In this document: positions 1-64,000 of the stretch, in pieces
Layout: each line of letters starts with the position of its first letter
Numbering within the stretch: position 1 is the stretch's first letter
Source: Spirochaetia bacterium
GTDB lineage: Bacteria > Spirochaetota > Spirochaetia > UBA9216
DNA: 64,000 bases
Direction of reading: 5' to 3'
NCBI GenBank assembly: GCA_963675665.1
Contig: OY776510.1
Span: forward strand, 576,001-640,000
Notes under the pieces: model-generated
Database searches by the model: none
Told to the model about the DNA's origin: nothing
Seen by the model: the letters and a program-made list of their open reading frames with translations, nothing else
Position numbers and translations under genes: made by a program

Positions 1-43
1 CAATTGCGTATCTTTTTAAAAATATTTTATATTGATTAATCAT
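1..43 (-). CDS. 5' end of probable sugar ABC permease (runs off window)
   Basis: ATG at 43 directly after the ATPase stop, reading MINQYKIFLKRYAI; this is where the missing permease of the SBP-ATPase operon is expected. Confidence 0.5.
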   Translation of the reverse strand, partial: MINQYKIFLKRYAI

Positions 44-1540
44 CTAATATTCTCCTGAAGCCAAATGTAATATCCGTTCCTGGTTTGCTTCTTCTTTTTG
101 CAGCTCACCGGCCACTACGCCCTCATGCATTACGATTATTCGATCCGACATCCCGATAAGTTCGGGCATCTCTGAAGAGATAAGAACAATCCCTTTGCCG
201 CTTTCTGCAAGCCTGGTAATAAGCTCATATATCTCCTGCTTGGCCCCCACATCAATTCCCCGGGTCGGCTCATCAAAAAGAATAATGTCGCAATCGGTAG
301 CCAGCCACCGGGCAAGAACCACCTTCTGCTGATTTCCTCCGGACAACTCCTTTATCTTCTTTTCAATACCGGGACATACGATATTAAGCATTTTGCGGTA
401 TTTTTCCGCAACTTCTCTCATTTTTTGGGGAACAAGAAGATGCATTTTGCTGACACGACCGAAAGAGCTGTATGATATATTCTCCTTTATTGAAAGTTCC
501 GAAATAATCCCGTGTTGTTTGCGGTCTTCCGGAAGCAGACCCAATCCCTGCCTGACGGCTTCCATGGGATGCCCTATCTTTACCGTTTTTCCTTTCACTT
601 TTATTTCGCCGCCGGAAACCGGATCCGCACCGAACACGGCACGGACCAGCTCGGTCCTGCCGGCGCCGACAAGACCGCCGAACCCGACAATCTCGCCGGA
701 TCTCAATATAAATGATACGTTCTTTACGTTCTTTGCGGCGCTCAAATTGTTTACTTCAAGAAGAACATCTCCCAAACGTGTCTTTCTTTCAGGATAGGTT
801 TCCAGAAGCTCACGGCCGACCATGCTTTTTATCAATTCATTTTTGTTTGTTTCCGAGGTTATATAAGTGGTAATTAATTTTCCGTCCCGGAAAACCGAAA
901 CCCGGTCTGAAAGCTCAAAAATCTCGGCCATACGATGAGAAATATAGATAACAGTTACACCCCTTTTTTTCAGGTTCTTTACAAGATCAAAGAGTTTGTC
1001 CACCTCGCTTTGGGTCAGCGGGGCGGAAGGCTCATCCATTATCAGTATTTTTACATTATGCGAGATGGCCTTTGCTATCTCGACAATCTGCTGATATGCA
1101 ACCGTAAGATGCTGCACTTTCATTTTCGGGTCCATCTCGATACCGAGGCTTTTCAACGCTTCTGCCGCTTTCTTATTCATCGTCTTTATATCAAGCAGCC
1201 CGTTGGGCAGCTTTAACTCATTACCGAGAAAGATATTTTCAGCGATACTCAGATAGGGTATCAGGTTAAATTCCTGATAGATTGCAGCTATTCCGTATTT
1301 AAACATTGCCTCATACGGAGAAAAGGTTTTGCCGACAGCCCCCTCAATGGAAATCTCCCCGCTGTCTGCCTTTATTGCTCCTGTCAGAATCTTTATTAAA
1401 GTTGATTTGCCGGCCCCGTTTTCTCCACAGATTGCATGGATCTCGTTTTTAAAGAAATCAAGGTTAATGTCATCCAATGCAACAACACCGGGATACGTCT
1501 TTGTTATCCCGGCTACCGACAGCGCAGATTCGTTCTGCAT
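44..1540 (-). CDS. Sugar ABC transporter ATP-binding protein (RbsA/MglA type)
   Basis: Walker A GENGAGKST, ILIMDEP, second-half signature LSGGNQQKV and DEPTRGIDVGAK. Confidence 0.95.
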   Translation of the reverse strand: MQNESALSVAGITKTYPGVVALDDINLDFFKNEIHAICGENGAGKSTLIKILTGAIKADSGEISIEGAVGKTFSPYEAMFKYGIAAIYQEFNLIPYLSIAENIFLGNELKLPNGLLDIKTMNKKAAEALKSLGIEMDPKMKVQHLTVAYQQIVEIAKAISHNVKILIMDEPSAPLTQSEVDKLFDLVKNLKKRGVTVIYISHRMAEIFELSDRVSVFRDGKLITTYITSETNKNELIKSMVGRELLETYPERKTRLGDVLLEVNNLSAAKNVKNVSFILRSGEIVGFGGLVGAGRTELVRAVFGADPVSGGEIKVKGKTVKIGHPMEAVRQGLGLLPEDRKQHGIISELSIKENISYSSFGRVSKMHLLVPQKMREVAEKYRKMLNIVCPGIEKKIKELSGGNQQKVVLARWLATDCDIILFDEPTRGIDVGAKQEIYELITRLAESGKGIVLISSEMPELIGMSDRIIVMHEGVVAGELQKEEANQERILHLASGEY

Positions 1541-1551
1541 AATTAACTCCC

Positions 1552-1587
1552 TTAAAAAAAATCTCCCGCCTTTTTGACAGGCGGGAG
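1552..1587 (-). terminator. Intra-operon hairpin/terminator after the binding-protein gene
   Basis: CTCCCGCCT(1563-1571)/AGGCGGGAG(1579-1587) stem followed by a T-run on the minus strand. Confidence 0.7.
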
Positions 1588-1595
1588 TTCCCTGT

Positions 1596-2549
1596 TCAGT
1601 TCATGTATTTTGCTACATTTGCAATAGTAATTGCTTCGTTTACAATCTTCTGATGGGCCTCAACAGATTCTCCATTGATCAACTTGTAAAGTATCTCCAT
1701 CTCCTGTTTTCCCGATTCGTAGGGAGCCATGCTGACTGAAGCCCTGTACATGCCGCCTTCACTGATAAGCTTCAAAGCCTGATCAACGCCGTCGGTACCG
1801 CCGATCCAGGTTTTTGCCGGGTCTTTCTTGGCGGCCATCATTGCCTCGTATGCACCGAGAGCCCCGTCGTCATTCAGACAACCTATTACCGCCAAATCCG
1901 GGTGTGCCTGCAGAATGGATTCGGTCACTTCCATCCCCGTGTCGGTCTGGAAAGCGTCCTGCCTGGCAACCAGTTCGGCATCGGGAGCTTCGGAAAGAAT
2001 ACCGTCTCTGATACCGTCTGTTCGCGGAATTACAAACGGGGTACAATCTGCTGCGAGCAGGGCAAATTTGGCCTTTCCGCCGAGTTCACTCTTGATAAAC
2101 TTGCCCGCTTCAACACCCTCGAGAAATCCGTAATGGTATTCATCGTTTGAAAGCGATCCCGAAGCGCCTTCCAGAGGGTGTACAGCCGCCATTACCTCTA
2201 TTCCTGCTGCCTGCGCTTTTTTGCAGTATTCCTTACTGGCTTTCTCGTCAACACAGGAAATCATGATTCCGTCTACCTTACTGGTAATCAGGTTTTCCCA
2301 GGTATTGATCTCTTTGGCAGGATCTACCTGCAAATCGACAACAGTCAGCTTCACACCAAGCTGTTCAGCCATTTCTTCAGCGCCTTTCGCCTGAGACGCC
2401 CAGAACGGGTTCCCCAAATCATGGACCATAAAAGTAACTCTGAGCTGATCAGGCTCTGCCGATTCCTGCTGACCTCCCGCAAAAACCGGTACTGCCGCAA
2501 ATACTACAAGCAGTACTGCAGCTGCTAATAATAGGACTTTTTTGTTCAT
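1596..2549 (-). CDS. Sugar ABC transporter substrate-binding protein (RbsB fold)
   Basis: ATG at 2549 after GGAGG; signal peptide then FAGGQQE; NPFW, NDDGALGA and GTDG motifs. Confidence 0.92.
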   Translation of the reverse strand: MNKKVLLLAAAVLLVVFAAVPVFAGGQQESAEPDQLRVTFMVHDLGNPFWASQAKGAEEMAEQLGVKLTVVDLQVDPAKEINTWENLITSKVDGIMISCVDEKASKEYCKKAQAAGIEVMAAVHPLEGASGSLSNDEYHYGFLEGVEAGKFIKSELGGKAKFALLAADCTPFVIPRTDGIRDGILSEAPDAELVARQDAFQTDTGMEVTESILQAHPDLAVIGCLNDDGALGAYEAMMAAKKDPAKTWIGGTDGVDQALKLISEGGMYRASVSMAPYESGKQEMEILYKLINGESVEAHQKIVNEAITIANVAKYMN

Positions 2550-2580
2550 ACGAACCTCCAAATATATTTTGCTGTCTTTA

Positions 2581-2596
2581 TGCAGGTTGCGTGCCA
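2581..2596 (-). promoter_or_regulatory. sigma54 (-24/-12) promoter
   Basis: Minus strand TGGCACGCAACCTGCA, GG-N10-GC spacing, about 30 bp upstream of the SBP start. Confidence 0.8.
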
Positions 2597-2684
2597 AAAT
2601 TGTTATCGGGCAATAACAGAGGTATCTCTTTTATATATCAAATTTTATTATATATGTAGAATTTTAGATGTTTGAATTAATCAA

Positions 2685-2719
2685 TACCCAGTTTTACCCG
2701 TTTACACGGAATGAGTAAA
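2685..2719. promoter_or_regulatory. Putative enhancer (bEBP-binding site)
   Basis: TACCCAGTTTTACCCG...TACACGGAATGAGTAAA, resembling 35147-35172 at a near-identical distance from the -24 element. Confidence 0.5.
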
Positions 2720-2752
2720 TTCGGGGAGTGTTAAATATCGGGGAATTCTACA

Positions 2753-3526
2753 TTAATCCCACGGAAGTTTTGCCTTTCTGCGTACCGAGATTTCATCAAT
2801 CATCGCATTTCCTTTCATGGCAAGCAGAAATGTTATCGTCTCGGCAATTTCTTCAGGAGGGATCATCTCAGAGGCATCAATATCAGGCCTGACATTACGG
2901 ATGAGATCAGTATTGACTCCTCCGGGATTTATTGCATGCACTCGTATTGATGTGTCCTTCAAATCACGGGCTGCAGCCTTGGTAAAACCGAGCAGGGCAT
3001 GCTTCGACGCTGAATAAAGAGCCTGATTTTCATATCCCTTGTACGCAACAACCGAACCGATATTGATTATAAAACCGGGGTCGGCCTTTTCCAGCAGGGG
3101 GACTGCATGTTGCATCAAAAAAAAGGGCGTGCGGGCATTAATATTCATTGTTCTTTCCCAGTCTTCCGCCGTGTATTCACCTGTTCTTTTGGGGATAACA
3201 ATTCCGGCATTATTTACCAGAAGATCCAGCCTGTCAAAACTTTTTACAAAAGCACCAAACAGCCTGTCGGCGGCATCGGGCCGCGAGAGATCTTCAGTCT
3301 GTATAACAACAAGGGGGCCTTCGCCGCAGCCGAACTGTTCGTCGGACGAAGCTGCTGCTGCCTTGCGAACAAGGGCGGCAGTTTCTTCAAGGGCTTTCTC
3401 ATCCCGGCCCGTCAAAAAATAATCATAGCCGAAACCCGCCGCTGCAACCGCTATCGCCCGCCCTATACCGCGCGAAGCTCCTGTGATCAGCGCTACTTTT
3501 CTTTCAACATCGGTTTTTATTTTCAA
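2753..3526 (-). CDS. Short-chain dehydrogenase/reductase (SDR)
   Basis: TGASRGIG, NNAG and YSASK motifs. Confidence 0.92.
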   Translation of the reverse strand: MKIKTDVERKVALITGASRGIGRAIAVAAAGFGYDYFLTGRDEKALEETAALVRKAAAASSDEQFGCGEGPLVVIQTEDLSRPDAADRLFGAFVKSFDRLDLLVNNAGIVIPKRTGEYTAEDWERTMNINARTPFFLMQHAVPLLEKADPGFIINIGSVVAYKGYENQALYSASKHALLGFTKAAARDLKDTSIRVHAINPGGVNTDLIRNVRPDIDASEMIPPEEIAETITFLLAMKGNAMIDEISVRRKAKLPWD

Positions 3527-4008
3527 CTCCGTCCCTCCTCAGCTTTTTCCAGCACCTTTACAGCTTTCGGCACAGTATCGCCGGGCTTAACCTTATACCA
3601 GCTTTCAATAATTTTGCCGCCGGGACCAATCAGAAAAGAAGAGCGGATTATCCCGTAATATTTTTTACCGTACATTGATTTTTCACCCCAGACACCGAAC
3701 GCTTCAGCAACTGAGTGATCCTCATCACAAAGCAGCGGGAATTGCAGGTCATACTTTTCTTCAAATTTTTTCTGTTTTGCCCGGTTGTCGGGGCTTATCC
3801 CGACAGTTGAGCAGTTCAGCTTTTCAAAATCGTCCCGGGCCTCGCTTACCGCACAGCTCTGAGCTGTACAACCCGGGGTCAGCGCTTTGGGATAAAAATA
3901 AACCAGAAGAAATTTCCCCGCATAATCGGACAACTTGTGCTCTTTACCGTTCTGATCTGATAAAGAGAACTCCGGACATGCATCGCCGCTTTTTAATGTA
4001 TTCCCCAT
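3523..4008 (-). CDS. bcp: Thioredoxin-dependent peroxiredoxin Bcp
   Basis: YFYPKALTPGCTAQSC, GISPD, FPLLCD, RSSFLI. Confidence 0.92.
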   Translation of the reverse strand: MGNTLKSGDACPEFSLSDQNGKEHKLSDYAGKFLLVYFYPKALTPGCTAQSCAVSEARDDFEKLNCSTVGISPDNRAKQKKFEEKYDLQFPLLCDEDHSVAEAFGVWGEKSMYGKKYYGIIRSSFLIGPGGKIIESWYKVKPGDTVPKAVKVLEKAEEGRS

Positions 4009-4020
4009 ATTTTATACTCC

Positions 4021-4724
4021 TTAAAAAGAAAGCATATATCCCGCATTCAGTCCCAAACTGAAATTCCCGCTGTATTCATAGATCCCAAAACACCAAGACT
4101 GAAGTTTTTATAAGAAAATGTATATCCGGCTGAGGCCCCGGCTTTGCTTCCTCCAAACAGATTTCCGCCGAATTCGAATCTGTTCAAAAATACGTTTTCA
4201 TCATCCGAAACTGCCCCGGTTAAATAAGCAACCGGAGCCATACCGGTTTCGTCATACATAATATCCACAGATATCCCAAGGTAAAAACTTCCGTAAACGT
4301 TGAACAGCCCGGCAAAACCGGCATAAGGGACCGTTTACTCCCGGCCGAAATCATAGTATCCGCCAACCTCCAGAGAGAACAACAATGCCTTGTTCTCTGA
4401 TGATTTGCCTGATAAAAATGCCAGTCCGCCTCCGGATAAACCGAGTGAAAGTTTTTGGTTACTTAAACAGTATACACCCACCAGGCCTGCCTGAAAATTG
4501 TTAATTCCCAAATCATACCTGATAACGCCGAACCCGTCCGAATACGGTAAATACATGCCGCTGAACCTGTGGATCAGGTTTTTGCGGTTTACGGCAACGG
4601 AAAACATGGGCCCAGGATAAACCCCGTACCCGCCCCAAAAGAAATCAGCTGATATTCCTGCATAAAAATTATCAAAAAAATTATACAATACGTCTACTTC
4701 AGGAGTTCCGTAAAACGCGGTTTG
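4021..4724 (-). pseudogene. Disrupted 3' tail of the 4725..7394 gene (repeats 3 and 4)
   Basis: The same frame continues past TAG (4725-4727) and TAA (4335-4337) with matching repeat motifs; a 1-nt shift near 4070 restores GNFSLGLNAGYMLSF-stop at 4021. Confidence 0.75.
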
Positions 4725-7394
4725 CTAATCATCTGTATCTCCGAACAGCATTCCAAAACCTGCCGGAACCATCCATTTGCCCCTATGCTCAGGGACAGTT
4801 GCAACTTCTTCCCCGGGTTCTTCGATTTCCGCAAGTTCTTCAGTTTTATCGGATTTTTTTCCGGGCATAAATGTATATCCGCCGGTGAGGCCGATACCAT
4901 ATCCCATAATTTCTTCATCTGTTTGATGTGCCATGACCCCGTAAAGACCTATATAAAAATTTTTATAGATAAAATTATATTTAACTGCGGCCATGCCCAA
5001 ATCAACCGGTAGATATATACCGGCTATCAAATGCGAAACAGATCTGTTCTCATTGGAAAAAACGACAGCCGGTAACGGCACCAGAAATCTACTGTTACCC
5101 GAGAAAATCAGATCCAGGACTGCACCCAGATAAATATCTCCAAAAAAATTATAGAGCACTCCGGATCCTGCCACCAAACCTGATCCAAGATAATATAAAC
5201 CGTATATTCCGCCCGCTCCTACAGGAACCATCCATTTCCCGCCGGTTTCAGAGGGATATACTGTCTCTTCCTCAGGCTCTTCGGTTTTCGCAATTTCTAC
5301 AGTTTTACCGGATTTTTTCCCGGGCATGAATGTATATCCGCCGGATATTCCAAGGTCAAAGGTTTCATCACCGATATGCCAGCAGCCCAGAACTCCGAGA
5401 TCAAAATTGTGGAAACCGAAATCATAAGCAAAAGCCGCGATTCCGGACCATGCCGGCAAATAAATGCCGCTGATTCTATGGGACATTGTCTGCTCATCAT
5501 TGATAAATGCCATGGACAACAACGGGAGGGGATAGAGTGAATTTATAATAGCTAATCCAATATCTCCTCCTGCATAAACATTACCAAAAAAATTGTACAG
5601 AACACCTGTCTTGATTAATATTCCGTGGTAATCATCATTAATCAGTCCGAATATTGTTCCGGCACTTACCGGAATCATCCACCGACTCTTTTCTGCTTCA
5701 ACCTCGACAGGTTCGTGAAAATTCATTTCCGGATGCTCACGAACGGCCGTATATTCGATCTCCAACGCTGCCTTATAGGCTTCCAGCCGCCCCTCTATAA
5801 ATTCAATTTTGTCGGCCGGAGTGTTTAATTCCGACAAGGCTTCCTTAAGCGGGATATATCCTGATTTAATCAAGTCAATATTCTCATAAAATTCGGATAT
5901 TCCCGTATTCGCATTGCATATCATTCCGGTTATTCCTAAACCGATTAATAAAGGCCCGCCGACTGCGCCTCCCCATTTTGTCCATTCAAGAATATTGGCC
6001 GTCAGGTAATTTTTTTCAATCAGTCTGTGCAGTTCTTCCAGTTCTACCGAGTCGACTGATGTCTGATAAACTTCATATGCCGCATCAGCCTCAGAAATCA
6101 GGTCTGCTGCCGGATTATCAATAAACATCCAGCTGCTTAAACCGGAAAGAGCAACTCCGGACAGAACCGATGACCAGGGCAGAAGATTGCCCGGTTTATC
6201 AGCCCGCTTCTTTCCGTATTCAAAAACGGCATCATTGAAGAAATAATATTCATCGATAAACTTTCTCCTGAATGCATTGCTGCAGCCTGGCAGATAATTT
6301 TCAGAAATCAGGTATGTTCCAACGCCCGATTCAAGCTCTTTTTCTGAAAATAAATCAAAAGCGGAAGCCCGCTGCAGATAAACGGCCAAATCAAAAGCCG
6401 AACTCTGATCTGCCTGCGACATGCTGTTGTCTTTTTCAAGCACAGGTAACATCCCGGCTTCGTATCCTTCAATCAACGAAAGTTTTGATTCAAAAAGCCT
6501 CCAGCTGTCGATCTTTTTCATTTTTTCTTTACCGTACCCGTTAAGACCGGTACAGAAATCTGTTTTGCTGAACAGTTTCTTTAATTCTGCCGCAGATGTT
6601 TCAGCTTCAGGATAATCTGCAATCCCTGTCATTCTTGCGTCCAAAACAGATTCAAGATTTTTGATCCGCGCCTCTTCTTCCGGCAATAAAAAAGGTATTT
6701 TAAACTCACCCTGGGCGGTCTGGTTTTCCAGTACTATAACCGGTTCTTCATGAATGATTACCTCATTGCCGAACCGGTGCTGCTTTACCTGCAATAAGTA
6801 CTCGCCGTTAAGAATGTTCTCAAAATAAAACTTGCCGCTGCCGAGGGTCAGATCATCAAGGAAGACAGTAAAAGACCCCTTTTCACCGGTATTCTCAAGC
6901 AGAAGATTTCCGTAGCCTATGTGTATCCCCGTGAGGGATTCAAGCATGGCCGTTACCGAATCATCCATCACGTCAAAAATGTCGAAAACGCTGACAATCG
7001 TTTCGGTGCGGCTTATTTCCACTTCTCCGCCTGAGAAATTATATACGTTTATATTGAATAATGTATTCCTGCCGACAGACTTGAGGTTTCCGTATATCAT
7101 TTTGTCTATCGAGTTTTCCCCGGCAAACTTTTCGATATCCGCTGATGTAATTCTCCGATCCGATTCAGGCATCTGATACATATCATAATCGCCTATAATT
7201 CTAAGCGTCATGTCTATCTGGCTGTCTATGAAACTGCATAATGAATCATATTCATACCGGCCGGTATCATTTGAAATTGGAACAGTGAGGATACGAAGAT
7301 TGAGGTCGGAAGGTTCGGAGTATATCGATAAACCGGTAAAAAACAGGTTTATTAAACTTAAAAAAAGAACCATGGAATATTTATTATGCTTCAT
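4725..7394 (-). CDS. Secreted/membrane protein with PEGA-like region, two hydrophobic segments and tandem ~150-aa beta-barrel-like repeats
   Basis: Signal peptide; repeats WMIPV/WMVPV..GVLYNFFG..GIYLP..GGYTFMPGKKS with acidic linkers; nucleotide-level repeat near 4851-4885 and 5310-5344. Confidence 0.7.
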   Translation of the reverse strand: MKHNKYSMVLFLSLINLFFTGLSIYSEPSDLNLRILTVPISNDTGRYEYDSLCSFIDSQIDMTLRIIGDYDMYQMPESDRRITSADIEKFAGENSIDKMIYGNLKSVGRNTLFNINVYNFSGGEVEISRTETIVSVFDIFDVMDDSVTAMLESLTGIHIGYGNLLLENTGEKGSFTVFLDDLTLGSGKFYFENILNGEYLLQVKQHRFGNEVIIHEEPVIVLENQTAQGEFKIPFLLPEEEARIKNLESVLDARMTGIADYPEAETSAAELKKLFSKTDFCTGLNGYGKEKMKKIDSWRLFESKLSLIEGYEAGMLPVLEKDNSMSQADQSSAFDLAVYLQRASAFDLFSEKELESGVGTYLISENYLPGCSNAFRRKFIDEYYFFNDAVFEYGKKRADKPGNLLPWSSVLSGVALSGLSSWMFIDNPAADLISEADAAYEVYQTSVDSVELEELHRLIEKNYLTANILEWTKWGGAVGGPLLIGLGITGMICNANTGISEFYENIDLIKSGYIPLKEALSELNTPADKIEFIEGRLEAYKAALEIEYTAVREHPEMNFHEPVEVEAEKSRWMIPVSAGTIFGLINDDYHGILIKTGVLYNFFGNVYAGGDIGLAIINSLYPLPLLSMAFINDEQTMSHRISGIYLPAWSGIAAFAYDFGFHNFDLGVLGCWHIGDETFDLGISGGYTFMPGKKSGKTVEIAKTEEPEEETVYPSETGGKWMVPVGAGGIYGLYYLGSGLVAGSGVLYNFFGDIYLGAVLDLIFSGNSRFLVPLPAVVFSNENRSVSHLIAGIYLPVDLGMAAVKYNFIYKNFYIGLYGVMAHQTDEEIMGYGIGLTGGYTFMPGKKSDKTEELAEIEEPGEEVATVPEHRGKWMVPAGFGMLFGDTDD

Positions 7395-7442
7395 CGATGC
7401 CTCTTAACTTCACAGTTGTTATTCTTGCAATACAAATTCAAT

Positions 7443-8204
7443 TTAAAAAACAGCCCAATCCATTTCCCAGACGGAATCGGAAACCATAAAATTTCCGGAG
7501 CCGCCGCCCCCGCTTTGCTGATAAGCCAATGTTGTAAAACCTGCGTCATGATAGTAGACAAGATAAAGCAGGCCGCTCGGGTATCCGTCATGAAAAACCA
7601 TAAACCCTGAGCCGCCCAGGAATTCATTGCTGCTGGTAACAGTAAAGTCTACTTTGGCTATTGTTCCCGGCTCGATATCCAGATAATCAGCATTAAGTAC
7701 TGATGTAGAAGGATGATGAATGCCCCCCTGGGCTTCAAAAGGAAGCACTATATCCGACGGATGTGTAGTAGACCATGAAACAGAGTACGAACCTTCAAAT
7801 TCAGCACTGAATGACCCTGAAGCCCCATCGCTTAAAGAGATTGGCTCCGCCGCAAGAAGGCCCAGATAAAAACCAAGCATATAAAACGGCATTGCAGAAG
7901 TTTGTACAGCCGTTCCAAAACCTGGCAACACTCCGCCTGTACTGTTTTCGGTTATCTGAAGTTCTTCGGCGGAATAAACGTAGTTAAAAGAGCCTGAAGC
8001 ATTTTCATGTTCTTCCTGAAGTTCAGTATCAGTAACATTAATTGTTGTTTTTATAATTACAGCGCTATCCAGTCTTTCAGAGATAAAAAGAGGATCTTTG
8101 GGATTATTCAGCAGCGGCATTTGATAAAAACAGCTTATCATCAGAAATCCAGATATTATGGTTAGTCCAAGAAGTATATACAAATGTTGTCTTTTAAATG
8201 CCAT
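7443..8204 (-). CDS. Hypothetical lipoprotein
   Basis: Basic N-terminus, hydrophobic core and FLMISC lipobox-like Cys; beta-rich Ser/Gly sequence. Confidence 0.65.
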   Translation of the reverse strand: MAFKRQHLYILLGLTIISGFLMISCFYQMPLLNNPKDPLFISERLDSAVIIKTTINVTDTELQEEHENASGSFNYVYSAEELQITENSTGGVLPGFGTAVQTSAMPFYMLGFYLGLLAAEPISLSDGASGSFSAEFEGSYSVSWSTTHPSDIVLPFEAQGGIHHPSTSVLNADYLDIEPGTIAKVDFTVTSSNEFLGGSGFMVFHDGYPSGLLYLVYYHDAGFTTLAYQQSGGGGSGNFMVSDSVWEMDWAVF

Positions 8205-8359
8205 TCATTATCCTGAAGCCGTTAATATTATCCATGAACATTATGAATTACTGAAGAGTCATGGTCAAGCAAAAAAGTTTATTAGTAATTGTTCTATTCA
8301 GAAACATGCGTTATAATTCCGTTTATAAAAAACAATCTGTTTATTAACAAGGATATAAG

Positions 8360-10687
8360 ATGTTATTTCTCAAAAAAATCCCATTATTTTTAATACTGAT
8401 ATTCTTATTATTTTCATGCGGTAATGAGAACAAGATTATAACAGAGCAAAATAACATTCAGGAACCAGTATTTTCATCGGAAGAACCAAAACAACCCGAC
8501 AATCCTCCTGTTGAGGTAACAACCGAAAAGCAACAGGCAATTATTACCTTTCTGACCGGCGACGTGACAAGACTGTCCGACAGCGAACAGGTTTTCGCAG
8601 AGATAGGGGACCAATTGTCGTTAAATGATACAATCCGGGTTAACGCTGATTCATACTGTGAAATTCAATTCGGGAACCGCGCCGTAATCAGGGTTGAAGA
8701 AAACACGGACCTTGCTTTAAGCTCGCTTCACCTTGAACAGGGGTATTCAAAAATCGGCATTGAACTTACAGCAGGCTCCATTCTCTGCAAGGTTGAAAAA
8801 CTGGCCAAAGACGAACGCTTCAGGGTTTCTACCGAAACAGCGGTATGCGGGGTCCGCGGGACTGAATTCAGAGTAAGCAGCAGCCCGGTAAAAACCGGGA
8901 GCTCCGTAAAGAAAACCGTTCTTTCCGTACAGGAAGGGGCTGTAGCCGTCACACCTCCCGCACTTGACGTTGAAAAGCTTGTCGCTTCCGTGAACGAAAA
9001 AACCGAAGCGGTTACAGAAATGCTTGAAAAAATCGAATCGTCAGCTGTTGTTGTTCAGGCAGATGAAGAAATTGATCTCACTGAAGACGTATTTGAACAG
9101 GTCGCGGAAACAGTTGAAAAAATAACCGAAGTTATCAGTATTATAGCAGCTTCCGAAGAAGAAACCGTAGTTTCAGAAAAACTGCTTGAACTTCAAAATC
9201 ACACGGAAGAGGCTTCAGCAGCTGTAAAAGCCCCGCCGGCTGAAATCAGGAAAATATCGGTAGAGAATTCCGAAAAGCTGAAAGCTCTCAAGGATGTAAG
9301 GATAATTAATCTTCCTGTAAAGACGATTTCGGAAAATGAAAAAACAGAAATCCCCGTCGTAAAGACGACTTCCGTATATACGCTGAACGTGACGGTGGAA
9401 CCCGCCGATTCCAATATAATATTTAATTCAAAACCGATTGGAACAGGCAGTTTTTCCGGTATTTTTGAGGAAGGGGAAACCCTTGTTATTGATTTTACCC
9501 ATGAAGGATATGAAAACCGGCATTATGAGATAACGGTATCCGCCGCAACCGAAGGACACCACAGAATCATTCTCGACCGGCTTCCTGAGGTTGAAAAGAC
9601 ACAGACGAAGCCCGGGCCCGTTGAAATTAAACCTGAAACTTCCCAAATTAAACCTTCGCCTGTCGCTGTCGAATCGGTTGAACCGGAACCTGAGCCCGAG
9701 CCGGAACCAATCGAAGCATTCATCACTGTTTCATCAGGCACCCTTACAGGTTCAGTCTCAGCAGATTCTGATTTGTTTTATGTTGCCGATTACAACGGAA
9801 CAGTCACAGCAATAACGCCTGAAGGCAATATTGCCTGGAAAATAAAAACGGAAAACAACTCTGTGGAAAATTCCTTCCCGTCTGCCGGCGAAGGATTGCT
9901 GTGCTTTTCAGGCGCTGCCGAATATATAATCCTGAACGGATCCTCAGGCCGGGTAATAAGCAAAAAACCCCTTGATGCGGAATCAGCTCATATTTTCGGA
10001 AGGCGCCTGGTGCCTACAAAAATCGGGCTGCTTCTTCCGACGAACAACAGCATCAGGATCCTTAACCCTTCAGACGGCAGTGAGACAAAAACAATCACGC
10101 TGCCTTCCGCCTCCGGAATGACTCCCGCTTTTTATAACGGGAAACTTCTTTCCGTTGATGTACATGGAACCTTTATTGTAATAAATCCTGCCGACGGAAG
10201 TATCTTAAGCAGCATTCCCACCGGGGCCGACCAGCCGATTGCACTGAGCATAACAATAAACAACGGTTCAGCTTTTTTTGCGGGAAGAAAGGGGACTGTT
10301 GTCTGTATAGATTTAAACAGCAACCGAGTCTTATGGGAAAAACAATTGCCGGGAGACAACCAGGTTTTCACAGATATTATCTGCAGCAGAACGGCAGCTC
10401 ATGTCTTCTCAAAAGGAAAGATATTCAGTCTTGATCTTAAAACCGGAAAAGAAATATTCAATGCCGCTGAAGACGCTTCCGCACCTGCGACCGTTTATAA
10501 AAACAACCTGGTTTACGGAAGCAATAAGGGAAAAATTATCCTGGCCGATGCATCCAACGGTGTCATCGTAAAAGAGCTGGATATAGATGGAATAATATCA
10601 ACACGGCCGGCAGTACTTGACGACAGAATTGCAGCGGGAACAGAAAGCGGAAAGTTTTTGATAATCAACCCTGAGGCTGTTCACTGA
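8360..10687 (+). CDS. Lipoprotein with FecR-like domain, PEGA-like domain, Pro/Glu linker and PQQ-like (BamB-type) beta-propeller
   Basis: LFSC lipobox; TAVCGVRGTEF; EPEPEPEPEP linker; repeated G-x-x-x-W propeller blades. Confidence 0.8.
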   Translation: MLFLKKIPLFLILIFLLFSCGNENKIITEQNNIQEPVFSSEEPKQPDNPPVEVTTEKQQAIITFLTGDVTRLSDSEQVFAEIGDQLSLNDTIRVNADSYCEIQFGNRAVIRVEENTDLALSSLHLEQGYSKIGIELTAGSILCKVEKLAKDERFRVSTETAVCGVRGTEFRVSSSPVKTGSSVKKTVLSVQEGAVAVTPPALDVEKLVASVNEKTEAVTEMLEKIESSAVVVQADEEIDLTEDVFEQVAETVEKITEVISIIAASEEETVVSEKLLELQNHTEEASAAVKAPPAEIRKISVENSEKLKALKDVRIINLPVKTISENEKTEIPVVKTTSVYTLNVTVEPADSNIIFNSKPIGTGSFSGIFEEGETLVIDFTHEGYENRHYEITVSAATEGHHRIILDRLPEVEKTQTKPGPVEIKPETSQIKPSPVAVESVEPEPEPEPEPIEAFITVSSGTLTGSVSADSDLFYVADYNGTVTAITPEGNIAWKIKTENNSVENSFPSAGEGLLCFSGAAEYIILNGSSGRVISKKPLDAESAHIFGRRLVPTKIGLLLPTNNSIRILNPSDGSETKTITLPSASGMTPAFYNGKLLSVDVHGTFIVINPADGSILSSIPTGADQPIALSITINNGSAFFAGRKGTVVCIDLNSNRVLWEKQLPGDNQVFTDIICSRTAAHVFSKGKIFSLDLKTGKEIFNAAEDASAPATVYKNNLVYGSNKGKIILADASNGVIVKELDIDGIISTRPAVLDDRIAAGTESGKFLIINPEAVH

Positions 10688-10703
10688 TCAGCCGGTTCCG
10701 GCA

Positions 10704-12326
10704 TTAATTCCCGTTTATCCTGTTCAGCTCTTCGTTGAGGATTTCTATCTGGGCTTTATTCTCTGCTCCTATGGCTTCAAGTCCGGATGATTCCTCTACA
10801 ATTATTTCACCGAGTCTTTTTAACGATTCTATATTCTCTTTTGTCTGATCAACAGCTTTTTTAATATCATCAATACTCTGGTTGCCGTTGTCTATTTCAT
10901 CTTTCATCGATGAAAGCGATTGTTGAACGATATCATTCGAATTACGCAGGTTCGTTACTGAATCGGATATCGAATCGGTACCGGCTGACAGTTCAACCAT
11001 GCTTCGGACAATATCCGACAGAGATTGTCCCATATTGGTAATCTCATTTATCAGGCCGGAAAAAACCTTCTGCATTTCATGAGCGGCCTGATTTGAATCT
11101 TCGAAATGTTCATTATTGCTGGTAATACTTTTTCTTATTGCTTCCGAGTTATGCGCTGTCTCCTCGGACAGTTTTCGGATCTCCTCGGCTACAACAGCAA
11201 ACCCCTTGCCCGCCTCACCGGCGTGGGCGGCTTCAATAGCGGCGTTCATTGCAAGCATATTCGTCCTGCTTGAAATTACTTCGATTACTTCTATAATTTC
11301 AAGAATGTCGTCCGTCGATTCCGACAGTCTGTTCAGGGAATTCAGCGAATCTTCAAGCTTGCCTTCACCTTTCCGTGCAGCTTCATTCAGACGGTCCACC
11401 TGCCCCAGTTTCTGTTCTGCAAGCCGGCTTACAAAGGAGATCTGGGCCAGAATCTGTTCTACCGCTGCCGACGACTGGTTTATTGCCTCGGTCTGAAGCT
11501 GACTTTTTTCGCTTACCTTTTTCCCGGATTCCATTATCTGCATATTGGAACTGCCGCCCCGGTCGGTTGAGTTTTTAAGATCTTCTACAATTTTTCCAAT
11601 ATTGCCCAATTTGGCAGAAATATCTCCGGCGCTTCTGCTTGTTGACTCTGCTGCAGACATCAGTTTTTCACCGACATCAAATGAGGCTCTCATTTCATCA
11701 ATAACACCGTTTATCCGTTTAAAACTTTCTTCGGCCTTAACTTTTTCAGTCTGAGCCGCAGATATTGATCTGAGCTGCATTCTGAATACAAGAATCGCAA
11801 ACAGCGCCGCCATGAAAAGAAAAGTGATCGAAATAATAAACTGCCCGGTTATGTCCGTTTCACCATGTTCTTCGGCAAAAGGCATAAGCAGAATAAAAAA
11901 GAACAGGGCCTGCCCGGCAAGGCCCGCGCCTGCAACTATTATCATCTGCCAGATATTATAAGCCAGCAACGGAGCGACGCAAATGACGGATATTATATAG
12001 GTCGAAAACTTGTAAAGATCATCAAGTTCATTATGTTCCTGAATCATGAACATAATGAAAGCGGCTGCCGTGAAAAGTACTATGCTTACTATACTGCTGA
12101 TTTTATATTTTCCACGATACAGAATAATAATATTGACCGCAAGGATGGCAGATACTACAGCCTCTCCTGCCGCCACAGTATAGCTTGATTCAAGCAGGCG
12201 GATTGTTGCAAACATTATAAAGAATATCCCAAGAATAAAGTTTATCACCAACAGGGTGACTGCCTTTTCCTGAAAATTGCTGTTCTCAATTCTGTAAACG
12301 TCTTTAAGTCTGTTAATCGGGTTCAT
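10704..12326 (-). CDS. Methyl-accepting chemotaxis protein with multi-TM N-terminus
   Basis: [32 protein letters not shown] signalling hairpin; about 6 hydrophobic segments; start at 12326 inferred from TTGAAA-N17-CATAAT-N6-ATG. Confidence 0.92.
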
Positions 12327-12400
12327 ATATGAATTATGATTCATTGTCAAATTAATTTCAAATCAGATTGATAAAAAACCGGCTGTTTTTATCATGTCCC

Positions 12401-12437
12401 AAAAATAAAGACCTACTTTCAAACAGGCCTTTATTTT
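12401..12437 (-). terminator. Probable terminator of the ABC operon
   Basis: Imperfect stem AAAATAAAGaCCT...AGGcCTTTATTTT after the permease stop. Confidence 0.5.
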
Positions 12438-12450
12438 GTTTTTATGCTGC

Positions 12451-13443
12451 TCAGGCAGCCTGACTCTTCATATGCTGAATGTGGTCTATTGAAACAGCAA
12501 AAAGAAGGATCAAACCTTTGATAAGGTCCTGCCAGTAAACCGAAACATCAAGCAAAATAAGAGAACTGGTTATAATTGACAGAAGTGCTATCCCGAGAAT
12601 TGAACCGAAAACGGTGCCTTCTCCGCCGGTAAGACTCGCTCCGCCGATAACAGCGGCAGATATGGCAGTCATCTCGAGCCCTACGCCGAAACCGGGCGTT
12701 GATGCGCCGAAGCGGGACATATAGATAATGCCGGCAAGCCCGGACAGGGTACAACACAGAACGCTTACGCCTATCTTGACCTTTTTAACCCTGATGCCGG
12801 AGAAGATAGCTGCTTTTTCATTGCTTCCGGTATAAAAAACTTTTCTCAGAACCGTGGAATTCCGCAGCATATAATCGCTGACTACCACAATCACAAGAAA
12901 TATTATTATTACAAACGGAAAAGGTCCGATAGAACCCTGCCCTATAAACTTGAAACTCTGCGGCAGGGTAAAAAGGGACAATGGAGTTCCCTGGGTTATA
13001 ACAAAACATGCCCCGCGGGCTATCCCCATAAATGCCAGTGTCGTGATAAAATGCACCAGCCCTATTTTTGTAACAAGCAGCCCCTGGATTGCGCCTATAC
13101 CCGCACAAACAACCAGGGCAATGACACTTGCAACCCACGGATTAACCCCCACCAAAAAGAGTTTTCCCGCAATACACATAGCCAGACACATTACCGCGCC
13201 GACGGACAAGTCGATTCCGCCCAGAACCAGGATTACAGTCATTCCTACAACGACGATTCCTTCGGTTGCGAATGAAAGGAAAATAGCCTTCCAGTTGCTC
13301 CAGGTCATAAAATAAGGGGAAAGGAAGCTCATAAGAATACAGACAGCAGCGATGATCAGAATCAGCGTGCCTTCCCTGAAATTCTTAAATCTGTTGAACA
13401 GACTGATAATTCCGCCTGTTTTCATCTTAATATTTTCAACCAT
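12451..13443 (-). CDS. Sugar ABC permease (RbsC type)
   Basis: GGIDLSVG, GSNEKAAIFSGI (EAA loop), AVIGGASLTGGEG. Confidence 0.95.
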   Translation of the reverse strand: MVENIKMKTGGIISLFNRFKNFREGTLILIIAAVCILMSFLSPYFMTWSNWKAIFLSFATEGIVVVGMTVILVLGGIDLSVGAVMCLAMCIAGKLFLVGVNPWVASVIALVVCAGIGAIQGLLVTKIGLVHFITTLAFMGIARGACFVITQGTPLSLFTLPQSFKFIGQGSIGPFPFVIIIFLVIVVVSDYMLRNSTVLRKVFYTGSNEKAAIFSGIRVKKVKIGVSVLCCTLSGLAGIIYMSRFGASTPGFGVGLEMTAISAAVIGGASLTGGEGTVFGSILGIALLSIITSSLILLDVSVYWQDLIKGLILLFAVSIDHIQHMKSQAA

Positions 13444-13458
13444 AATTTATATTCTCCC

Positions 13459-14967
13459 TTATGCTCCGATCTTTTCCAGGCCGGAAGCCATGTGGATTAT
13501 TTTCTTTTCGTTTATATCGTTACCGGTAATAATACCGCAGTTGTCGCCTTCATGCATAACAAGCACGCGATCGCTCATCCCGATAAGTTCCGGCAGTTCG
13601 GAGGATATCATTATCACCCCTATTCCCTGACAGGTCAATTCGCGAATCAGCTTATGGATTTCTGCTTTTGCTCCGACATCAATACCCCGTGTAGGTTCAT
13701 CCATGATAACGACCTTCGGGTTTACCGACAACAGCTTTCCGATTAAAACCTTCTGCTGATTTCCACCCGACAGGGACGAAACATCCTGCCCCAGAGAACT
13801 GAATTTTACATTCAGTTTCTTCGTATATTCATCAGCCAGCTTTCTTTCCCTGCCGTTATCCACCATTCCGTTCACAGAGACGGCTTCCAGATTCAGGGCT
13901 GAAACATTCTTCTGAATTGACATCTCAAGAAATACACCCTCTACCTTTCGGTCCTCCGAGAGATATACTATTCCGTTTTCAATTGCATCACGGTAATCTC
14001 CGATACCGATACTATTTCCCTTAAAATAAATTTCTCCGCTTATTCTGGGGAAAAGACCGCATATGGATTTAACAACCTCGCTTCTTCCCGCGCCTATCAG
14101 ACCTGAAAGTCCCAGAATTTCTCCTTCATGAAGAGTAAACGATATATCCCTGAACCGATTTCCATCGGAAAAATTTTCTATTCTTAAAAGTTCTTCCTGC
14201 TCAGTACAATTGCCTTCAAATTTGGGCGGGTAAAGATCACTTATCTCCCGTCCGACCATCCTGCTGACGACCTCTTTTGAATTCGTCTTGTCGATATCCA
14301 GGCTTCCGCAGTATGTTCCGTCGCGCAGTATTGAAACCCTGTCGCATTGAGAAAAAATCTCAGCCATTCTATGGCTGATGTAAATCATGCTGATGCCATT
14401 TTTCTTAAGTTCATGCATGATCTTGAAAAGCGCTGTTGTCTCACTCTCGGTAAGCGCAGCAGTTGGTTCATCCAGAATGAGGATCTTGCAATTCAGCGAA
14501 AGAGCTTTTGCAATTTCAACTATCTGCTGATTCGAAATCGAAAGCTCACTGACCTTTTTCCTCGGATCAATATCGCCGAGCGGGGCAAGCGCCGTTCCGG
14601 CCCTCTTGTAGAGGTCCCTGTAATTTATAAAATTTTTTTCAGTACGGTTTATCTCCGACATGAATACATTTTCGGCCACCGTTACATGCTGACAAAGAGC
14701 AATCTCCTGGTGAACAAAGCCGATTCCGTACTGCTGTGCATCAAGCGGATTCCTGATGTTGACTTCTTCCCCGTTAATAAAGATCTGCCCCTCATCGGGC
14801 AGGTGAACACCGTCTATTATATTCATAAGAGTCGATTTACCTGCACCGTTCTCGCCGACCAGGGCGAGAACTTCTCCCTTCTTCAGAGTCAAATCAACCT
14901 TATCAAGGGCCCTTGTTCCGGGAAAATCCTTTACAATCCCTCTGACCTCTAATACAAATTCACTCAA
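13459..14967 (-). CDS. Sugar ABC ATP-binding protein
   Basis: GENGAGKST, LDEPT, LSGGNQQKV; TTG start at 14967 after GGAGG. Confidence 0.95.
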   Translation of the reverse strand: MSEFVLEVRGIVKDFPGTRALDKVDLTLKKGEVLALVGENGAGKSTLMNIIDGVHLPDEGQIFINGEEVNIRNPLDAQQYGIGFVHQEIALCQHVTVAENVFMSEINRTEKNFINYRDLYKRAGTALAPLGDIDPRKKVSELSISNQQIVEIAKALSLNCKILILDEPTAALTESETTALFKIMHELKKNGISMIYISHRMAEIFSQCDRVSILRDGTYCGSLDIDKTNSKEVVSRMVGREISDLYPPKFEGNCTEQEELLRIENFSDGNRFRDISFTLHEGEILGLSGLIGAGRSEVVKSICGLFPRISGEIYFKGNSIGIGDYRDAIENGIVYLSEDRKVEGVFLEMSIQKNVSALNLEAVSVNGMVDNGRERKLADEYTKKLNVKFSSLGQDVSSLSGGNQQKVLIGKLLSVNPKVVIMDEPTRGIDVGAKAEIHKLIRELTCQGIGVIMISSELPELIGMSDRVLVMHEGDNCGIITGNDINEKKIIHMASGLEKIGA

Positions 14968-14997
14968 TTTGTTCCTCCAGAAACGCTGTAGCAATGC

Positions 14998-15028
14998 TTA
15001 AAAAGGCCGCAGGCTTCTCTGCGGCCTT
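14998..15028 (-). terminator. Intra-operon hairpin after the SBP gene
   Basis: AAGGCCGCAG/CTGCGGCCTT stem followed by Ts on the minus strand. Confidence 0.65.
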
Positions 15029-15041
15029 AATCAGACAAAAA

Positions 15042-16121
15042 CTATTCGTTTATACCTTTGGTGCCTCTTTTCTTGAGATATTTATCCCAATAGAAGTAAT
15101 CAGCATTGTCTTTGGTTACAACTGCAAGTCCGTTATCAACAAAAGGTATTCCCATCGGGTTGTAACCGGCTGCTTCGAAATCATTCATCGGTTCAATCAT
15201 GTTCGGATGTGCTGCAAGATAAAGCATCAGCATTCCGTAGTAACCCTGTGTGCCCTGATTCGGGTTAAGAGCTGCATAGATATCGCCTTCTTTAAGCATA
15301 TCGAGAACCTTGGCATTGATGTCTACACACATTACCTTGATGCCGGTTCCGAGTTCCTTGGCCGCCTGTGCAGCGCCCATTCCTGAACTTGCTTCCGGCA
15401 TGAAAATACCACCGAGTTTCGGATGGGCCTGTGCCATGGTCATTACAGCCTGGTATGCCTTGTTCGGATCCTGGTTTGTTGCAGCTCTGGCAACTACCTT
15501 CATATTCGGATAAGTGCTTTCAATTCTGCTTACGAAAGATTTTACTCTCAGATCGTGGTTGTCCTGTCCCGGATTTTCAAGTACGGCTACTTCACCTTTC
15601 TCACCAAGAGCCTTGGCAATAGTATCGGCTGCATATTCACCTTCACGAACATTATCGGAAGTGATGTAGGAAACTCTCTTTGAGTTCGGAGAATCAGCGG
15701 CAAATGTAACAACAGGAATACCCATTTCGGCTGCTCTGTTGATAGGTTCAATAAATGCATCCGGATTCATCGGGTGAAGAAGAATACCGGCCGGTTTCTT
15801 TGCAAGAATCTGCTCAAATACTGCAAGCTGCTTGTTAACATCATACTCGGGAGTACCTGTATATACAGTTTTTACACCAAGCTGCCATGCACATTCTTTC
15901 ATCATTTCGTATACCGGGAACCAATATTCTACACCGGATACCATAACACACATATAGTAAGTTTCTGAAGGATCCCCGACAAACGGTGAATCTACACCTT
16001 CAGCCTCTGCGGCCGCGGAGGCTGCAGCTTCTTCTTTTGCACAGCCGGAAAACGCAAATGTTGCAATGATTGCCAGTATGATTAGAACAACAATCATACT
16101 TTTAGTTCTCATGTTTTTCAT
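15042..16121 (-). CDS. Sugar ABC substrate-binding lipoprotein
   Basis: FSGC lipobox, Ala-rich linker, periplasmic-binding-protein motifs (GIPVVTF, ITSDN); ATG after GGAGAG. Confidence 0.9.
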   Translation of the reverse strand: MKNMRTKSMIVVLIILAIIATFAFSGCAKEEAAASAAAEAEGVDSPFVGDPSETYYMCVMVSGVEYWFPVYEMMKECAWQLGVKTVYTGTPEYDVNKQLAVFEQILAKKPAGILLHPMNPDAFIEPINRAAEMGIPVVTFAADSPNSKRVSYITSDNVREGEYAADTIAKALGEKGEVAVLENPGQDNHDLRVKSFVSRIESTYPNMKVVARAATNQDPNKAYQAVMTMAQAHPKLGGIFMPEASSGMGAAQAAKELGTGIKVMCVDINAKVLDMLKEGDIYAALNPNQGTQGYYGMLMLYLAAHPNMIEPMNDFEAAGYNPMGIPFVDNGLAVVTKDNADYFYWDKYLKKRGTKGINE

Positions 16122-16163
16122 AAACTCTCCTTTAAAGTTTTTCATGACATTCGTTAATTATAT

Positions 16164-16179
16164 TGCAACTATCGTGCCA
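16164..16179 (-). promoter_or_regulatory. sigma54 (-24/-12) promoter
   Basis: Minus strand TGGCACGATAGTTGCA, a perfect TGGCAC-N5-TTGC consensus. Confidence 0.9.
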
Positions 16180-16252
16180 ATCATGCCGATTCAGGATAAG
16201 TTACCGTTTTGAAAGAACTTAGCAGAACGGAATTTTCCTGATTAACAGAATG

Positions 16253-16303
16253 TGTTCAGATTTTGGACAAAAGGCCGGGTTTACACTGTACAATTGAAGT
16301 ACA
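16253..16303. promoter_or_regulatory. Two TGT-N11-ACA enhancer sites
   Basis: TGTTCAGATTTTGGACA (16253-16269) and TGTACAATTGAAGTACA (16287-16303), 74-124 bp from the -24 element, next to a Fis-HTH bEBP gene. Confidence 0.65.
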
Positions 16304-16358
16304 CTTGAACGTTTTCGCTTTAATGCTTTTTGTATCCATGGTAAAGTATTGCCAGACA

Positions 16359-17654
16359 ATGAATAGAATTCTTATTATAGATGATAACCGGAAAATACTC
16401 GACACGCTTTCACGAAATTTCCTTTCGGAGGGCATTGAATGCCGCACGGCTGCCAATACCGCCGAAGGCATTGAAGCGCTGCAATGCTGCCCGATAGATC
16501 TGGCGCTTGTCGATATACGCATAGGAGATGAAAGCGGAATTGATGCGCTTATCGAAATAAAAAAACTGATACCTGATATCCCGGTTTTAATGATAACCGG
16601 GTTCGGTACAATTGAAACAGCTGTTGAAGCCATAAAACTGGGCGCCAGCGAATATATAAAAAAACCTGTTCGTTTTCCGGAGCTTCTGAAACAGGTAAAA
16701 CTCTTTCTTAAGGACGAACCGAGCGAGCTGCCTGCAATTCCGAACCTGCAGACGAAAAATCCGCAGATGATAGCATTGATAAAAAAAGCGATCAAACTTG
16801 CCCAGTCGAATCTTTCGGTACTGATACTCGGAGAAAGCGGAACCGGAAAAGAGGTTTTCGCCGATCTTATTCACCGAAATTCTCCGCGAACTGACAATCC
16901 CTTTCTGAGGGTAAACTGCGCAGCTTTTCCCGATACCCTTCTGGATAATGAGCTTTTCGGGCATGAAAAAGGGGCCTATACAGGCGCTGATGATAAATTC
17001 CAGGGTGTTTTTGAACGTGCTGATACAGGGACCCTCTTTCTTGATGAACTCGGCGACATGCCGCTGGCCATTCAGGCCAAAATCCTCAGGGCAATACAGG
17101 AACATGAAATAAGAAGACTGGGCGGCAAGGATATTATTAATATAGATGTAAGGTTTATAGGCGCAACTAATCATAATCTAGAGCAGATGGTAGCTGAAAA
17201 AAAATTCCGTCAGGATCTTTACTACAGGCTTAACTGTGCCGCCCTTAAGCTTCCGGCTTTACGGGAACGAAAAGAAGACATACCTATTCTGACGGAATAT
17301 ATTCTCAACCAGGTCACAACACCGGAACGGCGGGTAAGCCTTGCTCCGGAAACCATGGAGACGCTTCTGTCATATGACTGGCCGGGAAATATTCGTGAGC
17401 TTAAGGCCGCACTGAATTACGGAGCGACAATCTGCACCAACTCGGTAATAAGACCGGAAGATCTTCCCATGGGTGATCATCCGGTAAAAATGGCAAGCAG
17501 CGGACTTTCTCCCGGGCAGGCTGTCGAGAGAGAGCTTTTTTTAAAAACCCTGATAAAACACGGGTTTAATAAAAAAAAGGCGGCTGAAGAGCTTGGAATC
17601 TCACGAACGACATTATACAGCAAAATGAACAAATACGGTATCAATGACCAGTAA
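16359..17654 (+). CDS. sigma54-dependent response regulator (NtrC family)
   Basis: REC domain (IIDD, LVDIR), GESGTGKE, ELFGHEKGAYTGA, WPGNIREL, Fis HTH LGISRTTLY. Confidence 0.95.
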   Translation: MNRILIIDDNRKILDTLSRNFLSEGIECRTAANTAEGIEALQCCPIDLALVDIRIGDESGIDALIEIKKLIPDIPVLMITGFGTIETAVEAIKLGASEYIKKPVRFPELLKQVKLFLKDEPSELPAIPNLQTKNPQMIALIKKAIKLAQSNLSVLILGESGTGKEVFADLIHRNSPRTDNPFLRVNCAAFPDTLLDNELFGHEKGAYTGADDKFQGVFERADTGTLFLDELGDMPLAIQAKILRAIQEHEIRRLGGKDIINIDVRFIGATNHNLEQMVAEKKFRQDLYYRLNCAALKLPALRERKEDIPILTEYILNQVTTPERRVSLAPETMETLLSYDWPGNIRELKAALNYGATICTNSVIRPEDLPMGDHPVKMASSGLSPGQAVERELFLKTLIKHGFNKKKAAEELGISRTTLYSKMNKYGINDQ

Positions 17655-19482
17655 CGAACATGAGAACATAATAAAACTGAATAATATTTCCCTTAAATAC
17701 GGCCAGTTCAACGCTCTTAAAAACATAGACTTCACAATCAGAAAATCGGAGATTCACGCTGTAATAGGAGAACACGGGGCCGGAAAATCATCTCTGGCAC
17801 AGATTCTCAGCGGATACATAAAACCCGACGACGGTATTTTTCTTTGGAAAAATAATCCGGTCCAGCTGTCTTCACCCCAGGAAGCCAAGGAACTTGGTAT
17901 TGAGATTGTGATGCAGGAAATTGAACAGTATGAGCGTCTTTCCCTGTCGCAGAATCTCTTTGGAAACAGCCCGGATTTTTTTAAAAAGAAGTTTTTCACA
18001 CGCAAGGAGCTGAACAGAAAAACCGATGAATATTTCGGTTCGCTGGGTTTTTCATCCTTTTCCGGCGCCCAGAAAATTTACAGCCTCAAGGATACCGAAA
18101 AAGTTCTGCTTGAATTGTTAAAACACCTGCTGCCCCGACCCGATCTGCTGATACTGGACGAGACCTTCGAAAAAATGACCGCAGTGGATCTTAACAAGAT
18201 GATTCCTGTTCTGAAAGAACGAAAGGCTGAAGGTCTTGGAATCCTCTTTATTACTCACCGAATCGATGATGTTTACACCTTTGCCGATCGCGTTACCGTT
18301 ATACGAAACGGCAGAATTCTGACAACAGAATCGGTTAAAAACATCGATAAAATCAATCTTATCAAACTGGCCTACACCCAGGTTGTTCAGGAAAGCAGTC
18401 TCGATACGACAACACAGGAGTTCTACCAGCTTCTTAAATACAACAGGGCAATTCTTGAAACCCTGCCCGTTAACCTTATTGTCGTGGATGAAAACAGGAT
18501 TCTCAGACTGCTTAACAATAACGCTAAAAACTATTTCAGCATCGGAGACACCCCGGCTCTCGGCATACCTCTTAAAAAGCTTGATATCATCACTTCAAAT
18601 GATAAATTATACGAACAGATCCGGGCATCAATGGACAAGCGCAGGCTTGAGACCTTTACTACAAGACTGAAACATCACGACGGAAGGGAAACAATAAATT
18701 TTGTCACCGTCTACCCTATTTATGACGGTGTTTTGTTTATAGGCAGTATGATAATAATAAGCGACATTACGGAACAGGAGAGCCTGCGCGAAAAGCTTGA
18801 TTTTTCCGAACGCCTTGGATCCGTCGGACTGCTGGCGGCAGGAGTTTCGCATGAAATAAATAATCCTCTTGAAATCATAATGAACGAGGTAGATTATCTT
18901 CGAAAGACCTTGCCCGAGGGCGAACAACAAACAGTGCTTGATAATATTGAAGAAGAAGTCGGCAGCATTGAACAGATCGTAAGCAGCCTTGCAACCTTTT
19001 CAGACAGCTCGGCGCCGAAAACTGAAGACCTTGATCTCACGCCTCTTCTTACGCACATCCTGAACCTTGTCAAACATAATGCCGTACACAGGAATATCAT
19101 AATCAGTTTCACCGCGCCGGATGAAAAGATGATGCTAAGCTGCAACAGAACCGAAATCAAACAGATAATACTCAACCTGATAAGAAACAGTTTTGAAGCA
19201 ATTCATACCGACGGTATGCTCGAAGCAAGTCTTTCAAAAACAGTAATTGACAACAAGTCCTGGATTATGCTGATTTTCAGAGACACCGGACCCGGCATTA
19301 ACGATGATGATGCAAAAAAAATCTTTCTTCCGTTCTTTTCGAAAAAAACCGCTTCCGGTAATAATATGGGCCTTGGACTTTCTGTTTCCTACGGCATTAT
19401 AAACAAAATGAACGGTAAAATCAGCGTAGAGAACCATCCCGATGGCGGCTGCAAATTCACCATTCTGCTTCCTGCATCATAA
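17644..19482 (+). CDS. Fusion protein: sugar-ABC-ATPase-like NBD + PAS + histidine kinase (HisKA/HATPase)
   Basis: GEHGAGKS, IVMQE, LLILDE, ITHR; PAS (ILETLPVNLIVVD..ISDITE); H-box HEINNPL; N-box NLIRNS, DTGPG, GLGL; no TM segment. Confidence 0.9.
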   Translation: MTSNEHENIIKLNNISLKYGQFNALKNIDFTIRKSEIHAVIGEHGAGKSSLAQILSGYIKPDDGIFLWKNNPVQLSSPQEAKELGIEIVMQEIEQYERLSLSQNLFGNSPDFFKKKFFTRKELNRKTDEYFGSLGFSSFSGAQKIYSLKDTEKVLLELLKHLLPRPDLLILDETFEKMTAVDLNKMIPVLKERKAEGLGILFITHRIDDVYTFADRVTVIRNGRILTTESVKNIDKINLIKLAYTQVVQESSLDTTTQEFYQLLKYNRAILETLPVNLIVVDENRILRLLNNNAKNYFSIGDTPALGIPLKKLDIITSNDKLYEQIRASMDKRRLETFTTRLKHHDGRETINFVTVYPIYDGVLFIGSMIIISDITEQESLREKLDFSERLGSVGLLAAGVSHEINNPLEIIMNEVDYLRKTLPEGEQQTVLDNIEEEVGSIEQIVSSLATFSDSSAPKTEDLDLTPLLTHILNLVKHNAVHRNIIISFTAPDEKMMLSCNRTEIKQIILNLIRNSFEAIHTDGMLEASLSKTVIDNKSWIMLIFRDTGPGINDDDAKKIFLPFFSKKTASGNNMGLGLSVSYGIINKMNGKISVENHPDGGCKFTILLPAS

Positions 19483-19612
19483 TCAAACTCATCCTGATAA
19501 CCTTTCATGGATAGATAATCACCGAAAAGTATAATTTTGTAATATAAAATTTGTTTTGTTATATAAATTCCTCTTTACGGTTTGTCGCTTCTGTTATATA
19601 CTGAAAATTGTC

Positions 19613-20518
19613 ATGGATATTGTCAACAACAAACTGAAACATATTCTGCCTACAGGTTTTCTCTGTGCGGAAGTTCCCTACTGGGTAAAAGAGGAAGGCG
19701 CTGTCTATTTCTCCGATACCGAAAACCCGAGAATTGCAAAATATACACCGAAAACTGAAGAGCTGGAAATCATCTATGTTCCGTATAATTTTCAATGTCT
19801 TGCCAAATGCGAAAACGGCAGCTGGATCGGAACGGTCACGAACGGCGTGGTCATATGGAACCAGAAGAAGAACACTTGCCGGTATCTCGGAAATCCTGAA
19901 TACGGAAAAGCATCATTTTATCTGAATGACGGAACGGTCGACAGGAAAGGACGGTTTCTCTTCGGCTCGTTTGACATGGACAACCTTGAAGGGCACGGCG
20001 GCTCCGTTTACATGGTCGATCAGAATCTTGAAATAAAACGGCTTGCATCAGGCTTTTCCGTCTGCAACGGAATGGTTTTCAGCCGCGACAATAGAAAATT
20101 TTATATGAGCGAACAATTCGGCGGCCGGATACTGGAGTTTGACTGGGATGAAGAAAGGTGTGAATTATCAAATCAAAAAGCCCTTTATAATTTGCCTGCA
20201 GACAAAGGGCTGCCTGACGGTCTGATAATGGATTCGGAGGGGATGCTCTGGGTTGCACACTGGTGGGGATGGCAGCTTTCAAGAATATCTCCCGAAGGCT
20301 CGGTACTGGCCGAAATACCGATGCCGGTAAAAACTCCTACCTGCATGGCATTTATCGGAGAGAAACTTGATAAATTATTTATAACCACTGCAATTAAAGC
20401 TGTTGATGAGCAGGACCTTAAAAAAGGACCGCAGGCGGGAGATATATTTCAAATTGAACTGGATGTACCCGGGATTGAAGAAACCCGGTTTAAATATCTG
20501 AACAACGGAGGAAAATAA
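19613..20518 (+). CDS. SMP-30/gluconolactonase family sugar lactonase
   Basis: AEVPYW, LNDGTVDRKGR, CNGMVFS, GLPDG, PTCMAF. Confidence 0.88.
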   Translation: MDIVNNKLKHILPTGFLCAEVPYWVKEEGAVYFSDTENPRIAKYTPKTEELEIIYVPYNFQCLAKCENGSWIGTVTNGVVIWNQKKNTCRYLGNPEYGKASFYLNDGTVDRKGRFLFGSFDMDNLEGHGGSVYMVDQNLEIKRLASGFSVCNGMVFSRDNRKFYMSEQFGGRILEFDWDEERCELSNQKALYNLPADKGLPDGLIMDSEGMLWVAHWWGWQLSRISPEGSVLAEIPMPVKTPTCMAFIGEKLDKLFITTAIKAVDEQDLKKGPQAGDIFQIELDVPGIEETRFKYLNNGGK

Positions 20519-21264
20519 TGGGTGATTCATTAAAAGGAAAAGTTGCTGTAATCAGCGGTGTCGCATCCGGATTCGCAAAAGCAACAGCAGAACTTTTTGC
20601 AAAAAAGGACCAGTGCAGCCTTGTGCTTATCGACATCGACGAAAAAGGACTGGAGGCCACCACAGAGAACTGCAGAAAATCAGGATCTGATGTACTGGTT
20701 ATTCAGGGGGACGTAATAAAGAGCGGTTTCTTTGATGATGTTGCAGCACAGACAAAAAGCAAATTCGGCAAATGCGATTGCCTGATAAACTATGCCGGCG
20801 GAGCAGTGAGGCTGGAACCTATAGAAACCATGACGGATGAGATATATGACAAGGTCATGAATCTAAACATGAAAAGCACACTGAGCTCATGCCGTGCATT
20901 TACCCCATTGCTGAAAACCCAGGGATACGGAAGAATAGTTAATGTTTCTTCGGTATGCGACAGACGCTCATGGCCCACCTGGTCGGTATATTCGGCAGCC
21001 AAGGCCGCTGTTAATGCTTTCAGCAAATGCCTTTATACCGAATTAAGACCGCATGGTATCGGAGTAACTCTACTGGTTCCCGGCGGTTCAAATACGGGAT
21101 TTCAGAAGGCTGAAAATGTTGATAAATTCGAATGGGATGAATCAATGGCTGTCCGCCCGGAGCATTTCGCCGATATGGTCTATGCAGCATGCACCCTGAC
21201 TAAGGGAGGCTGCGTATCCGAGATGGCTGTCTACGGCCTTGCCCAGGATATATCGGGGTTCTAA
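20518..21264 (+). CDS. SDR oxidoreductase
   Basis: SGVASGFA, NYAG, YSAAK; translationally coupled to the lactonase gene. Confidence 0.88.
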   Translation: MGDSLKGKVAVISGVASGFAKATAELFAKKDQCSLVLIDIDEKGLEATTENCRKSGSDVLVIQGDVIKSGFFDDVAAQTKSKFGKCDCLINYAGGAVRLEPIETMTDEIYDKVMNLNMKSTLSSCRAFTPLLKTQGYGRIVNVSSVCDRRSWPTWSVYSAAKAAVNAFSKCLYTELRPHGIGVTLLVPGGSNTGFQKAENVDKFEWDESMAVRPEHFADMVYAACTLTKGGCVSEMAVYGLAQDISGF

Positions 21265-21292
21265 GCCTTAACAATTTTGTCTGCCGACGATG

Positions 21293-21332
21293 ATAAAACC
21301 TGTTCCGATCTTGTGCGGACAGGTTTTATTTA
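21293..21332 (+). terminator. Intrinsic terminator
   Basis: ATAAAACCTGT...ACAGGTTTTAT inverted repeat after the SDR gene. Confidence 0.65.
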
Positions 21333-21353
21333 TTACAATCATCCGGACGAACA

Positions 21354-22136
21354 ATGAGTGAGCATAACGAAGGCAAAGGCAAATATATTATACCCAATCT
21401 CTGGAGAGCTATAGAGCTTCTTGAATATCTGGCGGATAATCCCGAAGGACTCACAATCAGCGAGCTTGCAGATGCGCTGAGCCTTCCGACTAATTCCGTT
21501 TTCAGAATTCTGCGAACATTATCTGCAAAAGAGTATGTTATTCAAAAGCACAAACGCTACAGTGTCAGCAGCAAATTGTTTGCCCTCGGCGCTCATGCAA
21601 TAGCAGAAGAATCGCTTTTTGAAAAAATAACTCCGGTCATGAGGGATCTGCGCGACGAGCTTAAGGAAACTGTGATATTTGGAAAACTTTCAGGTCATAA
21701 CGGCGTGATTCTTGAACAGATGCAGGGACTTTTCCCTGTAAAAGTCGTTGTAGAAGTAGGATACAATTTTCCGCTTCACTGTTCCGCACCTGCAAAGGCC
21801 ATTATGGCCTTTCTTCCCGAACCAGAAAAACAGACGGTACTTGAACATTGCACTTTTCAAAAATATACGGAAAACACAATCACTGACAGAAAAAGTTTAA
21901 TCCATGAACTTGAACAGGTTGCCTTAAACGGATACGCACTGGATATGGAAGAAGCCGATTATGACGTACGCTGTATAAGCGCTCCCATTCTGAACGTCAG
22001 AGGTTATCCGGTTGCAGCGTTGTGGATTACCGGCCCCGTATCACGCTTATGCACAGAAACATGCCGAAAGTATGCCGATATACTAAAAGTAACCTGCAGC
22101 GAGGTTTCCCGGTCCATAGGATTCACCCACGCATAA
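21354..22136 (+). CDS. IclR family transcriptional regulator
   Basis: N-terminal HTH, PLHCSAPAKA, GYALDMEE..VRCISAPI. Confidence 0.92.
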   Translation: MSEHNEGKGKYIIPNLWRAIELLEYLADNPEGLTISELADALSLPTNSVFRILRTLSAKEYVIQKHKRYSVSSKLFALGAHAIAEESLFEKITPVMRDLRDELKETVIFGKLSGHNGVILEQMQGLFPVKVVVEVGYNFPLHCSAPAKAIMAFLPEPEKQTVLEHCTFQKYTENTITDRKSLIHELEQVALNGYALDMEEADYDVRCISAPILNVRGYPVAALWITGPVSRLCTETCRKYADILKVTCSEVSRSIGFTHA

Positions 22137-22139
22137 AAT

Positions 22140-23090
22140 TTAAATCAGCTTTTCTACAGCTTTTGCCGTTTGCTCATCAATAATAAGATAATCAAGTATA
22201 CCCGTCTTCAGCCCCGCGACTATCGAATACTGTTTTTCAATACCGGCGACAAGGCAAACCACTTTTTCCGTATTTCCAAGCTGTTCGGGGGTACATGCAA
22301 GCAACAGCTCCGAATCTGGCCCTTTCAGGAATTTGCCCTCTGCGGAAACAGGCCACCCGCAGATGTCTCCGATCGCGTTTTTAAATTCGGGTGAATCCCT
22401 GAATTTATCGCTATTTTTGCCGGATTCTCCAAGCACACTGCCGGAAGATTTTTCCCCGATTGAAATAACAGCGATATTAAGTTCACTCCACAACCGGCTT
22501 ATCCGCTGCATCATCGCGCTGCTTTTATACAGCTGCAAATCATCTTCAGAGTCCGCTATTGCCGGCGCGTGAAGGAAATGCGGCGTTGCATTAAGCTTTT
22601 CCGCAAAATCCCGTACCATTTCATTCAGCTGATAGCGCTTCATGGGTCTGTTGCTTCCTCCGATCAGCGGTACGGCATTTATTTTCAGATAATTATGATC
22701 ACTGTAATACTGAGACATAAATTCATAACATGTCCGGCCCCAGGCAACCCCGACCGTATCCTGTTCATTAAGCAAATCATTGAAAACATCTACTGCACGT
22801 TCAGCAACAAGCCGGATGAGCATTTCCGAATTTTTAACTGCAGTAGGTACTACATAGCAATGCTTAAGACCGAAGCATTGCTCAAAAAGACTGCTTAGCT
22901 CGTCATTATTTCCCATCGGGTTTCTTAATTTGATTTCAACAAGACCTTCGTTTCTTGCTTCAGTCAGAAACATGGAAATTGAGGATCTTGACCTGTTTAC
23001 TACTGCCGCTATCTCATCCTGTTTTTTACCTTCCAGGTAATACATCCTGGCAACATTATACAACAGCTGTTTATCAACTTTGGTTTTCAT
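22140..23090 (-). CDS. SorC/DeoR(B. subtilis)/LsrR-family sugar-binding regulator
   Basis: VARMYYLEGKKQDEIA HTH, GVAWGRT, AIGDICG, LIIDE. Confidence 0.9.
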   Translation of the reverse strand: MKTKVDKQLLYNVARMYYLEGKKQDEIAAVVNRSRSSISMFLTEARNEGLVEIKLRNPMGNNDELSSLFEQCFGLKHCYVVPTAVKNSEMLIRLVAERAVDVFNDLLNEQDTVGVAWGRTCYEFMSQYYSDHNYLKINAVPLIGGSNRPMKRYQLNEMVRDFAEKLNATPHFLHAPAIADSEDDLQLYKSSAMMQRISRLWSELNIAVISIGEKSSGSVLGESGKNSDKFRDSPEFKNAIGDICGWPVSAEGKFLKGPDSELLLACTPEQLGNTEKVVCLVAGIEKQYSIVAGLKTGILDYLIIDEQTAKAVEKLI

Positions 23091-23099
23091 AAGTTTCTC

Positions 23100-24566
23100 T
23101 CAAAGATTTTTCAGTGCATTAACATATTTTAAGAAATTATCATACTTTTGAGAATATATCTCTGCAAGTTCTGGATTAGGCTGTACAATCCGTGAGACTC
23201 GGACCATTTTATTTGTTGCCGCTTCAAAGCTTTCATACTCTCCGGCGCCTACAGCAGCTCCGATTGCAGCCCCGAGGGTACCAATCTCTTCAGCTTCGGT
23301 AATTTCTATAGGCATCTTCAGAATATCAGCAAACATCTGAACCCAGACATCGGATTTTGATACACCGCCTGAAATCCTGACGCTTCGGACCGGTCCCCTG
23401 TGAGGGAACAGCCTGTCGAGATGCAGTTTATGACCGAAAACAACCCCTTCATAGACAGCACGAAGCATATGTGCTTTTGTATGCCAGCCGTTAAGACCGA
23501 TAAAACATGACGAAAGATCTCCAACGCTGCTGGCAAACAGAAAAGGAAAAAACACGACAGCAGAATCTTCCGGCTTCATCGAATCAACAATCCTGTTGAT
23601 TTCATCATAGCTTTCACCGTTCATCAGGTTTTTTATAAACCACTCAAGGTTTGTGGCTGAGGTAGCGCTTGCCTCCGTCACAAGCCAGTATCCCGGAATT
23701 CCGTAAATACTCGTCATAAAAAGCTCTTTTGATCCAACCGGTTTCTTACTTATAAACTGGTTAATACTCCAGGTTCCTGCAACTATACTCAAATCCTGAT
23801 CATCCGTCAGACCGGTAGCTATTGCGCATGCGTCTATATCAAAAAACCCGCCCATTACCGGCGTGCCTGCAATCAACCCGGTTTGCCCGGCAACTTCTTC
23901 AGTTATTTTTCCGCAAATATCAGTAGATTTTCGCAGCGGTGGAAGTTTATCCTTAAATTCTCTGATTCCGAAATCATCCAGAAGCTCATCGTCGTAATCA
24001 ACTTTAATAACATTAACAAGATTTGTACCTGAATAATCAGTTATCTCGGCGAAAGCCTCTCCTGTAAGTTTAAAGCGGATAAAATCCTTGCACATCAGGA
24101 TCCAGCGTGTTTTTTGCAGATCCTCGGGCCTGTTCTCACGAAACCAGTTCAGAAGGGATACCGGCTGTGCGGCCCAGATAGACTGTAGGGTTTTTTTATT
24201 TATTTTTTCGAATGTTCCGTCACTGTACCATTTATCAACCCATTTCTTTGCCCGGCTGTCGGTAGAAATTATACCGTTACCTACTGAATTACCATCTGAA
24301 TCAACAAGGAACATTCCATTACCGTGACCTGTGGGGGCAATACCTGCAATATCTTCAGGATCAACTCCGCTGTTTCTGACAACCTCGGCAATTGCTTCAA
24401 GGTTTGCTGTCCAGAATTCTTTCATATCCTTTTCGGTATGACCGGGTTCAGGATATATCATTTCAATTTTTCTGCTTGCAAGAGCCAGCTCATTCCCTTT
24501 ATTATCATAAAGAGCAACCTTGCAGACGGTTCCTCCGTTATCAATTCCCATAAAATATCTGCTCAT
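23100..24566 (-). CDS. lyxK: FGGY carbohydrate kinase, L-xylulokinase/3-keto-L-gulonate kinase-like
   Basis: GIDNGGT, GHGNG, GIISTDSRA, FDIDACA, AGTWSIN, EASATSA. Confidence 0.8.
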   Translation of the reverse strand: MSRYFMGIDNGGTVCKVALYDNKGNELALASRKIEMIYPEPGHTEKDMKEFWTANLEAIAEVVRNSGVDPEDIAGIAPTGHGNGMFLVDSDGNSVGNGIISTDSRAKKWVDKWYSDGTFEKINKKTLQSIWAAQPVSLLNWFRENRPEDLQKTRWILMCKDFIRFKLTGEAFAEITDYSGTNLVNVIKVDYDDELLDDFGIREFKDKLPPLRKSTDICGKITEEVAGQTGLIAGTPVMGGFFDIDACAIATGLTDDQDLSIVAGTWSINQFISKKPVGSKELFMTSIYGIPGYWLVTEASATSATNLEWFIKNLMNGESYDEINRIVDSMKPEDSAVVFFPFLFASSVGDLSSCFIGLNGWHTKAHMLRAVYEGVVFGHKLHLDRLFPHRGPVRSVRISGGVSKSDVWVQMFADILKMPIEITEAEEIGTLGAAIGAAVGAGEYESFEAATNKMVRVSRIVQPNPELAEIYSQKYDNFLKYVNALKNL

Positions 24567-24580
24567 AAACACTCCCGGAT

Positions 24581-24640
24581 TTCAAGTAAATGTTGTTTAT
24601 ATTAACATATTTCATGACATTCTTCAAGTAAACATTTACA
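24581..24640. promoter_or_regulatory. Putative operator upstream of the kinase
   Basis: ATTAACATATTT and ATTTCATGACAT, both shared with 40343-40386. Confidence 0.5.
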
Positions 24641-24718
24641 TTCAAACTATTTAGCCGGGTCATGAACAGAGAACCGCAGTATTCGGCAAGCTTATTTCAG
24701 ACTGGTTGATTACGGAAA

Positions 24719-25198
24719 TTACTTTATAAAATAGCCTTCGGTTATTCTAAGAAGCTTCCCCGCCTGCGGATTCATTTCCTTAAGCTTTTCCACTTCTTCT
24801 TCAGTAAGTAATTTAAAAGTGTCCCTTTTGCTGTTTACAGTACATAAAAAACCGAACGGCTCAAGGCCTGTATTTATCAGCTGATGCGCATGCCAGGCCG
24901 GAATTTTAATCATATCGAAAGGGTTAACGGTATAAATCTCGTTTTCAACAATTACTGTTCCGGTTCCCCTCAGAACAACAACAATATGAACATGCTCATG
25001 CTTTTCCAGCGTGGTGTGTCCTTCCAGTCCGCATTCAAAATATCTGACATCAAAAGCTGCAGCATCTTCGCCTTTAAAAATATTCTGGCGCATAACATTG
25101 TCGAATGTGGGCTTATCTTTTTCAGAAGACGGCTTATACTCAATTCTGTCAATTTTGTCCCATGTAAAATTATCACATTGAAAATAATTATCTTTCAT
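24719..25198 (-). CDS. Cupin domain protein
   Basis: EKHEHVH and PAWHAHQL metal-binding cupin motifs. Confidence 0.85.
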   Translation of the reverse strand: MKDNYFQCDNFTWDKIDRIEYKPSSEKDKPTFDNVMRQNIFKGEDAAAFDVRYFECGLEGHTTLEKHEHVHIVVVLRGTGTVIVENEIYTVNPFDMIKIPAWHAHQLINTGLEPFGFLCTVNSKRDTFKLLTEEEVEKLKEMNPQAGKLLRITEGYFIK

Positions 25199-25256
25199 TT
25201 TTTCCCCTTGATTAATCAGAAAAAACGGCTGCCTGATTTCAAACAGCCGTGGACGG

Positions 25257-26318
25257 TTAATCTTCCGGATATAATATAATTTTTATTGCTTCCTTGTCTC
25301 TAACCATTTGAAAAGCTTTCCTGAATTCCGATATCCCCATCTTGTGAGAAATCATTGATTTCAGATCAATTGTCCCGGAAGAGACAAGCCTCATTGAATT
25401 TCTCCATGACAGCCAATCATATCCAAAATGACCTTTGATACTCACACCTTTATCAATTACAGGATCAAGAGAAAAACCCAGAGGACGTTCATCATAACCT
25501 ATCTTAACTATTTCCCCTCCGGCTCGTGTAATCTCTATTGCCTGTTCAAGTACTTTCGAAACCCCTGCACAGTCGACGGTAAGAGCAACTCCTTCTGCTG
25601 CAGTTATTTTTTTCACAACGGCAAAAAGGTCGTCCTTATCCGATTTAATAATATCAGTTGCACCAAGTTTAACAGCAAGATCAAACCTGTCTTTGTCGGC
25701 TTCGAGGCCGATTGCAATAATTCTTGAGGCACCTGCAGCCTTTAAGGCCTGGATACTGAAAAGCCCCAGCGGTCCGACTCCGAAAACCGCCCCGATTTCT
25801 CCCGGCATAAAATTCGCTTCCTGACACACCGCTTTATAACCGTTGCAGCACGGATCAAGTATGGCGGCTTCTTCGAAAGACATATTATCAGGAATCGCCA
25901 TCAAACTCTGCGGAAACTTCTCGAGGGTACTTCCGTGAATTTTAACATATTTCGCAAACCCGCCGTCCATACCGTAACCCAGACCCAGGCGATCCGGGCA
26001 AACAAGATAATTGGATGTACCACAGGCATAACACTTTCCACAGACATGACCGGTATTATCCGAAACAACACGGTCGCCCATGTTCCAGTCAAAAACATTT
26101 TTCCCTTTTTCAGCAATAATCCCCGAGAATTCATGACCCAAAACAACGGGAGGTTTCAACAGGTTTTCATGCCCGCCGTCGTCAAAACCAATATCTGATC
26201 CGCAGACACCGGCAGCCTTGACTTCCAGAAGAATATCATTATCGCCTATTTCCGGAACAGGAACATCTCTCAGTTCCGTCTCACCTTTCCCGTATCCGTA
26301 TTTTACTACTGCTTTCAT
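25257..26318 (-). CDS. Zinc-dependent polyol/alcohol dehydrogenase (YdjL-like)
   Basis: CGSD, GHEFSG, VVSDNTGHVCGKCYAC, LDPCCNGYK, GVGPLG; resembles E. coli YdjL from memory. Confidence 0.85.
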   Translation of the reverse strand: MKAVVKYGYGKGETELRDVPVPEIGDNDILLEVKAAGVCGSDIGFDDGGHENLLKPPVVLGHEFSGIIAEKGKNVFDWNMGDRVVSDNTGHVCGKCYACGTSNYLVCPDRLGLGYGMDGGFAKYVKIHGSTLEKFPQSLMAIPDNMSFEEAAILDPCCNGYKAVCQEANFMPGEIGAVFGVGPLGLFSIQALKAAGASRIIAIGLEADKDRFDLAVKLGATDIIKSDKDDLFAVVKKITAAEGVALTVDCAGVSKVLEQAIEITRAGGEIVKIGYDERPLGFSLDPVIDKGVSIKGHFGYDWLSWRNSMRLVSSGTIDLKSMISHKMGISEFRKAFQMVRDKEAIKIILYPED

Positions 26319-26353
26319 ATTTCATTCCTATAGAGTAATTACCCAAAACCGGA

Positions 26354-26382
26354 ATCCATACCTGAAAAAATCAGGTATGGAT
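26354..26382. repeat. 12-bp perfect inverted repeat after the SBP gene
   Basis: ATCCATACCTGA-AAAAA-TCAGGTATGGAT. Confidence 0.75.
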
Positions 26383-26390
26383 AATCCAGA

Positions 26391-27344
26391 TTATTTGTTG
26401 AAAGCAGCCAGATACGGAGCTACATTTGCTTTGGTCAAACCGATCATGTTAATGTAGTTTTCCTTGATCTCAGGGGTTCCGCCGTTAATCAGCGTTAATG
26501 CGGCATCAAATGCAAGACTTCCTTCAAGTACAGCATCCTGAAATACCGTATATTCCATCTTGCCGGTGTCGATCGCAACACATGCGTCATAAATTGCATC
26601 AATTCCTGTAACTATAACATCATCAAGCATACCTTCGGCTTCAAGTGCCTGAATTGCGCCAAGGGCCATTTCATCATTGTGTGCTATAACAGCATCGATT
26701 TTGCTTCCGAAATCCTGAATATAGTTCTCCATCAGTTCAAGTGCGCCTTCTCTGGTCCAGTTTGCTGTTTTGATATCAAGAGCATTAACTCCGGGATTGG
26801 CATCAAGCATGTTTTTCACACCTTCTCTTCTGTCGACAGTTGCGGAATATCCTTCAGCACCTTCAAGAACTATACAGTTGAATTTTTCTCCAAGCTGTTC
26901 AATAGCATACTCAACCATCATTTCACCTGCCCTTACATCATCCGGACCGGCATAGGCATCAATTTTTTCAGAAGGAATACGCATGTTTACACCGACAAAG
27001 GGGATACCGGCTTCATTAGCCATTTCCACACCCTGTACCATTGAGTAAACATCGGCTGCCCCGACTATAATTGCGTCAACATCCTGGTTGATAAAATTCT
27101 GCACATGATCAAGCTGAGCTACAGCGTCCCACTGAGCATCAAGAACAATAAGCTTGATTCCTTCAGCATCCGCTTTTTCCTGCATTGCTTCAGTCATCAG
27201 TGTTGCAAACTCGGAAAGCCAGTAAATCGAATAACCGATAACAATCTGCTCATCCTTTGCTTCCTGCTGTCCGTTGCTGAAGACAGCACCTACTGCACCA
27301 AAAATCATAACCAATGCAAGTACTAAAATAAGACCCTTTTTCAT
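26391..27344 (-). CDS. Sugar ABC substrate-binding protein
   Basis: Signal peptide then FSNGQQE; ANWTR, AHNDEMALGA, GIDA. Confidence 0.92.
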   Translation of the reverse strand: MKKGLILVLALVMIFGAVGAVFSNGQQEAKDEQIVIGYSIYWLSEFATLMTEAMQEKADAEGIKLIVLDAQWDAVAQLDHVQNFINQDVDAIIVGAADVYSMVQGVEMANEAGIPFVGVNMRIPSEKIDAYAGPDDVRAGEMMVEYAIEQLGEKFNCIVLEGAEGYSATVDRREGVKNMLDANPGVNALDIKTANWTREGALELMENYIQDFGSKIDAVIAHNDEMALGAIQALEAEGMLDDVIVTGIDAIYDACVAIDTGKMEYTVFQDAVLEGSLAFDAALTLINGGTPEIKENYINMIGLTKANVAPYLAAFNK

Positions 27345-27381
27345 AACTGTTAACTCCTAAACTACTAAATTGTTTTCTTTG

Positions 27382-27413
27382 CGGATCTACGATCCGTACG
27401 GATCGTAGATCCG
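27382..27413. repeat. 32-bp perfect nested palindrome
   Basis: CGGATCTACGATCCGTACGGATCGTAGATCCG equals its own reverse complement. Confidence 0.9.
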
Positions 27414-27537
27414 TTTTTAACTCCTTTTTTGCTGCAACTACTTCAGCTAAGTCAAATAATCCAACCTCCTTAAAATAATTATGTTTTTTATCTCATCCGC
27501 ACCAGCCAACCCCGGCTTTGGGTTGCCTGATGCTCCA

Positions 27538-28563
27538 TTATGCAGCTTTGGTAAAAGCATCCTTAATAGCATTTGATATATCTTTCAGCAAATCACGGTC
27601 GTTTCTGACCGAATCAATCAGCACGGCAAATACAATCACGCACCCCTGAATTATCTGCTGGGTGTAGGACTGGATATTCATCAGGTCCATTCCGTTTGAG
27701 ATAAACCCTATTATAAGAACACCGATCAGGGTCCCCCAGATGCTTCCTTTTCCGCCCGCAAGGCTTGTTCCTCCTAGAACAACAGCGGCTATGGCGTCCA
27801 TTTCATAACCCTGGGCTACCTGGGGCAGTCCCGCACTTATACGTGAGGTCAGAACAACCGATGCTACACCTGTAAAAAACCCTGCGAGCACATAAACCCC
27901 CAGTTTAACAACCCGGACGTTTATTCCGGATATTCTTGCAGCGTTTTCATTGCCCCCGACCGCGTAAATATACCTGCCGAACGAGGTATACCTGAGTATA
28001 CAGAATGTGGCCAGAACCGCCACAAGAAGGATGATGCTCGGTAACGGCAGTCCAAGAAATGAACCCTTGCCTATTACCAGGAAAGCTTTATGAACTCCCG
28101 AAATTGGTTTTCCGTTTGAAAAGATGAATGCGCTTCCCCGGGCTATGGTCATCATCGCAAGCGTCATGATAAAAGGCGGTATTCTGAGAAAAGAGACAAA
28201 AAACCCGGAAATAAAACCGATCAGCACGGCAAGTCCGATAGCAACCGGTATTGCTATTACCCAGGCCGGGTTCGCTTCATTCGCAATCTTTGCAGCAACA
28301 ACACTGGAGAAAGCAATAACGGAACCGACGCTCAATTCAATTCCGCCGGTAAGTATTACAAGCGTCATACCGGTTGCCACAAGTCCGTTTATGCTGACCT
28401 GGCGAAGAACACTTAAAAGATTTTTTGCCTTAAAAAAAGTATCTCCCGTTGCCAGTGCGAAAAACAGAAAGATTACCGCAAGAACAACCACCATATTATA
28501 ATCAAGAAGCCATTGACTAATGGAATTCTTTTTAACCCTTAATTCATTTTCTACTCTGATCAT
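27538..28563 (-). CDS. Sugar ABC permease
   Basis: GGIELSVG, GGNENAARISGI, ELDA-like EMDAIAAVVLGG. Confidence 0.95.
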   Translation of the reverse strand: MIRVENELRVKKNSISQWLLDYNMVVVLAVIFLFFALATGDTFFKAKNLLSVLRQVSINGLVATGMTLVILTGGIELSVGSVIAFSSVVAAKIANEANPAWVIAIPVAIGLAVLIGFISGFFVSFLRIPPFIMTLAMMTIARGSAFIFSNGKPISGVHKAFLVIGKGSFLGLPLPSIILLVAVLATFCILRYTSFGRYIYAVGGNENAARISGINVRVVKLGVYVLAGFFTGVASVVLTSRISAGLPQVAQGYEMDAIAAVVLGGTSLAGGKGSIWGTLIGVLIIGFISNGMDLMNIQSYTQQIIQGCVIVFAVLIDSVRNDRDLLKDISNAIKDAFTKAA

Positions 28564-28579
28564 TATTTCCTCCGTTTCC

Positions 28580-30088
28580 TCAAGCTAAAGTAGCAAGGTG
28601 CATAATATTTTCCTGGGAAATCTCCGCTCCCGATAATTCACCCGTTGCCTTGCCTTCCCTTAAAACCATAACCCTGTCGCACATTCCTATTACTTCTTCC
28701 ATTTCAGAAGAAATGAAAATTACAGCCTTGCCCTTTTCTGCAAGTCCTGATATGTGATGATAAAAATCCGATTTGGCCGCGATATCTATTCCCCTGGTCG
28801 GTTCATCAAATATCATGATTTTACAGTCTCTTGAAAGCCACTTTGAAAGAACTACCTTCTGCTGATTTCCCCCGCTGAGGTTCTCAACATCCTGCTTCAG
28901 CGATGGAGTCTTTATGTTCAGTAAGTCCCTGTATTTCACTGACTCAGCATTAATCTTTTTCCAGTCGAGAAATTTCATTATTACTGATTTGAATTTCAGC
29001 AGGTTGGAAAGTACGACATTATCCATAATGTCCATTCCCATAATAAGCCCCTTCAGCTTTCTGTCGTCGGTAATCAATCCAAGACCGTACTGAATCGCCT
29101 TAACAGGGTTATAAATATTCTTTTTGGTTTTATCTATGAAAATTTCACCTTTTTCAAGATCATTGATACCGAATATTGCTTCTACAATTTCAGTACGCCC
29201 TGATCCCATCAACCCGGCAAGTCCGAATATTTCACCCGCATGAGCCTTGAAGGAAATGCCTTCAAAAACATTGCTCATTTTCAGGTTTTTTACCTCAAGC
29301 AAAGCTTCACCGCGGATATTTATGTTGCGCTTCGGGTAAACATCCGTCACGTCCCTGTCGACCATATGCTTAATCAGAACGTCTCTCGGCACATCCGTAT
29401 CAGAAAAATGAGCCACTCTGTTGCCGTCGCGCAGAACTGTAATTTCATCAGCTATTTCGTAAATTTCATCAAGTTTGTGAGAAATATAAATAATTGAATG
29501 TCCCTTGCTTATGATTCTGCGAATCAGTCCGAAAAGAACCTCTGTTTCGCTTTCCGTGATAGCTGAAGTCGGTTCATCCATAATAAAGATTCTTGAATCA
29601 AAGGAAACAGCTTTTGCTATTTCACACATCTGCATTTCCGCAACAGTCAGCGTTTTCATAAGGCGGTTCGGAGCTATTTCCATGCCCACTTCAGCCAGAA
29701 GTCTCCCGGCTTCCTTGTTAACTTTATTTTTATCAATAATAACGCCGCCTTTTCGTTTAAACTCTCTTCCGAGAAACATATTCTCGGCTACCGTCATTTC
29801 AAGAACATTGATCATTTCCTGGTGAATGATTGAAACGCCGCATTCCATGGCGTGCTTTCTGCCCGTCAAATGCTGAACTTCACCGTCTATCAGGACCTCT
29901 CCCGCATCCGCACGGGTCTCTCCGGCAAGAACTTTCATCAGTGTTGATTTACCCGCCCCGTTTTCCCCGAGCAGAGCATGTACTGTTCCGGGCCTGAGCT
30001 TAATGGATACATCATTAAGCGCCTGAACGCCGATATATGCTTTTGAGATATTTCTCATCTCCAACAGATATTTTTTTTCTGATTTCAT
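28580..30088 (-). CDS. Sugar ABC ATP-binding protein
   Basis: GENGAGKST, MDEPT, LSGGNQQKV. Confidence 0.95.
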   Translation of the reverse strand: MKSEKKYLLEMRNISKAYIGVQALNDVSIKLRPGTVHALLGENGAGKSTLMKVLAGETRADAGEVLIDGEVQHLTGRKHAMECGVSIIHQEMINVLEMTVAENMFLGREFKRKGGVIIDKNKVNKEAGRLLAEVGMEIAPNRLMKTLTVAEMQMCEIAKAVSFDSRIFIMDEPTSAITESETEVLFGLIRRIISKGHSIIYISHKLDEIYEIADEITVLRDGNRVAHFSDTDVPRDVLIKHMVDRDVTDVYPKRNINIRGEALLEVKNLKMSNVFEGISFKAHAGEIFGLAGLMGSGRTEIVEAIFGINDLEKGEIFIDKTKKNIYNPVKAIQYGLGLITDDRKLKGLIMGMDIMDNVVLSNLLKFKSVIMKFLDWKKINAESVKYRDLLNIKTPSLKQDVENLSGGNQQKVVLSKWLSRDCKIMIFDEPTRGIDIAAKSDFYHHISGLAEKGKAVIFISSEMEEVIGMCDRVMVLREGKATGELSGAEISQENIMHLATLA

Positions 30089-30173
30089 CTGGTTTTATAC
30101 TGCCTCCTGCACTACCTGCCGACTCCTGGAAATCTAAAGAAGATCTTCATAAACTGCAGTTTTTAAAGATCCC

Positions 30174-31103
30174 CTATATTAATTCTACAGCCAGTTCCTC
30201 ATCGATTATCAGGATATTAAAATAGTTATGTCTTGATCCCGACGTACATCTGATTACATCACTTTTCAACTTTCCGGCTGCAACGCAAATTATATTTTCC
30301 GCTTTATCAATAATTGAGATTGGAACCCCCATGTATAGATCATGTTTGCTCCAGTTAATTTCATCTCCGTTCTCATCAATGAAAACCCCTGCAATATCCC
30401 CAATAGCATTAAGCTTTTCCAGTTCGGAAAAATCTTCCTCGGTAATTACTCCCCATTTGGAAGTAGTTGATTCCTTGCTGAAGGCACTTGCACTTATAAT
30501 GTTGATATTGGCTTCACAGGCAAGCTTGATAAGATTTTTATTATTCTGATCTGCTTTCAATTCGTTTTTAGCCTCAAGACTCTGGACATAATATGGAGCA
30601 TTTAAAATCATATGCTCCGCCCTTATTTTCTGGCATATCTTTATGATAATTCCCGTAGGGGTTTTCATCTCGCCATTGCGTGCGTAAAACCCTCCGGTCA
30701 ATTCAATAACCGTGCTGTCTTCCCGGTTCTGATATTTGAGATATTCGGCGAACTGTCCGATTGTATATCCCCAGGAAACCCCTAATACACCGTTTTCAGG
30801 CAACAGATGCATTACATATTCAGCCAGAAACTTTGCTACAGTGTCAGCACCGTTTTCCGACGGAACATTTTCTACAACAACACAATCCTTGAACCCGTAT
30901 TTGTCTTTAATTCTCTTGCTTAATTCCAGATTGATTTTATTCGGCATTCTTATATCAATATTTACAATTCCCCGATCCTCAGCCTCTTTTATCATTCTTG
31001 AAATAACCATCGGGCTGGTATTAAACATATTTGCAATTTCTTTCTGTTTTATTTTATCAATGTAGTAAGACTTTGCGACCATCGCCAAAGTAAAATCATC
31101 CAT
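30174..31103 (-). CDS. SorC-family sugar-binding regulator
   Basis: VAKSYYIDKIKQKEIA, GVSWGYT, AIGDIAG, LIIDE. Confidence 0.88.
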   Translation of the reverse strand: MDDFTLAMVAKSYYIDKIKQKEIANMFNTSPMVISRMIKEAEDRGIVNIDIRMPNKINLELSKRIKDKYGFKDCVVVENVPSENGADTVAKFLAEYVMHLLPENGVLGVSWGYTIGQFAEYLKYQNREDSTVIELTGGFYARNGEMKTPTGIIIKICQKIRAEHMILNAPYYVQSLEAKNELKADQNNKNLIKLACEANINIISASAFSKESTTSKWGVITEEDFSELEKLNAIGDIAGVFIDENGDEINWSKHDLYMGVPISIIDKAENIICVAAGKLKSDVIRCTSGSRHNYFNILIIDEELAVELI

Positions 31104-31123
31104 CTGAATTATCCTGTATCATA

Positions 31124-31183
31124 TGTTGTTATAAATAACGTAATAAATAGTTATTTATAACTAATTTGTTATTTATAACAACA
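31124..31183. promoter_or_regulatory. Triple palindromic operator GTTATWWATAAC
   Basis: Copies at 31128-31139, 31150-31161 and 31168-31179; the outer 16-mers are perfect inverted repeats. Confidence 0.7.
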
Positions 31184-31261
31184 GCATAATATATAATTCC
31201 TGTTCTGTCAAATTTTTCTTATAAATTTTGTCAGGAAGTTTGTCAAAATCCGGAATAATCA

Positions 31262-31304
31262 ATAAAAAAGGGGGGGGAATCTTTGAAAAAGACGCCCCCC
31301 CCTT
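31262..31304 (-). terminator. Intrinsic terminator of the third sigma54 ABC operon
   Basis: AAG8..TCTTT-loop-AAAGA..C8TT stem followed by a T-run on the minus strand. Confidence 0.7.
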
Positions 31305-31343
31305 AACGGTACCGGAAAGTATCCGGTTAAAAACTACTGATCT

Positions 31344-32840
31344 TTATACCGATCCTATAGCGGCATGCATAACCATTTCCTGATCGGCCTCTTCCTTTAA
31401 CAGGTCAGCGGTCAGTTTTCCCTCATGCATTACAAGAATTCTGTCTGCAAGATGAAAAACTTCAGGCAGCTCGGAAGATATTACAATAATCGACATGCCG
31501 CGATCCGCTAGTTCTGAAATTATATTATGGACCTCGGCTTTGGCCCCTACATCAATTCCGCGTGTAGGCTCATCCAGAATGAGAAGATCCGGTTCAAGGG
31601 CAAGAGATTTTGCAATTACAACCTTCTGCTGATTCCCCCCCGACAGGGTTTCCACAACCTGCTCGCGGGAACTGACCTTGGTTTTAAGATCGGAAATGTA
31701 CCGATCGGTTATTTCCTTTTCAGCTGATGCATTTATAAGTTTCAACAGGCTGCTTACTTTATCATGGATACTGAGAGTTGTGTTCTCACGCACCGTCATC
31801 GGCAGAACCAAACCAAGGTTCTTTCGATCTTCGGGCAGATAAGCAATCCTGGCCGCAACAGAATCTCGCGGGGTTCTGATTGAGACCTCCCGTCCTTTTA
31901 CAAACATCCGGCCGCCGGTTTTTTTCTCAGCTCCTATTATCAGTTTGGCCAGCTCAGTCCGCCCTGCCCCTACCAGTCCGGCAAGCCCCACAATCTCTCC
32001 TTTTCGAATTCTGAAAGATATATTATTAATATTCGGGGGGCCGCAGAGATCTTCCGCTTCAAAAACTACATCTTCGGACGGTTTAGCCTTTCTTTCAGTA
32101 TAAAACCTGTTCAGCTCACGACCGACCATCAGTGATATCAGTTTCTGCTCATCAGCTTCTTTTGTCAAAATATTTCCGGCATTTTCACCATCCCGGAGGA
32201 TAACGACCCTGTCCGTTATTTCAAGAACTTCTTCAAGTTTATGTGATATAAAAATAATTGATATTCCCTGTGCTTTTAAATCGCGCATAATTTCAAACAG
32301 GTTTACTATCTCTTTCTCGGCAAGCGCGGATGTGGGTTCGTCCATAATCAGAACCTTTGTTTTATATGCAAGGGCTTTGGCTATTTCTATCATTTGCTGC
32401 TGGGCAACGCCAAGACTCCCCACAAGGTCATCCGGATGAATATCTATTTTTAATCTTGAAAAGAATTCCTCCGCTCTCTGCCGGGTGTCTTTATAAGAAA
32501 ACAAACCGCCTTTCGTCCTGTTTTCATTTCCGAGAAAAATGTTCTCCATGGCCGAAAGGTTCGGACAAAGATTGAATTCCTGGAAAATAATATTTATGCC
32601 CTGCTCGTATGCATCCCGCGTGGAATGCAGATCCAGAACCTTGCCGTTATAATAGATGTTTCCGCTGTCGGGTTTATAAACCCCGGTAAGCACCTTCATC
32701 AGTGTCGACTTACCGGCCCCGTTTTCTCCCAGCAAACAGACAATTTCATTTTCTCCGATATTGAAGTCTACATCAGACAGAGCTTTTACTCCCGGAAATT
32801 GTTTGCTGATCCCTTTCATTTCAACAAGATATTCACCCAT
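31344..32840 (-). CDS. Sugar ABC ATP-binding protein
   Basis: GENGAGKST, MDEPT, LSGGNQQKV. Confidence 0.95.
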   Translation of the reverse strand: MGEYLVEMKGISKQFPGVKALSDVDFNIGENEIVCLLGENGAGKSTLMKVLTGVYKPDSGNIYYNGKVLDLHSTRDAYEQGINIIFQEFNLCPNLSAMENIFLGNENRTKGGLFSYKDTRQRAEEFFSRLKIDIHPDDLVGSLGVAQQQMIEIAKALAYKTKVLIMDEPTSALAEKEIVNLFEIMRDLKAQGISIIFISHKLEEVLEITDRVVILRDGENAGNILTKEADEQKLISLMVGRELNRFYTERKAKPSEDVVFEAEDLCGPPNINNISFRIRKGEIVGLAGLVGAGRTELAKLIIGAEKKTGGRMFVKGREVSIRTPRDSVAARIAYLPEDRKNLGLVLPMTVRENTTLSIHDKVSSLLKLINASAEKEITDRYISDLKTKVSSREQVVETLSGGNQQKVVIAKSLALEPDLLILDEPTRGIDVGAKAEVHNIISELADRGMSIIVISSELPEVFHLADRILVMHEGKLTADLLKEEADQEMVMHAAIGSV

Positions 32841-32846
32841 AACAGC

Positions 32847-33824
32847 CTACCTGTTCTTTATTCTGTCGATTACCGCCGCAATTACAATAATAAGGCCCAT
32901 GATTGCAGTCTGCCAGTATGCTGAAACCTTCATCAACACCAAACCGTTTCTGATAACTCCCATAATTGCTGCGCCTATCACTACGCCAAGAACAGAACCG
33001 GACCCGCCCATCAGCGAAGTACCCCCTATTACAGCTGCAGCAATTGCATCAAGTTCCCAGCCGTCTCCGGCTGATGTCTGTGCCGAACTGAAGCGGGCGA
33101 CAAGAATAATTCCTGTAATTGAAGACATCAGCCCCGAAATTCCATATGCCAGGCATTTAATCCTTTTTATATTAATTCCGGAAAGCCTGGTTGCTTCTTC
33201 GTTTCCTCCGATCGCATAAATCCTTCGTCCGAACACCGTAAACTTCAAAATGAAATTCATAACTATTGCAACAACTATTGCTATGATGACCGGAACCGGA
33301 ATTCCCAATAAAGAGCCCTGTCCTATAAACATGAATTTTTCATTAATCTCTTCAACCGGCCAGCCTTTTGTAATAATCCAGATTGCCCCCCGGGCCATAC
33401 TTAGCATGCCGAGAGTGACAATAAACGGGGTGATCCCCACATATGAAACAAGTATCCCGTTTATCATTCCTACACCGAAACCGGTGCCCATTCCTACAAG
33501 TACAGCCGCAAACGGACCTGCGCCCGCAGCCATTGCAAGGCCGCAGGTAACCCCGCTGATTCCTATTATGGAACCGACGGAAAGATCTATTCCCGCTGTC
33601 AGAATAACAGTAAATACACCGAAAGCTGTAATGGCGACAAACGATATCTGCCGGGCGACCCTGTAAAGGTTTCCCGCTGTAGCAAATTTCGGTGCGATTA
33701 TAGTAATAATCAGCATAATTCCCAGCAAAGCCAGAAAAATCGCTGATTCTTTTTGTCTGATAAATCTAATAAGCAGGTTTTCTTTTTTAACCTGCGCTTG
33801 TATCCCGGCTTTGTTTTCAGCCAT
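32847..33824 (-). CDS. Sugar ABC permease
   Basis: AGIDLSVG, GGNEEATRLSGI, ELDAIAAAVIGG. Confidence 0.95.
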   Translation of the reverse strand: MAENKAGIQAQVKKENLLIRFIRQKESAIFLALLGIMLIITIIAPKFATAGNLYRVARQISFVAITAFGVFTVILTAGIDLSVGSIIGISGVTCGLAMAAGAGPFAAVLVGMGTGFGVGMINGILVSYVGITPFIVTLGMLSMARGAIWIITKGWPVEEINEKFMFIGQGSLLGIPVPVIIAIVVAIVMNFILKFTVFGRRIYAIGGNEEATRLSGINIKRIKCLAYGISGLMSSITGIILVARFSSAQTSAGDGWELDAIAAAVIGGTSLMGGSGSVLGVVIGAAIMGVIRNGLVLMKVSAYWQTAIMGLIIVIAAVIDRIKNR

Positions 33825-33843
33825 TATAACCTCCTGAAGACAC

Positions 33844-34021
33844 CCGTCACGGATGACGGAAAACGGAAGAGAAGTATGAAAACCTGGTTTTCATACTTCA
33901 GAAATAATTGAACATGGAAGTTCAATTATTTCCATCCTCCCAAAAAAGAGGGGAACGGACATTCCGCCCCCCCCGATAACTTTTAATGGTCAATGGACGT
34001 TTGCCGGTAATACCGGCAAAC
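33844..34021. repeat. Array of five inverted repeats in the SBP-permease intergenic region
   Basis: 33844-33859, 33871-33899 (14-bp arms), 33901-33932 (13-bp arms), about 33950-33974 (imperfect), 33999-34021 (11-bp arms). Confidence 0.8.
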
Positions 34022-34044
34022 TCCGGAGGTTCAGTTACCGAAGG

Positions 34045-34992
34045 TTACTGAACCTCAGCTTTAACTGCTGCCATGTATGAATCTACATTATCTTTTGTTA
34101 CGATAATAACTCCGGTATCCGTTACAGGAGGAACACTCTTGCCGTTCATCAAATCAAGCATTTGCTCAATCGACAACCAGCCCATTTTATATGCTTTCTG
34201 TACGAGACAGAAATTAATTGATCCGTCTTTTATTCCAGTGATTGTTTCAGGAAGATCATCAAAACCGCCGATTATGATATTTCCCGCTATACCCTGCTCT
34301 TTTACAACAGTTGCAGGAGCTACGGGACCATATGCGGAAACACCGAAAATAGCATCCAGGTCAGGATAAGCTTCCAGAAGAGCTTCGGTTTTGTTTACTC
34401 CCATTGCAAGATCAGCCTGAAAATCTTCAAAGGCTACGATTTCGACATTTGTCTTTGCTGCGGCCTTTCTGAATCCTTCCTGCCTCTGGTTGAGGTTCGG
34501 AGCAAGTCCTCCCTGAAGGATAGCTACATTACCTTTACCTCCCATCAGATTAAACATATATTCTCCCGCGGTTGCACCGGCTGCCTCATTTACAGTTCCG
34601 ATATAACATGCCCGTTTTGTACTTGGGGCATCGGCATCAAAACAAATAACGGTTATCCCTGCTTCTACCGCTTCATTTACAACAGCAACAAGACCCTTGT
34701 CATCCACTGCCGAAATGGCAATACCGTCAACACCTCTGGCTATAAGGTCTTCAATTACCTTTACCTGTAACGAGATATCAAATTTCGGCGGGCTTTCCAC
34801 TTCTGCATTTACACCGTATTTGGCTCCTGCATCTTTAAAACCTTCGATACAAGGTTCATAAAAGGGGTGTACCAGCTTGGGTACCATAACGAAAGTGGGC
34901 TGATCCGAACCTTCCTGCTGACCCCCGGCAAATACAGCCGGAGCAATTACAATGGCCAGAAGCAGCAATGCTGCCATTAGTTTTTTTCTCAT
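34045..34992 (-). CDS. Sugar ABC substrate-binding protein
   Basis: Signal peptide then FAGGQQE; VPKLVHPFY, CFDADAP, GFDD. Confidence 0.92.
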   Translation of the reverse strand: MRKKLMAALLLLAIVIAPAVFAGGQQEGSDQPTFVMVPKLVHPFYEPCIEGFKDAGAKYGVNAEVESPPKFDISLQVKVIEDLIARGVDGIAISAVDDKGLVAVVNEAVEAGITVICFDADAPSTKRACYIGTVNEAAGATAGEYMFNLMGGKGNVAILQGGLAPNLNQRQEGFRKAAAKTNVEIVAFEDFQADLAMGVNKTEALLEAYPDLDAIFGVSAYGPVAPATVVKEQGIAGNIIIGGFDDLPETITGIKDGSINFCLVQKAYKMGWLSIEQMLDLMNGKSVPPVTDTGVIIVTKDNVDSYMAAVKAEVQ

Positions 34993-35025
34993 AAAAAAAC
35001 CTCCAAATTTTATTTATCTATAAAT

Positions 35026-35041
35026 TGCAAGGTTTATGCCA
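35026..35041 (-). promoter_or_regulatory. sigma54 (-24/-12) promoter
   Basis: Minus strand TGGCATAAACCTTGCA, GG-N10-GC, 34 bp upstream of the SBP start. Confidence 0.85.
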
Positions 35042-35146
35042 AACTCTCCGATGTTTTTCCCTTTTTATATTTTGTTATATTATATAAACTTAGTCTGATT
35101 TAATTTTTCAAAATTACCTATGGAAACCGGCAATCTGAAACAGCTC

Positions 35147-35172
35147 TACCCATTTTGAGTAAAACTGAGTAA
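35147..35172. promoter_or_regulatory. Putative enhancer
   Basis: TACCCA-TTT-TGAGTA imperfect palindrome plus a second TGAGTAA 10 bp later. Confidence 0.55.
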
Positions 35173-35200
35173 TTCCATTCCGGGGTCCGGCTTAACACAA

Positions 35201-36520
35201 TCATTCCAGCGAGTACTTTTTAATCTTGTTGTATAAAGTTTTTCTTGAAATATTAAGCTCTCTTGCGGCAAGAGTACGGTTGAATCGGTTTTTTTCCAGA
35301 GTTTTAAGAATGAAACTTCTTTCCAGCTCGTCTATATAACCTTTTTCTTCAGCTACTGATGCTTTTTCATTTTCAATTCTGAAGTGATCGGAAAGCAACA
35401 ATGAATTATCATCTGCAAGAAGAACTGCTGTCTCTACAACATTTCTTAATTCCCGGATATTTCCGGGCCATTCGTACTCTTTTAAAACATTTACCGCCTC
35501 AGACGATACGGAAACCTTTTTATTGTAATTCCTGGAATACATCGCAACAAAGTTGTGTATCAGGGCATCAAGATCCTCGGGCCGTTCTCTCAGAGGCGGC
35601 AGCACTATTTCAATACCCCGTAATCTGAAATAAAGATCCGACCTGAATTCATTATTCCGAATCATCGTTTTAAGATCCCGGTTTGTCGAGGCAATAATCC
35701 TGGCGCTGAATTCCTTGGACCTCAGGCCTCCAATACGCTCGAAAGTTTTTTCTTCAAGGACCCGGAGTAACTTTGATTGAAGCTTGTACTCCATGTCTCC
35801 TATCTCATCCAGAAAAAGGGTCCCCCCTGCTGCAGCTTCAAATTTCCCCGGCTTCTCGGATGCCGCACCGGAAAAAGAACCTTTTTCATATCCGAAAAGT
35901 TCAGATTCAAGCAATTCCGATGGTATTGCACTGCAGTTAATACCGACAAACGGACGGCTTTTTCTTTCACAGTTTTCATGAACCAGTCGCGCAAATACCT
36001 CCTTTCCCGTTCCGCTTTCGCCGAGAAGGAGAATCGGTATGTTACAATCCTTTACTTTGTTAATGGTATTATAGGCATCGATACTTTTTTTGCTTTTAAA
36101 AATTATACTGGAAAATTTTTCCGACGCAAGCTCCACATCTGCTGCCATTTCTGATTTTTCGTCGTAAAATCTGTCGGCAATCGCTATTATATCGCTGTTG
36201 TCAAAGGGCTTTTGTATGTAATCAAGGACCCCTATCTTCATAGAATTAACGGCGGACTCAATACTTGCATAGGCTGTCATTATAACTATCGGAGTAACAT
36301 TGGGCTGGATAGCTTTAACCACTTCAATACCGTCCATATCTCCCAGCTTTAAATCCAGAAACACCAGATCATACTTATCGTTTAACAGAACATCTACTGC
36401 AGATCTGCCGCTTGATGCCGTATCTATCCGGTAACCTTCCAGCTCAAGTGTCTTCGACAAACCCTCGAGTAATCCGTCTTCATCATCAGCCAGCAATATT
36501 CTGAATTCACTCTTATCCAT
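35201..36520 (-). CDS. sigma54-dependent response regulator (NtrC/AtoC family)
   Basis: REC domain, GESGTGKE, ELFGYEKGSFSGA, WPGNIREL, HTH LNISRKTLY. Confidence 0.93.
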   Translation of the reverse strand: MDKSEFRILLADDEDGLLEGLSKTLELEGYRIDTASSGRSAVDVLLNDKYDLVFLDLKLGDMDGIEVVKAIQPNVTPIVIMTAYASIESAVNSMKIGVLDYIQKPFDNSDIIAIADRFYDEKSEMAADVELASEKFSSIIFKSKKSIDAYNTINKVKDCNIPILLLGESGTGKEVFARLVHENCERKSRPFVGINCSAIPSELLESELFGYEKGSFSGAASEKPGKFEAAAGGTLFLDEIGDMEYKLQSKLLRVLEEKTFERIGGLRSKEFSARIIASTNRDLKTMIRNNEFRSDLYFRLRGIEIVLPPLRERPEDLDALIHNFVAMYSRNYNKKVSVSSEAVNVLKEYEWPGNIRELRNVVETAVLLADDNSLLLSDHFRIENEKASVAEEKGYIDELERSFILKTLEKNRFNRTLAARELNISRKTLYNKIKKYSLE

Positions 36521-38732
36521 AAAACGCCTCTCTGTCGGGAAACAGCAAAGTCACAGTCGTTCCTTTTTCTTTTTCACTGCTGATCCCTATTTCACCGCCC
36601 ATATTGTTCATTAATCGTTTGCATAAAGGAAGCCCGAGCCCCACGCCGCCGCCGGGTTTGCCCTTTGTATAAAAAAGTTCAAACACGTTTGAAAGTTCAT
36701 CTTCATCCATCCCGCATCCGTTGTCTTTTAGAATAATCTTCGTTCCGCCTGAAACCTTTTCCAAATCCGCGACCAGAATAACATCTTCATCGCCGCAGGT
36801 CTCGATTGCATTCTTGATTATGTTGAAAAGCACCTGCTTTAAACTGTCTCTGCTGCAAAACAGTTCGCTCCTGCTCAATGTATGCAGTATATAAAAACTG
36901 ATTTTCCTTTTTTTGAATTTCAACCTGAAGAAATCAGCATGCTGCTTTTTTATTTCCGTTCCATCATAAAATTCCTGAACAATCTTGTTCGAAGCCTTGG
37001 GATCAAAAAACCATATGACCTCTGAAAAGATCTCGCCGAGATCAATAAGTTCCGGTTGAATTTTTTCATCACGTGAAAATTTCAAGAGATTGTTTATCAA
37101 TCTGCTGACCCTTTTAATTTCGGATTCTATCCTTCCTATGAAACGTTGTTCTTCCTCCTCAGAAAGAGCATCAGTCTGAAGCAGCTGAACATGGTTTAAA
37201 ATAATGCTCATCGGATTGTTAATCTCATGCGCCAGCCCTGCCGCCATCTGCCCTACCGAAGCCAGACGATCCGAATGGATCAGCGCCCTCTCCATATCCA
37301 TATGCTCGGTAACATTATTCAGCACCAGAACCACGGCGCTTAAAGAGCGATCGGTTTCTATCACCGGATAGAAATCCATCTCATATGATGTTATTCCGAA
37401 TTTAACCGAATAAAGACGTATAAAACTCTTGCTTTCCAGCACATTTTCAATCGTTTTCTTAAGCAGCTGTTTCTCCTGCAGAAAAGGCTCGGTTTCAAGA
37501 AGGTCTTTTCCATACTGTTCTTCTGTCAGCTCCAGCCTGCTTGAAACATTTTTACTGACGACTTTAATTTTCCTTTCCGGATCAAGCACAATAATATTGA
37601 TTCGCAGGCTCTGGAAAACCGCGTCAATATAAGTGTTTTTAACCGCAAGTTCTTCGTTCTGACGCTGCAGCTCGTCCCGGTTTCGCTTGAGAACCTCAAC
37701 CATATCGTTGAAATTCCTGTTCAGCAAACCAATTTCATCACGGCTTCTGACATCCACCCTGCTGTTGTAATTGCCGGACGATATTGCATCGGTTGCAGTT
37801 AAAAGCGAATTTATAGCTCTGATAAGCCTGATTTCCTTTATAAAAAAGGTGACTACCGGAATCATTATACACAATAGCGTTATCGCCATCAGGCGCTGCA
37901 TCAGGTATGATTCGCCGCCGAAAAGACTTGCCCGTTCAATATACAAAACCAGATCCCCTACAGCTTCTTCCCCCAGTTCAAAAGGAATCACCACCCCGGA
38001 GTAGGTTGTACTGCCGACCCTGAAACTTTTTCGGGGATTGTTTTCTGCATCTGAAACGGTATTTTTGACGGCTTCAATCGCAGCTTCCTGAGAATTGAAC
38101 ATCACTGCATTTCTGGAGATAAGCGCATATTCTATTCCAAAGGTTTTCGCATATTCCAGTAAAAAATCTTCATTGTAGCTGTGAATAAACTGAACAAGCC
38201 CGACCAGCCGTCCGTCTGAAAAGATTGGATAAACAATATCAAGATATATTCCGTCGGGGTATCGTCTGTAGGTAATTTTGTTGTACAGGGTCTGCACCAG
38301 ATCTTTATAGAGAACAGACGGCAGATATTGACTGTTTCCGTGGACGGCAACCGGATAAAAGCTTGTTTTATCACGTCTGTAAAGTGCAATAACTTCAATA
38401 TTGCTGTCGTGAGAAATGTTTTTCAGAAAATCAGCTACCGGTTCAAGATCATAAGCAATAAGACTCTCTGTAAGCTGATTCCAGTATTTTTCGTATACAT
38501 AAAACTTGTCCCGCAGCAACTTCGTATCAGCTGCCTCTTTGATGGTAGTAATATATATTTTTTCAGTTTCAATAATCTCGTTTTCCAGGTTATCTCTTAT
38601 ACTTTCAAGATATTCCCATTGGGATATTGCACTGCTCTGATAAATCATAAAAGCTGAGAAAAATACAATTATCAGCATCGGAATCAGAATTGTGAAAAAG
38701 GAAAGTATTAAAAGCTTGGTTACGAGCTTCAT
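36513..38732 (-). CDS. Membrane sensor histidine kinase (periplasmic domain, HAMP, PAS, HisKA, HATPase)
   Basis: Two TM segments, RDEIGLL (HAMP), AHEINNP, DNGCGM, GLGL. Confidence 0.92.
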   Translation of the reverse strand: MKLVTKLLILSFFTILIPMLIIVFFSAFMIYQSSAISQWEYLESIRDNLENEIIETEKIYITTIKEAADTKLLRDKFYVYEKYWNQLTESLIAYDLEPVADFLKNISHDSNIEVIALYRRDKTSFYPVAVHGNSQYLPSVLYKDLVQTLYNKITYRRYPDGIYLDIVYPIFSDGRLVGLVQFIHSYNEDFLLEYAKTFGIEYALISRNAVMFNSQEAAIEAVKNTVSDAENNPRKSFRVGSTTYSGVVIPFELGEEAVGDLVLYIERASLFGGESYLMQRLMAITLLCIMIPVVTFFIKEIRLIRAINSLLTATDAISSGNYNSRVDVRSRDEIGLLNRNFNDMVEVLKRNRDELQRQNEELAVKNTYIDAVFQSLRINIIVLDPERKIKVVSKNVSSRLELTEEQYGKDLLETEPFLQEKQLLKKTIENVLESKSFIRLYSVKFGITSYEMDFYPVIETDRSLSAVVLVLNNVTEHMDMERALIHSDRLASVGQMAAGLAHEINNPMSIILNHVQLLQTDALSEEEEQRFIGRIESEIKRVSRLINNLLKFSRDEKIQPELIDLGEIFSEVIWFFDPKASNKIVQEFYDGTEIKKQHADFFRLKFKKRKISFYILHTLSRSELFCSRDSLKQVLFNIIKNAIETCGDEDVILVADLEKVSGGTKIILKDNGCGMDEDELSNVFELFYTKGKPGGGVGLGLPLCKRLMNNMGGEIGISSEKEKGTTVTLLFPDREAFYG

Positions 38733-38828
38733 TTGCTATCCGAAAAATACATATGGTGTGCACATCCAAAAAAACATTCTGTAATACTAGGGCCCGTTTG
38801 TGCAATTGTCAACCGGGAAATTATGAGA

Positions 38829-39680
38829 TCAATCCGGCCAGACAGTTCGCATATGTCGTTCTACAAATTCACGGGCTTCTTTTACTTCATCGAACGTGTC
38901 TTTCCGTTCATTTGCCCACATCTCAAGAATAAACATTCCTGTATATCCGGTATTCCTTACAGCCTCGAAACATTTCGGAAAATCAACCGTTCCGTCGCCG
39001 AAGGATATGTTTCTTACTATCCCGGGTTTTGTATCCTTGATATGCATTGCAGCGATATGCCCTCCTGCCGATTCAATATCCGCTTCCACATCCTGTCCCA
39101 TTGCCGTACTGTTGCCGATATCGACATACGCCTGAAGATACGGAGAATTAATCCGTTTTACGTGTTCCATAACCTTCTGTATTGAATCCATAAACGGAAC
39201 GCCCATATTTTCAATTGCAAGCGTTACTCCAAGCCCGGCTGCAAATTTAACGCTTTTATCAAGATTACCGGAAAAATAAGCTGCTGACTCTTCCGTACTT
39301 TCATGCCCTTCCAGTTCATCATAACCGGCCACCTGCACAACCCGGATCCCGAGATCCGACGCCAGAATTATTGCCTTTTTCATTATTTCCATGGCTTTCA
39401 ACCTGACGCCGTCATCAGTACTTCCGAGCGGAAAGCGATGGTTCCCGCTTAACGCCATGGTCGGAACATAGAGGCCGGAAGAATCTTTCTGTGATCTGAA
39501 TTCTTTTCTTTTCGCAGCCGACCAGTCAAGTCTGGCCTGACGTTCATCGCTGTCGTCCACCGAAAATTCTACAAATTTATAGCCGGCCTGCGCAGCCTGC
39601 TCAAAGCGCTCCGGCCAGCTTAAATGCCCCGGCAGCGCCTTTTCGTACAGGCCCAGTTTGAAATCAGCAAAGCAACTCAT
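38829..39680 (-). CDS. ulaE: L-xylulose-5-phosphate 3-epimerase (UlaE/SgbU)
   Basis: GLYEKALP, FVEFSVD, RLDW, HRFPLGS, QVAGYD, HIKDT, LEMW. Confidence 0.88.
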   Translation of the reverse strand: MSCFADFKLGLYEKALPGHLSWPERFEQAAQAGYKFVEFSVDDSDERQARLDWSAAKRKEFRSQKDSSGLYVPTMALSGNHRFPLGSTDDGVRLKAMEIMKKAIILASDLGIRVVQVAGYDELEGHESTEESAAYFSGNLDKSVKFAAGLGVTLAIENMGVPFMDSIQKVMEHVKRINSPYLQAYVDIGNSTAMGQDVEADIESAGGHIAAMHIKDTKPGIVRNISFGDGTVDFPKCFEAVRNTGYTGMFILEMWANERKDTFDEVKEAREFVERHMRTVWPD

Positions 39681-40321
39681 TATTTTTTCTGACCGTAATC
39701 CTTGAAGACATCAATAGCTTCCTGATACTGCTCATCAGTAAGAAGAACCGGGTCTCCCATCGCTTTGGCTATAAATAATGTTTTAAGTGCATCTTCCATA
39801 TATACTGCAGCGTAAAGCGCTTCTTTTATTGTTTTACCAACCGTAATTACGCCGTGATTTTTCAGAATAACCGCGTTTGCATCGCCGATGTTATTTACTG
39901 TTTCTTCCCCCATCGCCAGACTTGCTGCCGAACTGAACGGAGCTACATTAACAACCCCTGCACATGCATTTGCAAGAGTAGTCACTGCTGGCGGAACCTG
40001 ATCGTAAACCATTCCTATTGCGGTTGCATAAGGCTGATGTGTGTGGATGATCGCATTTACCCTGCTCATATTCCTGTAAACATGCAGCAAGGCTATAGAA
40101 TCTACCGAAGGCCTTCTTGTTCCTTCAATAACGTTACCGTCAATATCAAGAGTGACAATATCGTCGGTAACCATACCCTCATATGCCATTCCCGAAGGCG
40201 TTACAAGAATTTTGTCGCCCGGAAGCCTGCAGCTTACGTTTCCGCCCGACAGAGAAATCAGTTTATTTTCTTTCAAAGCCAGACCGGTTTTGATTAATTC
40301 ATTCTTTTCCTGTTCGTACAT
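39680..40321 (-). CDS. Class II aldolase family protein, probable L-ribulose-5-phosphate 4-epimerase
   Basis: GNVS, TPSG, RPSVD (Asp as in AraD, not Glu as in FucA), HTH and NHG zinc ligands; coupled to ulaE. Confidence 0.75.
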   Translation of the reverse strand: MYEQEKNELIKTGLALKENKLISLSGGNVSCRLPGDKILVTPSGMAYEGMVTDDIVTLDIDGNVIEGTRRPSVDSIALLHVYRNMSRVNAIIHTHQPYATAIGMVYDQVPPAVTTLANACAGVVNVAPFSSAASLAMGEETVNNIGDANAVILKNHGVITVGKTIKEALYAAVYMEDALKTLFIAKAMGDPVLLTDEQYQEAIDVFKDYGQKK

Positions 40322-40342
40322 AATTCTCTCCAAAATCGAATA

Positions 40343-40387
40343 ATTTCATGACATATTACAATTAACATATTTTTTGACGTTTGTCAA
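40343..40387. promoter_or_regulatory. Promoter/operator with tandem TGACAWWTGTCA-like boxes
   Basis: TGACATATTACA, TAACATATTTTT, TGACGTTTGTCA; TTGACA on the minus strand at 40382-40387. Confidence 0.5.
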
Positions 40388-40487
40388 ATTGAATTCCTGC
40401 AAACCGGCCACGGCAAAACAGACAGGGTACTGAATAACAATTTACCCTCTTGCATAACAGCCCTTATCACTGCTATAAATATTACAA

Positions 40488-40559
40488 ATGCAGATAATAA
40501 CAGTTACAACAACAACCAAACCAGTTCTCTTTTTGATCCGTTCGGTGGTTGTTCCGTAA
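40488..40559 (+). CDS. Thr/Ile-rich attenuator leader peptide MQIITVTTTTKPVLFLIRSVVVP
   Basis: 23-codon ORF with ATA ATA ACA GTT ACA ACA ACA ACC, upstream of a terminator and asd. Confidence 0.8.
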   Translation: MQIITVTTTTKPVLFLIRSVVVP

Positions 40560-40584
40560 ACTGCAATTTGAATATTGCAATTTC

Positions 40585-40613
40585 AGCCCCGCCGAAAAGG
40601 CGGGGCTTTTTTT
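40585..40613 (+). terminator. Attenuator terminator hairpin
   Basis: AGCCCCGCC-GAAAA-GGCGGGGCT then a T-run; TTCGGTGG (40541-40548) can pair with its 5' arm as an antiterminator. Confidence 0.85.
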
Positions 40614-40630
40614 ATATCTGGAGGTATAGA

Positions 40631-41716
40631 ATGAATGAAAAAATTCCCGTAGGAATTCTCGGCGCAACCGGAATGGTCGGACAGAATTATGTTTCCCTGT
40701 TGGAAAACCACCCATGGTTTGAAGTCACCTTCCTGGCAGCCTCAGAACACTCGGCAGGACAGGAATATGCTTCTGCAATCAAAAAGCGGTGGAGAATGCC
40801 GGGCAAACCGCCCGAAGCCGTCGGAAAGCTTCCGGTATTTAATGTGAAAGACACAGCATCGGCCCAAAAAAAATGTCGATTGGTCTTTTCCGCTTTCTCC
40901 ATGAGCAAAAACGAAACCCTTCAACTGGAGCGGGAATATGCAGCAGCGGGAATGGCGGTGATATCGAACAATTCCGCGCACCGGTTGAAGGACAATGTTC
41001 CCATCATAATGCCCGAAGTTAATCCCGAACTGCTGGAAATTATCCCCGGACAACAACAGAAAGAAGGCTGGAACAAGGGCTTTATCGTTACAAAACCCAA
41101 TTGCGGGGTCCAGAGTTATGTTCTTCCTGTAGCGGCCCTGAAAAAGAGCGGACTGAAGATAGATCAGATTATCACAACCAATCTCCAGGCCCTGTCCGGT
41201 GCGGGTTATCCCGGACAATCCGCCCTGGATGTACTTGATAATCTCATTCCGCTTCCGTCGGAGGAAGAAAAGGCTTTTAACGAACCGCAAAAAATCTTCG
41301 GAAAACTGGAAGGAGACCGTATAGTCTCCGATCAGAATCTGAAGATATCATCCAACTGCGTCCGCGTCCCCGTCATAGACGGACACAGCAGCTGCGTCTG
41401 GTTCTCGGTTCAGGGAGCCCAACCGGAAATAGCCGAAATCGAGGATATTTTCCGAAATTTCCGGGGTGTACCCCAGGAACAGAACCTTCCTTCCGCGCCC
41501 CAACCGGTTCTGCGTTACACTCGCGATCCTTCACATCCCCAGCCCAGACTGGATCGAAACGCGGGAAACGGTATGGCCGTTACAATCGGCAGGCTTCAAA
41601 AAGCCCCGGTATTGGGATACCGCTTTACAGCCCTCTCCCACAATACCCTAAGAGGGGCTGCCGGAGGAGCAATTCTTACGGCAGAATTGCTGGTTTCGAG
41701 AGGATATGTTGCTTAG
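40631..41716 (+). CDS. asd: Aspartate-semialdehyde dehydrogenase
   Basis: GATGMVG, PEVN, KPNC, QALSGAG, RVPVIDGH, HNTLRGAAG. Confidence 0.95.
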   Translation: MNEKIPVGILGATGMVGQNYVSLLENHPWFEVTFLAASEHSAGQEYASAIKKRWRMPGKPPEAVGKLPVFNVKDTASAQKKCRLVFSAFSMSKNETLQLEREYAAAGMAVISNNSAHRLKDNVPIIMPEVNPELLEIIPGQQQKEGWNKGFIVTKPNCGVQSYVLPVAALKKSGLKIDQIITTNLQALSGAGYPGQSALDVLDNLIPLPSEEEKAFNEPQKIFGKLEGDRIVSDQNLKISSNCVRVPVIDGHSSCVWFSVQGAQPEIAEIEDIFRNFRGVPQEQNLPSAPQPVLRYTRDPSHPQPRLDRNAGNGMAVTIGRLQKAPVLGYRFTALSHNTLRGAAGGAILTAELLVSRGYVA

Positions 41717-41759
41717 GTTGAAGAAAGAATGCTGTTAAAACTCTTTCAAGACAGATAAA

Positions 41760-41791
41760 ATAAGCCCGCAGAATCCTGCCTGCGGGCTTAT
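41760..41791. terminator. Bidirectional terminator between convergent genes
   Basis: ATAAGCCCGCAG/CTGCGGGCTTAT stem. Confidence 0.75.
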
Positions 41792-41814
41792 GCTTTTTAG
41801 ACAAAGACTCCCAA

Positions 41815-43089
41815 TCAGAATCCTGCTTTCAGACTCTTATCGTCAATAGCTTTCTTATATTCAGAATCCAGTTCCATCATTCCAACCGGAAACTTATAAC
41901 GTTCCATCCTTTCCATAAAAGGCTCTGAAGGAAAATTTTCCGGTCCAAGAACTCCCGCATCCTTCCAGATTCCCTTTGCTACCAGTTCCATCATAATAAC
42001 CGGGTTGAAAGCAGTCTGGGCAACAACAGCCTGGCTGCCGTACATCTTCATTGCTTCTTCATTATCAACAAGCTGGTAGATATAAACGGATCGTTCCTTT
42101 CCGTTTTTTATTCCCTTAATCCAGATTCCGGCGGACAACTGCCCTTTCATCAAATCGCCTATCTTTGCCGGGTCGGGTGAACATGCAGCAACAACATCGC
42201 GGGGAGAAACCTCAACCCCTTTAACATTAACTTTTTCAGTTTTATCAAGGCCAAGGGCTTCCAGGGTTTTCAGCACCCGTCTCATGTCACGGTCAACACC
42301 GAATTTAAAAGTTGCGCGCCTGAGTCCTTTTCCGGCAAAATAGCGCGGCAGCATCAAAACCTCTTCATGTTCGATATTAATAACCTCCTGATCGCCTACC
42401 GGTTCGGGGAATCTGAAGATCTCCGGCTCGGAAAAGGATTCGGTAACAAACCATCCCTTTTCTTTTTCCCATATTACCGGCGGGTTAAGACACTCTTCTA
42501 TCGTTGTCCAGATAGAAAAACCGAAAGCTATATCCAGCCCTTCAACCGTGAGATTATCAGCATCACGAACATTCAGCTCATGAATCTCGTCAAAAAGATG
42601 ATCATCCGCGTACCGGGAAAAAACATTTACCATTCCCGGTTCAACGCCTGAACCGCAGATAGCCATAAGGCCTTTCTTTTTCCACTCCTCATGCTTTGCA
42701 TACTGCAGGTCTCCAAGTTTAAGCGCTATAGTTCCATAAGGATCATTCGCATCTCGAACCGATAAACTCATTGCCATATCCATATACGTACAGCCGTATT
42801 CATAGGCCGCGTCAAAAATCGGCATATTAAAAACCGGATCACACGCATTCATAATAAAATCGACGCTGTATTTCTCAGCAAGCGCTTTAACCTCATTCTT
42901 GTTTCCTGCATCGATCTTTTCGGCCGTAAACCTGTCGTCTTTCAGCCCGGCAACAACCTCCTGCGCTCTTGCAAGGTTATAGTCGCAGACTATCATCTTT
43001 TCCATCCATTCAGCTTTTGTATCATTTTTTGATGCGATTGATGCAATCGCTGTTCCTACGCCCCCCGAACCTACCAATAATATCTTCAT
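41815..43089 (-). CDS. Saccharopine dehydrogenase / carboxy(nor)spermidine synthase family protein
   Basis: GSGGVG Rossmann motif, NACDP, YMDMA, GVEPG, EHEE. Confidence 0.8.
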   Translation of the reverse strand: MKILLVGSGGVGTAIASIASKNDTKAEWMEKMIVCDYNLARAQEVVAGLKDDRFTAEKIDAGNKNEVKALAEKYSVDFIMNACDPVFNMPIFDAAYEYGCTYMDMAMSLSVRDANDPYGTIALKLGDLQYAKHEEWKKKGLMAICGSGVEPGMVNVFSRYADDHLFDEIHELNVRDADNLTVEGLDIAFGFSIWTTIEECLNPPVIWEKEKGWFVTESFSEPEIFRFPEPVGDQEVINIEHEEVLMLPRYFAGKGLRRATFKFGVDRDMRRVLKTLEALGLDKTEKVNVKGVEVSPRDVVAACSPDPAKIGDLMKGQLSAGIWIKGIKNGKERSVYIYQLVDNEEAMKMYGSQAVVAQTAFNPVIMMELVAKGIWKDAGVLGPENFPSEPFMERMERYKFPVGMMELDSEYKKAIDDKSLKAGF

Positions 43090-43105
43090 ATTTATACTCC
43101 TGTTT

Positions 43106-43125
43106 TTGTTTGTATGTACAAACAA
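43106..43125. promoter_or_regulatory. Palindromic TetR-type operator
   Basis: TTGTTTGTA-TG-TACAAACAA; a related TTGTTTATACGTTCAA at 43778-43793 lies upstream of the tetR gene. Confidence 0.6.
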
Positions 43126-43154
43126 TATTAAATCGAAAAAGAACCGATCCCCGG

Positions 43155-43757
43155 TCAATTCTTTTCAAGTTTCTCAAAATAAGAAATAAACATTTCCTTA
43201 ACAACAGAGGCAGCTGCATCTGTTTTTTTATCATCATTCAGAATTGAGTAATAATAACTGATTCCTTCACTCATCATGATAACAGCGGCTGAAACGGCTT
43301 CCGGATCCGCATCAATTCCGGAGTCTTTCAGTATTATATCCATTTCCCGCTTTACCGCAGAGGTGTCCCTGTTATAAAGATCTTCAAAACACTTGTTTAT
43401 CCGCTTGTTTCTCAAGCTCAGATTATATACATCATACCATACCCGGTCTTCAACAACCTGTCGGGAGAATTCCCACAGTCTTGCATCAAGTATTGCTTCT
43501 ATACGTTTTCGTGAATCAGTAATTTTATTATAATCGAGCATTACAGACTCATCATAGATTTCAACCATATAATCCGCAAGTGATTCAATAATATCATCTT
43601 TGGATTTAAAATAATGGGTAAGAAGGCTGGTCGCCACTCCCATATGTTCAGCAATCTTGGCCAGGGTTGTATTTTCCAACCCTTCTCTGCTTACTACCTC
43701 ATACGCGCTCTTTAAAATCTCGGGCCTTCGCTCGTCAGCCTTACTCTTTCGTCCCAT
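43155..43757 (-). CDS. TetR family regulator
   Basis: EILKSAYEV..TTLAKIAEHMGV..HYFKSKDD. Confidence 0.92.
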   Translation of the reverse strand: MGRKSKADERRPEILKSAYEVVSREGLENTTLAKIAEHMGVATSLLTHYFKSKDDIIESLADYMVEIYDESVMLDYNKITDSRKRIEAILDARLWEFSRQVVEDRVWYDVYNLSLRNKRINKCFEDLYNRDTSAVKREMDIILKDSGIDADPEAVSAAVIMMSEGISYYYSILNDDKKTDAAASVVKEMFISYFEKLEKN

Positions 43758-43869
43758 TTACAACCGTCTATTATATATTGTTTATACGTTCAATCTATTT
43801 TAATCTCTGCTTCGAGGATTGTCAAGATTGTTTTCAAATACTATTCTATTATACACGAGGAGTTGATAT

Positions 43870-44685
43870 ATGAAAACAGAATTTACCTTATCTAACGGAA
43901 ACCTTATGCCTGCAATAGGCCTTGGCACATTCCGGATAGAAGACAACAGGATTGCTGCAGAAACGGTAAAAGCAGCCGTCGAGACAGGTTACCGTCATAT
44001 AGATACCGCCGCCGTCTACGGAAACGAAGAAGGGGTCGGCAAAGGTATAAAGGAGTGCGGCATAGCCCGTGAAAAAATATTTATTACAACCAAAATCTGG
44101 AATGAAAACCTGAGATCGGGGAAAATAAAAGAGGCTTTTCAGGAGAGCCTTAACCGGCTTGATACTGATTACGTTGATCTTTTACTTGTACACTGGCCAA
44201 CCGGAAACTACACCGAATACTGGAAACAGTTTGAGGATTTACACAGGGAAGGCCTGGTCAGGAATATTGGTGTTTCAAATTTCACCGTAAACATGCTGAA
44301 TGAGCTGCTGGACAGCTGTGAGATAAAACCAGCAGTAAACCAGGTTGAGCTGCATCCGCTTTTAACCCAGAAACCGCTTCTGAAGTACTGCAATAAAAAC
44401 AGGATTACATTGACCGCATGGTCCGGGTTCATGGTAGGCGAACTTCTGGAAAACCCTCAGATTTTAAAACTTGCTGAAAAATATAAAAAAACAGCAGCCC
44501 AGGTTATTCTAAGATGGAACTTTCAGAACGGGATTATAAATATACCAAAATCAGTACATAAAGAAAGAATGGCCGAAAATCTGAACATATTTGATTTTAC
44601 CATGGAACAGGACGACCTTTCACTAATCGACTCCATGAACCGGGACTTAAGAAAAGGTCCGGATCCCGAGAATTTTGGTTTCTGA
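43870..44685 (+). CDS. Aldo/keto reductase (2,5-DKG reductase-like)
   Basis: GLGT, IDTAAVY, TTKIW, VHWP, GVSNF, IPKS. Confidence 0.93.
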   Translation: MKTEFTLSNGNLMPAIGLGTFRIEDNRIAAETVKAAVETGYRHIDTAAVYGNEEGVGKGIKECGIAREKIFITTKIWNENLRSGKIKEAFQESLNRLDTDYVDLLLVHWPTGNYTEYWKQFEDLHREGLVRNIGVSNFTVNMLNELLDSCEIKPAVNQVELHPLLTQKPLLKYCNKNRITLTAWSGFMVGELLENPQILKLAEKYKKTAAQVILRWNFQNGIINIPKSVHKERMAENLNIFDFTMEQDDLSLIDSMNRDLRKGPDPENFGF

Positions 44686-44762
44686 ACCCCTTAAATGTCA
44701 AAAGAGAATGAGTTTGCGGATCATAACTTGCTTTTCAGCATATTATTTATTATCTATAGATT

Positions 44763-46187
44763 ATGACTAATCCGTTAAGGAGGACATCCCGTTCTCTTTT
44801 GATTCTGATATTTTTAAATGTTGTTCTCATCGTTCTGTTCTCATTTCGACTTCAGTCGCAGTTTGAGCAATCAAGTATTGATCTCAGGAAAAAAGAACTT
44901 AAAAGACTGGTAACCGTAGGTCTTCACAGTATAGAAAATTATCGTAATGATTATGCCGCCGGTCTTTTAACCAAAGAAAAAACACTTGAACTAATCACTA
45001 ATCATGTAAGAAGTCTTACATACGACGATGAACTGCAGCCGAATTATCTTTTCATGAGCAGTTATGACGGAATTATGCTGGTTCAACCCTTTGAACCCGA
45101 AAAGGAAGGCTCTAATCAATGGAATTTAAAAGATTCCGACGGCGGGTTTATTATCCGGAAACTGATTGACCAGGCAAAACGAGAACCGGGATATGTGTTT
45201 TATAATTACTTTCCGCCTGGTTCTGAGGTTCCGCAGATGAAGATTTCATATGTGGAAGGCCTGCAGGAACTTGAATGCTATATAGGAACAGGAATGTATA
45301 TATCGGACATAAAAACTCTTGTTAATGTTCACTTCAGGCAAACACTGCTTTTATACCTGCTGGTTTCCGGAATACTGATAATCAGCGCAATAGTTTATAT
45401 TCTGCCGCTGATTAATTCGGTTCAGTATATTGCCCGAAAGTTTGTGAACCTTGGAGAGGGTATTTTAACCGAAGCCCCGGAAATTTCTCCTGAAAGATTC
45501 AGAAAGGGCAGTGATTCTTACCGATTGGTGGAAGAGTTTTCAAAGATTACAGAACAGCTTGTTAACAGCAATAATAAATTATTAAAAACCACCGAAGAAC
45601 GCGGGTTTCTTGTAAAAGAAATGAATCACCGGGTTAAAAATAATCTTCAGATCATCATTTCACTTCTCAGGATACAGCAGGAGCAGAACGAAGATGAAAC
45701 AATAAAAAAAGCCTTTCTCGAATCAATCACAAGGCTTGAATCGATCAGCATCATACACAAGATGCTTTATTCCGGCGGAGATATCTCGACAATATCAGGC
45801 GAACGTTATCTGAAAGAACTGGTCGGTTTTATGATTCACAGCTATGGAGCCGAGGACAGAGTTGCTGTTGAATATGATACCGACAGCACGCTGTTGTCAA
45901 TGGAAAAAGCCGTACCGCTGGGAATAATTACCAACGAGGCCGTCACCAATTCAATTAAGTATGCTTTTCCTTCAGGCGGAAAGGGATCCATAAATATCCG
46001 GCTGAAATCGGAAAACAATAAAAAACATTATACAATCAGTGATAACGGGCCGGGCATTGATCTGACCCGGCTAAAAGAAAAAAGTTCCAGCCTCGGGATC
46101 AACCTGATCAGAAACCTGGCTAAACAGCTGAACGGAGAACTTACAATGAACACCGACGGAGGAACATCGTACACTATTGTATGGTAA
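44763..46187 (+). CDS. Cache-domain HisKA_2/HWE-type sensor histidine kinase
   Basis: TM-Cache-TM; EMNHRVKNNLQ, NEAVTNSIKYA, DNGPG. Confidence 0.9.
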   Translation: MTNPLRRTSRSLLILIFLNVVLIVLFSFRLQSQFEQSSIDLRKKELKRLVTVGLHSIENYRNDYAAGLLTKEKTLELITNHVRSLTYDDELQPNYLFMSSYDGIMLVQPFEPEKEGSNQWNLKDSDGGFIIRKLIDQAKREPGYVFYNYFPPGSEVPQMKISYVEGLQELECYIGTGMYISDIKTLVNVHFRQTLLLYLLVSGILIISAIVYILPLINSVQYIARKFVNLGEGILTEAPEISPERFRKGSDSYRLVEEFSKITEQLVNSNNKLLKTTEERGFLVKEMNHRVKNNLQIIISLLRIQQEQNEDETIKKAFLESITRLESISIIHKMLYSGGDISTISGERYLKELVGFMIHSYGAEDRVAVEYDTDSTLLSMEKAVPLGIITNEAVTNSIKYAFPSGGKGSINIRLKSENNKKHYTISDNGPGIDLTRLKEKSSSLGINLIRNLAKQLNGELTMNTDGGTSYTIVW

Positions 46188-46197
46188 AATACCTGTT

Positions 46198-47085
46198 ATG
46201 AAAATATTACTGACCGGCGCTTCCGGATTATTAGGCCGAACTCTATTAAGGGATCTGAAAGCCTCGAAAAAACCGTTCGACGTTACAGGCGCAGCTTTCT
46301 CAAGAGCTGCAGAACCTCTAAGAAAAATTGATCTTACCGACAGGTCTTCTACATTGAAATTCATCGCCGGGCTGTCCCCGGACCTGATTATCCATGCTGC
46401 CGCCGAACGAAAACCGGACATAGTTCAGGCCCGGCCGGAAGCGGCTAATAAAATCAACGTTGAAGCTACCGAAACTGTAGCGCTGGCTGCGGAAAACTGT
46501 GGCGCGGCTGTTTTATACATGTCGACAAATTATATTTTTGACGGTAAAAATCCGCCTTATTACCCCGAATCCGTTCCGAATCCGCTTAATGCATACGGCA
46601 GAATGAAACTGGCCGGGGAAAAGAAAATACTGGAATTATGCTCAAAACCGGTCATTCTGCGCATACCGGTACTGTACGGCAATGTCGAGTATCCCGGAGA
46701 AAGTCCGATAACAATAATTGCGGAGAACATGAAACCGGACAAAGCTACCTTTTTTGATAACACTTTGATGCGTTATCCGACCCATGTCGCAGATGTTTCC
46801 GGGGTTATCTGCGGTCTTGCATACATGCTCAGCGAAGGCAAAAACATTGAAGGGATCTACCACTGGGGAAGCAGCAAGGCTTATACAAAATTCGAAATTG
46901 CACAAATTATTGCCGAAATTTCGGGAATAAATAAGGATCTAATCAGGGAAGCAGCTCCTGATCCGAATGCGGCCCCCCGTCCGAAAAACGCGGAACTTAA
47001 TACGGAACGGCTTCGCAGCCTTGGTCTTGGCAGCGAAACCGATTTTGTTTCAGCCATAAAAAGCATACTGGATGATTTTAAATGA
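46198..47085 (+). CDS. RmlD/MAT2B-like extended SDR
   Basis: TGASGLLG, HAAAE, STNYIFDG, YGRMK. Confidence 0.85.
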   Translation: MKILLTGASGLLGRTLLRDLKASKKPFDVTGAAFSRAAEPLRKIDLTDRSSTLKFIAGLSPDLIIHAAAERKPDIVQARPEAANKINVEATETVALAAENCGAAVLYMSTNYIFDGKNPPYYPESVPNPLNAYGRMKLAGEKKILELCSKPVILRIPVLYGNVEYPGESPITIIAENMKPDKATFFDNTLMRYPTHVADVSGVICGLAYMLSEGKNIEGIYHWGSSKAYTKFEIAQIIAEISGINKDLIREAAPDPNAAPRPKNAELNTERLRSLGLGSETDFVSAIKSILDDFK

Positions 47086-48020
47086 ATAAAAATCCGGACA
47101 TTATCTGCTGCGGTCACGCTGCATATGATCTCAATTTCATAATGGATGAATATCCTGTTGAAGATGAAAAATACAAGATTGACGAATTAATTCAAACCGG
47201 CGGCGGGCCGGCGGCAAACGCCGCAAGCCTGCTGGCCTTATGGGGCGTTAAGACAGCCTTTGCCGGTCTTGCAGGAGACGACATTTACGGCCGGCTGATA
47301 AAAGAAGAACTGGTTGAAGCCGGTGTAGATATATCTCTTCTGCAGCTGGATAAAAATAAAAACACCCCGTTGTCGGCTGTAATTGTAAACACTGCAACCG
47401 GCAGCCGGACCCTTCTCAACCGCCGCAATTCCACGGACCAACCCGCGGTATCTGCCGAAACAACGGCATTGTTGTCGCAGATGACGCCGACGGTTCTTCA
47501 TTTTGACGGACATGCTCTTGATCTGAGCTTAAAAATGATTAAACTTTTTCCGGAGGCAAAGATTGTAATGGATGCGGGATCTCTCCGTCCTTCAACAGAT
47601 CGCCTCTGCGCCGCAGCCGATTATGCTGTCTGCAGCAGGAAATATGCTGAAGAAGCCTCCGGCCTGGAAGACATTGTAAGCGAAGAAGGTCGAAGACGCT
47701 GCCTTGGTATGCTTTCAAAAAAATATCCGGGCTGCATAATCGTCACCCTGGGTGCCAAAGGCCTGTTTTGCGGAAATCGCAATGCCTCGGGAGAGCCGGT
47801 TCTGCAAAGTGTTAACGCGTTCAGAGTAAAGGCCGTCGACTCAACCGGCGCAGGGGACATATTTCACGCAGCCTTCTCCTACGGCCTGCTGAAAGGTTTC
47901 AGCCTGGAGAAAAACCTGCGTTTCTCATCCGCTGCAGCCGCGTTATCAGTTACAAAACCGGGCGGCAGAACATCCATTCCGTCACTTGAAGACACTGCCG
48001 CGCTTGCCGGACGGACGTAA
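47082..48020 (+). CDS. PfkB family carbohydrate kinase
   Basis: GGGPAANA, VTLGAKG, DSTGAGDIF. Confidence 0.92.
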   Translation: MNKNPDIICCGHAAYDLNFIMDEYPVEDEKYKIDELIQTGGGPAANAASLLALWGVKTAFAGLAGDDIYGRLIKEELVEAGVDISLLQLDKNKNTPLSAVIVNTATGSRTLLNRRNSTDQPAVSAETTALLSQMTPTVLHFDGHALDLSLKMIKLFPEAKIVMDAGSLRPSTDRLCAAADYAVCSRKYAEEASGLEDIVSEEGRRRCLGMLSKKYPGCIIVTLGAKGLFCGNRNASGEPVLQSVNAFRVKAVDSTGAGDIFHAAFSYGLLKGFSLEKNLRFSSAAAALSVTKPGGRTSIPSLEDTAALAGRT

Positions 48021-48027
48021 AAGCAGT

Positions 48028-50025
48028 TTACGGAATTATCGAGATGCCGCCTGTCAGGCCGCCGGAAAGGCTGTCGAAACCGGCGAAAGAAGCAATTTTC
48101 AGCGGTTTAAGTCCGATCAGCGACAAGTCCATGGACAACGACAAGCCCGAACTCCACAGATACTGATCAAACCATCCTGTTTCGGTAAATATTCCAATTT
48201 CTATTTCCTTAAACATAAACAGTTCGGCAACCGCCGGTCTGAAATTATAAGGGTTCAGGACTATTTCGGCTGACGCAAAATTTACGCTTGTATATTCGCC
48301 CGGATTAACCGTTGAGCGCATTCCGTCCCGCAGATAATATGAGGAAACTCCTCCGGACACAGGTCTGCGTGTAAATCCGCGGCTGTCTACCCGAAAAAGG
48401 CCCGAGGTTCCCGGAACAGGTACTGAAACTTCAAGATCAGCAAAAATTACTGCATTGTCGGCATTGAACACTCCAGCCTGATTGGGCAGCTGTCCTCCGA
48501 AAAACAGGGCAGCGCGGTAATTTTCTTCGGAGATTTGATTTGAATCAGCCGAAAAACCGGCCTGCAGCGTAAGAAGCGAATCAGCCGGAACAGAAACCCC
48601 GTTAATTGCAAGCTCTCCCGAGCCGAGCAAAGCAAGGCGGAAATGTTCTGTTGCAAGCGGAACAAAGTCTATCCCTGCATAGACATCGGATGAATTCCAG
48701 AAATCCTGCAGGGTTTTCGTGTCATCAAATAATACTGCCGGATTTCCAAGCCGCAATGTATATTCTGCATCAATCCTTATCGCATGGGCAATATCCCGGG
48801 AAATGTTAAAATCAACAACCGGAAAAATCTCCGAAAACTGCGACATATCTATTCCTGCACCGGCAGACGCTGCCGCCGAGAAATATCCGTACGAAAAATC
48901 AATTCCCGCCGTCAGATGGAGGTCATCATTCAGATACCTCGGGCTTCCCGGACTGCTGAAAATTCCAAGCCCGGCTGTAACAAGAGCTGTCGGTTCAAGT
49001 ACCGGTATTGATTCAAGTTTTCTGTAACGTTCAACTGCTTCTTGTATCCTGACGGAAAGACCCTGACGGATTTCTTCAAGTTCTTCCGTCATACCCGACG
49101 CGTCCAAAGACAGAAGACGGCTGCTCATGTCATACGCGGATTCATACCCTGCAGCCTGAATCTCAACCAGACTGCCGAATTCCATGAATGAAAAAGACTC
49201 CACATTGCAGCGGATAAGCAGAGGCTCATATTGTTTTATCTGTGAAACCCCGGTTCTGCTTTTACCGATATCCAGGGCCACGTTTATATTGGTAATAGGG
49301 TTTCTTAAATTCAGCTTCGGGTTCTGATAAAACGCAGTTGAGGCTATCACTGTATCAGAATATTCATAAGCCGCATCCAGCGGCACAAGATTTGCAATTC
49401 CGCCGTCTATCAACAGGTGATCACTATATTCAACCGGATCAAAATATACCGGCAGCGCATATGCAGCCCGCATAACCTTCATAAAATCGCCTTCCGCAAT
49501 TCTGACAAGACGCTTGGTTTTAAGATCCTCGCAGAGAACCATTACCGGAATCGGCAGATCCTTCAGATCAATATTTCCGGTATAGTTGTACAGCAAACCG
49601 GAAAACCTGCTCACATCTATAATTCCGCCTTTAACCGGCATTGCAACCCTGAAAAGTTCCGCTATGTCCGTAGACTGAATAATCTCAGAAATCTGATCCG
49701 GAGAAAAGCCTGCTCCGTAAAGCAATCCCACTATTGAGCCCATGGAATTGGCAATAATAAAATCCGGAACAATACCAAGCTCTTCCATACGCCTGAGAAC
49801 GCCTATGTGAGCAAACGCCCTGGCTGACCCTCCGCTGAGAACGAGTCCGACAGGTTCACGACCTTCAGCCTTCCTGGTTATACGGCTGATAAATTGATCT
49901 TCTCCATATGTAAAAGGAATATCCGCCATCATGATTTGATCGTTATCCGGTGTTTCCGCAGAGATGTAAACTGAACAGACAACCGCGTTAATTAAAAGCA
50001 ATATAATTACTATTCTGTTTTTCAT
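48028..50025 (-). CDS. Secreted patatin-like phospholipase with beta-rich C-terminal domain
   Basis: Signal peptide, SGGSARAFAHIG, ANSMG nucleophile elbow, DGG. Confidence 0.82.
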   Translation of the reverse strand: MKNRIVIILLLINAVVCSVYISAETPDNDQIMMADIPFTYGEDQFISRITRKAEGREPVGLVLSGGSARAFAHIGVLRRMEELGIVPDFIIANSMGSIVGLLYGAGFSPDQISEIIQSTDIAELFRVAMPVKGGIIDVSRFSGLLYNYTGNIDLKDLPIPVMVLCEDLKTKRLVRIAEGDFMKVMRAAYALPVYFDPVEYSDHLLIDGGIANLVPLDAAYEYSDTVIASTAFYQNPKLNLRNPITNINVALDIGKSRTGVSQIKQYEPLLIRCNVESFSFMEFGSLVEIQAAGYESAYDMSSRLLSLDASGMTEELEEIRQGLSVRIQEAVERYRKLESIPVLEPTALVTAGLGIFSSPGSPRYLNDDLHLTAGIDFSYGYFSAAASAGAGIDMSQFSEIFPVVDFNISRDIAHAIRIDAEYTLRLGNPAVLFDDTKTLQDFWNSSDVYAGIDFVPLATEHFRLALLGSGELAINGVSVPADSLLTLQAGFSADSNQISEENYRAALFFGGQLPNQAGVFNADNAVIFADLEVSVPVPGTSGLFRVDSRGFTRRPVSGGVSSYYLRDGMRSTVNPGEYTSVNFASAEIVLNPYNFRPAVAELFMFKEIEIGIFTETGWFDQYLWSSGLSLSMDLSLIGLKPLKIASFAGFDSLSGGLTGGISIIP

Positions 50026-50065
50026 GCAGAGACTATATCATAAATATGTTATAATATTCAGACCT

Positions 50066-50938
50066 ATGAACGCGTTTTATACCGAAAGAATAAGAGCAGC
50101 ATTCGAATATATAAGAAATAATCTCGATAAAAAATTAAGCCTGAAATCCGTTTCGGAAGCAACAGACCTTCCCAGACTTCATCTCCAGCGGATGTTCTAT
50201 TTTCTAACCGGTGAAAACATAGTTGAGGCCGCTGAAAGACTTAAACTGGAAAGAGCCGCTGAAATTCTTGTGTCCGAACCGGGAGCTACAATCTCGGAAC
50301 TTGCAGTTTTATCCGGTTACCAGTCAAAAAAAGAATTCAGCAGGGCGTTCAAATCCAGGTTTTCATTCTCGCCAACAGCCTGGAGAAACGGTAAAATGAA
50401 AATCCCTGTTGATGAACCCGGTGTTGTTTCCAACAAGGAATATATCGTTAATCTTTTGAACGCCGAAGTTAATACAATAGACGATTTTTACATAGCATAT
50501 TTAAAATATGCCGGCGCATATGCCGGAGATACTGCCCTGTTTATCTATTTATACAATAAGCTTACAGCATGGGCGGCTTCACGCGACCTGCTCGCCCCTG
50601 AATGTGAGAACATTGTGGTCTATCATGATCCTGTAAGTATTGTACCTAACCCCCGTCAGAAAATCTCTCTCGGGATCTCGGTTCCGGAAGATACAAAAGG
50701 CGGCCGGGACATAGGAAAAATGAAAATCAGGGGCGGTAATTACCTTGTCTGCAGATACAATATTGGAGAGGATGAAGACACCGAAGCATGGAAACACACA
50801 TACCGGGCAATCCTGCCCGAAATGAACCTTGTTCCGGAAAACGCTCCGGCCTTCGAACTTTATCCTGCTGCAGTAAAAAGTCCGGACAGGCATAAAAATA
50901 TTGTGGATATTTATATCCCTGTTAAACCGGCAGAGTAA
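50066..50938 (+). CDS. AraC family regulator with GyrI-like domain
   Basis: N-terminal double HTH (FSRAFK..SP), C-terminal YHDP/GGNY/FELY. Confidence 0.9.
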   Translation: MNAFYTERIRAAFEYIRNNLDKKLSLKSVSEATDLPRLHLQRMFYFLTGENIVEAAERLKLERAAEILVSEPGATISELAVLSGYQSKKEFSRAFKSRFSFSPTAWRNGKMKIPVDEPGVVSNKEYIVNLLNAEVNTIDDFYIAYLKYAGAYAGDTALFIYLYNKLTAWAASRDLLAPECENIVVYHDPVSIVPNPRQKISLGISVPEDTKGGRDIGKMKIRGGNYLVCRYNIGEDEDTEAWKHTYRAILPEMNLVPENAPAFELYPAAVKSPDRHKNIVDIYIPVKPAE

Positions 50939-50946
50939 CCCCCCTG

Positions 50947-52401
50947 TTATTCAGTTTTCCGGTTGCTCTTTTCCATTCTTTTTACGATCCTGCCGCATTT
51001 ATCCAATATTCCCTTTTCCATTGCAAAGGTCAGGAACAACCCTGCAAGAATCGCCCAGGTTGCCCCATAAAACGATAAAATTATTCCCACAAGAATACCG
51101 ATAGTACGTTTCATCCTGCTGTCGGCTATTTTCAGGCCGAGGGAAAAGCTTGCAAATCCCTGAAGAACCATTAATACACAAAGTATCGGAACCCGGAAAG
51201 GAAGGATAAAGGTGATAAGCGGCAAAAAAGTCATCATCACAACCCTCATGATGTTGAAAGACGCAGCACCTCCGATAAGAGAATACATGGCCTCTTTTCC
51301 CTGTTCATACCTTCTGGCAATTACCATTGTCATGGCTGCCCAGTTCGGACCGGCCAAACCGCCGTTCGGAGCTATAAGTGCATGTATTATGTTCCTTATA
51401 CCTGTTATTAAATTAAGTCTGCCGCTGTCAAACCCGACATCTTCATCAGGACGATATTCTCCCGCTTCTTCGATGGTTTCAGCAGCAAGAACTGTTTCGC
51501 CGAAAGCCATGATATACGCGGCAAGGGCAACAGGAATCGATGACAAAAACATTTCCGCATCAGGAAAACCTACTGCAAAAAGTGACCAGCTTTCAAACAT
51601 TTTACCGAACTTCGGAATAAAAAACCCGAAATCTATTTTACTTAATTCCGCTTCTCCGGCAATAATTGCGATTATTATTACCAGAATCAAGCTGGGGAAA
51701 ATTCCGTATTTTGACAGACGGCCCAGAAGGCCTTTCGGTTTTTCTTTTATTAAGGATTTTACCCGATCAGAATAAATAAGGAACAGAACAATCGGCATGC
51801 CTATTATAAGAACAAAAAAGTAATTCTTATATAAAAGACCTGAAGGAGTTATACCGTATTCTCCAATTAAAACGCTCAGCCCGGCGCCCATAATAAGACC
51901 CGCTTTCAGAGAGTCGGGAATAACCTTCATCATTCGGGAGGCCAGGCCTGAAACACCAAAAAAAATAAATATAATGCCTACTACTATCTGGAGAGCCATA
52001 TAAGCCTGAAGTCTCTCTGCTCCGGCCGGATAGCGGGCAATAAATGTCATTATCAGCGGGACAGCGGGAGTAAGCCATCCCGATATTGTTGTATCGCCAA
52101 GAAACTGATGAAGATAATATCCAAGCTGCTGTACAATTATTATAGTCAATGCTATTTCATAGGGTATTCCGAAAAGATCTTCCAGCAACGCCACCAGCCC
52201 GAGGCCGGTGGCCGTCATTATTATTCCCTGAAAAAGCTCGGACGGTTCCAGTTGATGATGGATAAGGGGAATTCTTATAACAAACGGACCGGCTTTAATC
52301 CCTGGTTGACTTTTACCCTTTATCCTTCTTCCGGTTTTAAACATCCATGTATGCTTGTTGGGCTGCAAAAGTCCTGTATCAGCTTTTTTTCCGATCCCCA
52401 C
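50947..52401 (-). CDS. Polytopic membrane transporter (nucleobase/ascorbate-permease-like, uncharacterised)
   Basis: About 12 hydrophobic segments; last gene of the tct-aroA operon. Confidence 0.6.
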   Translation of the reverse strand: MGIGKKADTGLLQPNKHTWMFKTGRRIKGKSQPGIKAGPFVIRIPLIHHQLEPSELFQGIIMTATGLGLVALLEDLFGIPYEIALTIIIVQQLGYYLHQFLGDTTISGWLTPAVPLIMTFIARYPAGAERLQAYMALQIVVGIIFIFFGVSGLASRMMKVIPDSLKAGLIMGAGLSVLIGEYGITPSGLLYKNYFFVLIIGMPIVLFLIYSDRVKSLIKEKPKGLLGRLSKYGIFPSLILVIIIAIIAGEAELSKIDFGFFIPKFGKMFESWSLFAVGFPDAEMFLSSIPVALAAYIMAFGETVLAAETIEEAGEYRPDEDVGFDSGRLNLITGIRNIIHALIAPNGGLAGPNWAAMTMVIARRYEQGKEAMYSLIGGAASFNIMRVVMMTFLPLITFILPFRVPILCVLMVLQGFASFSLGLKIADSRMKRTIGILVGIILSFYGATWAILAGLFLTFAMEKGILDKCGRIVKRMEKSNRKTE

Positions 52402-52404
52402 ACC

Positions 52405-53700
52405 TTACTCCTTGTCCGTATGGACATACTCGATATCTGCACCCATATCTTTCAAAGCCTTGTCAAATCCCGGAAAGGATATGGAAGCCGATTCGACCTT
52501 ATCAACAATCGTTTCTTCTTCCGCCGTTAAGCCGGCAATACACAAAGCCATTGCTATACGGTGATCGCCGTAACTGTTAACCTGCGCACCGGTCAGTTTG
52601 GATTGTCTTATTATTAATTCCCTGTCGGTAAGTTCGATTTTTGCTCCCATCTTTGTTAACTCCCTGACCATCAGCAGGGGTCTGTCGGTTTCTTTTATCC
52701 GTGAACTTTCAATATTGTATAATCGCGTTTCTCCCTCGGCAAAACAGCCCAGAATCGAGAGAATAGGAATGGAATCCGGGGTCGGCGAACAGTCTATTGC
52801 CCGGCCTTTCAGGGGGCGTCCTCCGTTTATTTTTATGCCTCCGGCTCCCTGCTCCGCAATACTGATGTCGGCGCCCATATCCTTCAGGATATCGATCAGA
52901 ATCTTGTCTCCCTGCACATCATTTATATCAAGCCCCCTGAGAATCACCTCAGAATCAGTGATAGCCGAACCTATAAGCGGAAATGACGCCGAAGAAAAAT
53001 CTGCCGGAACCTGCCGATCAAAACAGGAATAATCCTGGCCGGCTTTAACAAAATAACGGTTAAAATCGTTTGAAGCATCTACCTTTACATTCAGGGCTTT
53101 CATCCATTCCAGAGTCATTTCTATATATGGAATTTCATTGGCAGCATCAACAACTATTTCTGTGTCAAGCTCCGCAAGCGTTCCTGCGAGAATTGCAGAA
53201 CTCACATACTGCGATACTATTCCATCAACATAACACTTTCCGCCTTTTAACGGACCTTTTACAATAAACGGTGCACTGCCGTTGCCTCTGACTGAAAAGG
53301 CTTCGGCTCCGAGAAGTTTCAGCGCATTAAGCACAGGCTGCATCGGCCGGGATCGGATTTGTTCGTCTCCGGTAAATACCGTCATCCCGTTCAGGGAGGC
53401 TGCCAAAGCCGAACCTGAATACATTGATGTACCGGAATTTCCAACGTCCACAATATCTTCAGGTACGTGAAGCTCTCCGCCCTCCACGGTCCAGTAGTCG
53501 TCCCGTTCCATATCCAGCGGCACACCCATTGCCTTGATTAATCCTGCAGCAGAAAGTGAATCTTTCGAACGAACAGGTTTTCTGATTATGGATTTTCCTT
53601 TACCCAGAGCTCCAAAGTACAGAGCCCTGATCATGTGTGATTTGGATCCGGGTATCCACACCTCACCCGTCAGACCTGATTTTCGTATTTTGGCCAGCAT
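52405..53700 (-). CDS. aroA: 3-phosphoshikimate 1-carboxyvinyltransferase (EPSP synthase)
   Basis: PGSKS, GNSGT, RPM, SQY, DFSSA, QGD, RIKETDR, DHRIAM. Confidence 0.88.
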   Translation of the reverse strand: MLAKIRKSGLTGEVWIPGSKSHMIRALYFGALGKGKSIIRKPVRSKDSLSAAGLIKAMGVPLDMERDDYWTVEGGELHVPEDIVDVGNSGTSMYSGSALAASLNGMTVFTGDEQIRSRPMQPVLNALKLLGAEAFSVRGNGSAPFIVKGPLKGGKCYVDGIVSQYVSSAILAGTLAELDTEIVVDAANEIPYIEMTLEWMKALNVKVDASNDFNRYFVKAGQDYSCFDRQVPADFSSASFPLIGSAITDSEVILRGLDINDVQGDKILIDILKDMGADISIAEQGAGGIKINGGRPLKGRAIDCSPTPDSIPILSILGCFAEGETRLYNIESSRIKETDRPLLMVRELTKMGAKIELTDRELIIRQSKLTGAQVNSYGDHRIAMALCIAGLTAEEETIVDKVESASISFPGFDKALKDMGADIEYVHTDKE

Positions 53701-53733
53701 ATTTTTCTCCAGAAACTGTAATTATTTTTATTT

Positions 53734-54174
53734 TTACGGCAATCTTACGTTTAGCAGATATCTGAACAGATAAAAAACTCCCAGAGCCGTTACAACCGAT
53801 ATTATCGGGATTTTCCAATAAAACTTTTTGTACAGAAAGAGCATGGCCATACAAAGAAAAATAATGGTTGAAGCAATAAAATGCAGATAGTTAAGCATCA
53901 GCAGATATAAAAGGAAAATACCTGTAATAATAAATATATTTCTTTTTCCTGCTTCTTCATTGTCTGAAGAATCATCATTTTCCTGCCCTGAGCGAAAAAG
54001 CTGAACAAGTCTTATTCCACCCAGAACGGCCATCAGCAGAGAAACAAAACCGGGAAAGAGTCCGGGGCTTAAAGCGGCAGGCCCCATCAGAGGCAATTTT
54101 ATACTGTATATAAAACCCGCCACCCCCGCAACTGCAAGAATGATCATAAACCATCTTTCTCTTTTATTCGTCAT
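53734..54174 (-). CDS. tctB: Tripartite tricarboxylate transporter small TM subunit
   Basis: Four TM segments, SPGLFP, C-terminal LNVRLP. Confidence 0.85.
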   Translation of the reverse strand: MTNKRERWFMIILAVAGVAGFIYSIKLPLMGPAALSPGLFPGFVSLLMAVLGGIRLVQLFRSGQENDDSSDNEEAGKRNIFIITGIFLLYLLMLNYLHFIASTIIFLCMAMLFLYKKFYWKIPIISVVTALGVFYLFRYLLNVRLP

Positions 54175-54218
54175 TAACAATCTCCCGGTTATTTGTTTAT
54201 CCTGAAATACAGACTGCC

Positions 54219-55244
54219 CTATTGTCTGGCAATTCCGAATTCTTCAGGTGATTTTGTAGCCACTCCCGAATCATATAAAAGCCAGGTCGTCAGCGGCTTC
54301 CATGCGTCGACTCTCTTGCGGAATTCATCACCTGTTTCACCAATAATCTGAAGGTAGTACTTGTCACAAAAGGTTTTCCATTCGGGGTTGGCGGAAGCTT
54401 TTAATGCGGCATCTGAGAGTTTGTCTACTATAGCTTCCGGAGTATCCTTATGTACAAGCATCATTACCATTACACCGTAAGGCATTACCTTTTTAAAGGC
54501 AGGCACCTCAGCTCCGAGCGCGGGAACGCCCTCAACTATTTCATCGTTTGTAAAAGTAGCCAGCAGCTTGATTTTTTCGGCCTTGTAGTTTTCCATAATG
54601 GAGACAAGCGGATTAAAAGCTACTTCAACATGTCCGCCCAACAGCGCAGCCATAACCTTTCCGCCTCCACCGAACGGAACCATATTGAATTCACTTTCGG
54701 AATACTCCGAAAAGAGCAGACCGGAAACATGCCCGAGAGAGCCTGGCGATGCAAAACCGGAGATAATCTTGCCGGGTCTTGACTGGGCATCGTTAATCAG
54801 TTCTTCCACAGTATTCCACGGAGCATCCGATCTGACGTAGCATGTCGGATTAAGCCCGGTCATAATTATCACCGGAGTGAAATCATTTATATCCATATCC
54901 GAAGTACCCATTACATTCCAGACTCCGCATGATTCAGTTGTTGTTATAAGAACTGTATAACCGTCAGCCGCCTTGTTCATAACATATTGGCTTCCTACCG
55001 CACCGCTTGCTCCTGCTTTGTTCTGGGGAACCATACTTACATCGCCCAGTTCCTTTTCCATCAGCGGCAAAAAATTTCTTGCTATATTATCAGTAAGACC
55101 TCCGGCCCCCCATGTAATTACAGCTTCTATTTCCCTGTCAGGATAGGTATCTGTATTTACCTCCTGACTTCCTTCAGCAAAAGAAACTCCAACTGCCAGC
55201 AATAATAAAACACCCGTCAGAATTACTTTTCCAACCATTTTCAT
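54219..55244 (-). CDS. tctC: Tripartite tricarboxylate transporter binding protein (Bug/TctC)
   Basis: YPDR, AGGLTD, GASGAVG, ADGYT, VPFGGG, ALLGGHV. Confidence 0.88.
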   Translation of the reverse strand: MKMVGKVILTGVLLLLAVGVSFAEGSQEVNTDTYPDREIEAVITWGAGGLTDNIARNFLPLMEKELGDVSMVPQNKAGASGAVGSQYVMNKAADGYTVLITTTESCGVWNVMGTSDMDINDFTPVIIMTGLNPTCYVRSDAPWNTVEELINDAQSRPGKIISGFASPGSLGHVSGLLFSEYSESEFNMVPFGGGGKVMAALLGGHVEVAFNPLVSIMENYKAEKIKLLATFTNDEIVEGVPALGAEVPAFKKVMPYGVMVMMLVHKDTPEAIVDKLSDAALKASANPEWKTFCDKYYLQIIGETGDEFRKRVDAWKPLTTWLLYDSGVATKSPEEFGIARQ

Positions 55245-55339
55245 AATCTCCTCCTGATTTTGAATATTTATTAATATTCTCTGGCGCTACGCGCTCTGAC
55301 AACCTTGTTTGATAGTTAACCAATTCTGCCTTTCCGGTT

Positions 55340-56857
55340 TCATACCGTCTTTCTTTTAAAATTACCCGCAACCTTTGAGATAATCTTCTTTCTCCAGTTT
55401 TTGAAAGCTTTTATCTGATCCAGAATCTGAAGTAAGGCAAAGAAAAAAATCAGAATAGCTATGGGACGGGTAACAAGCATCCCCAGGATATTTCCTTCCG
55501 ATATCATTGATACCCTTCTCATCTCCCCGTCGGCCATGCCTCCAAGAACAAGACCTATTACCACCGGTCCTATAGGGAATTTTATTAACTTGAAAAAATA
55601 ACCCAGCAACCCGGCGCAAACCATAATGATAATATCTGCAACCGAATTTCTTATGGCGTAAGCTCCTACAAAGCACAATACTGAAACAATCGGCATAAGG
55701 GTTTCCGGGCGAATGGAAAGGATTTTCGGAAAAAATTTCGTTACAAAAAGACCGATAAAAAGAAACAGCACATTTGCAAGAACAAGCAGGATGATTATAT
55801 ACCAGAACAGGTCTGCGCTGTTGACCATCATCATGGGCCCGGGCTGCAGCCCGTGTACAATGAATGCTCCCATCATTATCGCAGTAACCGCATCACCTGG
55901 AATTCCGAGGGTTAAAAGCGGAATCATGGCTCCGCCTACCATCGCGTTGTTCGCAACCTCAGGAGCAACCACTCCTTCATAGGCTCCCTGGCCGAAAGGC
56001 TGACTGGGGTTTTTAACGGTTTTTTTCGCATTGTCATAGGCAAGAAAAGATGCAATTGTTCCCCCTACTCCGGGAAGAGCTCCTATCCAGGCTCCCAGTA
56101 CTGAAGATCTGATTATCACGGGGATCATTTTTAAAAATGTTTTCATTTTAGGTATGACTTTTCCCAGCTGTTTTATTATCTGATGTTCATGAGACGGAGT
56201 TCTCATCTGCACAATGACTTCCGACAAACCGAAAAAGCCGATTAAACTGGGAATAAGGCCTATCCCCGACATCAGATGCATACTGCCGAATGTAAACCTG
56301 GGAATACCATAAACCGGATCCATTCCAACCGTAGACAACAAAAGCCCGCACAAACCGGCCAGAATTGCCTTTATGAACGAACCCTCCGACAGGTTTCCGA
56401 TTGTTACAAGTCCCAGAAAAATAAGCCCCAGGTACTCGAACGGACCGAAACTTAACGCAATTGTGGATATCGGAGGCGCAAAGAGAGCAAGAAAAAAGAC
56501 GCCGATAAGCCCGCCGATAAACGAGCCGATTCTGGCCAGCCCAAGGGCCATGGCAGCCTTGCCCTGTCTGGCCAGGGGATATCCGTCAAAACCTGTGCAT
56601 ATGGCCGCCGGCGCTCCCGGAATATTCAGAAGTACAGCTGAAATTGATCCTCCGAAGACCCCCCCGCAGTAAACGCCGATAATCATGGCCAACGCGTATT
56701 CCATCGACCAGCTGAAGGTCAATGAAACCAAAAGGGCTGTAGCCATTGTGACTGAAAGACCAGGAAGCGCGCCTATTATAACGCCGCTTAAACTGCCCAG
56801 TGCTGTAAGAAGAATCACATTAATATCAAAGGCATTCAGTAAAGCTTCAAAAAACAA
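55340..56857 (-). CDS. tctA: Tripartite tricarboxylate transporter large TM subunit
   Basis: GALPGL, NIPGAPA, FDGYPL, EVANN, TLGIPG, PGP. Confidence 0.93.
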   Translation of the reverse strand: MFFEALLNAFDINVILLTALGSLSGVIIGALPGLSVTMATALLVSLTFSWSMEYALAMIIGVYCGGVFGGSISAVLLNIPGAPAAICTGFDGYPLARQGKAAMALGLARIGSFIGGLIGVFFLALFAPPISTIALSFGPFEYLGLIFLGLVTIGNLSEGSFIKAILAGLCGLLLSTVGMDPVYGIPRFTFGSMHLMSGIGLIPSLIGFFGLSEVIVQMRTPSHEHQIIKQLGKVIPKMKTFLKMIPVIIRSSVLGAWIGALPGVGGTIASFLAYDNAKKTVKNPSQPFGQGAYEGVVAPEVANNAMVGGAMIPLLTLGIPGDAVTAIMMGAFIVHGLQPGPMMMVNSADLFWYIIILLVLANVLFLFIGLFVTKFFPKILSIRPETLMPIVSVLCFVGAYAIRNSVADIIIMVCAGLLGYFFKLIKFPIGPVVIGLVLGGMADGEMRRVSMISEGNILGMLVTRPIAILIFFFALLQILDQIKAFKNWRKKIISKVAGNFKRKTV

Positions 56858-56869
56858 TCGGCCACCTCC

Positions 56870-56996
56870 GTAAACGTTTTCTCAATATTAAGGGCGCCGG
56901 GTTAAATTGTCAAGAAAAAATCATCATTATCTGTGAAATTTAACAAATTTGTTATTTTTACCCCTTATTTAGGGCATTTTTTGTGTAAACGTTTAC
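56870..56996. promoter_or_regulatory. Two LacI-family operators
   Basis: GTAAACGTTTTC (56870-56881) and perfect GTAAACGTTTAC (56985-56996), both with a central CG, next to the lacI-type gene. Confidence 0.75.
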
Positions 56997-56999
56997 TTG

Positions 57000-58067
57000 T
57001 CAGGCATTTCTTCGGGCCGTCGACTGACGAATATGCAGTTTAACCCCGATTGTTTCGTCGCCGGCTGTTTCACCCGCGATGATTCGATTTAATTGAATCA
57101 CCGCTTCAACACCGACATTATATCTGTCGTGAGCAATGGCTGTGATCGGTATGGTTAAAAGTTTGCCCATGCCCATATCGTCCATTGCGACAACCGAAAC
57201 ATCTCCCGGAACCGCTATTCCCTGCTCATGAAGAAATCTGAAAACCCCGCGGGCAACTATACAGTTCGGCACAATCAAAGAATCAATTTCATCCAGCCGA
57301 CTGAAAATCTCTCTTGCAGCAGAGTAACCGCTGTCTTCATTAAAACTGCAGAATATCATTTTATTTTCTTCAGTTTTCATACCGAACTCCTCAAGAGCTC
57401 TTCTGTATCCGTGAAGCCTGTCCAGTGATGAATAATACCCGCTTAACGGCGAATCAATTGCCGCAATTAATTCTCTGTAATTTTTAAATGGGGGTGATTC
57501 CCAAAACCCCGCCATATATCCGATTCTGTTTCTGCCGAGATTAAGAAGGTATCTGGCGGCAAGATATCCCGCATTTTCTTCGTCGGTATTAATATGGGGA
57601 ACACCTTCAATAACCTTTCTTCTTCCTGCAATCACCATCGGAATATTAAAAAAATCCGTCTCGTCGGGCAAAGGGGCCGATGAAACAGGGCAGTGAATAA
57701 GTCCGTCGAGCATATATCCTGAAAGCTTTCGAAGGTATTCCTTCTCGTTTCCGGTTTTTCCTTCAACAGCCCCGACGATAACAAGCTGTTCATATTCCCG
57801 TGCTTTTTTAATAGCCCCGTTTACAATATCACTGAAATAACTGACGGAAAGATCCGGAACAACAATGCCGATAAGACCGGACTTCTTGCTCCTCATATAT
57901 CTCGCTGCCGGTGAAGGCTGATATCCAAGATCCTTGGCAACCTCCAGCACCCTTTTTGACAATTCCGGATTAACCTTGCTGTTTCCGTTCAATACCCTGG
58001 AAACGGTTGCCGTGGATACTCCTGCAACTTCTGCGATTTTCTTAATTCCCGATCTCTTTTCAGTCAT
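57000..58067 (-). CDS. LacI family regulator
   Basis: IKKIAEVAGVSTATVSRVLN, LGYQPS, VPGDVSVVAMDD. Confidence 0.93.
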   Translation of the reverse strand: MTEKRSGIKKIAEVAGVSTATVSRVLNGNSKVNPELSKRVLEVAKDLGYQPSPAARYMRSKKSGLIGIVVPDLSVSYFSDIVNGAIKKAREYEQLVIVGAVEGKTGNEKEYLRKLSGYMLDGLIHCPVSSAPLPDETDFFNIPMVIAGRRKVIEGVPHINTDEENAGYLAARYLLNLGRNRIGYMAGFWESPPFKNYRELIAAIDSPLSGYYSSLDRLHGYRRALEEFGMKTEENKMIFCSFNEDSGYSAAREIFSRLDEIDSLIVPNCIVARGVFRFLHEQGIAVPGDVSVVAMDDMGMGKLLTIPITAIAHDRYNVGVEAVIQLNRIIAGETAGDETIGVKLHIRQSTARRNA

Positions 58068-58168
58068 GAAACAAATATTACTATGATTATCGCTTTGAAA
58101 CAATAAGCTCCTGGAAACAATATGCCAGCCTGCTTCAAACATCCCCCTGCCGTATGTTATACTCCAGT

Positions 58169-58921
58169 ATGGAACAACAGATAACGGAAATAATCACCGA
58201 AACCTCAGCAGCCCGAAACGCCGAAGGCGTAAAACGGTGGAGGACGCCTCTTGTTTCCTTTGCGGATGCTGACGATCCGTTGATGCCCGAACTAAAAAAA
58301 TGGGTTGCCCCCGGACATCTGCTGCCCGGCGACCTGCAGCCGGGCGCCCGCTCCGTAGTATGTTTCTATCTTCCTTTTAATCCGGAAATCCCGAAATCGA
58401 ACCGTGCCGGACGGCTTGCCTCAGAAGACTGGGTTGACGCATACATTGAAACAAACAAACTAATCACGGAAATCAATAAAAACCTGAAAAACTTCATCGA
58501 ATCGGAAGGGCATCAGTGTGCAATCACTCCGGCAACGCATAATTTTGATCCGGAAGAATTGATAAGCTACTGGTCTCACAGGCATCTTGCATATATTGCA
58601 GGACTGGGTACTTTCGGCATTAACAACATGCTCATAACGGAAAAGGGAACAGCCGGCAGGTTCGGAAGCTGCGTAACCGACCTGAAGCTGACAGCAGGAG
58701 TGCGTCCGGATACGGAATATTGTCTCTATAAAGCAAAAAAGACATGCGGGGCCTGTATAAAAAGATGCGTCAACGGAGCACTTACAGCAAACGGATTTGA
58801 TCGCTTTAAATGTTACCGGATGTGCATGGAAAACGACAGACGTTATAATACCGGCAGTCTTGCCGATGTCTGCGGAAAGTGCGTTACGGGAGTTCCCTGT
58901 ACCAACAGGAAACCTGAATAA
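58169..58921 (+). CDS. Epoxyqueuosine-reductase-like 4Fe-4S protein
   Basis: WSHRHLAYIAGLGTFG, CGACIKRC, CGKC..PC. Confidence 0.8.
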   Translation: MEQQITEIITETSAARNAEGVKRWRTPLVSFADADDPLMPELKKWVAPGHLLPGDLQPGARSVVCFYLPFNPEIPKSNRAGRLASEDWVDAYIETNKLITEINKNLKNFIESEGHQCAITPATHNFDPEELISYWSHRHLAYIAGLGTFGINNMLITEKGTAGRFGSCVTDLKLTAGVRPDTEYCLYKAKKTCGACIKRCVNGALTANGFDRFKCYRMCMENDRRYNTGSLADVCGKCVTGVPCTNRKPE

Positions 58922-58984
58922 TTTGTTGGAATTCTCCCCGGATTTAAATTAAAATTAAAACATCACTAGGAACGAGGTGAAACA

Positions 58985-60046
58985 ATGGCTTCCAGTAAAG
59001 GGATGAAAATTGGAATACTGACTGCCGGCGGAGACTGTCCCGGACTCAACGCCGCAATAAGAGGCGTAGGAAAAACAGCAGCTCTGCAATACGGCATGGA
59101 GGTCTACGGGTTTTCTTCCGGGTATCTCGGCCTGGTTAACGGAGAATACAAAAAACTTTCCGTACGTGACCTCTCGGGCATTCTCACTCTCGGCGGAACA
59201 ATTCTGGGAACCTCCCGCGAAAAACCGTTTAAAAGCAAGGAATACAACAGGTACGTCAGAAGTAAACCCGAACAAATCCGGGAAAACTATGAGAAACTGG
59301 GCCTGGACTGCGTCGTATGCATAGGCGGGAACGGCACAATGAAAACCGCCTGGAAACTCCAGCAGCAGGGGATAAACGTTGTAGGAGTACCTAAAACCAT
59401 CGATAACGACATATGGGGAACCGACCGCACCTTCGGATTCGATTCAGCTGTAAATATTGCAACCGAAGCAATCGACCGAATCCATACTACTGCAAACTCG
59501 CACAAGAGAATAATGGTTGTCGAAGTAATGGGCCATGATACAGGCTGGCTGACTCTTTATTCAGGAGTAGCGGGAGGGGGAGATGTTATACTTATACCCG
59601 AGATTCCGTATAAACGCAAAGTTGTTAAAGAATACATTTTAAAACGATCCGAAGAGGGAAAACCCTATTCCATCGTTGTAGTAGCCGAAGGGATCAGGAT
59701 TCCCGATAAAAAAGACGGGGAGAAACGTAATAAATCAGCCGGTACATACATCTCTGAAATAATACAGAAAGATACCGGTCTCGAAACCCGGCCGACCATT
59801 CTGGGCTACATCCAGCGCGGGGGCTCTCCAACACCTGCCGACAGAATTCTCGCATCAGAATTGGGCGCATACACAGCCCAGATGATTTCGGAAAAGAAAT
59901 TCGGCGAAATGGCGGCATCAAGAAACGGAGTAATCACATCGATCCCCCTGAAAGAAGTAGCAGGCAAACTGAAGCTTGTGCCGCCTGATCTTCCCCTTAT
60001 AAACCAGGCCCGCGCCCTTGACACCTGTTTCGGGGCCAGATTGTGA
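58985..60046 (+). CDS. pfkA: 6-phosphofructokinase (group III / mixed-substrate type)
   Basis: GGDCPGLN, GGTILGTSR, GGNGT, PKTIDND, EVMG, GYIQRGG. Confidence 0.93.
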   Translation: MASSKGMKIGILTAGGDCPGLNAAIRGVGKTAALQYGMEVYGFSSGYLGLVNGEYKKLSVRDLSGILTLGGTILGTSREKPFKSKEYNRYVRSKPEQIRENYEKLGLDCVVCIGGNGTMKTAWKLQQQGINVVGVPKTIDNDIWGTDRTFGFDSAVNIATEAIDRIHTTANSHKRIMVVEVMGHDTGWLTLYSGVAGGGDVILIPEIPYKRKVVKEYILKRSEEGKPYSIVVVAEGIRIPDKKDGEKRNKSAGTYISEIIQKDTGLETRPTILGYIQRGGSPTPADRILASELGAYTAQMISEKKFGEMAASRNGVITSIPLKEVAGKLKLVPPDLPLINQARALDTCFGARL

Positions 60047-60119
60047 GTATTAGTATAGGGTTAAATCTCTCACATGCCCTTGATACTTGTTTCAGAGCCG
60101 GACTATAATATTTATAGAC

Positions 60120-62183
60120 ATGGATACTTCGGATCAATTCATTAATAAAGAAATAAGCTGGCTTGCCTTCAACGAGAGGGTTTTGCAGGAAGCAGAAGAC
60201 AAACGCAACCTTCTTGGAGACAGAATAAGGTTTTTAGGCATCTTCTCTTCAAATCAGGATGAATTTTTCCGTGTAAGAGTAGCAATGCTGAAAAAATTCT
60301 GTCTGATGAGCAAAAGCAACAGACAATACCTGCTGGAAGATCCGGAACGGATAATGCACGATGTTCAGGAGATAATTCACAGGCAGCGCACAAGATCTGA
60401 AAAACTGTATGCCGAACTGATTGCCGAATTAAAAAATGAAAATATTTTTATACTTCATAAAAATGATCTAAGCCGGGAACAGCGGGAATATGTTCTGGAA
60501 TATTTTTACAACCATGTTCGCTCCCAGATATTTCCGATGATGCTCAATGCCCGGCTTGATTTTCCGTACCTGAAAGACAATTCTCTGTACCTTGCAGTTG
60601 AGCTGAAAAAAAAGAACAAGGAAACAATTCGTTACAGCATAATCGAAATACCGACGAGAACACTTCCGAGGTTTGTTAAACTGCCGCATTCAGGTGACGA
60701 CACTCATATTATCCTTATTGATGAAATTGTTCGTGTAGGACTTCCGAGCATTTATGCAGTCCATAATTTTGAAAGTTTTCATGCCTACAACTTCAAAATA
60801 ACCCGTGATGCCGAGATTGAAATTGATGAGGACGACATTTCAATAAGCTATCTGAATAAAATTTCCGAAGGGGTAAAAAAACGAAAAGAAGGCGGAATCA
60901 TCCGAATTGTTCATGATGAAAAAATGCCGCAAAAGATGCTGACCATGTTTATCAAAAAGAATCATATTCACCGTCTTGATACACTTTCCGCCGGCGGCCG
61001 TTACCATAAACTCAAGGATTTTCTAAGCTTTCCGGCTGTAGCCGGGCTTCCGACAACAGAACCGAATCCTCCTTTCAGACATGCTGCAATTGATCAGAAC
61101 AGAAGGATTTTCAGTTCAATAAAAAAAGGGGATATGCTTCTTTATTTCCCCTACCATACCTTCAGCACTATAATCGATTTTATTCGTGATGCTTCGATAG
61201 ATCCTTCAGTAGAAATCATAAAAGTGACTCTTTACCGTGTAGCAAAATTTTCAAGTATAGCCAATGCGCTGATAAATGCCAGTCGTAACAGTAAAGATGT
61301 CACAGTTCTGCTGGAACTGCAGGCAAGATTTGATGAAGAGAACAACATCTACTGGGCAAATCGTCTTAAAAGCGAAGGCGTTAAGGTTCTGTTCGGTATA
61401 ACAGGGCTTAAGGTCCACTCAAAGCTTTGCTTGATAAGCCGCAGGGAAAAAAAGGAACTGCTGCATTATTGTGCTGTCGGAACAGGCAATATGAATGAAG
61501 AAACGGCCAGACTCTACACGGACTGCTCTCTTCTGACTGCAGATCAGCGGATAGGCAAAGAAATAAACAATCTTTTTGATTTTCTTGAACGGAATATAAA
61601 ATACAACGGGACCTTTGAGCACCTTATGGTGTCGCCGATCAACACAAGAAGCCGCCTTAATGAACTGATTAATTTTGAAATAGCCGAAGCAAAAAAAGGC
61701 AACCCGGCGTGGATAAACATTAAAATTAATAATATGGCAGATAAAGACCTGGCAGCAAAACTGTATGAAGCCGGAAGGACCGGCGTTAAAATTAGACTGA
61801 TATGCCGCAGCCGGTTTATCATGAAAACCGGAATTGAGGGACTGAGTGAAAATATTGAGGCAATCAGTATTGTAGACGGGTACCTGGAACACGCAAGGTT
61901 CTTTATCTTTCATCACGGCGGAGAAAACATGACATTCCTCGGCTCGGCGGACTGGCAGACAAGAAATATCGACCACCGCGTAGAGGTCACCTGCCCGGTT
62001 TACCGCAAAAGGCTGAAAAAGAAACTTCTGGATATTTTCGAGATTCAGTGGAGCGATAATTACAAGGCAAGAATCCTTGATCCCGATATGAAAAACGAAT
62101 TCGTACAGAAAAAGGCCAACTGTAAAATCATCCGTTCTCAGAACGCGGTATACGAATATCTTATAGCAAACAATAATATATAA
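60120..62183 (+). CDS. ppk1: Polyphosphate kinase 1
   Basis: SWLAFNERVL, SNQDEFF, PYH, LYRVA, ARFDEENN, KVHSK, LEHAR, GSADW. Confidence 0.96.
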   Translation: MDTSDQFINKEISWLAFNERVLQEAEDKRNLLGDRIRFLGIFSSNQDEFFRVRVAMLKKFCLMSKSNRQYLLEDPERIMHDVQEIIHRQRTRSEKLYAELIAELKNENIFILHKNDLSREQREYVLEYFYNHVRSQIFPMMLNARLDFPYLKDNSLYLAVELKKKNKETIRYSIIEIPTRTLPRFVKLPHSGDDTHIILIDEIVRVGLPSIYAVHNFESFHAYNFKITRDAEIEIDEDDISISYLNKISEGVKKRKEGGIIRIVHDEKMPQKMLTMFIKKNHIHRLDTLSAGGRYHKLKDFLSFPAVAGLPTTEPNPPFRHAAIDQNRRIFSSIKKGDMLLYFPYHTFSTIIDFIRDASIDPSVEIIKVTLYRVAKFSSIANALINASRNSKDVTVLLELQARFDEENNIYWANRLKSEGVKVLFGITGLKVHSKLCLISRREKKELLHYCAVGTGNMNEETARLYTDCSLLTADQRIGKEINNLFDFLERNIKYNGTFEHLMVSPINTRSRLNELINFEIAEAKKGNPAWINIKINNMADKDLAAKLYEAGRTGVKIRLICRSRFIMKTGIEGLSENIEAISIVDGYLEHARFFIFHHGGENMTFLGSADWQTRNIDHRVEVTCPVYRKRLKKKLLDIFEIQWSDNYKARILDPDMKNEFVQKKANCKIIRSQNAVYEYLIANNNI

Positions 62184-62211
62184 TCCGGGAATAATTCAAA
62201 ACCCCGACGGT

Positions 62212-62613
62212 TCAGGAACCCTTCTTTAAAAATACCTCGAGAGCTTCAGAATAAGGATTTTTAACAAGCAGCTTTAGGGCTTTTTTTGATTTGACAAACT
62301 GCCTTTTTCGGATTTTACGTTCAGGCCATTTCCGACATATTCTGCTTATTTTGAAAGGATACAGTTTATAGGTTATCGATTCCGTTTTTTTTATTACTGT
62401 TATTTTAACGGCTTTGCCCTTGAGAGCACCGATTATTCCGGCTTCTTCAAAGGCTTCATTTACAGCTACCTCACGGTCTTTCTTGTCTTCTTCCTGCTGT
62501 CCCTTTGGAAAAATCCATTTCGACGGATGCTTTCTGCTGGTAACAATTATAAAGCGGTAAGAATTATTTCTTACGATGTACGGTATAACGCCGACCTGAA
62601 TCTGTTCAGTCAA
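62212..62613 (-). CDS. NUDIX hydrolase (DIPP/Ap6A-like)
   Basis: VTSR, WIFPKG, EAFEEAG, WPE. Confidence 0.85.
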   Translation of the reverse strand: MTEQIQVGVIPYIVRNNSYRFIIVTSRKHPSKWIFPKGQQEEDKKDREVAVNEAFEEAGIIGALKGKAVKITVIKKTESITYKLYPFKISRICRKWPERKIRKRQFVKSKKALKLLVKNPYSEALEVFLKKGS

Positions 62614-62632
62614 TCACTTCTCCTGAATCCTT

Positions 62633-63193
62633 TTAAATATCAATATGGTAGAGTTTGTCAATAATCACTTCCGACGGCGTCCCGGCTTCAAGCAGTTTTT
62701 CAAGTTCCCGAAAAAAAACGGTTTCTGCATCAAGCCTCTCCTTCAGGTTTTCCGGCGGACGCCAGCCGGGAAGATCTGCCGCTTCATTGCCGCTGCACCC
62801 GGGACAACCCTGAAGAGGTGGTAAAAACCCCCAATCTTCCCGGCCGGAACCGGTGTCCACTTCCCGGCAGAACGGAGCAAGCAGACAGACAAGCGGTTTG
62901 GAATCAGGGTGAAGCCTGCACTGGCCTGTCAGCCTGGTTTTACCCGGTTCATCCTCGATTAATCTGTTCTCAAGGAATGGGCAGCATCCGGCCGGCCCCA
63001 GACTGAAGCGGATTCTCGGCAGCGGCGCGTTGTTGCGTTCATAATCAATTACAAGGTAAGAGTGCTCAAACAATTCATACGTGTCAGAAAAACCTAGGAA
63101 CCGCCCCATCAGGACCAGGTCCTGCGGATTCAGAAAAACATGCATTCCGCCGCGGCAACATTCGCCGCAACAGAGGCAGTCAATAGATTTCAT
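62633..63193 (-). CDS. YkgJ-family Cys-cluster protein
   Basis: CLCCGECC, CPFL, CRLH..KPLVC..PF, CPG. Confidence 0.82.
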   Translation of the reverse strand: MKSIDCLCCGECCRGGMHVFLNPQDLVLMGRFLGFSDTYELFEHSYLVIDYERNNAPLPRIRFSLGPAGCCPFLENRLIEDEPGKTRLTGQCRLHPDSKPLVCLLAPFCREVDTGSGREDWGFLPPLQGCPGCSGNEAADLPGWRPPENLKERLDAETVFFRELEKLLEAGTPSEVIIDKLYHIDI

Positions 63194-63872
63194 ACTCAAG
63201 AATTTCTTCCAGTCTTAAAGTCACTCTGGCCTTGCAGATATAATTTCCGGCATCCATTGTAATATACGGGACTTCCGACAAACGGGCAAGGCCGGAAATT
63301 CTGCGCGGTTTATCATAAATACGGGGACGAAGATAGTTTCTGAGCGATTCCTTGACGGAATTTCCTATAGCTTCTTTTTTCCCTTCTATACCGGAGAACA
63401 GGGGGCCTTCTCCGACTGCAGTCACTGCAGGCAGAACACTGGTTTCCCAGCTTACCACCCAGGGCACCTGGTCTTCACTGATTTCATATGAAATTTCGGC
63501 ATCGTATCGGCCGTTTTTATAACGGCCGTCCGTCACCCGGAGCCCTGAATCGCCCCATGGAATTGTATGTACCGGAGCAAAGCTGAATTCCTCTTCTACC
63601 CCCCTCAAACTGTCTTTCGGTATATACACAAAATTAAATCCGTATATCATGGCTGAAAAAACGTATTGCGCTTCTTCGAGAAGCTGTCTGATCGCTTTTT
63701 CTTCATCATATACCTCCAGCTCGAAGGGCCCTGCAGGTTCAAGCAGGACAAAAAAACCGCCCCGGATGGTTATGGTGTCATATTCCGGATCAGTATATGA
63801 AAATACGGCAACTGAGGATAAAAAGAATACTGATGTAAAAATCAGGATTCTTACGACATTACTTTTTAACAT
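63180..63872 (-). CDS. Conserved hypothetical exported protein
   Basis: Signal peptide; long ORF tightly packed in an operon. Confidence 0.7.
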   Translation of the reverse strand: MLKSNVVRILIFTSVFFLSSVAVFSYTDPEYDTITIRGGFFVLLEPAGPFELEVYDEEKAIRQLLEEAQYVFSAMIYGFNFVYIPKDSLRGVEEEFSFAPVHTIPWGDSGLRVTDGRYKNGRYDAEISYEISEDQVPWVVSWETSVLPAVTAVGEGPLFSGIEGKKEAIGNSVKESLRNYLRPRIYDKPRRISGLARLSEVPYITMDAGNYICKARVTLRLEEILEYEIY

Positions 63873-63884
63873 CAATACTGCCGT

Positions 63885-64000
63885 TTACCGGTTCTTTCCG
63901 GTAAAAACATTGATTGGATTTATTCCCAGCCTGATAACAAAATACAGAAATGCAAATCCGAATCCGGCAAGATGGGTCAGATGCGCAACCCCGCTGCGGT
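63885..64000 (-). CDS. 3' end of rhomboid family intramembrane protease (partial)
   Basis: Reads SGVAHLTHLAGFGFAFLYF..-stop, containing the rhomboid AHxxHxxG motif. Confidence 0.75.
   Translation of the reverse strand, partial: RSGVAHLTHLAGFGFAFLYFVIRLGINPINVFTGKNR

Follow-up and report, generated by a model that had tools for sequence, protein, structure and literature searches.

A soluble sensor histidine kinase fused to an ABC nucleotide-binding domain, encoded beside CUT2 sugar transporters

In the genome of a Spirochaetia bacterium (contig OY776510.1) we have found a soluble sensor histidine kinase in which an ABC nucleotide-binding domain (NBD) precedes PAS, HisKA and HATPase_c domains, a fusion that is real, conserved and widespread. 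Its place next to a CUT2 transporter suggests that the transporter itself may be what the cell reads in order to switch on sugar uptake genes. Coordinates below are those of the 64,000-nucleotide stretch that was analysed, hereafter the window. No published description of an NBD-PAS-HisKA-HATPase_c kinase was found in the literature, in agreement with the preliminary description of this DNA, which knew of no characterised example.

The kinase gene (17644..19482, + strand) is an open frame encoding 612 amino acids. The translation starts with the NBD, of the CUT2/RbsA NBD1 type by Pfam, NCBIfam, column comparison and model (residues 8-244, 17665..18375), and continues with a linker delimited from the alignment and the AF2 model (residues 245-276, 18376..18471), a PAS domain seen by Pfam and in the model (residues 277-374, 18472..18765), the DHp/HisKA helices (residues 376-450, 18769..18993, Pfam), whose H-box places the phospho-acceptor His403 at codon 18850-18852, and the HATPase_c catalytic domain (residues 461-610, 19024..19473, Pfam), all on the + strand. 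The Pfam matches are ABC_tran at residues 25-175 (E 1e-17), PAS_4 at 271-379, HisKA at 395-455 (E 4.9e-11, exceeding the cut-off) and HATPase_c at 502-611 (E 3.8e-20). The resemblance to the N-terminal NBD of RbsA that had been pointed out is supported by NCBIfam, where kinase residues ~2-265 correspond to model positions ~2-258 of ~500; the CUT2 ATPase models matched are YtfR, LsrA, AraG, AlsA, XylG, MglA and RbsA (E 7e-42 to 3e-33), and residues 257-611 align to AtoS. The translation does contain the motifs listed earlier (GEHGAGKS, IVMQE, LLILDE, ITHR, DETFEKM and HEINNPL with His403), and it has no transmembrane (TM) helix, as had been said: a 19-residue Kyte-Doolittle scan peaks at a mean of 1.77, over residues 354-372, which form PAS beta strands in the AF2 model.

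This model has a mean pLDDT of 78 and a confident NBD fold; residues 245-256 of the linker, with pLDDT below 50, appear as a tether joining the NBD to the PAS N-cap, a helix at 255-273. The best-conserved stretches among paralogues are helix 236-244 (IDKINLIKLAYTQ, at the end of the NBD) and the N-cap, EFYQLLKYN.AIL, and the PAS domain is among the most variable regions (mean identity 0.24). The sequence H403-E-I-N-N-P-L is invariant across 31 aligned sequences and is found in all 26 kinases of the sample described below; also invariant among the 31 are N511, N515, D547, G549, G551, G576 and G578 of HATPase_c. With an H-box DHp, an N/G-box HATPase_c and an adjacent response regulator all present, the protein is predicted to act as a HisKA-class sensor histidine kinase.

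To describe the state of the NBD we compared its columns with those of 70 NBD1 and 70 NBD2 domains. It retains A-loop Tyr19, Walker A GEHGAGKS, Gln91, Walker B Asp172-Glu173 and His205, and has lost the signature and the D-loop. The signature position reads LKDTEK in this kinase; most relatives have L-x-LSDR, in which the Ser is shifted by two residues from its register, and the family does not conserve the signature Ser at its canonical place. At the D-loop the family has ETFEKM/EALEKL, and the alteration noted previously, DETFEKM here versus DEPTAAL in NBD1 of the neighbouring ATPase, is present. The second NBD is indeed missing, since Pfam detects a single NBD and the model alignment ends at ~258 of ~500. 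The earlier account of the signature holds in part: LSGGNQQ sits in the ATPase NBD2, but RbsA-type NBD1 has a degenerate signature of its own (LSISNQQ in the neighbouring ATPase), and even this one is gone from the kinase. Among the 26 kinases the P-loop G-x4-GK[ST] is kept in 25, Asp172 in 26, Glu173 in 23 and Gln91 in 22, and the H-loop His205 is present in 15 and lost in 11. An LSGGQ signature and a D-loop (SALD) are required for the ATP sandwich dimer. Because the P-loop is kept, signature and D-loop are gone and only 15 of 26 members retain the H-loop His, the kinase NBD probably binds ATP but hydrolyses it poorly; this pattern of residues would fit a domain retained for ATP-dependent docking or closing rather than for turnover. 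The domain is a derivative of CUT2 ATPase NBD1 that stands outside the CUT2 ATPase family proper, as it lacks the two fused NBDs with canonical LSGGNQQ.

The best 120 homologues listed are all full length (594-635 aa, 96-100% query coverage) and all carry PF00005, PF00512 and PF02518. A query spanning the NBD-PAS junction retrieved 98 clusters (50% identity) at E<=1e-30, and 108 of the best 150 clusters are 585-646 aa long and match at the same place. The source genome itself has eight full-length paralogues with intact frames and no stops. We therefore reject, as practically ruled out, a chimeric assembly or a functionless, decaying fusion: hundreds of independent assemblies show this architecture, the frames of the eight paralogues are intact, motifs and linker are strongly conserved, and no support for either was found.

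Upstream of the kinase, and overlapping it by 11 bp according to the ORF coordinates, as was noted before, lies the gene of an NtrC/AtoC-type response regulator with receiver, sigma-54 AAA+ (GAYTGA) and Fis-type HTH domains (16359..17654, + strand; Pfam, NCBIfam). Its ORF opens at TTG 16263, the likelier start being ATG 16359, and its Pfam matches are Response_reg, Sigma54_activat (E 3.4e-67) and HTH_8. Gene models confirm that the pair faces a complete SBP-ATPase-permease operon on the - strand. This operon consists of a substrate-binding protein (SBP; Peripla_BP_4 by Pfam, lipobox FSGC; 15042..16145), whose likely start is the second ATG (16121), preceded by GGAG; a complete RbsA/XylG-like CUT2 ATPase with two fused NBDs (13459..14994; Pfam, NCBIfam), with DEPTAAL in NBD1 and, in NBD2, LSGGNQQ together with a degenerate Walker A (GLIGAGRS) and H-loop; and a 330-aa RbsC-like permease (BPD_transp_2; 12451..13443; Pfam, NCBIfam). 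The perfect sigma-54 -24/-12 promoter reported for the operon, TGGCACGATAGTTGCA (16164..16179, - strand), is the sole exact TGGCAC-N5-TTGC within the 64-kb window and precedes the SBP start codons by ~20-45 nt; at an orthologous locus 15 of its 16 bases are kept, the -12 GC reading GT. The two TGT-N11-ACA palindromes, unstranded pattern matches at 16287..16303 and 16253..16269, are present as described and are candidate activator sites. The pattern alone is weak, because the window has 19 such sites versus 9.6 expected; both palindromes keep their half-sites at the orthologous locus, with the bases between them changed. The genome encodes rpoN (Sigma54_DBD match, E 3.8e-57), and regulator domains, promoter and rpoN together point to NtrC-type sigma-54 regulation, with activation itself presumed.

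The domain-architecture and neighbourhood survey proposed in the preliminary description found homologues, the activator and the CUT2 linkage. In 26 kinase modules from at least 13 genomes, including the eight of the source genome, a sigma-54 activator adjoins the kinase every time and a CUT2 ATPase or permease in 24, with a complete ATPase gene in every transporter-linked module that could be judged. The remaining two show no transporter in the stretch covered: a pair of Zn-dehydrogenases and a glycyl-radical enzyme with its activase are what one of them faces, and the other adjoins LacI and araB/araD/araA. The 5.15 Mb genome contains 41 copies of the motif TGGCAY-N6-TGCW, and six of its eight modules have a copy facing the neighbouring operon. 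None of the genome's 54 BPD_transp_1 permease matches and 16 TRAP binding proteins is paired with a kinase module, save one TRAP SBP 1.2 kb downstream of a kinase whose module also has a CUT2 operon. On a tree of the genome's 70 CUT2 ATPases the eight kinase-adjacent ones are scattered, requiring 8 label changes (shuffled labels average 7.7, and well-supported branches force at least 5), so the modules appear to have been re-associated with transporters, always within CUT2.

If the kinase NBD docked on the permease, it might resemble the ATPase that uses the same partner. We took 15 kinase/neighbour-ATPase pairs from 5 genomes and ranked each against the CUT2 ATPases of its own genome. For kinase residues 91-147 (Q-loop and helical subdomain) the cognate NBD1 had a mean rank fraction of 0.284, as low as which were 28 of 20000 random draws (p ~0.001), a modest signal obtained after several test variants. 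The remainder of the NBD gave 0.411 and 0.460, non-cognate kinase-linked ATPases gave 0.494, and NBD2 gave no signal. For the source genome taken by itself (7 pairs) the result falls short of significance, with 1922 of 20000 draws reaching as low a value, and the cognate outranks other kinase-linked ATPases of its genome in only 29 of the 50 comparisons made. When kinase regions were set against permease similarity in a Mantel test, no additional coupling was seen for the helical part, which had an r of 0.13 while the linker had 0.15 and most other regions 0.19-0.31. In solved importers the Q-loop and helical subdomain contact the coupling helix (PMC7658222). For mapping such contacts no solved CUT2 permease exists. 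Position 53 is taken here as the counterpart of the MalK Arg whose partner is the EAA Glu. Of the CUT2 NBD1 domains 81% have Lys there, and 13 of 26 kinases have Lys/Arg; in the kinase's own subfamily most of the 31 sequences have Met/Leu/Gln/His at this position and two have Lys, and this we count against docking. Also counting against it are permease orthologues with 62-73% identity, the permease alone being compared, in proteins that the source names as Vibrio, Hahella, Mesorhizobium and others. The likeness of residues 91-147 to the cognate NBD1 speaks indirectly for docking of the kinase NBD on its cognate CUT2 permease, to which we give about an even chance.

Taken jointly with such docking, we give an even chance to a two-component system in which a soluble kinase takes its input through an ABC domain that binds ATP and hydrolyses it poorly. 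The kinase would very probably phosphorylate the co-transcribed NtrC-type activator, a predicted activity, and the activator would, with similar strength of indication, occupy the two TGT-N11-ACA sites and open the sigma-54 promoter of the divergent operon. The kinase dimer would offer two NBDs, on flexible tethers of ~12 residues, to the coupling helices of the cognate permease, taking the place of the real ATPase or alternating with it; since transporter-linked modules keep their own ATPase, the kinase must compete or alternate. Docking of sugar-loaded SBP outside would alter the permease and thereby the closure of the ATP-bound kinase NBDs, a change that the PAS N-cap helices would relay to the DHp helices to turn autophosphorylation on, and the PAS domain may contribute a cytoplasmic input. 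SBP and permease, present in small basal numbers, would thus be a receptor that induces the importer. This fullest form of the proposal, in which kinase dimer, CUT2 permease dimer and SBP make up a dedicated receptor, with two ATP-loaded, signature-less NBDs replacing the motor and SBP-ligand docking leading through NBD closure to autophosphorylation, we put forward tentatively, as somewhat short of an even chance.

Several observations could also be read as sensing inside the cell, where the PAS domain would bind the imported sugar or a catabolite and the NBD would never contact the transporter. The NBD would then be an ATP-gated dimerisation or energy-state module setting the gain of the kinase, and the CUT2 link an inherited history. 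The two modules beside catabolic operons without a transporter fit this, as do the variability of PAS, expected if ligands differ, the P-loop kept in 25 of 26 kinases, and the weak co-variation of all kinase regions with the permease, which inheritance of the whole module would give. It leaves unexplained why the 24 linked modules are exclusively CUT2 despite many type-I ABC and TRAP systems, has to contend with linked transporters scattered in the CUT2 tree, offers no account of a cognate-ATPase resemblance limited to the Q-loop and helical part, and makes eight energy sensors per genome redundant. We regard this explanation, including the NBD role and history that it assigns, as possible and rather unlikely. 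The pure ATP/ADP sensing offered earlier as an alternative does not account for a genome with eight paralogues that each belong to a different operon. The kinase family also allows its catalytic residues to decay as the P-loop stays.

A different partner, the transporter ATPase instead of the permease, is suggested by the complementarity of the two proteins: the kinase NBD resembles the cognate NBD1 and keeps the cis half of a consensus ATP site (Walker A/B and, in its own subfamily, the H-loop) with no signature, and the neighbouring NBD2 supplies a canonical signature with its own Walker A and H-loop degenerate. The kinase NBD could mimic NBD1, meet the LSGGNQQ of NBD2, and read or throttle ATPase cycling. 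However, the covalent link between NBD1 and NBD2 would give them the advantage over a free domain, it is the helical subdomain that shows the similarity, outside the parts that form an NBD-NBD interface, and 11 of 26 family members have lost the H-loop. We consider pairing with the ATPase improbable.

Permease docking would make the NBD-fused kinase a novel version of transporter-coupled sensing, which is itself already known. In the Bce modules of Firmicutes (BceAB with BceS/BceR), as the cited accounts describe them, a kinase with no ligand-binding domain of its own receives its signal from an ABC transporter and induces the genes of that same transporter (PMC6978683, PMC10314905), and a circuit of this kind is what we propose here. 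The Bce kinase, according to these accounts, is a separate intramembrane protein whose two TM helices contact the permease (PMC10314905, PMC6978683), and the transporter is of exporter type, for peptide resistance, with a BceB-type permease bearing a large extracellular domain and a regulator that is not a sigma-54 activator; ours is a soluble kinase with its own NBD, beside an SBP-dependent CUT2 importer with a 330-aa BPD_transp_2 permease and an NtrC-type regulator. In PstSCAB-PhoU-PhoR, as summarised in PMC6978683, an SBP-dependent importer signals through its NBD, PstB, to a PAS-containing kinase lacking a periplasmic sensor, and the NBD-then-PAS order described here resembles a covalent PstB-(PhoU)-PhoR. 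The Pho system differs in having separate proteins with the adaptor PhoU, a membrane-anchored PhoR and OmpR-type output, and PstB, unlike the kinase NBD, is the transporter's working ATPase. DctA/DcuB-DcuS is a further case of a transporter acting as co-sensor of the histidine kinase that induces it (PMC6978683). Here the differences are that DctA and DcuB are secondary carriers with no ABC domain and DcuS is a membrane kinase with a periplasmic PAS sensor.

ATPases of the RbsA/XylG/MglA type share the domain boundary of kinase residues 2-265, but have two NBDs where the kinase has one fused to PAS-HisKA-HATPase_c, and in the kinase their signature, D-loop and MVGR linker motif are replaced. 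A conventional 739-aa HAMP-HisKA kinase in the same window (36513-38732) shares the output logic, having an NtrC-type sigma-54 activator (35201-36520) upstream of another CUT2 operon in the window, of the same family (SBP-permease-ATPase), at which there is a sigma-54-like site, TGGCATAAACCTTGC (35027-35041). Its ~300 N-terminal residues, with no Pfam match, followed by HAMP, are the usual membrane-sensor layout, and it is this membrane-sensor part for which a cytoplasmic ABC domain substitutes in the NBD-PAS kinase. If the receptor proposal is true, this would be a device for signalling across the membrane, built on the re-used scaffold of an ABC importer and tied covalently to a two-component kinase, and no fewer than ~100 sequence clusters from several phyla would have it.

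The region comprises five genes, with those for a substrate-binding protein (SBP), an ATPase and a permease on the minus strand and those for a regulator and the kinase on the plus strand. The SBP belongs to Pfam family Peripla_BP_4 (15042-16145), the ATPase (13459-14994) carries two nucleotide-binding domains (NBDs) of the CUT2 class of RbsA-type sugar importers, and the permease (12451-13443) is of the BPD_transp_2 family; judged by these domains, they constitute a complete CUT2 (RbsABC-like) sugar importer. The SBP frame has in-frame ATG codons at 16145 and 16121, both retained in an orthologous locus of another genome, with GGAG preceding only the one at 16121. The mature protein probably begins at a lipobox Cys (FSGC) and would therefore be a lipoprotein. 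The regulator (ORF 16263-17654, likely start ATG 16359) combines a receiver, a sigma-54 AAA+ domain with the GAYTGA loop and a Fis-type HTH, and its ORF is overlapped by 11 bp by the gene of the 612-aa kinase (17644-19482).

Pfam places in the kinase ABC_tran at residues 25-175 (E 1e-17), PAS_4 at 271-379, HisKA at 395-455 and HATPase_c at 502-611. According to NCBIfam, residues ~2-265 correspond to the N-terminal half of the CUT2 models YtfR, LsrA, AraG, AlsA, XylG, MglA and RbsA (E 7e-42 to 3e-33), non-CUT2 ABC models being far weaker (best, UrtD, 1e-25), while the AtoS model covers residues 257-611. ORFs, Pfam, NCBIfam and the promoter search thus confirm the preliminary description of an ABC-domain kinase fusion beside a sigma-54 regulator and a CUT2 operon, and all the kinase motifs that it quoted were found in the translation. 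It had also described the kinase as free of transmembrane segments, which held: the AF2 model (mean pLDDT 78) places the 19-residue segment of highest hydrophobicity (354-372) in a beta hairpin of the PAS domain. The NBD (8-244) is predicted with confidence and is joined by a tether of low confidence (245-256) to a PAS N-cap helix (255-273), after which come the PAS domain, two DHp helices and the catalytic domain. Among paralogues the best-kept stretches are helix 236-244 and the PAS N-cap (mean identity 0.40), and the least kept are the Q-loop/helical part (0.17) and the PAS domain (0.24).

Immediately 3' of the kinase gene, 19556-20518 encodes an SMP-30/gluconolactonase-like protein and 20518-21264 a short-chain dehydrogenase; two regulator genes follow, one for IclR (21354-22136) and, on the minus strand, one of the SorC type (22140-23090). 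The genes at 19556-23090 hint at an aldose, aldonolactone or related sugar acid as the substrate of the importer. Two genes adjoin the operon at its permease end: 10704-12350 (minus strand) codes for a methyl-accepting chemotaxis protein, and 8360-10687 for a protein of 775 aa that combines FecR and PQQ_2 beta-propeller domains.

Among 5.8 billion proteins searched, the best 120 matches to the kinase share its architecture: each contains ABC_tran, HisKA and HATPase_c, measures 594-635 aa and covers 96-100% of the query. The source names among them include Spirochaetales/Spirochaetaceae MAGs, Candidatus Vecturithrix, Moduliflexus (KSB3) and Desulfomarina. When a 251-residue query spanning the NBD-PAS junction was run against 1.84 billion cluster representatives, 98 matches reached E<=1e-30. 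Proteins of 585-646 aa aligned over the junction at the same position made up 108 of the best 150, the rest being 40 shorter fragments and two with another layout. The family thus comprises about 100 clusters at 50% identity, distributed by source-given names among spirochaetes, KSB3, Planctomycetota and Desulfobacterota. Its distribution is patchy: in a same-phylum sample of 201 genomes, at least 9 had a match at E<=1e-55, from at least 7 of 105 genera, these counts being lower bounds since only six candidates were scored per genome. The window's own genome, a single contig of 5.15 Mb, encodes eight full-length paralogues with 29-44% identity. It shows a strong expansion of CUT2 sugar importers, with 70 two-NBD ATPases and 85 permeases, and has 17 sigma-54 activators of the receiver type, of which eight form pairs with NBD kinases. 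In the openly available full-text literature we found no description of an ABC-NBD-histidine-kinase fusion.

The surroundings of the kinase gene were compared in 26 modules (the kinase gene and its neighbours), eight from the own genome and 18 from 17 loci of other genomes. These loci comprised ten regions from the phylum search and seven full-length matches from a scan of genome contigs, in which 603 of 621 candidate stretches were relatives and 80 were kept; the other 73 were ordinary PAS/HisKA kinases and were left out of the neighbourhood counts. A sigma-54 activator gene lies directly 5' of the kinase in all 26 modules, and a CUT2 ATPase and/or permease is found in the same stretch in 24, in agreement with the proposed linkage; the CUT2 genes are mostly divergent from the kinase, with some on the same strand up- or downstream and some convergent. 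In one module of the own genome, which also has a divergent CUT2 operon, a TRAP DctP gene (G000:C1:4808169-4809002, plus strand) lies ~1.2 kb 3' of the kinase paralogue (4805213-4806988). At locus L099 (5703-8784), the kinase-linked CUT2-type transporter (Peripla_BP_4 and BPD_transp_2) has a single-NBD ATPase of 265 aa; GatZ-like and PfkB genes come after this transporter. The two transporter-less modules face sugar catabolic genes. In one of them, L093 (G000:C1:4312147-4320900), two Zn-dehydrogenases, a PFL-like glycyl-radical enzyme and a radical-SAM activase form a catabolic operon preceded by TGGCACGTCGATTGCT, and no ABC permease was found near the kinase paralogue; in the other, the kinase faces LacI, araB, araD and araA.

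The promoter of the importer operon, initially described as a perfect sigma-54 promoter, is indeed the sole exact TGGCAC-N5-TTGC in the window (TGGCACGATAGTTGCA, 16179-16164), just 5' of the SBP gene, and two TGT-N11-ACA palindromes are located 74 and 108 bp further upstream. The own genome has an rpoN match (Sigma54_DBD, G000:C1:914059-914541, minus strand); one TGA falls inside the matched stretch, and the open frame is of 470 aa. The two strands of this genome together contain no more than 41 copies of the pattern TGGCAY-N6-TGCW, and yet one faces the neighbouring operon in six of the eight modules, a seventh having a version with one mismatch. In the orthologous locus, where identities are 76% for the kinase, 71% for the activator, 82% for the SBP, 83% for the ATPase and 90% for the permease, the -24 element of the intergenic region is unaltered, the -12 element differs at one base (GC to GT), and both pairs of TGT-N11-ACA half-sites are retained with the bases between them altered. 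Given the frequency of the promoter pattern at the modules and the retention of the promoter and half-sites in the ortholog, it is a well-supported inference that the activator controls the neighbouring operon via sigma-54.

The ABC domain itself was compared by column in 38 kinase NBDs against the first (NBD1) and second (NBD2) halves of the 70 own-genome ATPases. The kinases keep the A-loop aromatic, Walker A, the Q-loop Gln, Walker B and the H-loop. They have lost the signature, position 149 being variable where NBD1 has Ser in 54% of cases and NBD2 in 100%, and the LSDR that is frequent among them is two residues out of register with it; the Pro-Thr that opens the D-loop is absent, and AYTQ stands in place of the MVGR linker motif of CUT2 ATPases. 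Within the subfamily of the window's kinase (31 sequences, 40-80% identity), GEHGAGKS, Gln91 and Asp172-Glu173 are kept and His205 is nearly invariant. Of the 26 module kinases, 25 carry the P-loop G-x4-GK[ST], all 26 have Asp172, 23 have Glu173, 22 have Gln91 and only 15 have His205, and all four canonical features (with a strict Walker A, GxxGxGK[ST]) are intact in nine. The family thus appears to keep nucleotide binding while letting catalysis decay.

Does the NBD contact the transporter? Complex prediction with two permeases and NBD residues 1-250 gave scores of 0.34, 0.34 and 0.37 against 0.24 for the control; being unspecific, it counts neither for nor against binding. At E<=0.001 the permease has no match among solved chains, and the best solved relatives of the kinase NBD are LivG-type and other single NBDs. 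Position 53 of the kinase would correspond to MalK Arg47 and its contact with an EAA Glu. We gave little weight to the argument from this pair; we found no statement of the contact in PMC7658222 or PMC12136057, and CUT2 permeases are of a different fold family from MalF/G. Since there was no CUT2 permease structure for contact mapping and the complex prediction was not specific, we turned to evolutionary traces.

On a FastTree tree of the 70 own-genome CUT2 ATPases, the eight that adjoin a kinase are scattered, with eight label changes for eight rows (shuffles, mean 7.7), at least five of them forced by well-supported branches. Acquisition or loss of the kinase-activator pair has therefore happened several times, in different CUT2 lineages. 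All transporter partners seen are CUT2, though the own genome also has 54 matches to BPD_transp_1 (type-I ABC) permeases and 16 TRAP DctP binding proteins. Docking of the kinase NBD and the transporter NBD1 on one set of coupling helices would predict contact regions more alike than in unrelated pairs. Over the whole NBD, similarity to the cognate ATPase (that adjoining a given kinase) gave no signal, with ranks near the mean. In pooled rank tests the cognate had a mean rank of 27.1 of 81 (65 of 10000 label shuffles as low), or of 23.7 with pairwise alignments (8 of 10000); these tests are open to an effect of same-genome amino-acid composition, hence the use of same-genome backgrounds. The own genome alone (seven pairs) gave a weak result, 1922 of 20000 being as low, with the cognate ahead in 29 of 50 within-genome comparisons. 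With every CUT2 ATPase NBD1 of four further genomes added (15 pairs, each ranked inside its own genome; backgrounds of 70, 20, 23, 18 and 6), the cognate mean rank fraction was 0.284 for kinase residues 91-147 (28 of 20000 random draws as low), as against 0.411 for residues 8-90 (2238 of 20000) and 0.460 for residues 148-233 (5955 of 20000). A class effect was rejected, as cognates stood at 0.294 (n=13) and non-cognate kinase-linked ATPases of the same genome at 0.494 (n=54). NBD2 gave no signal. The signal of residues 91-147 is specific to region and cognate, and is modest, coming from 15 partly related pairs after several test variants. In a Mantel test of kinase-region against permease similarity over 18 modules, r lay at 0.13-0.31 whichever region was taken, and the helical part did not stand out. 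In our reading, the CUT2 scatter and the cognate similarity favour an NBD physically engaged with its cognate transporter, the Mantel test being neutral.

How might such an involvement produce a signal? We give about an even chance to a mechanism in which docking of the kinase NBDs on the permease is the signalling input. The kinase dimer would offer two ATP-loaded NBDs to the permease dimer, docking of ligand-bound SBP would alter their closure, the PAS N-cap and DHp helices would turn this change into autophosphorylation, and the regulator would then switch on the importer operon at its sigma-54 promoter. The C-termini of the NBDs point away from the membrane in solved importers, and the PAS-DHp dimer would hang on that membrane-distal side. 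The residue pattern of the NBD fits a domain that would need ATP to adopt or hold a conformation, and is a poor fit to a working motor. Sensing by a cytoplasmic PAS domain joined to an NBD gated by ATP is a lesser, rather doubtful alternative, and pairing of the kinase NBD with the transporter ATPase seems to us improbable. That the fusion is an artefact has a negligible chance, a chimeric assembly being excluded by the best 120 homologues, the junction clusters and the eight paralogues.

To our knowledge, transporter-coupled sensing, as in Bce, Pst/PhoU/PhoR and DctA/DcuS, is known only between separate proteins, and the route from transporter state to kinase is still debated; here a transporter-type domain and a kinase form a single polypeptide. 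The logic resembles that of Bce modules, Pst-PhoU-PhoR and DctA-DcuS, whose kinases are separate and membrane-anchored proteins (PMC6978683, PMC10314905). The kinase lacks defining features both of Bce modules and of CUT2 ATPases, and we rate the system as a variant of transporter-coupled two-component sensing. The window holds a second, conventional sigma-54-controlled CUT2 system (31344-38732, minus strand), with a 739-aa HAMP-HisKA-HATPase kinase (36513-38732; first ~300 residues without Pfam match) and an NtrC-type activator (35201-36520) located 5' of an operon that lies downstream of TGGCATAAACCTTGC (35027-35041) and encodes an SBP (34045-34992), a permease (32847-33824) and an ATPase (31344-32840). 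The NBD-PAS kinase takes the place of the ordinary extracellular-sugar sensor, and the sister CUT2 operons that a conventional membrane kinase serves in this genome provide a built-in comparison.

The kinase family is uncharacterised and, at ~100 clusters, common enough for study, and it offers a simple, soluble and genetically linked system for testing how transporter state reaches a kinase. If docking is true, it would be a new way to pass information across the membrane without a transmembrane sensor, and would allow modular design of sugar biosensors; if it is wrong, the NBD would still be an ATP-binding input domain of a class new to histidine kinases.
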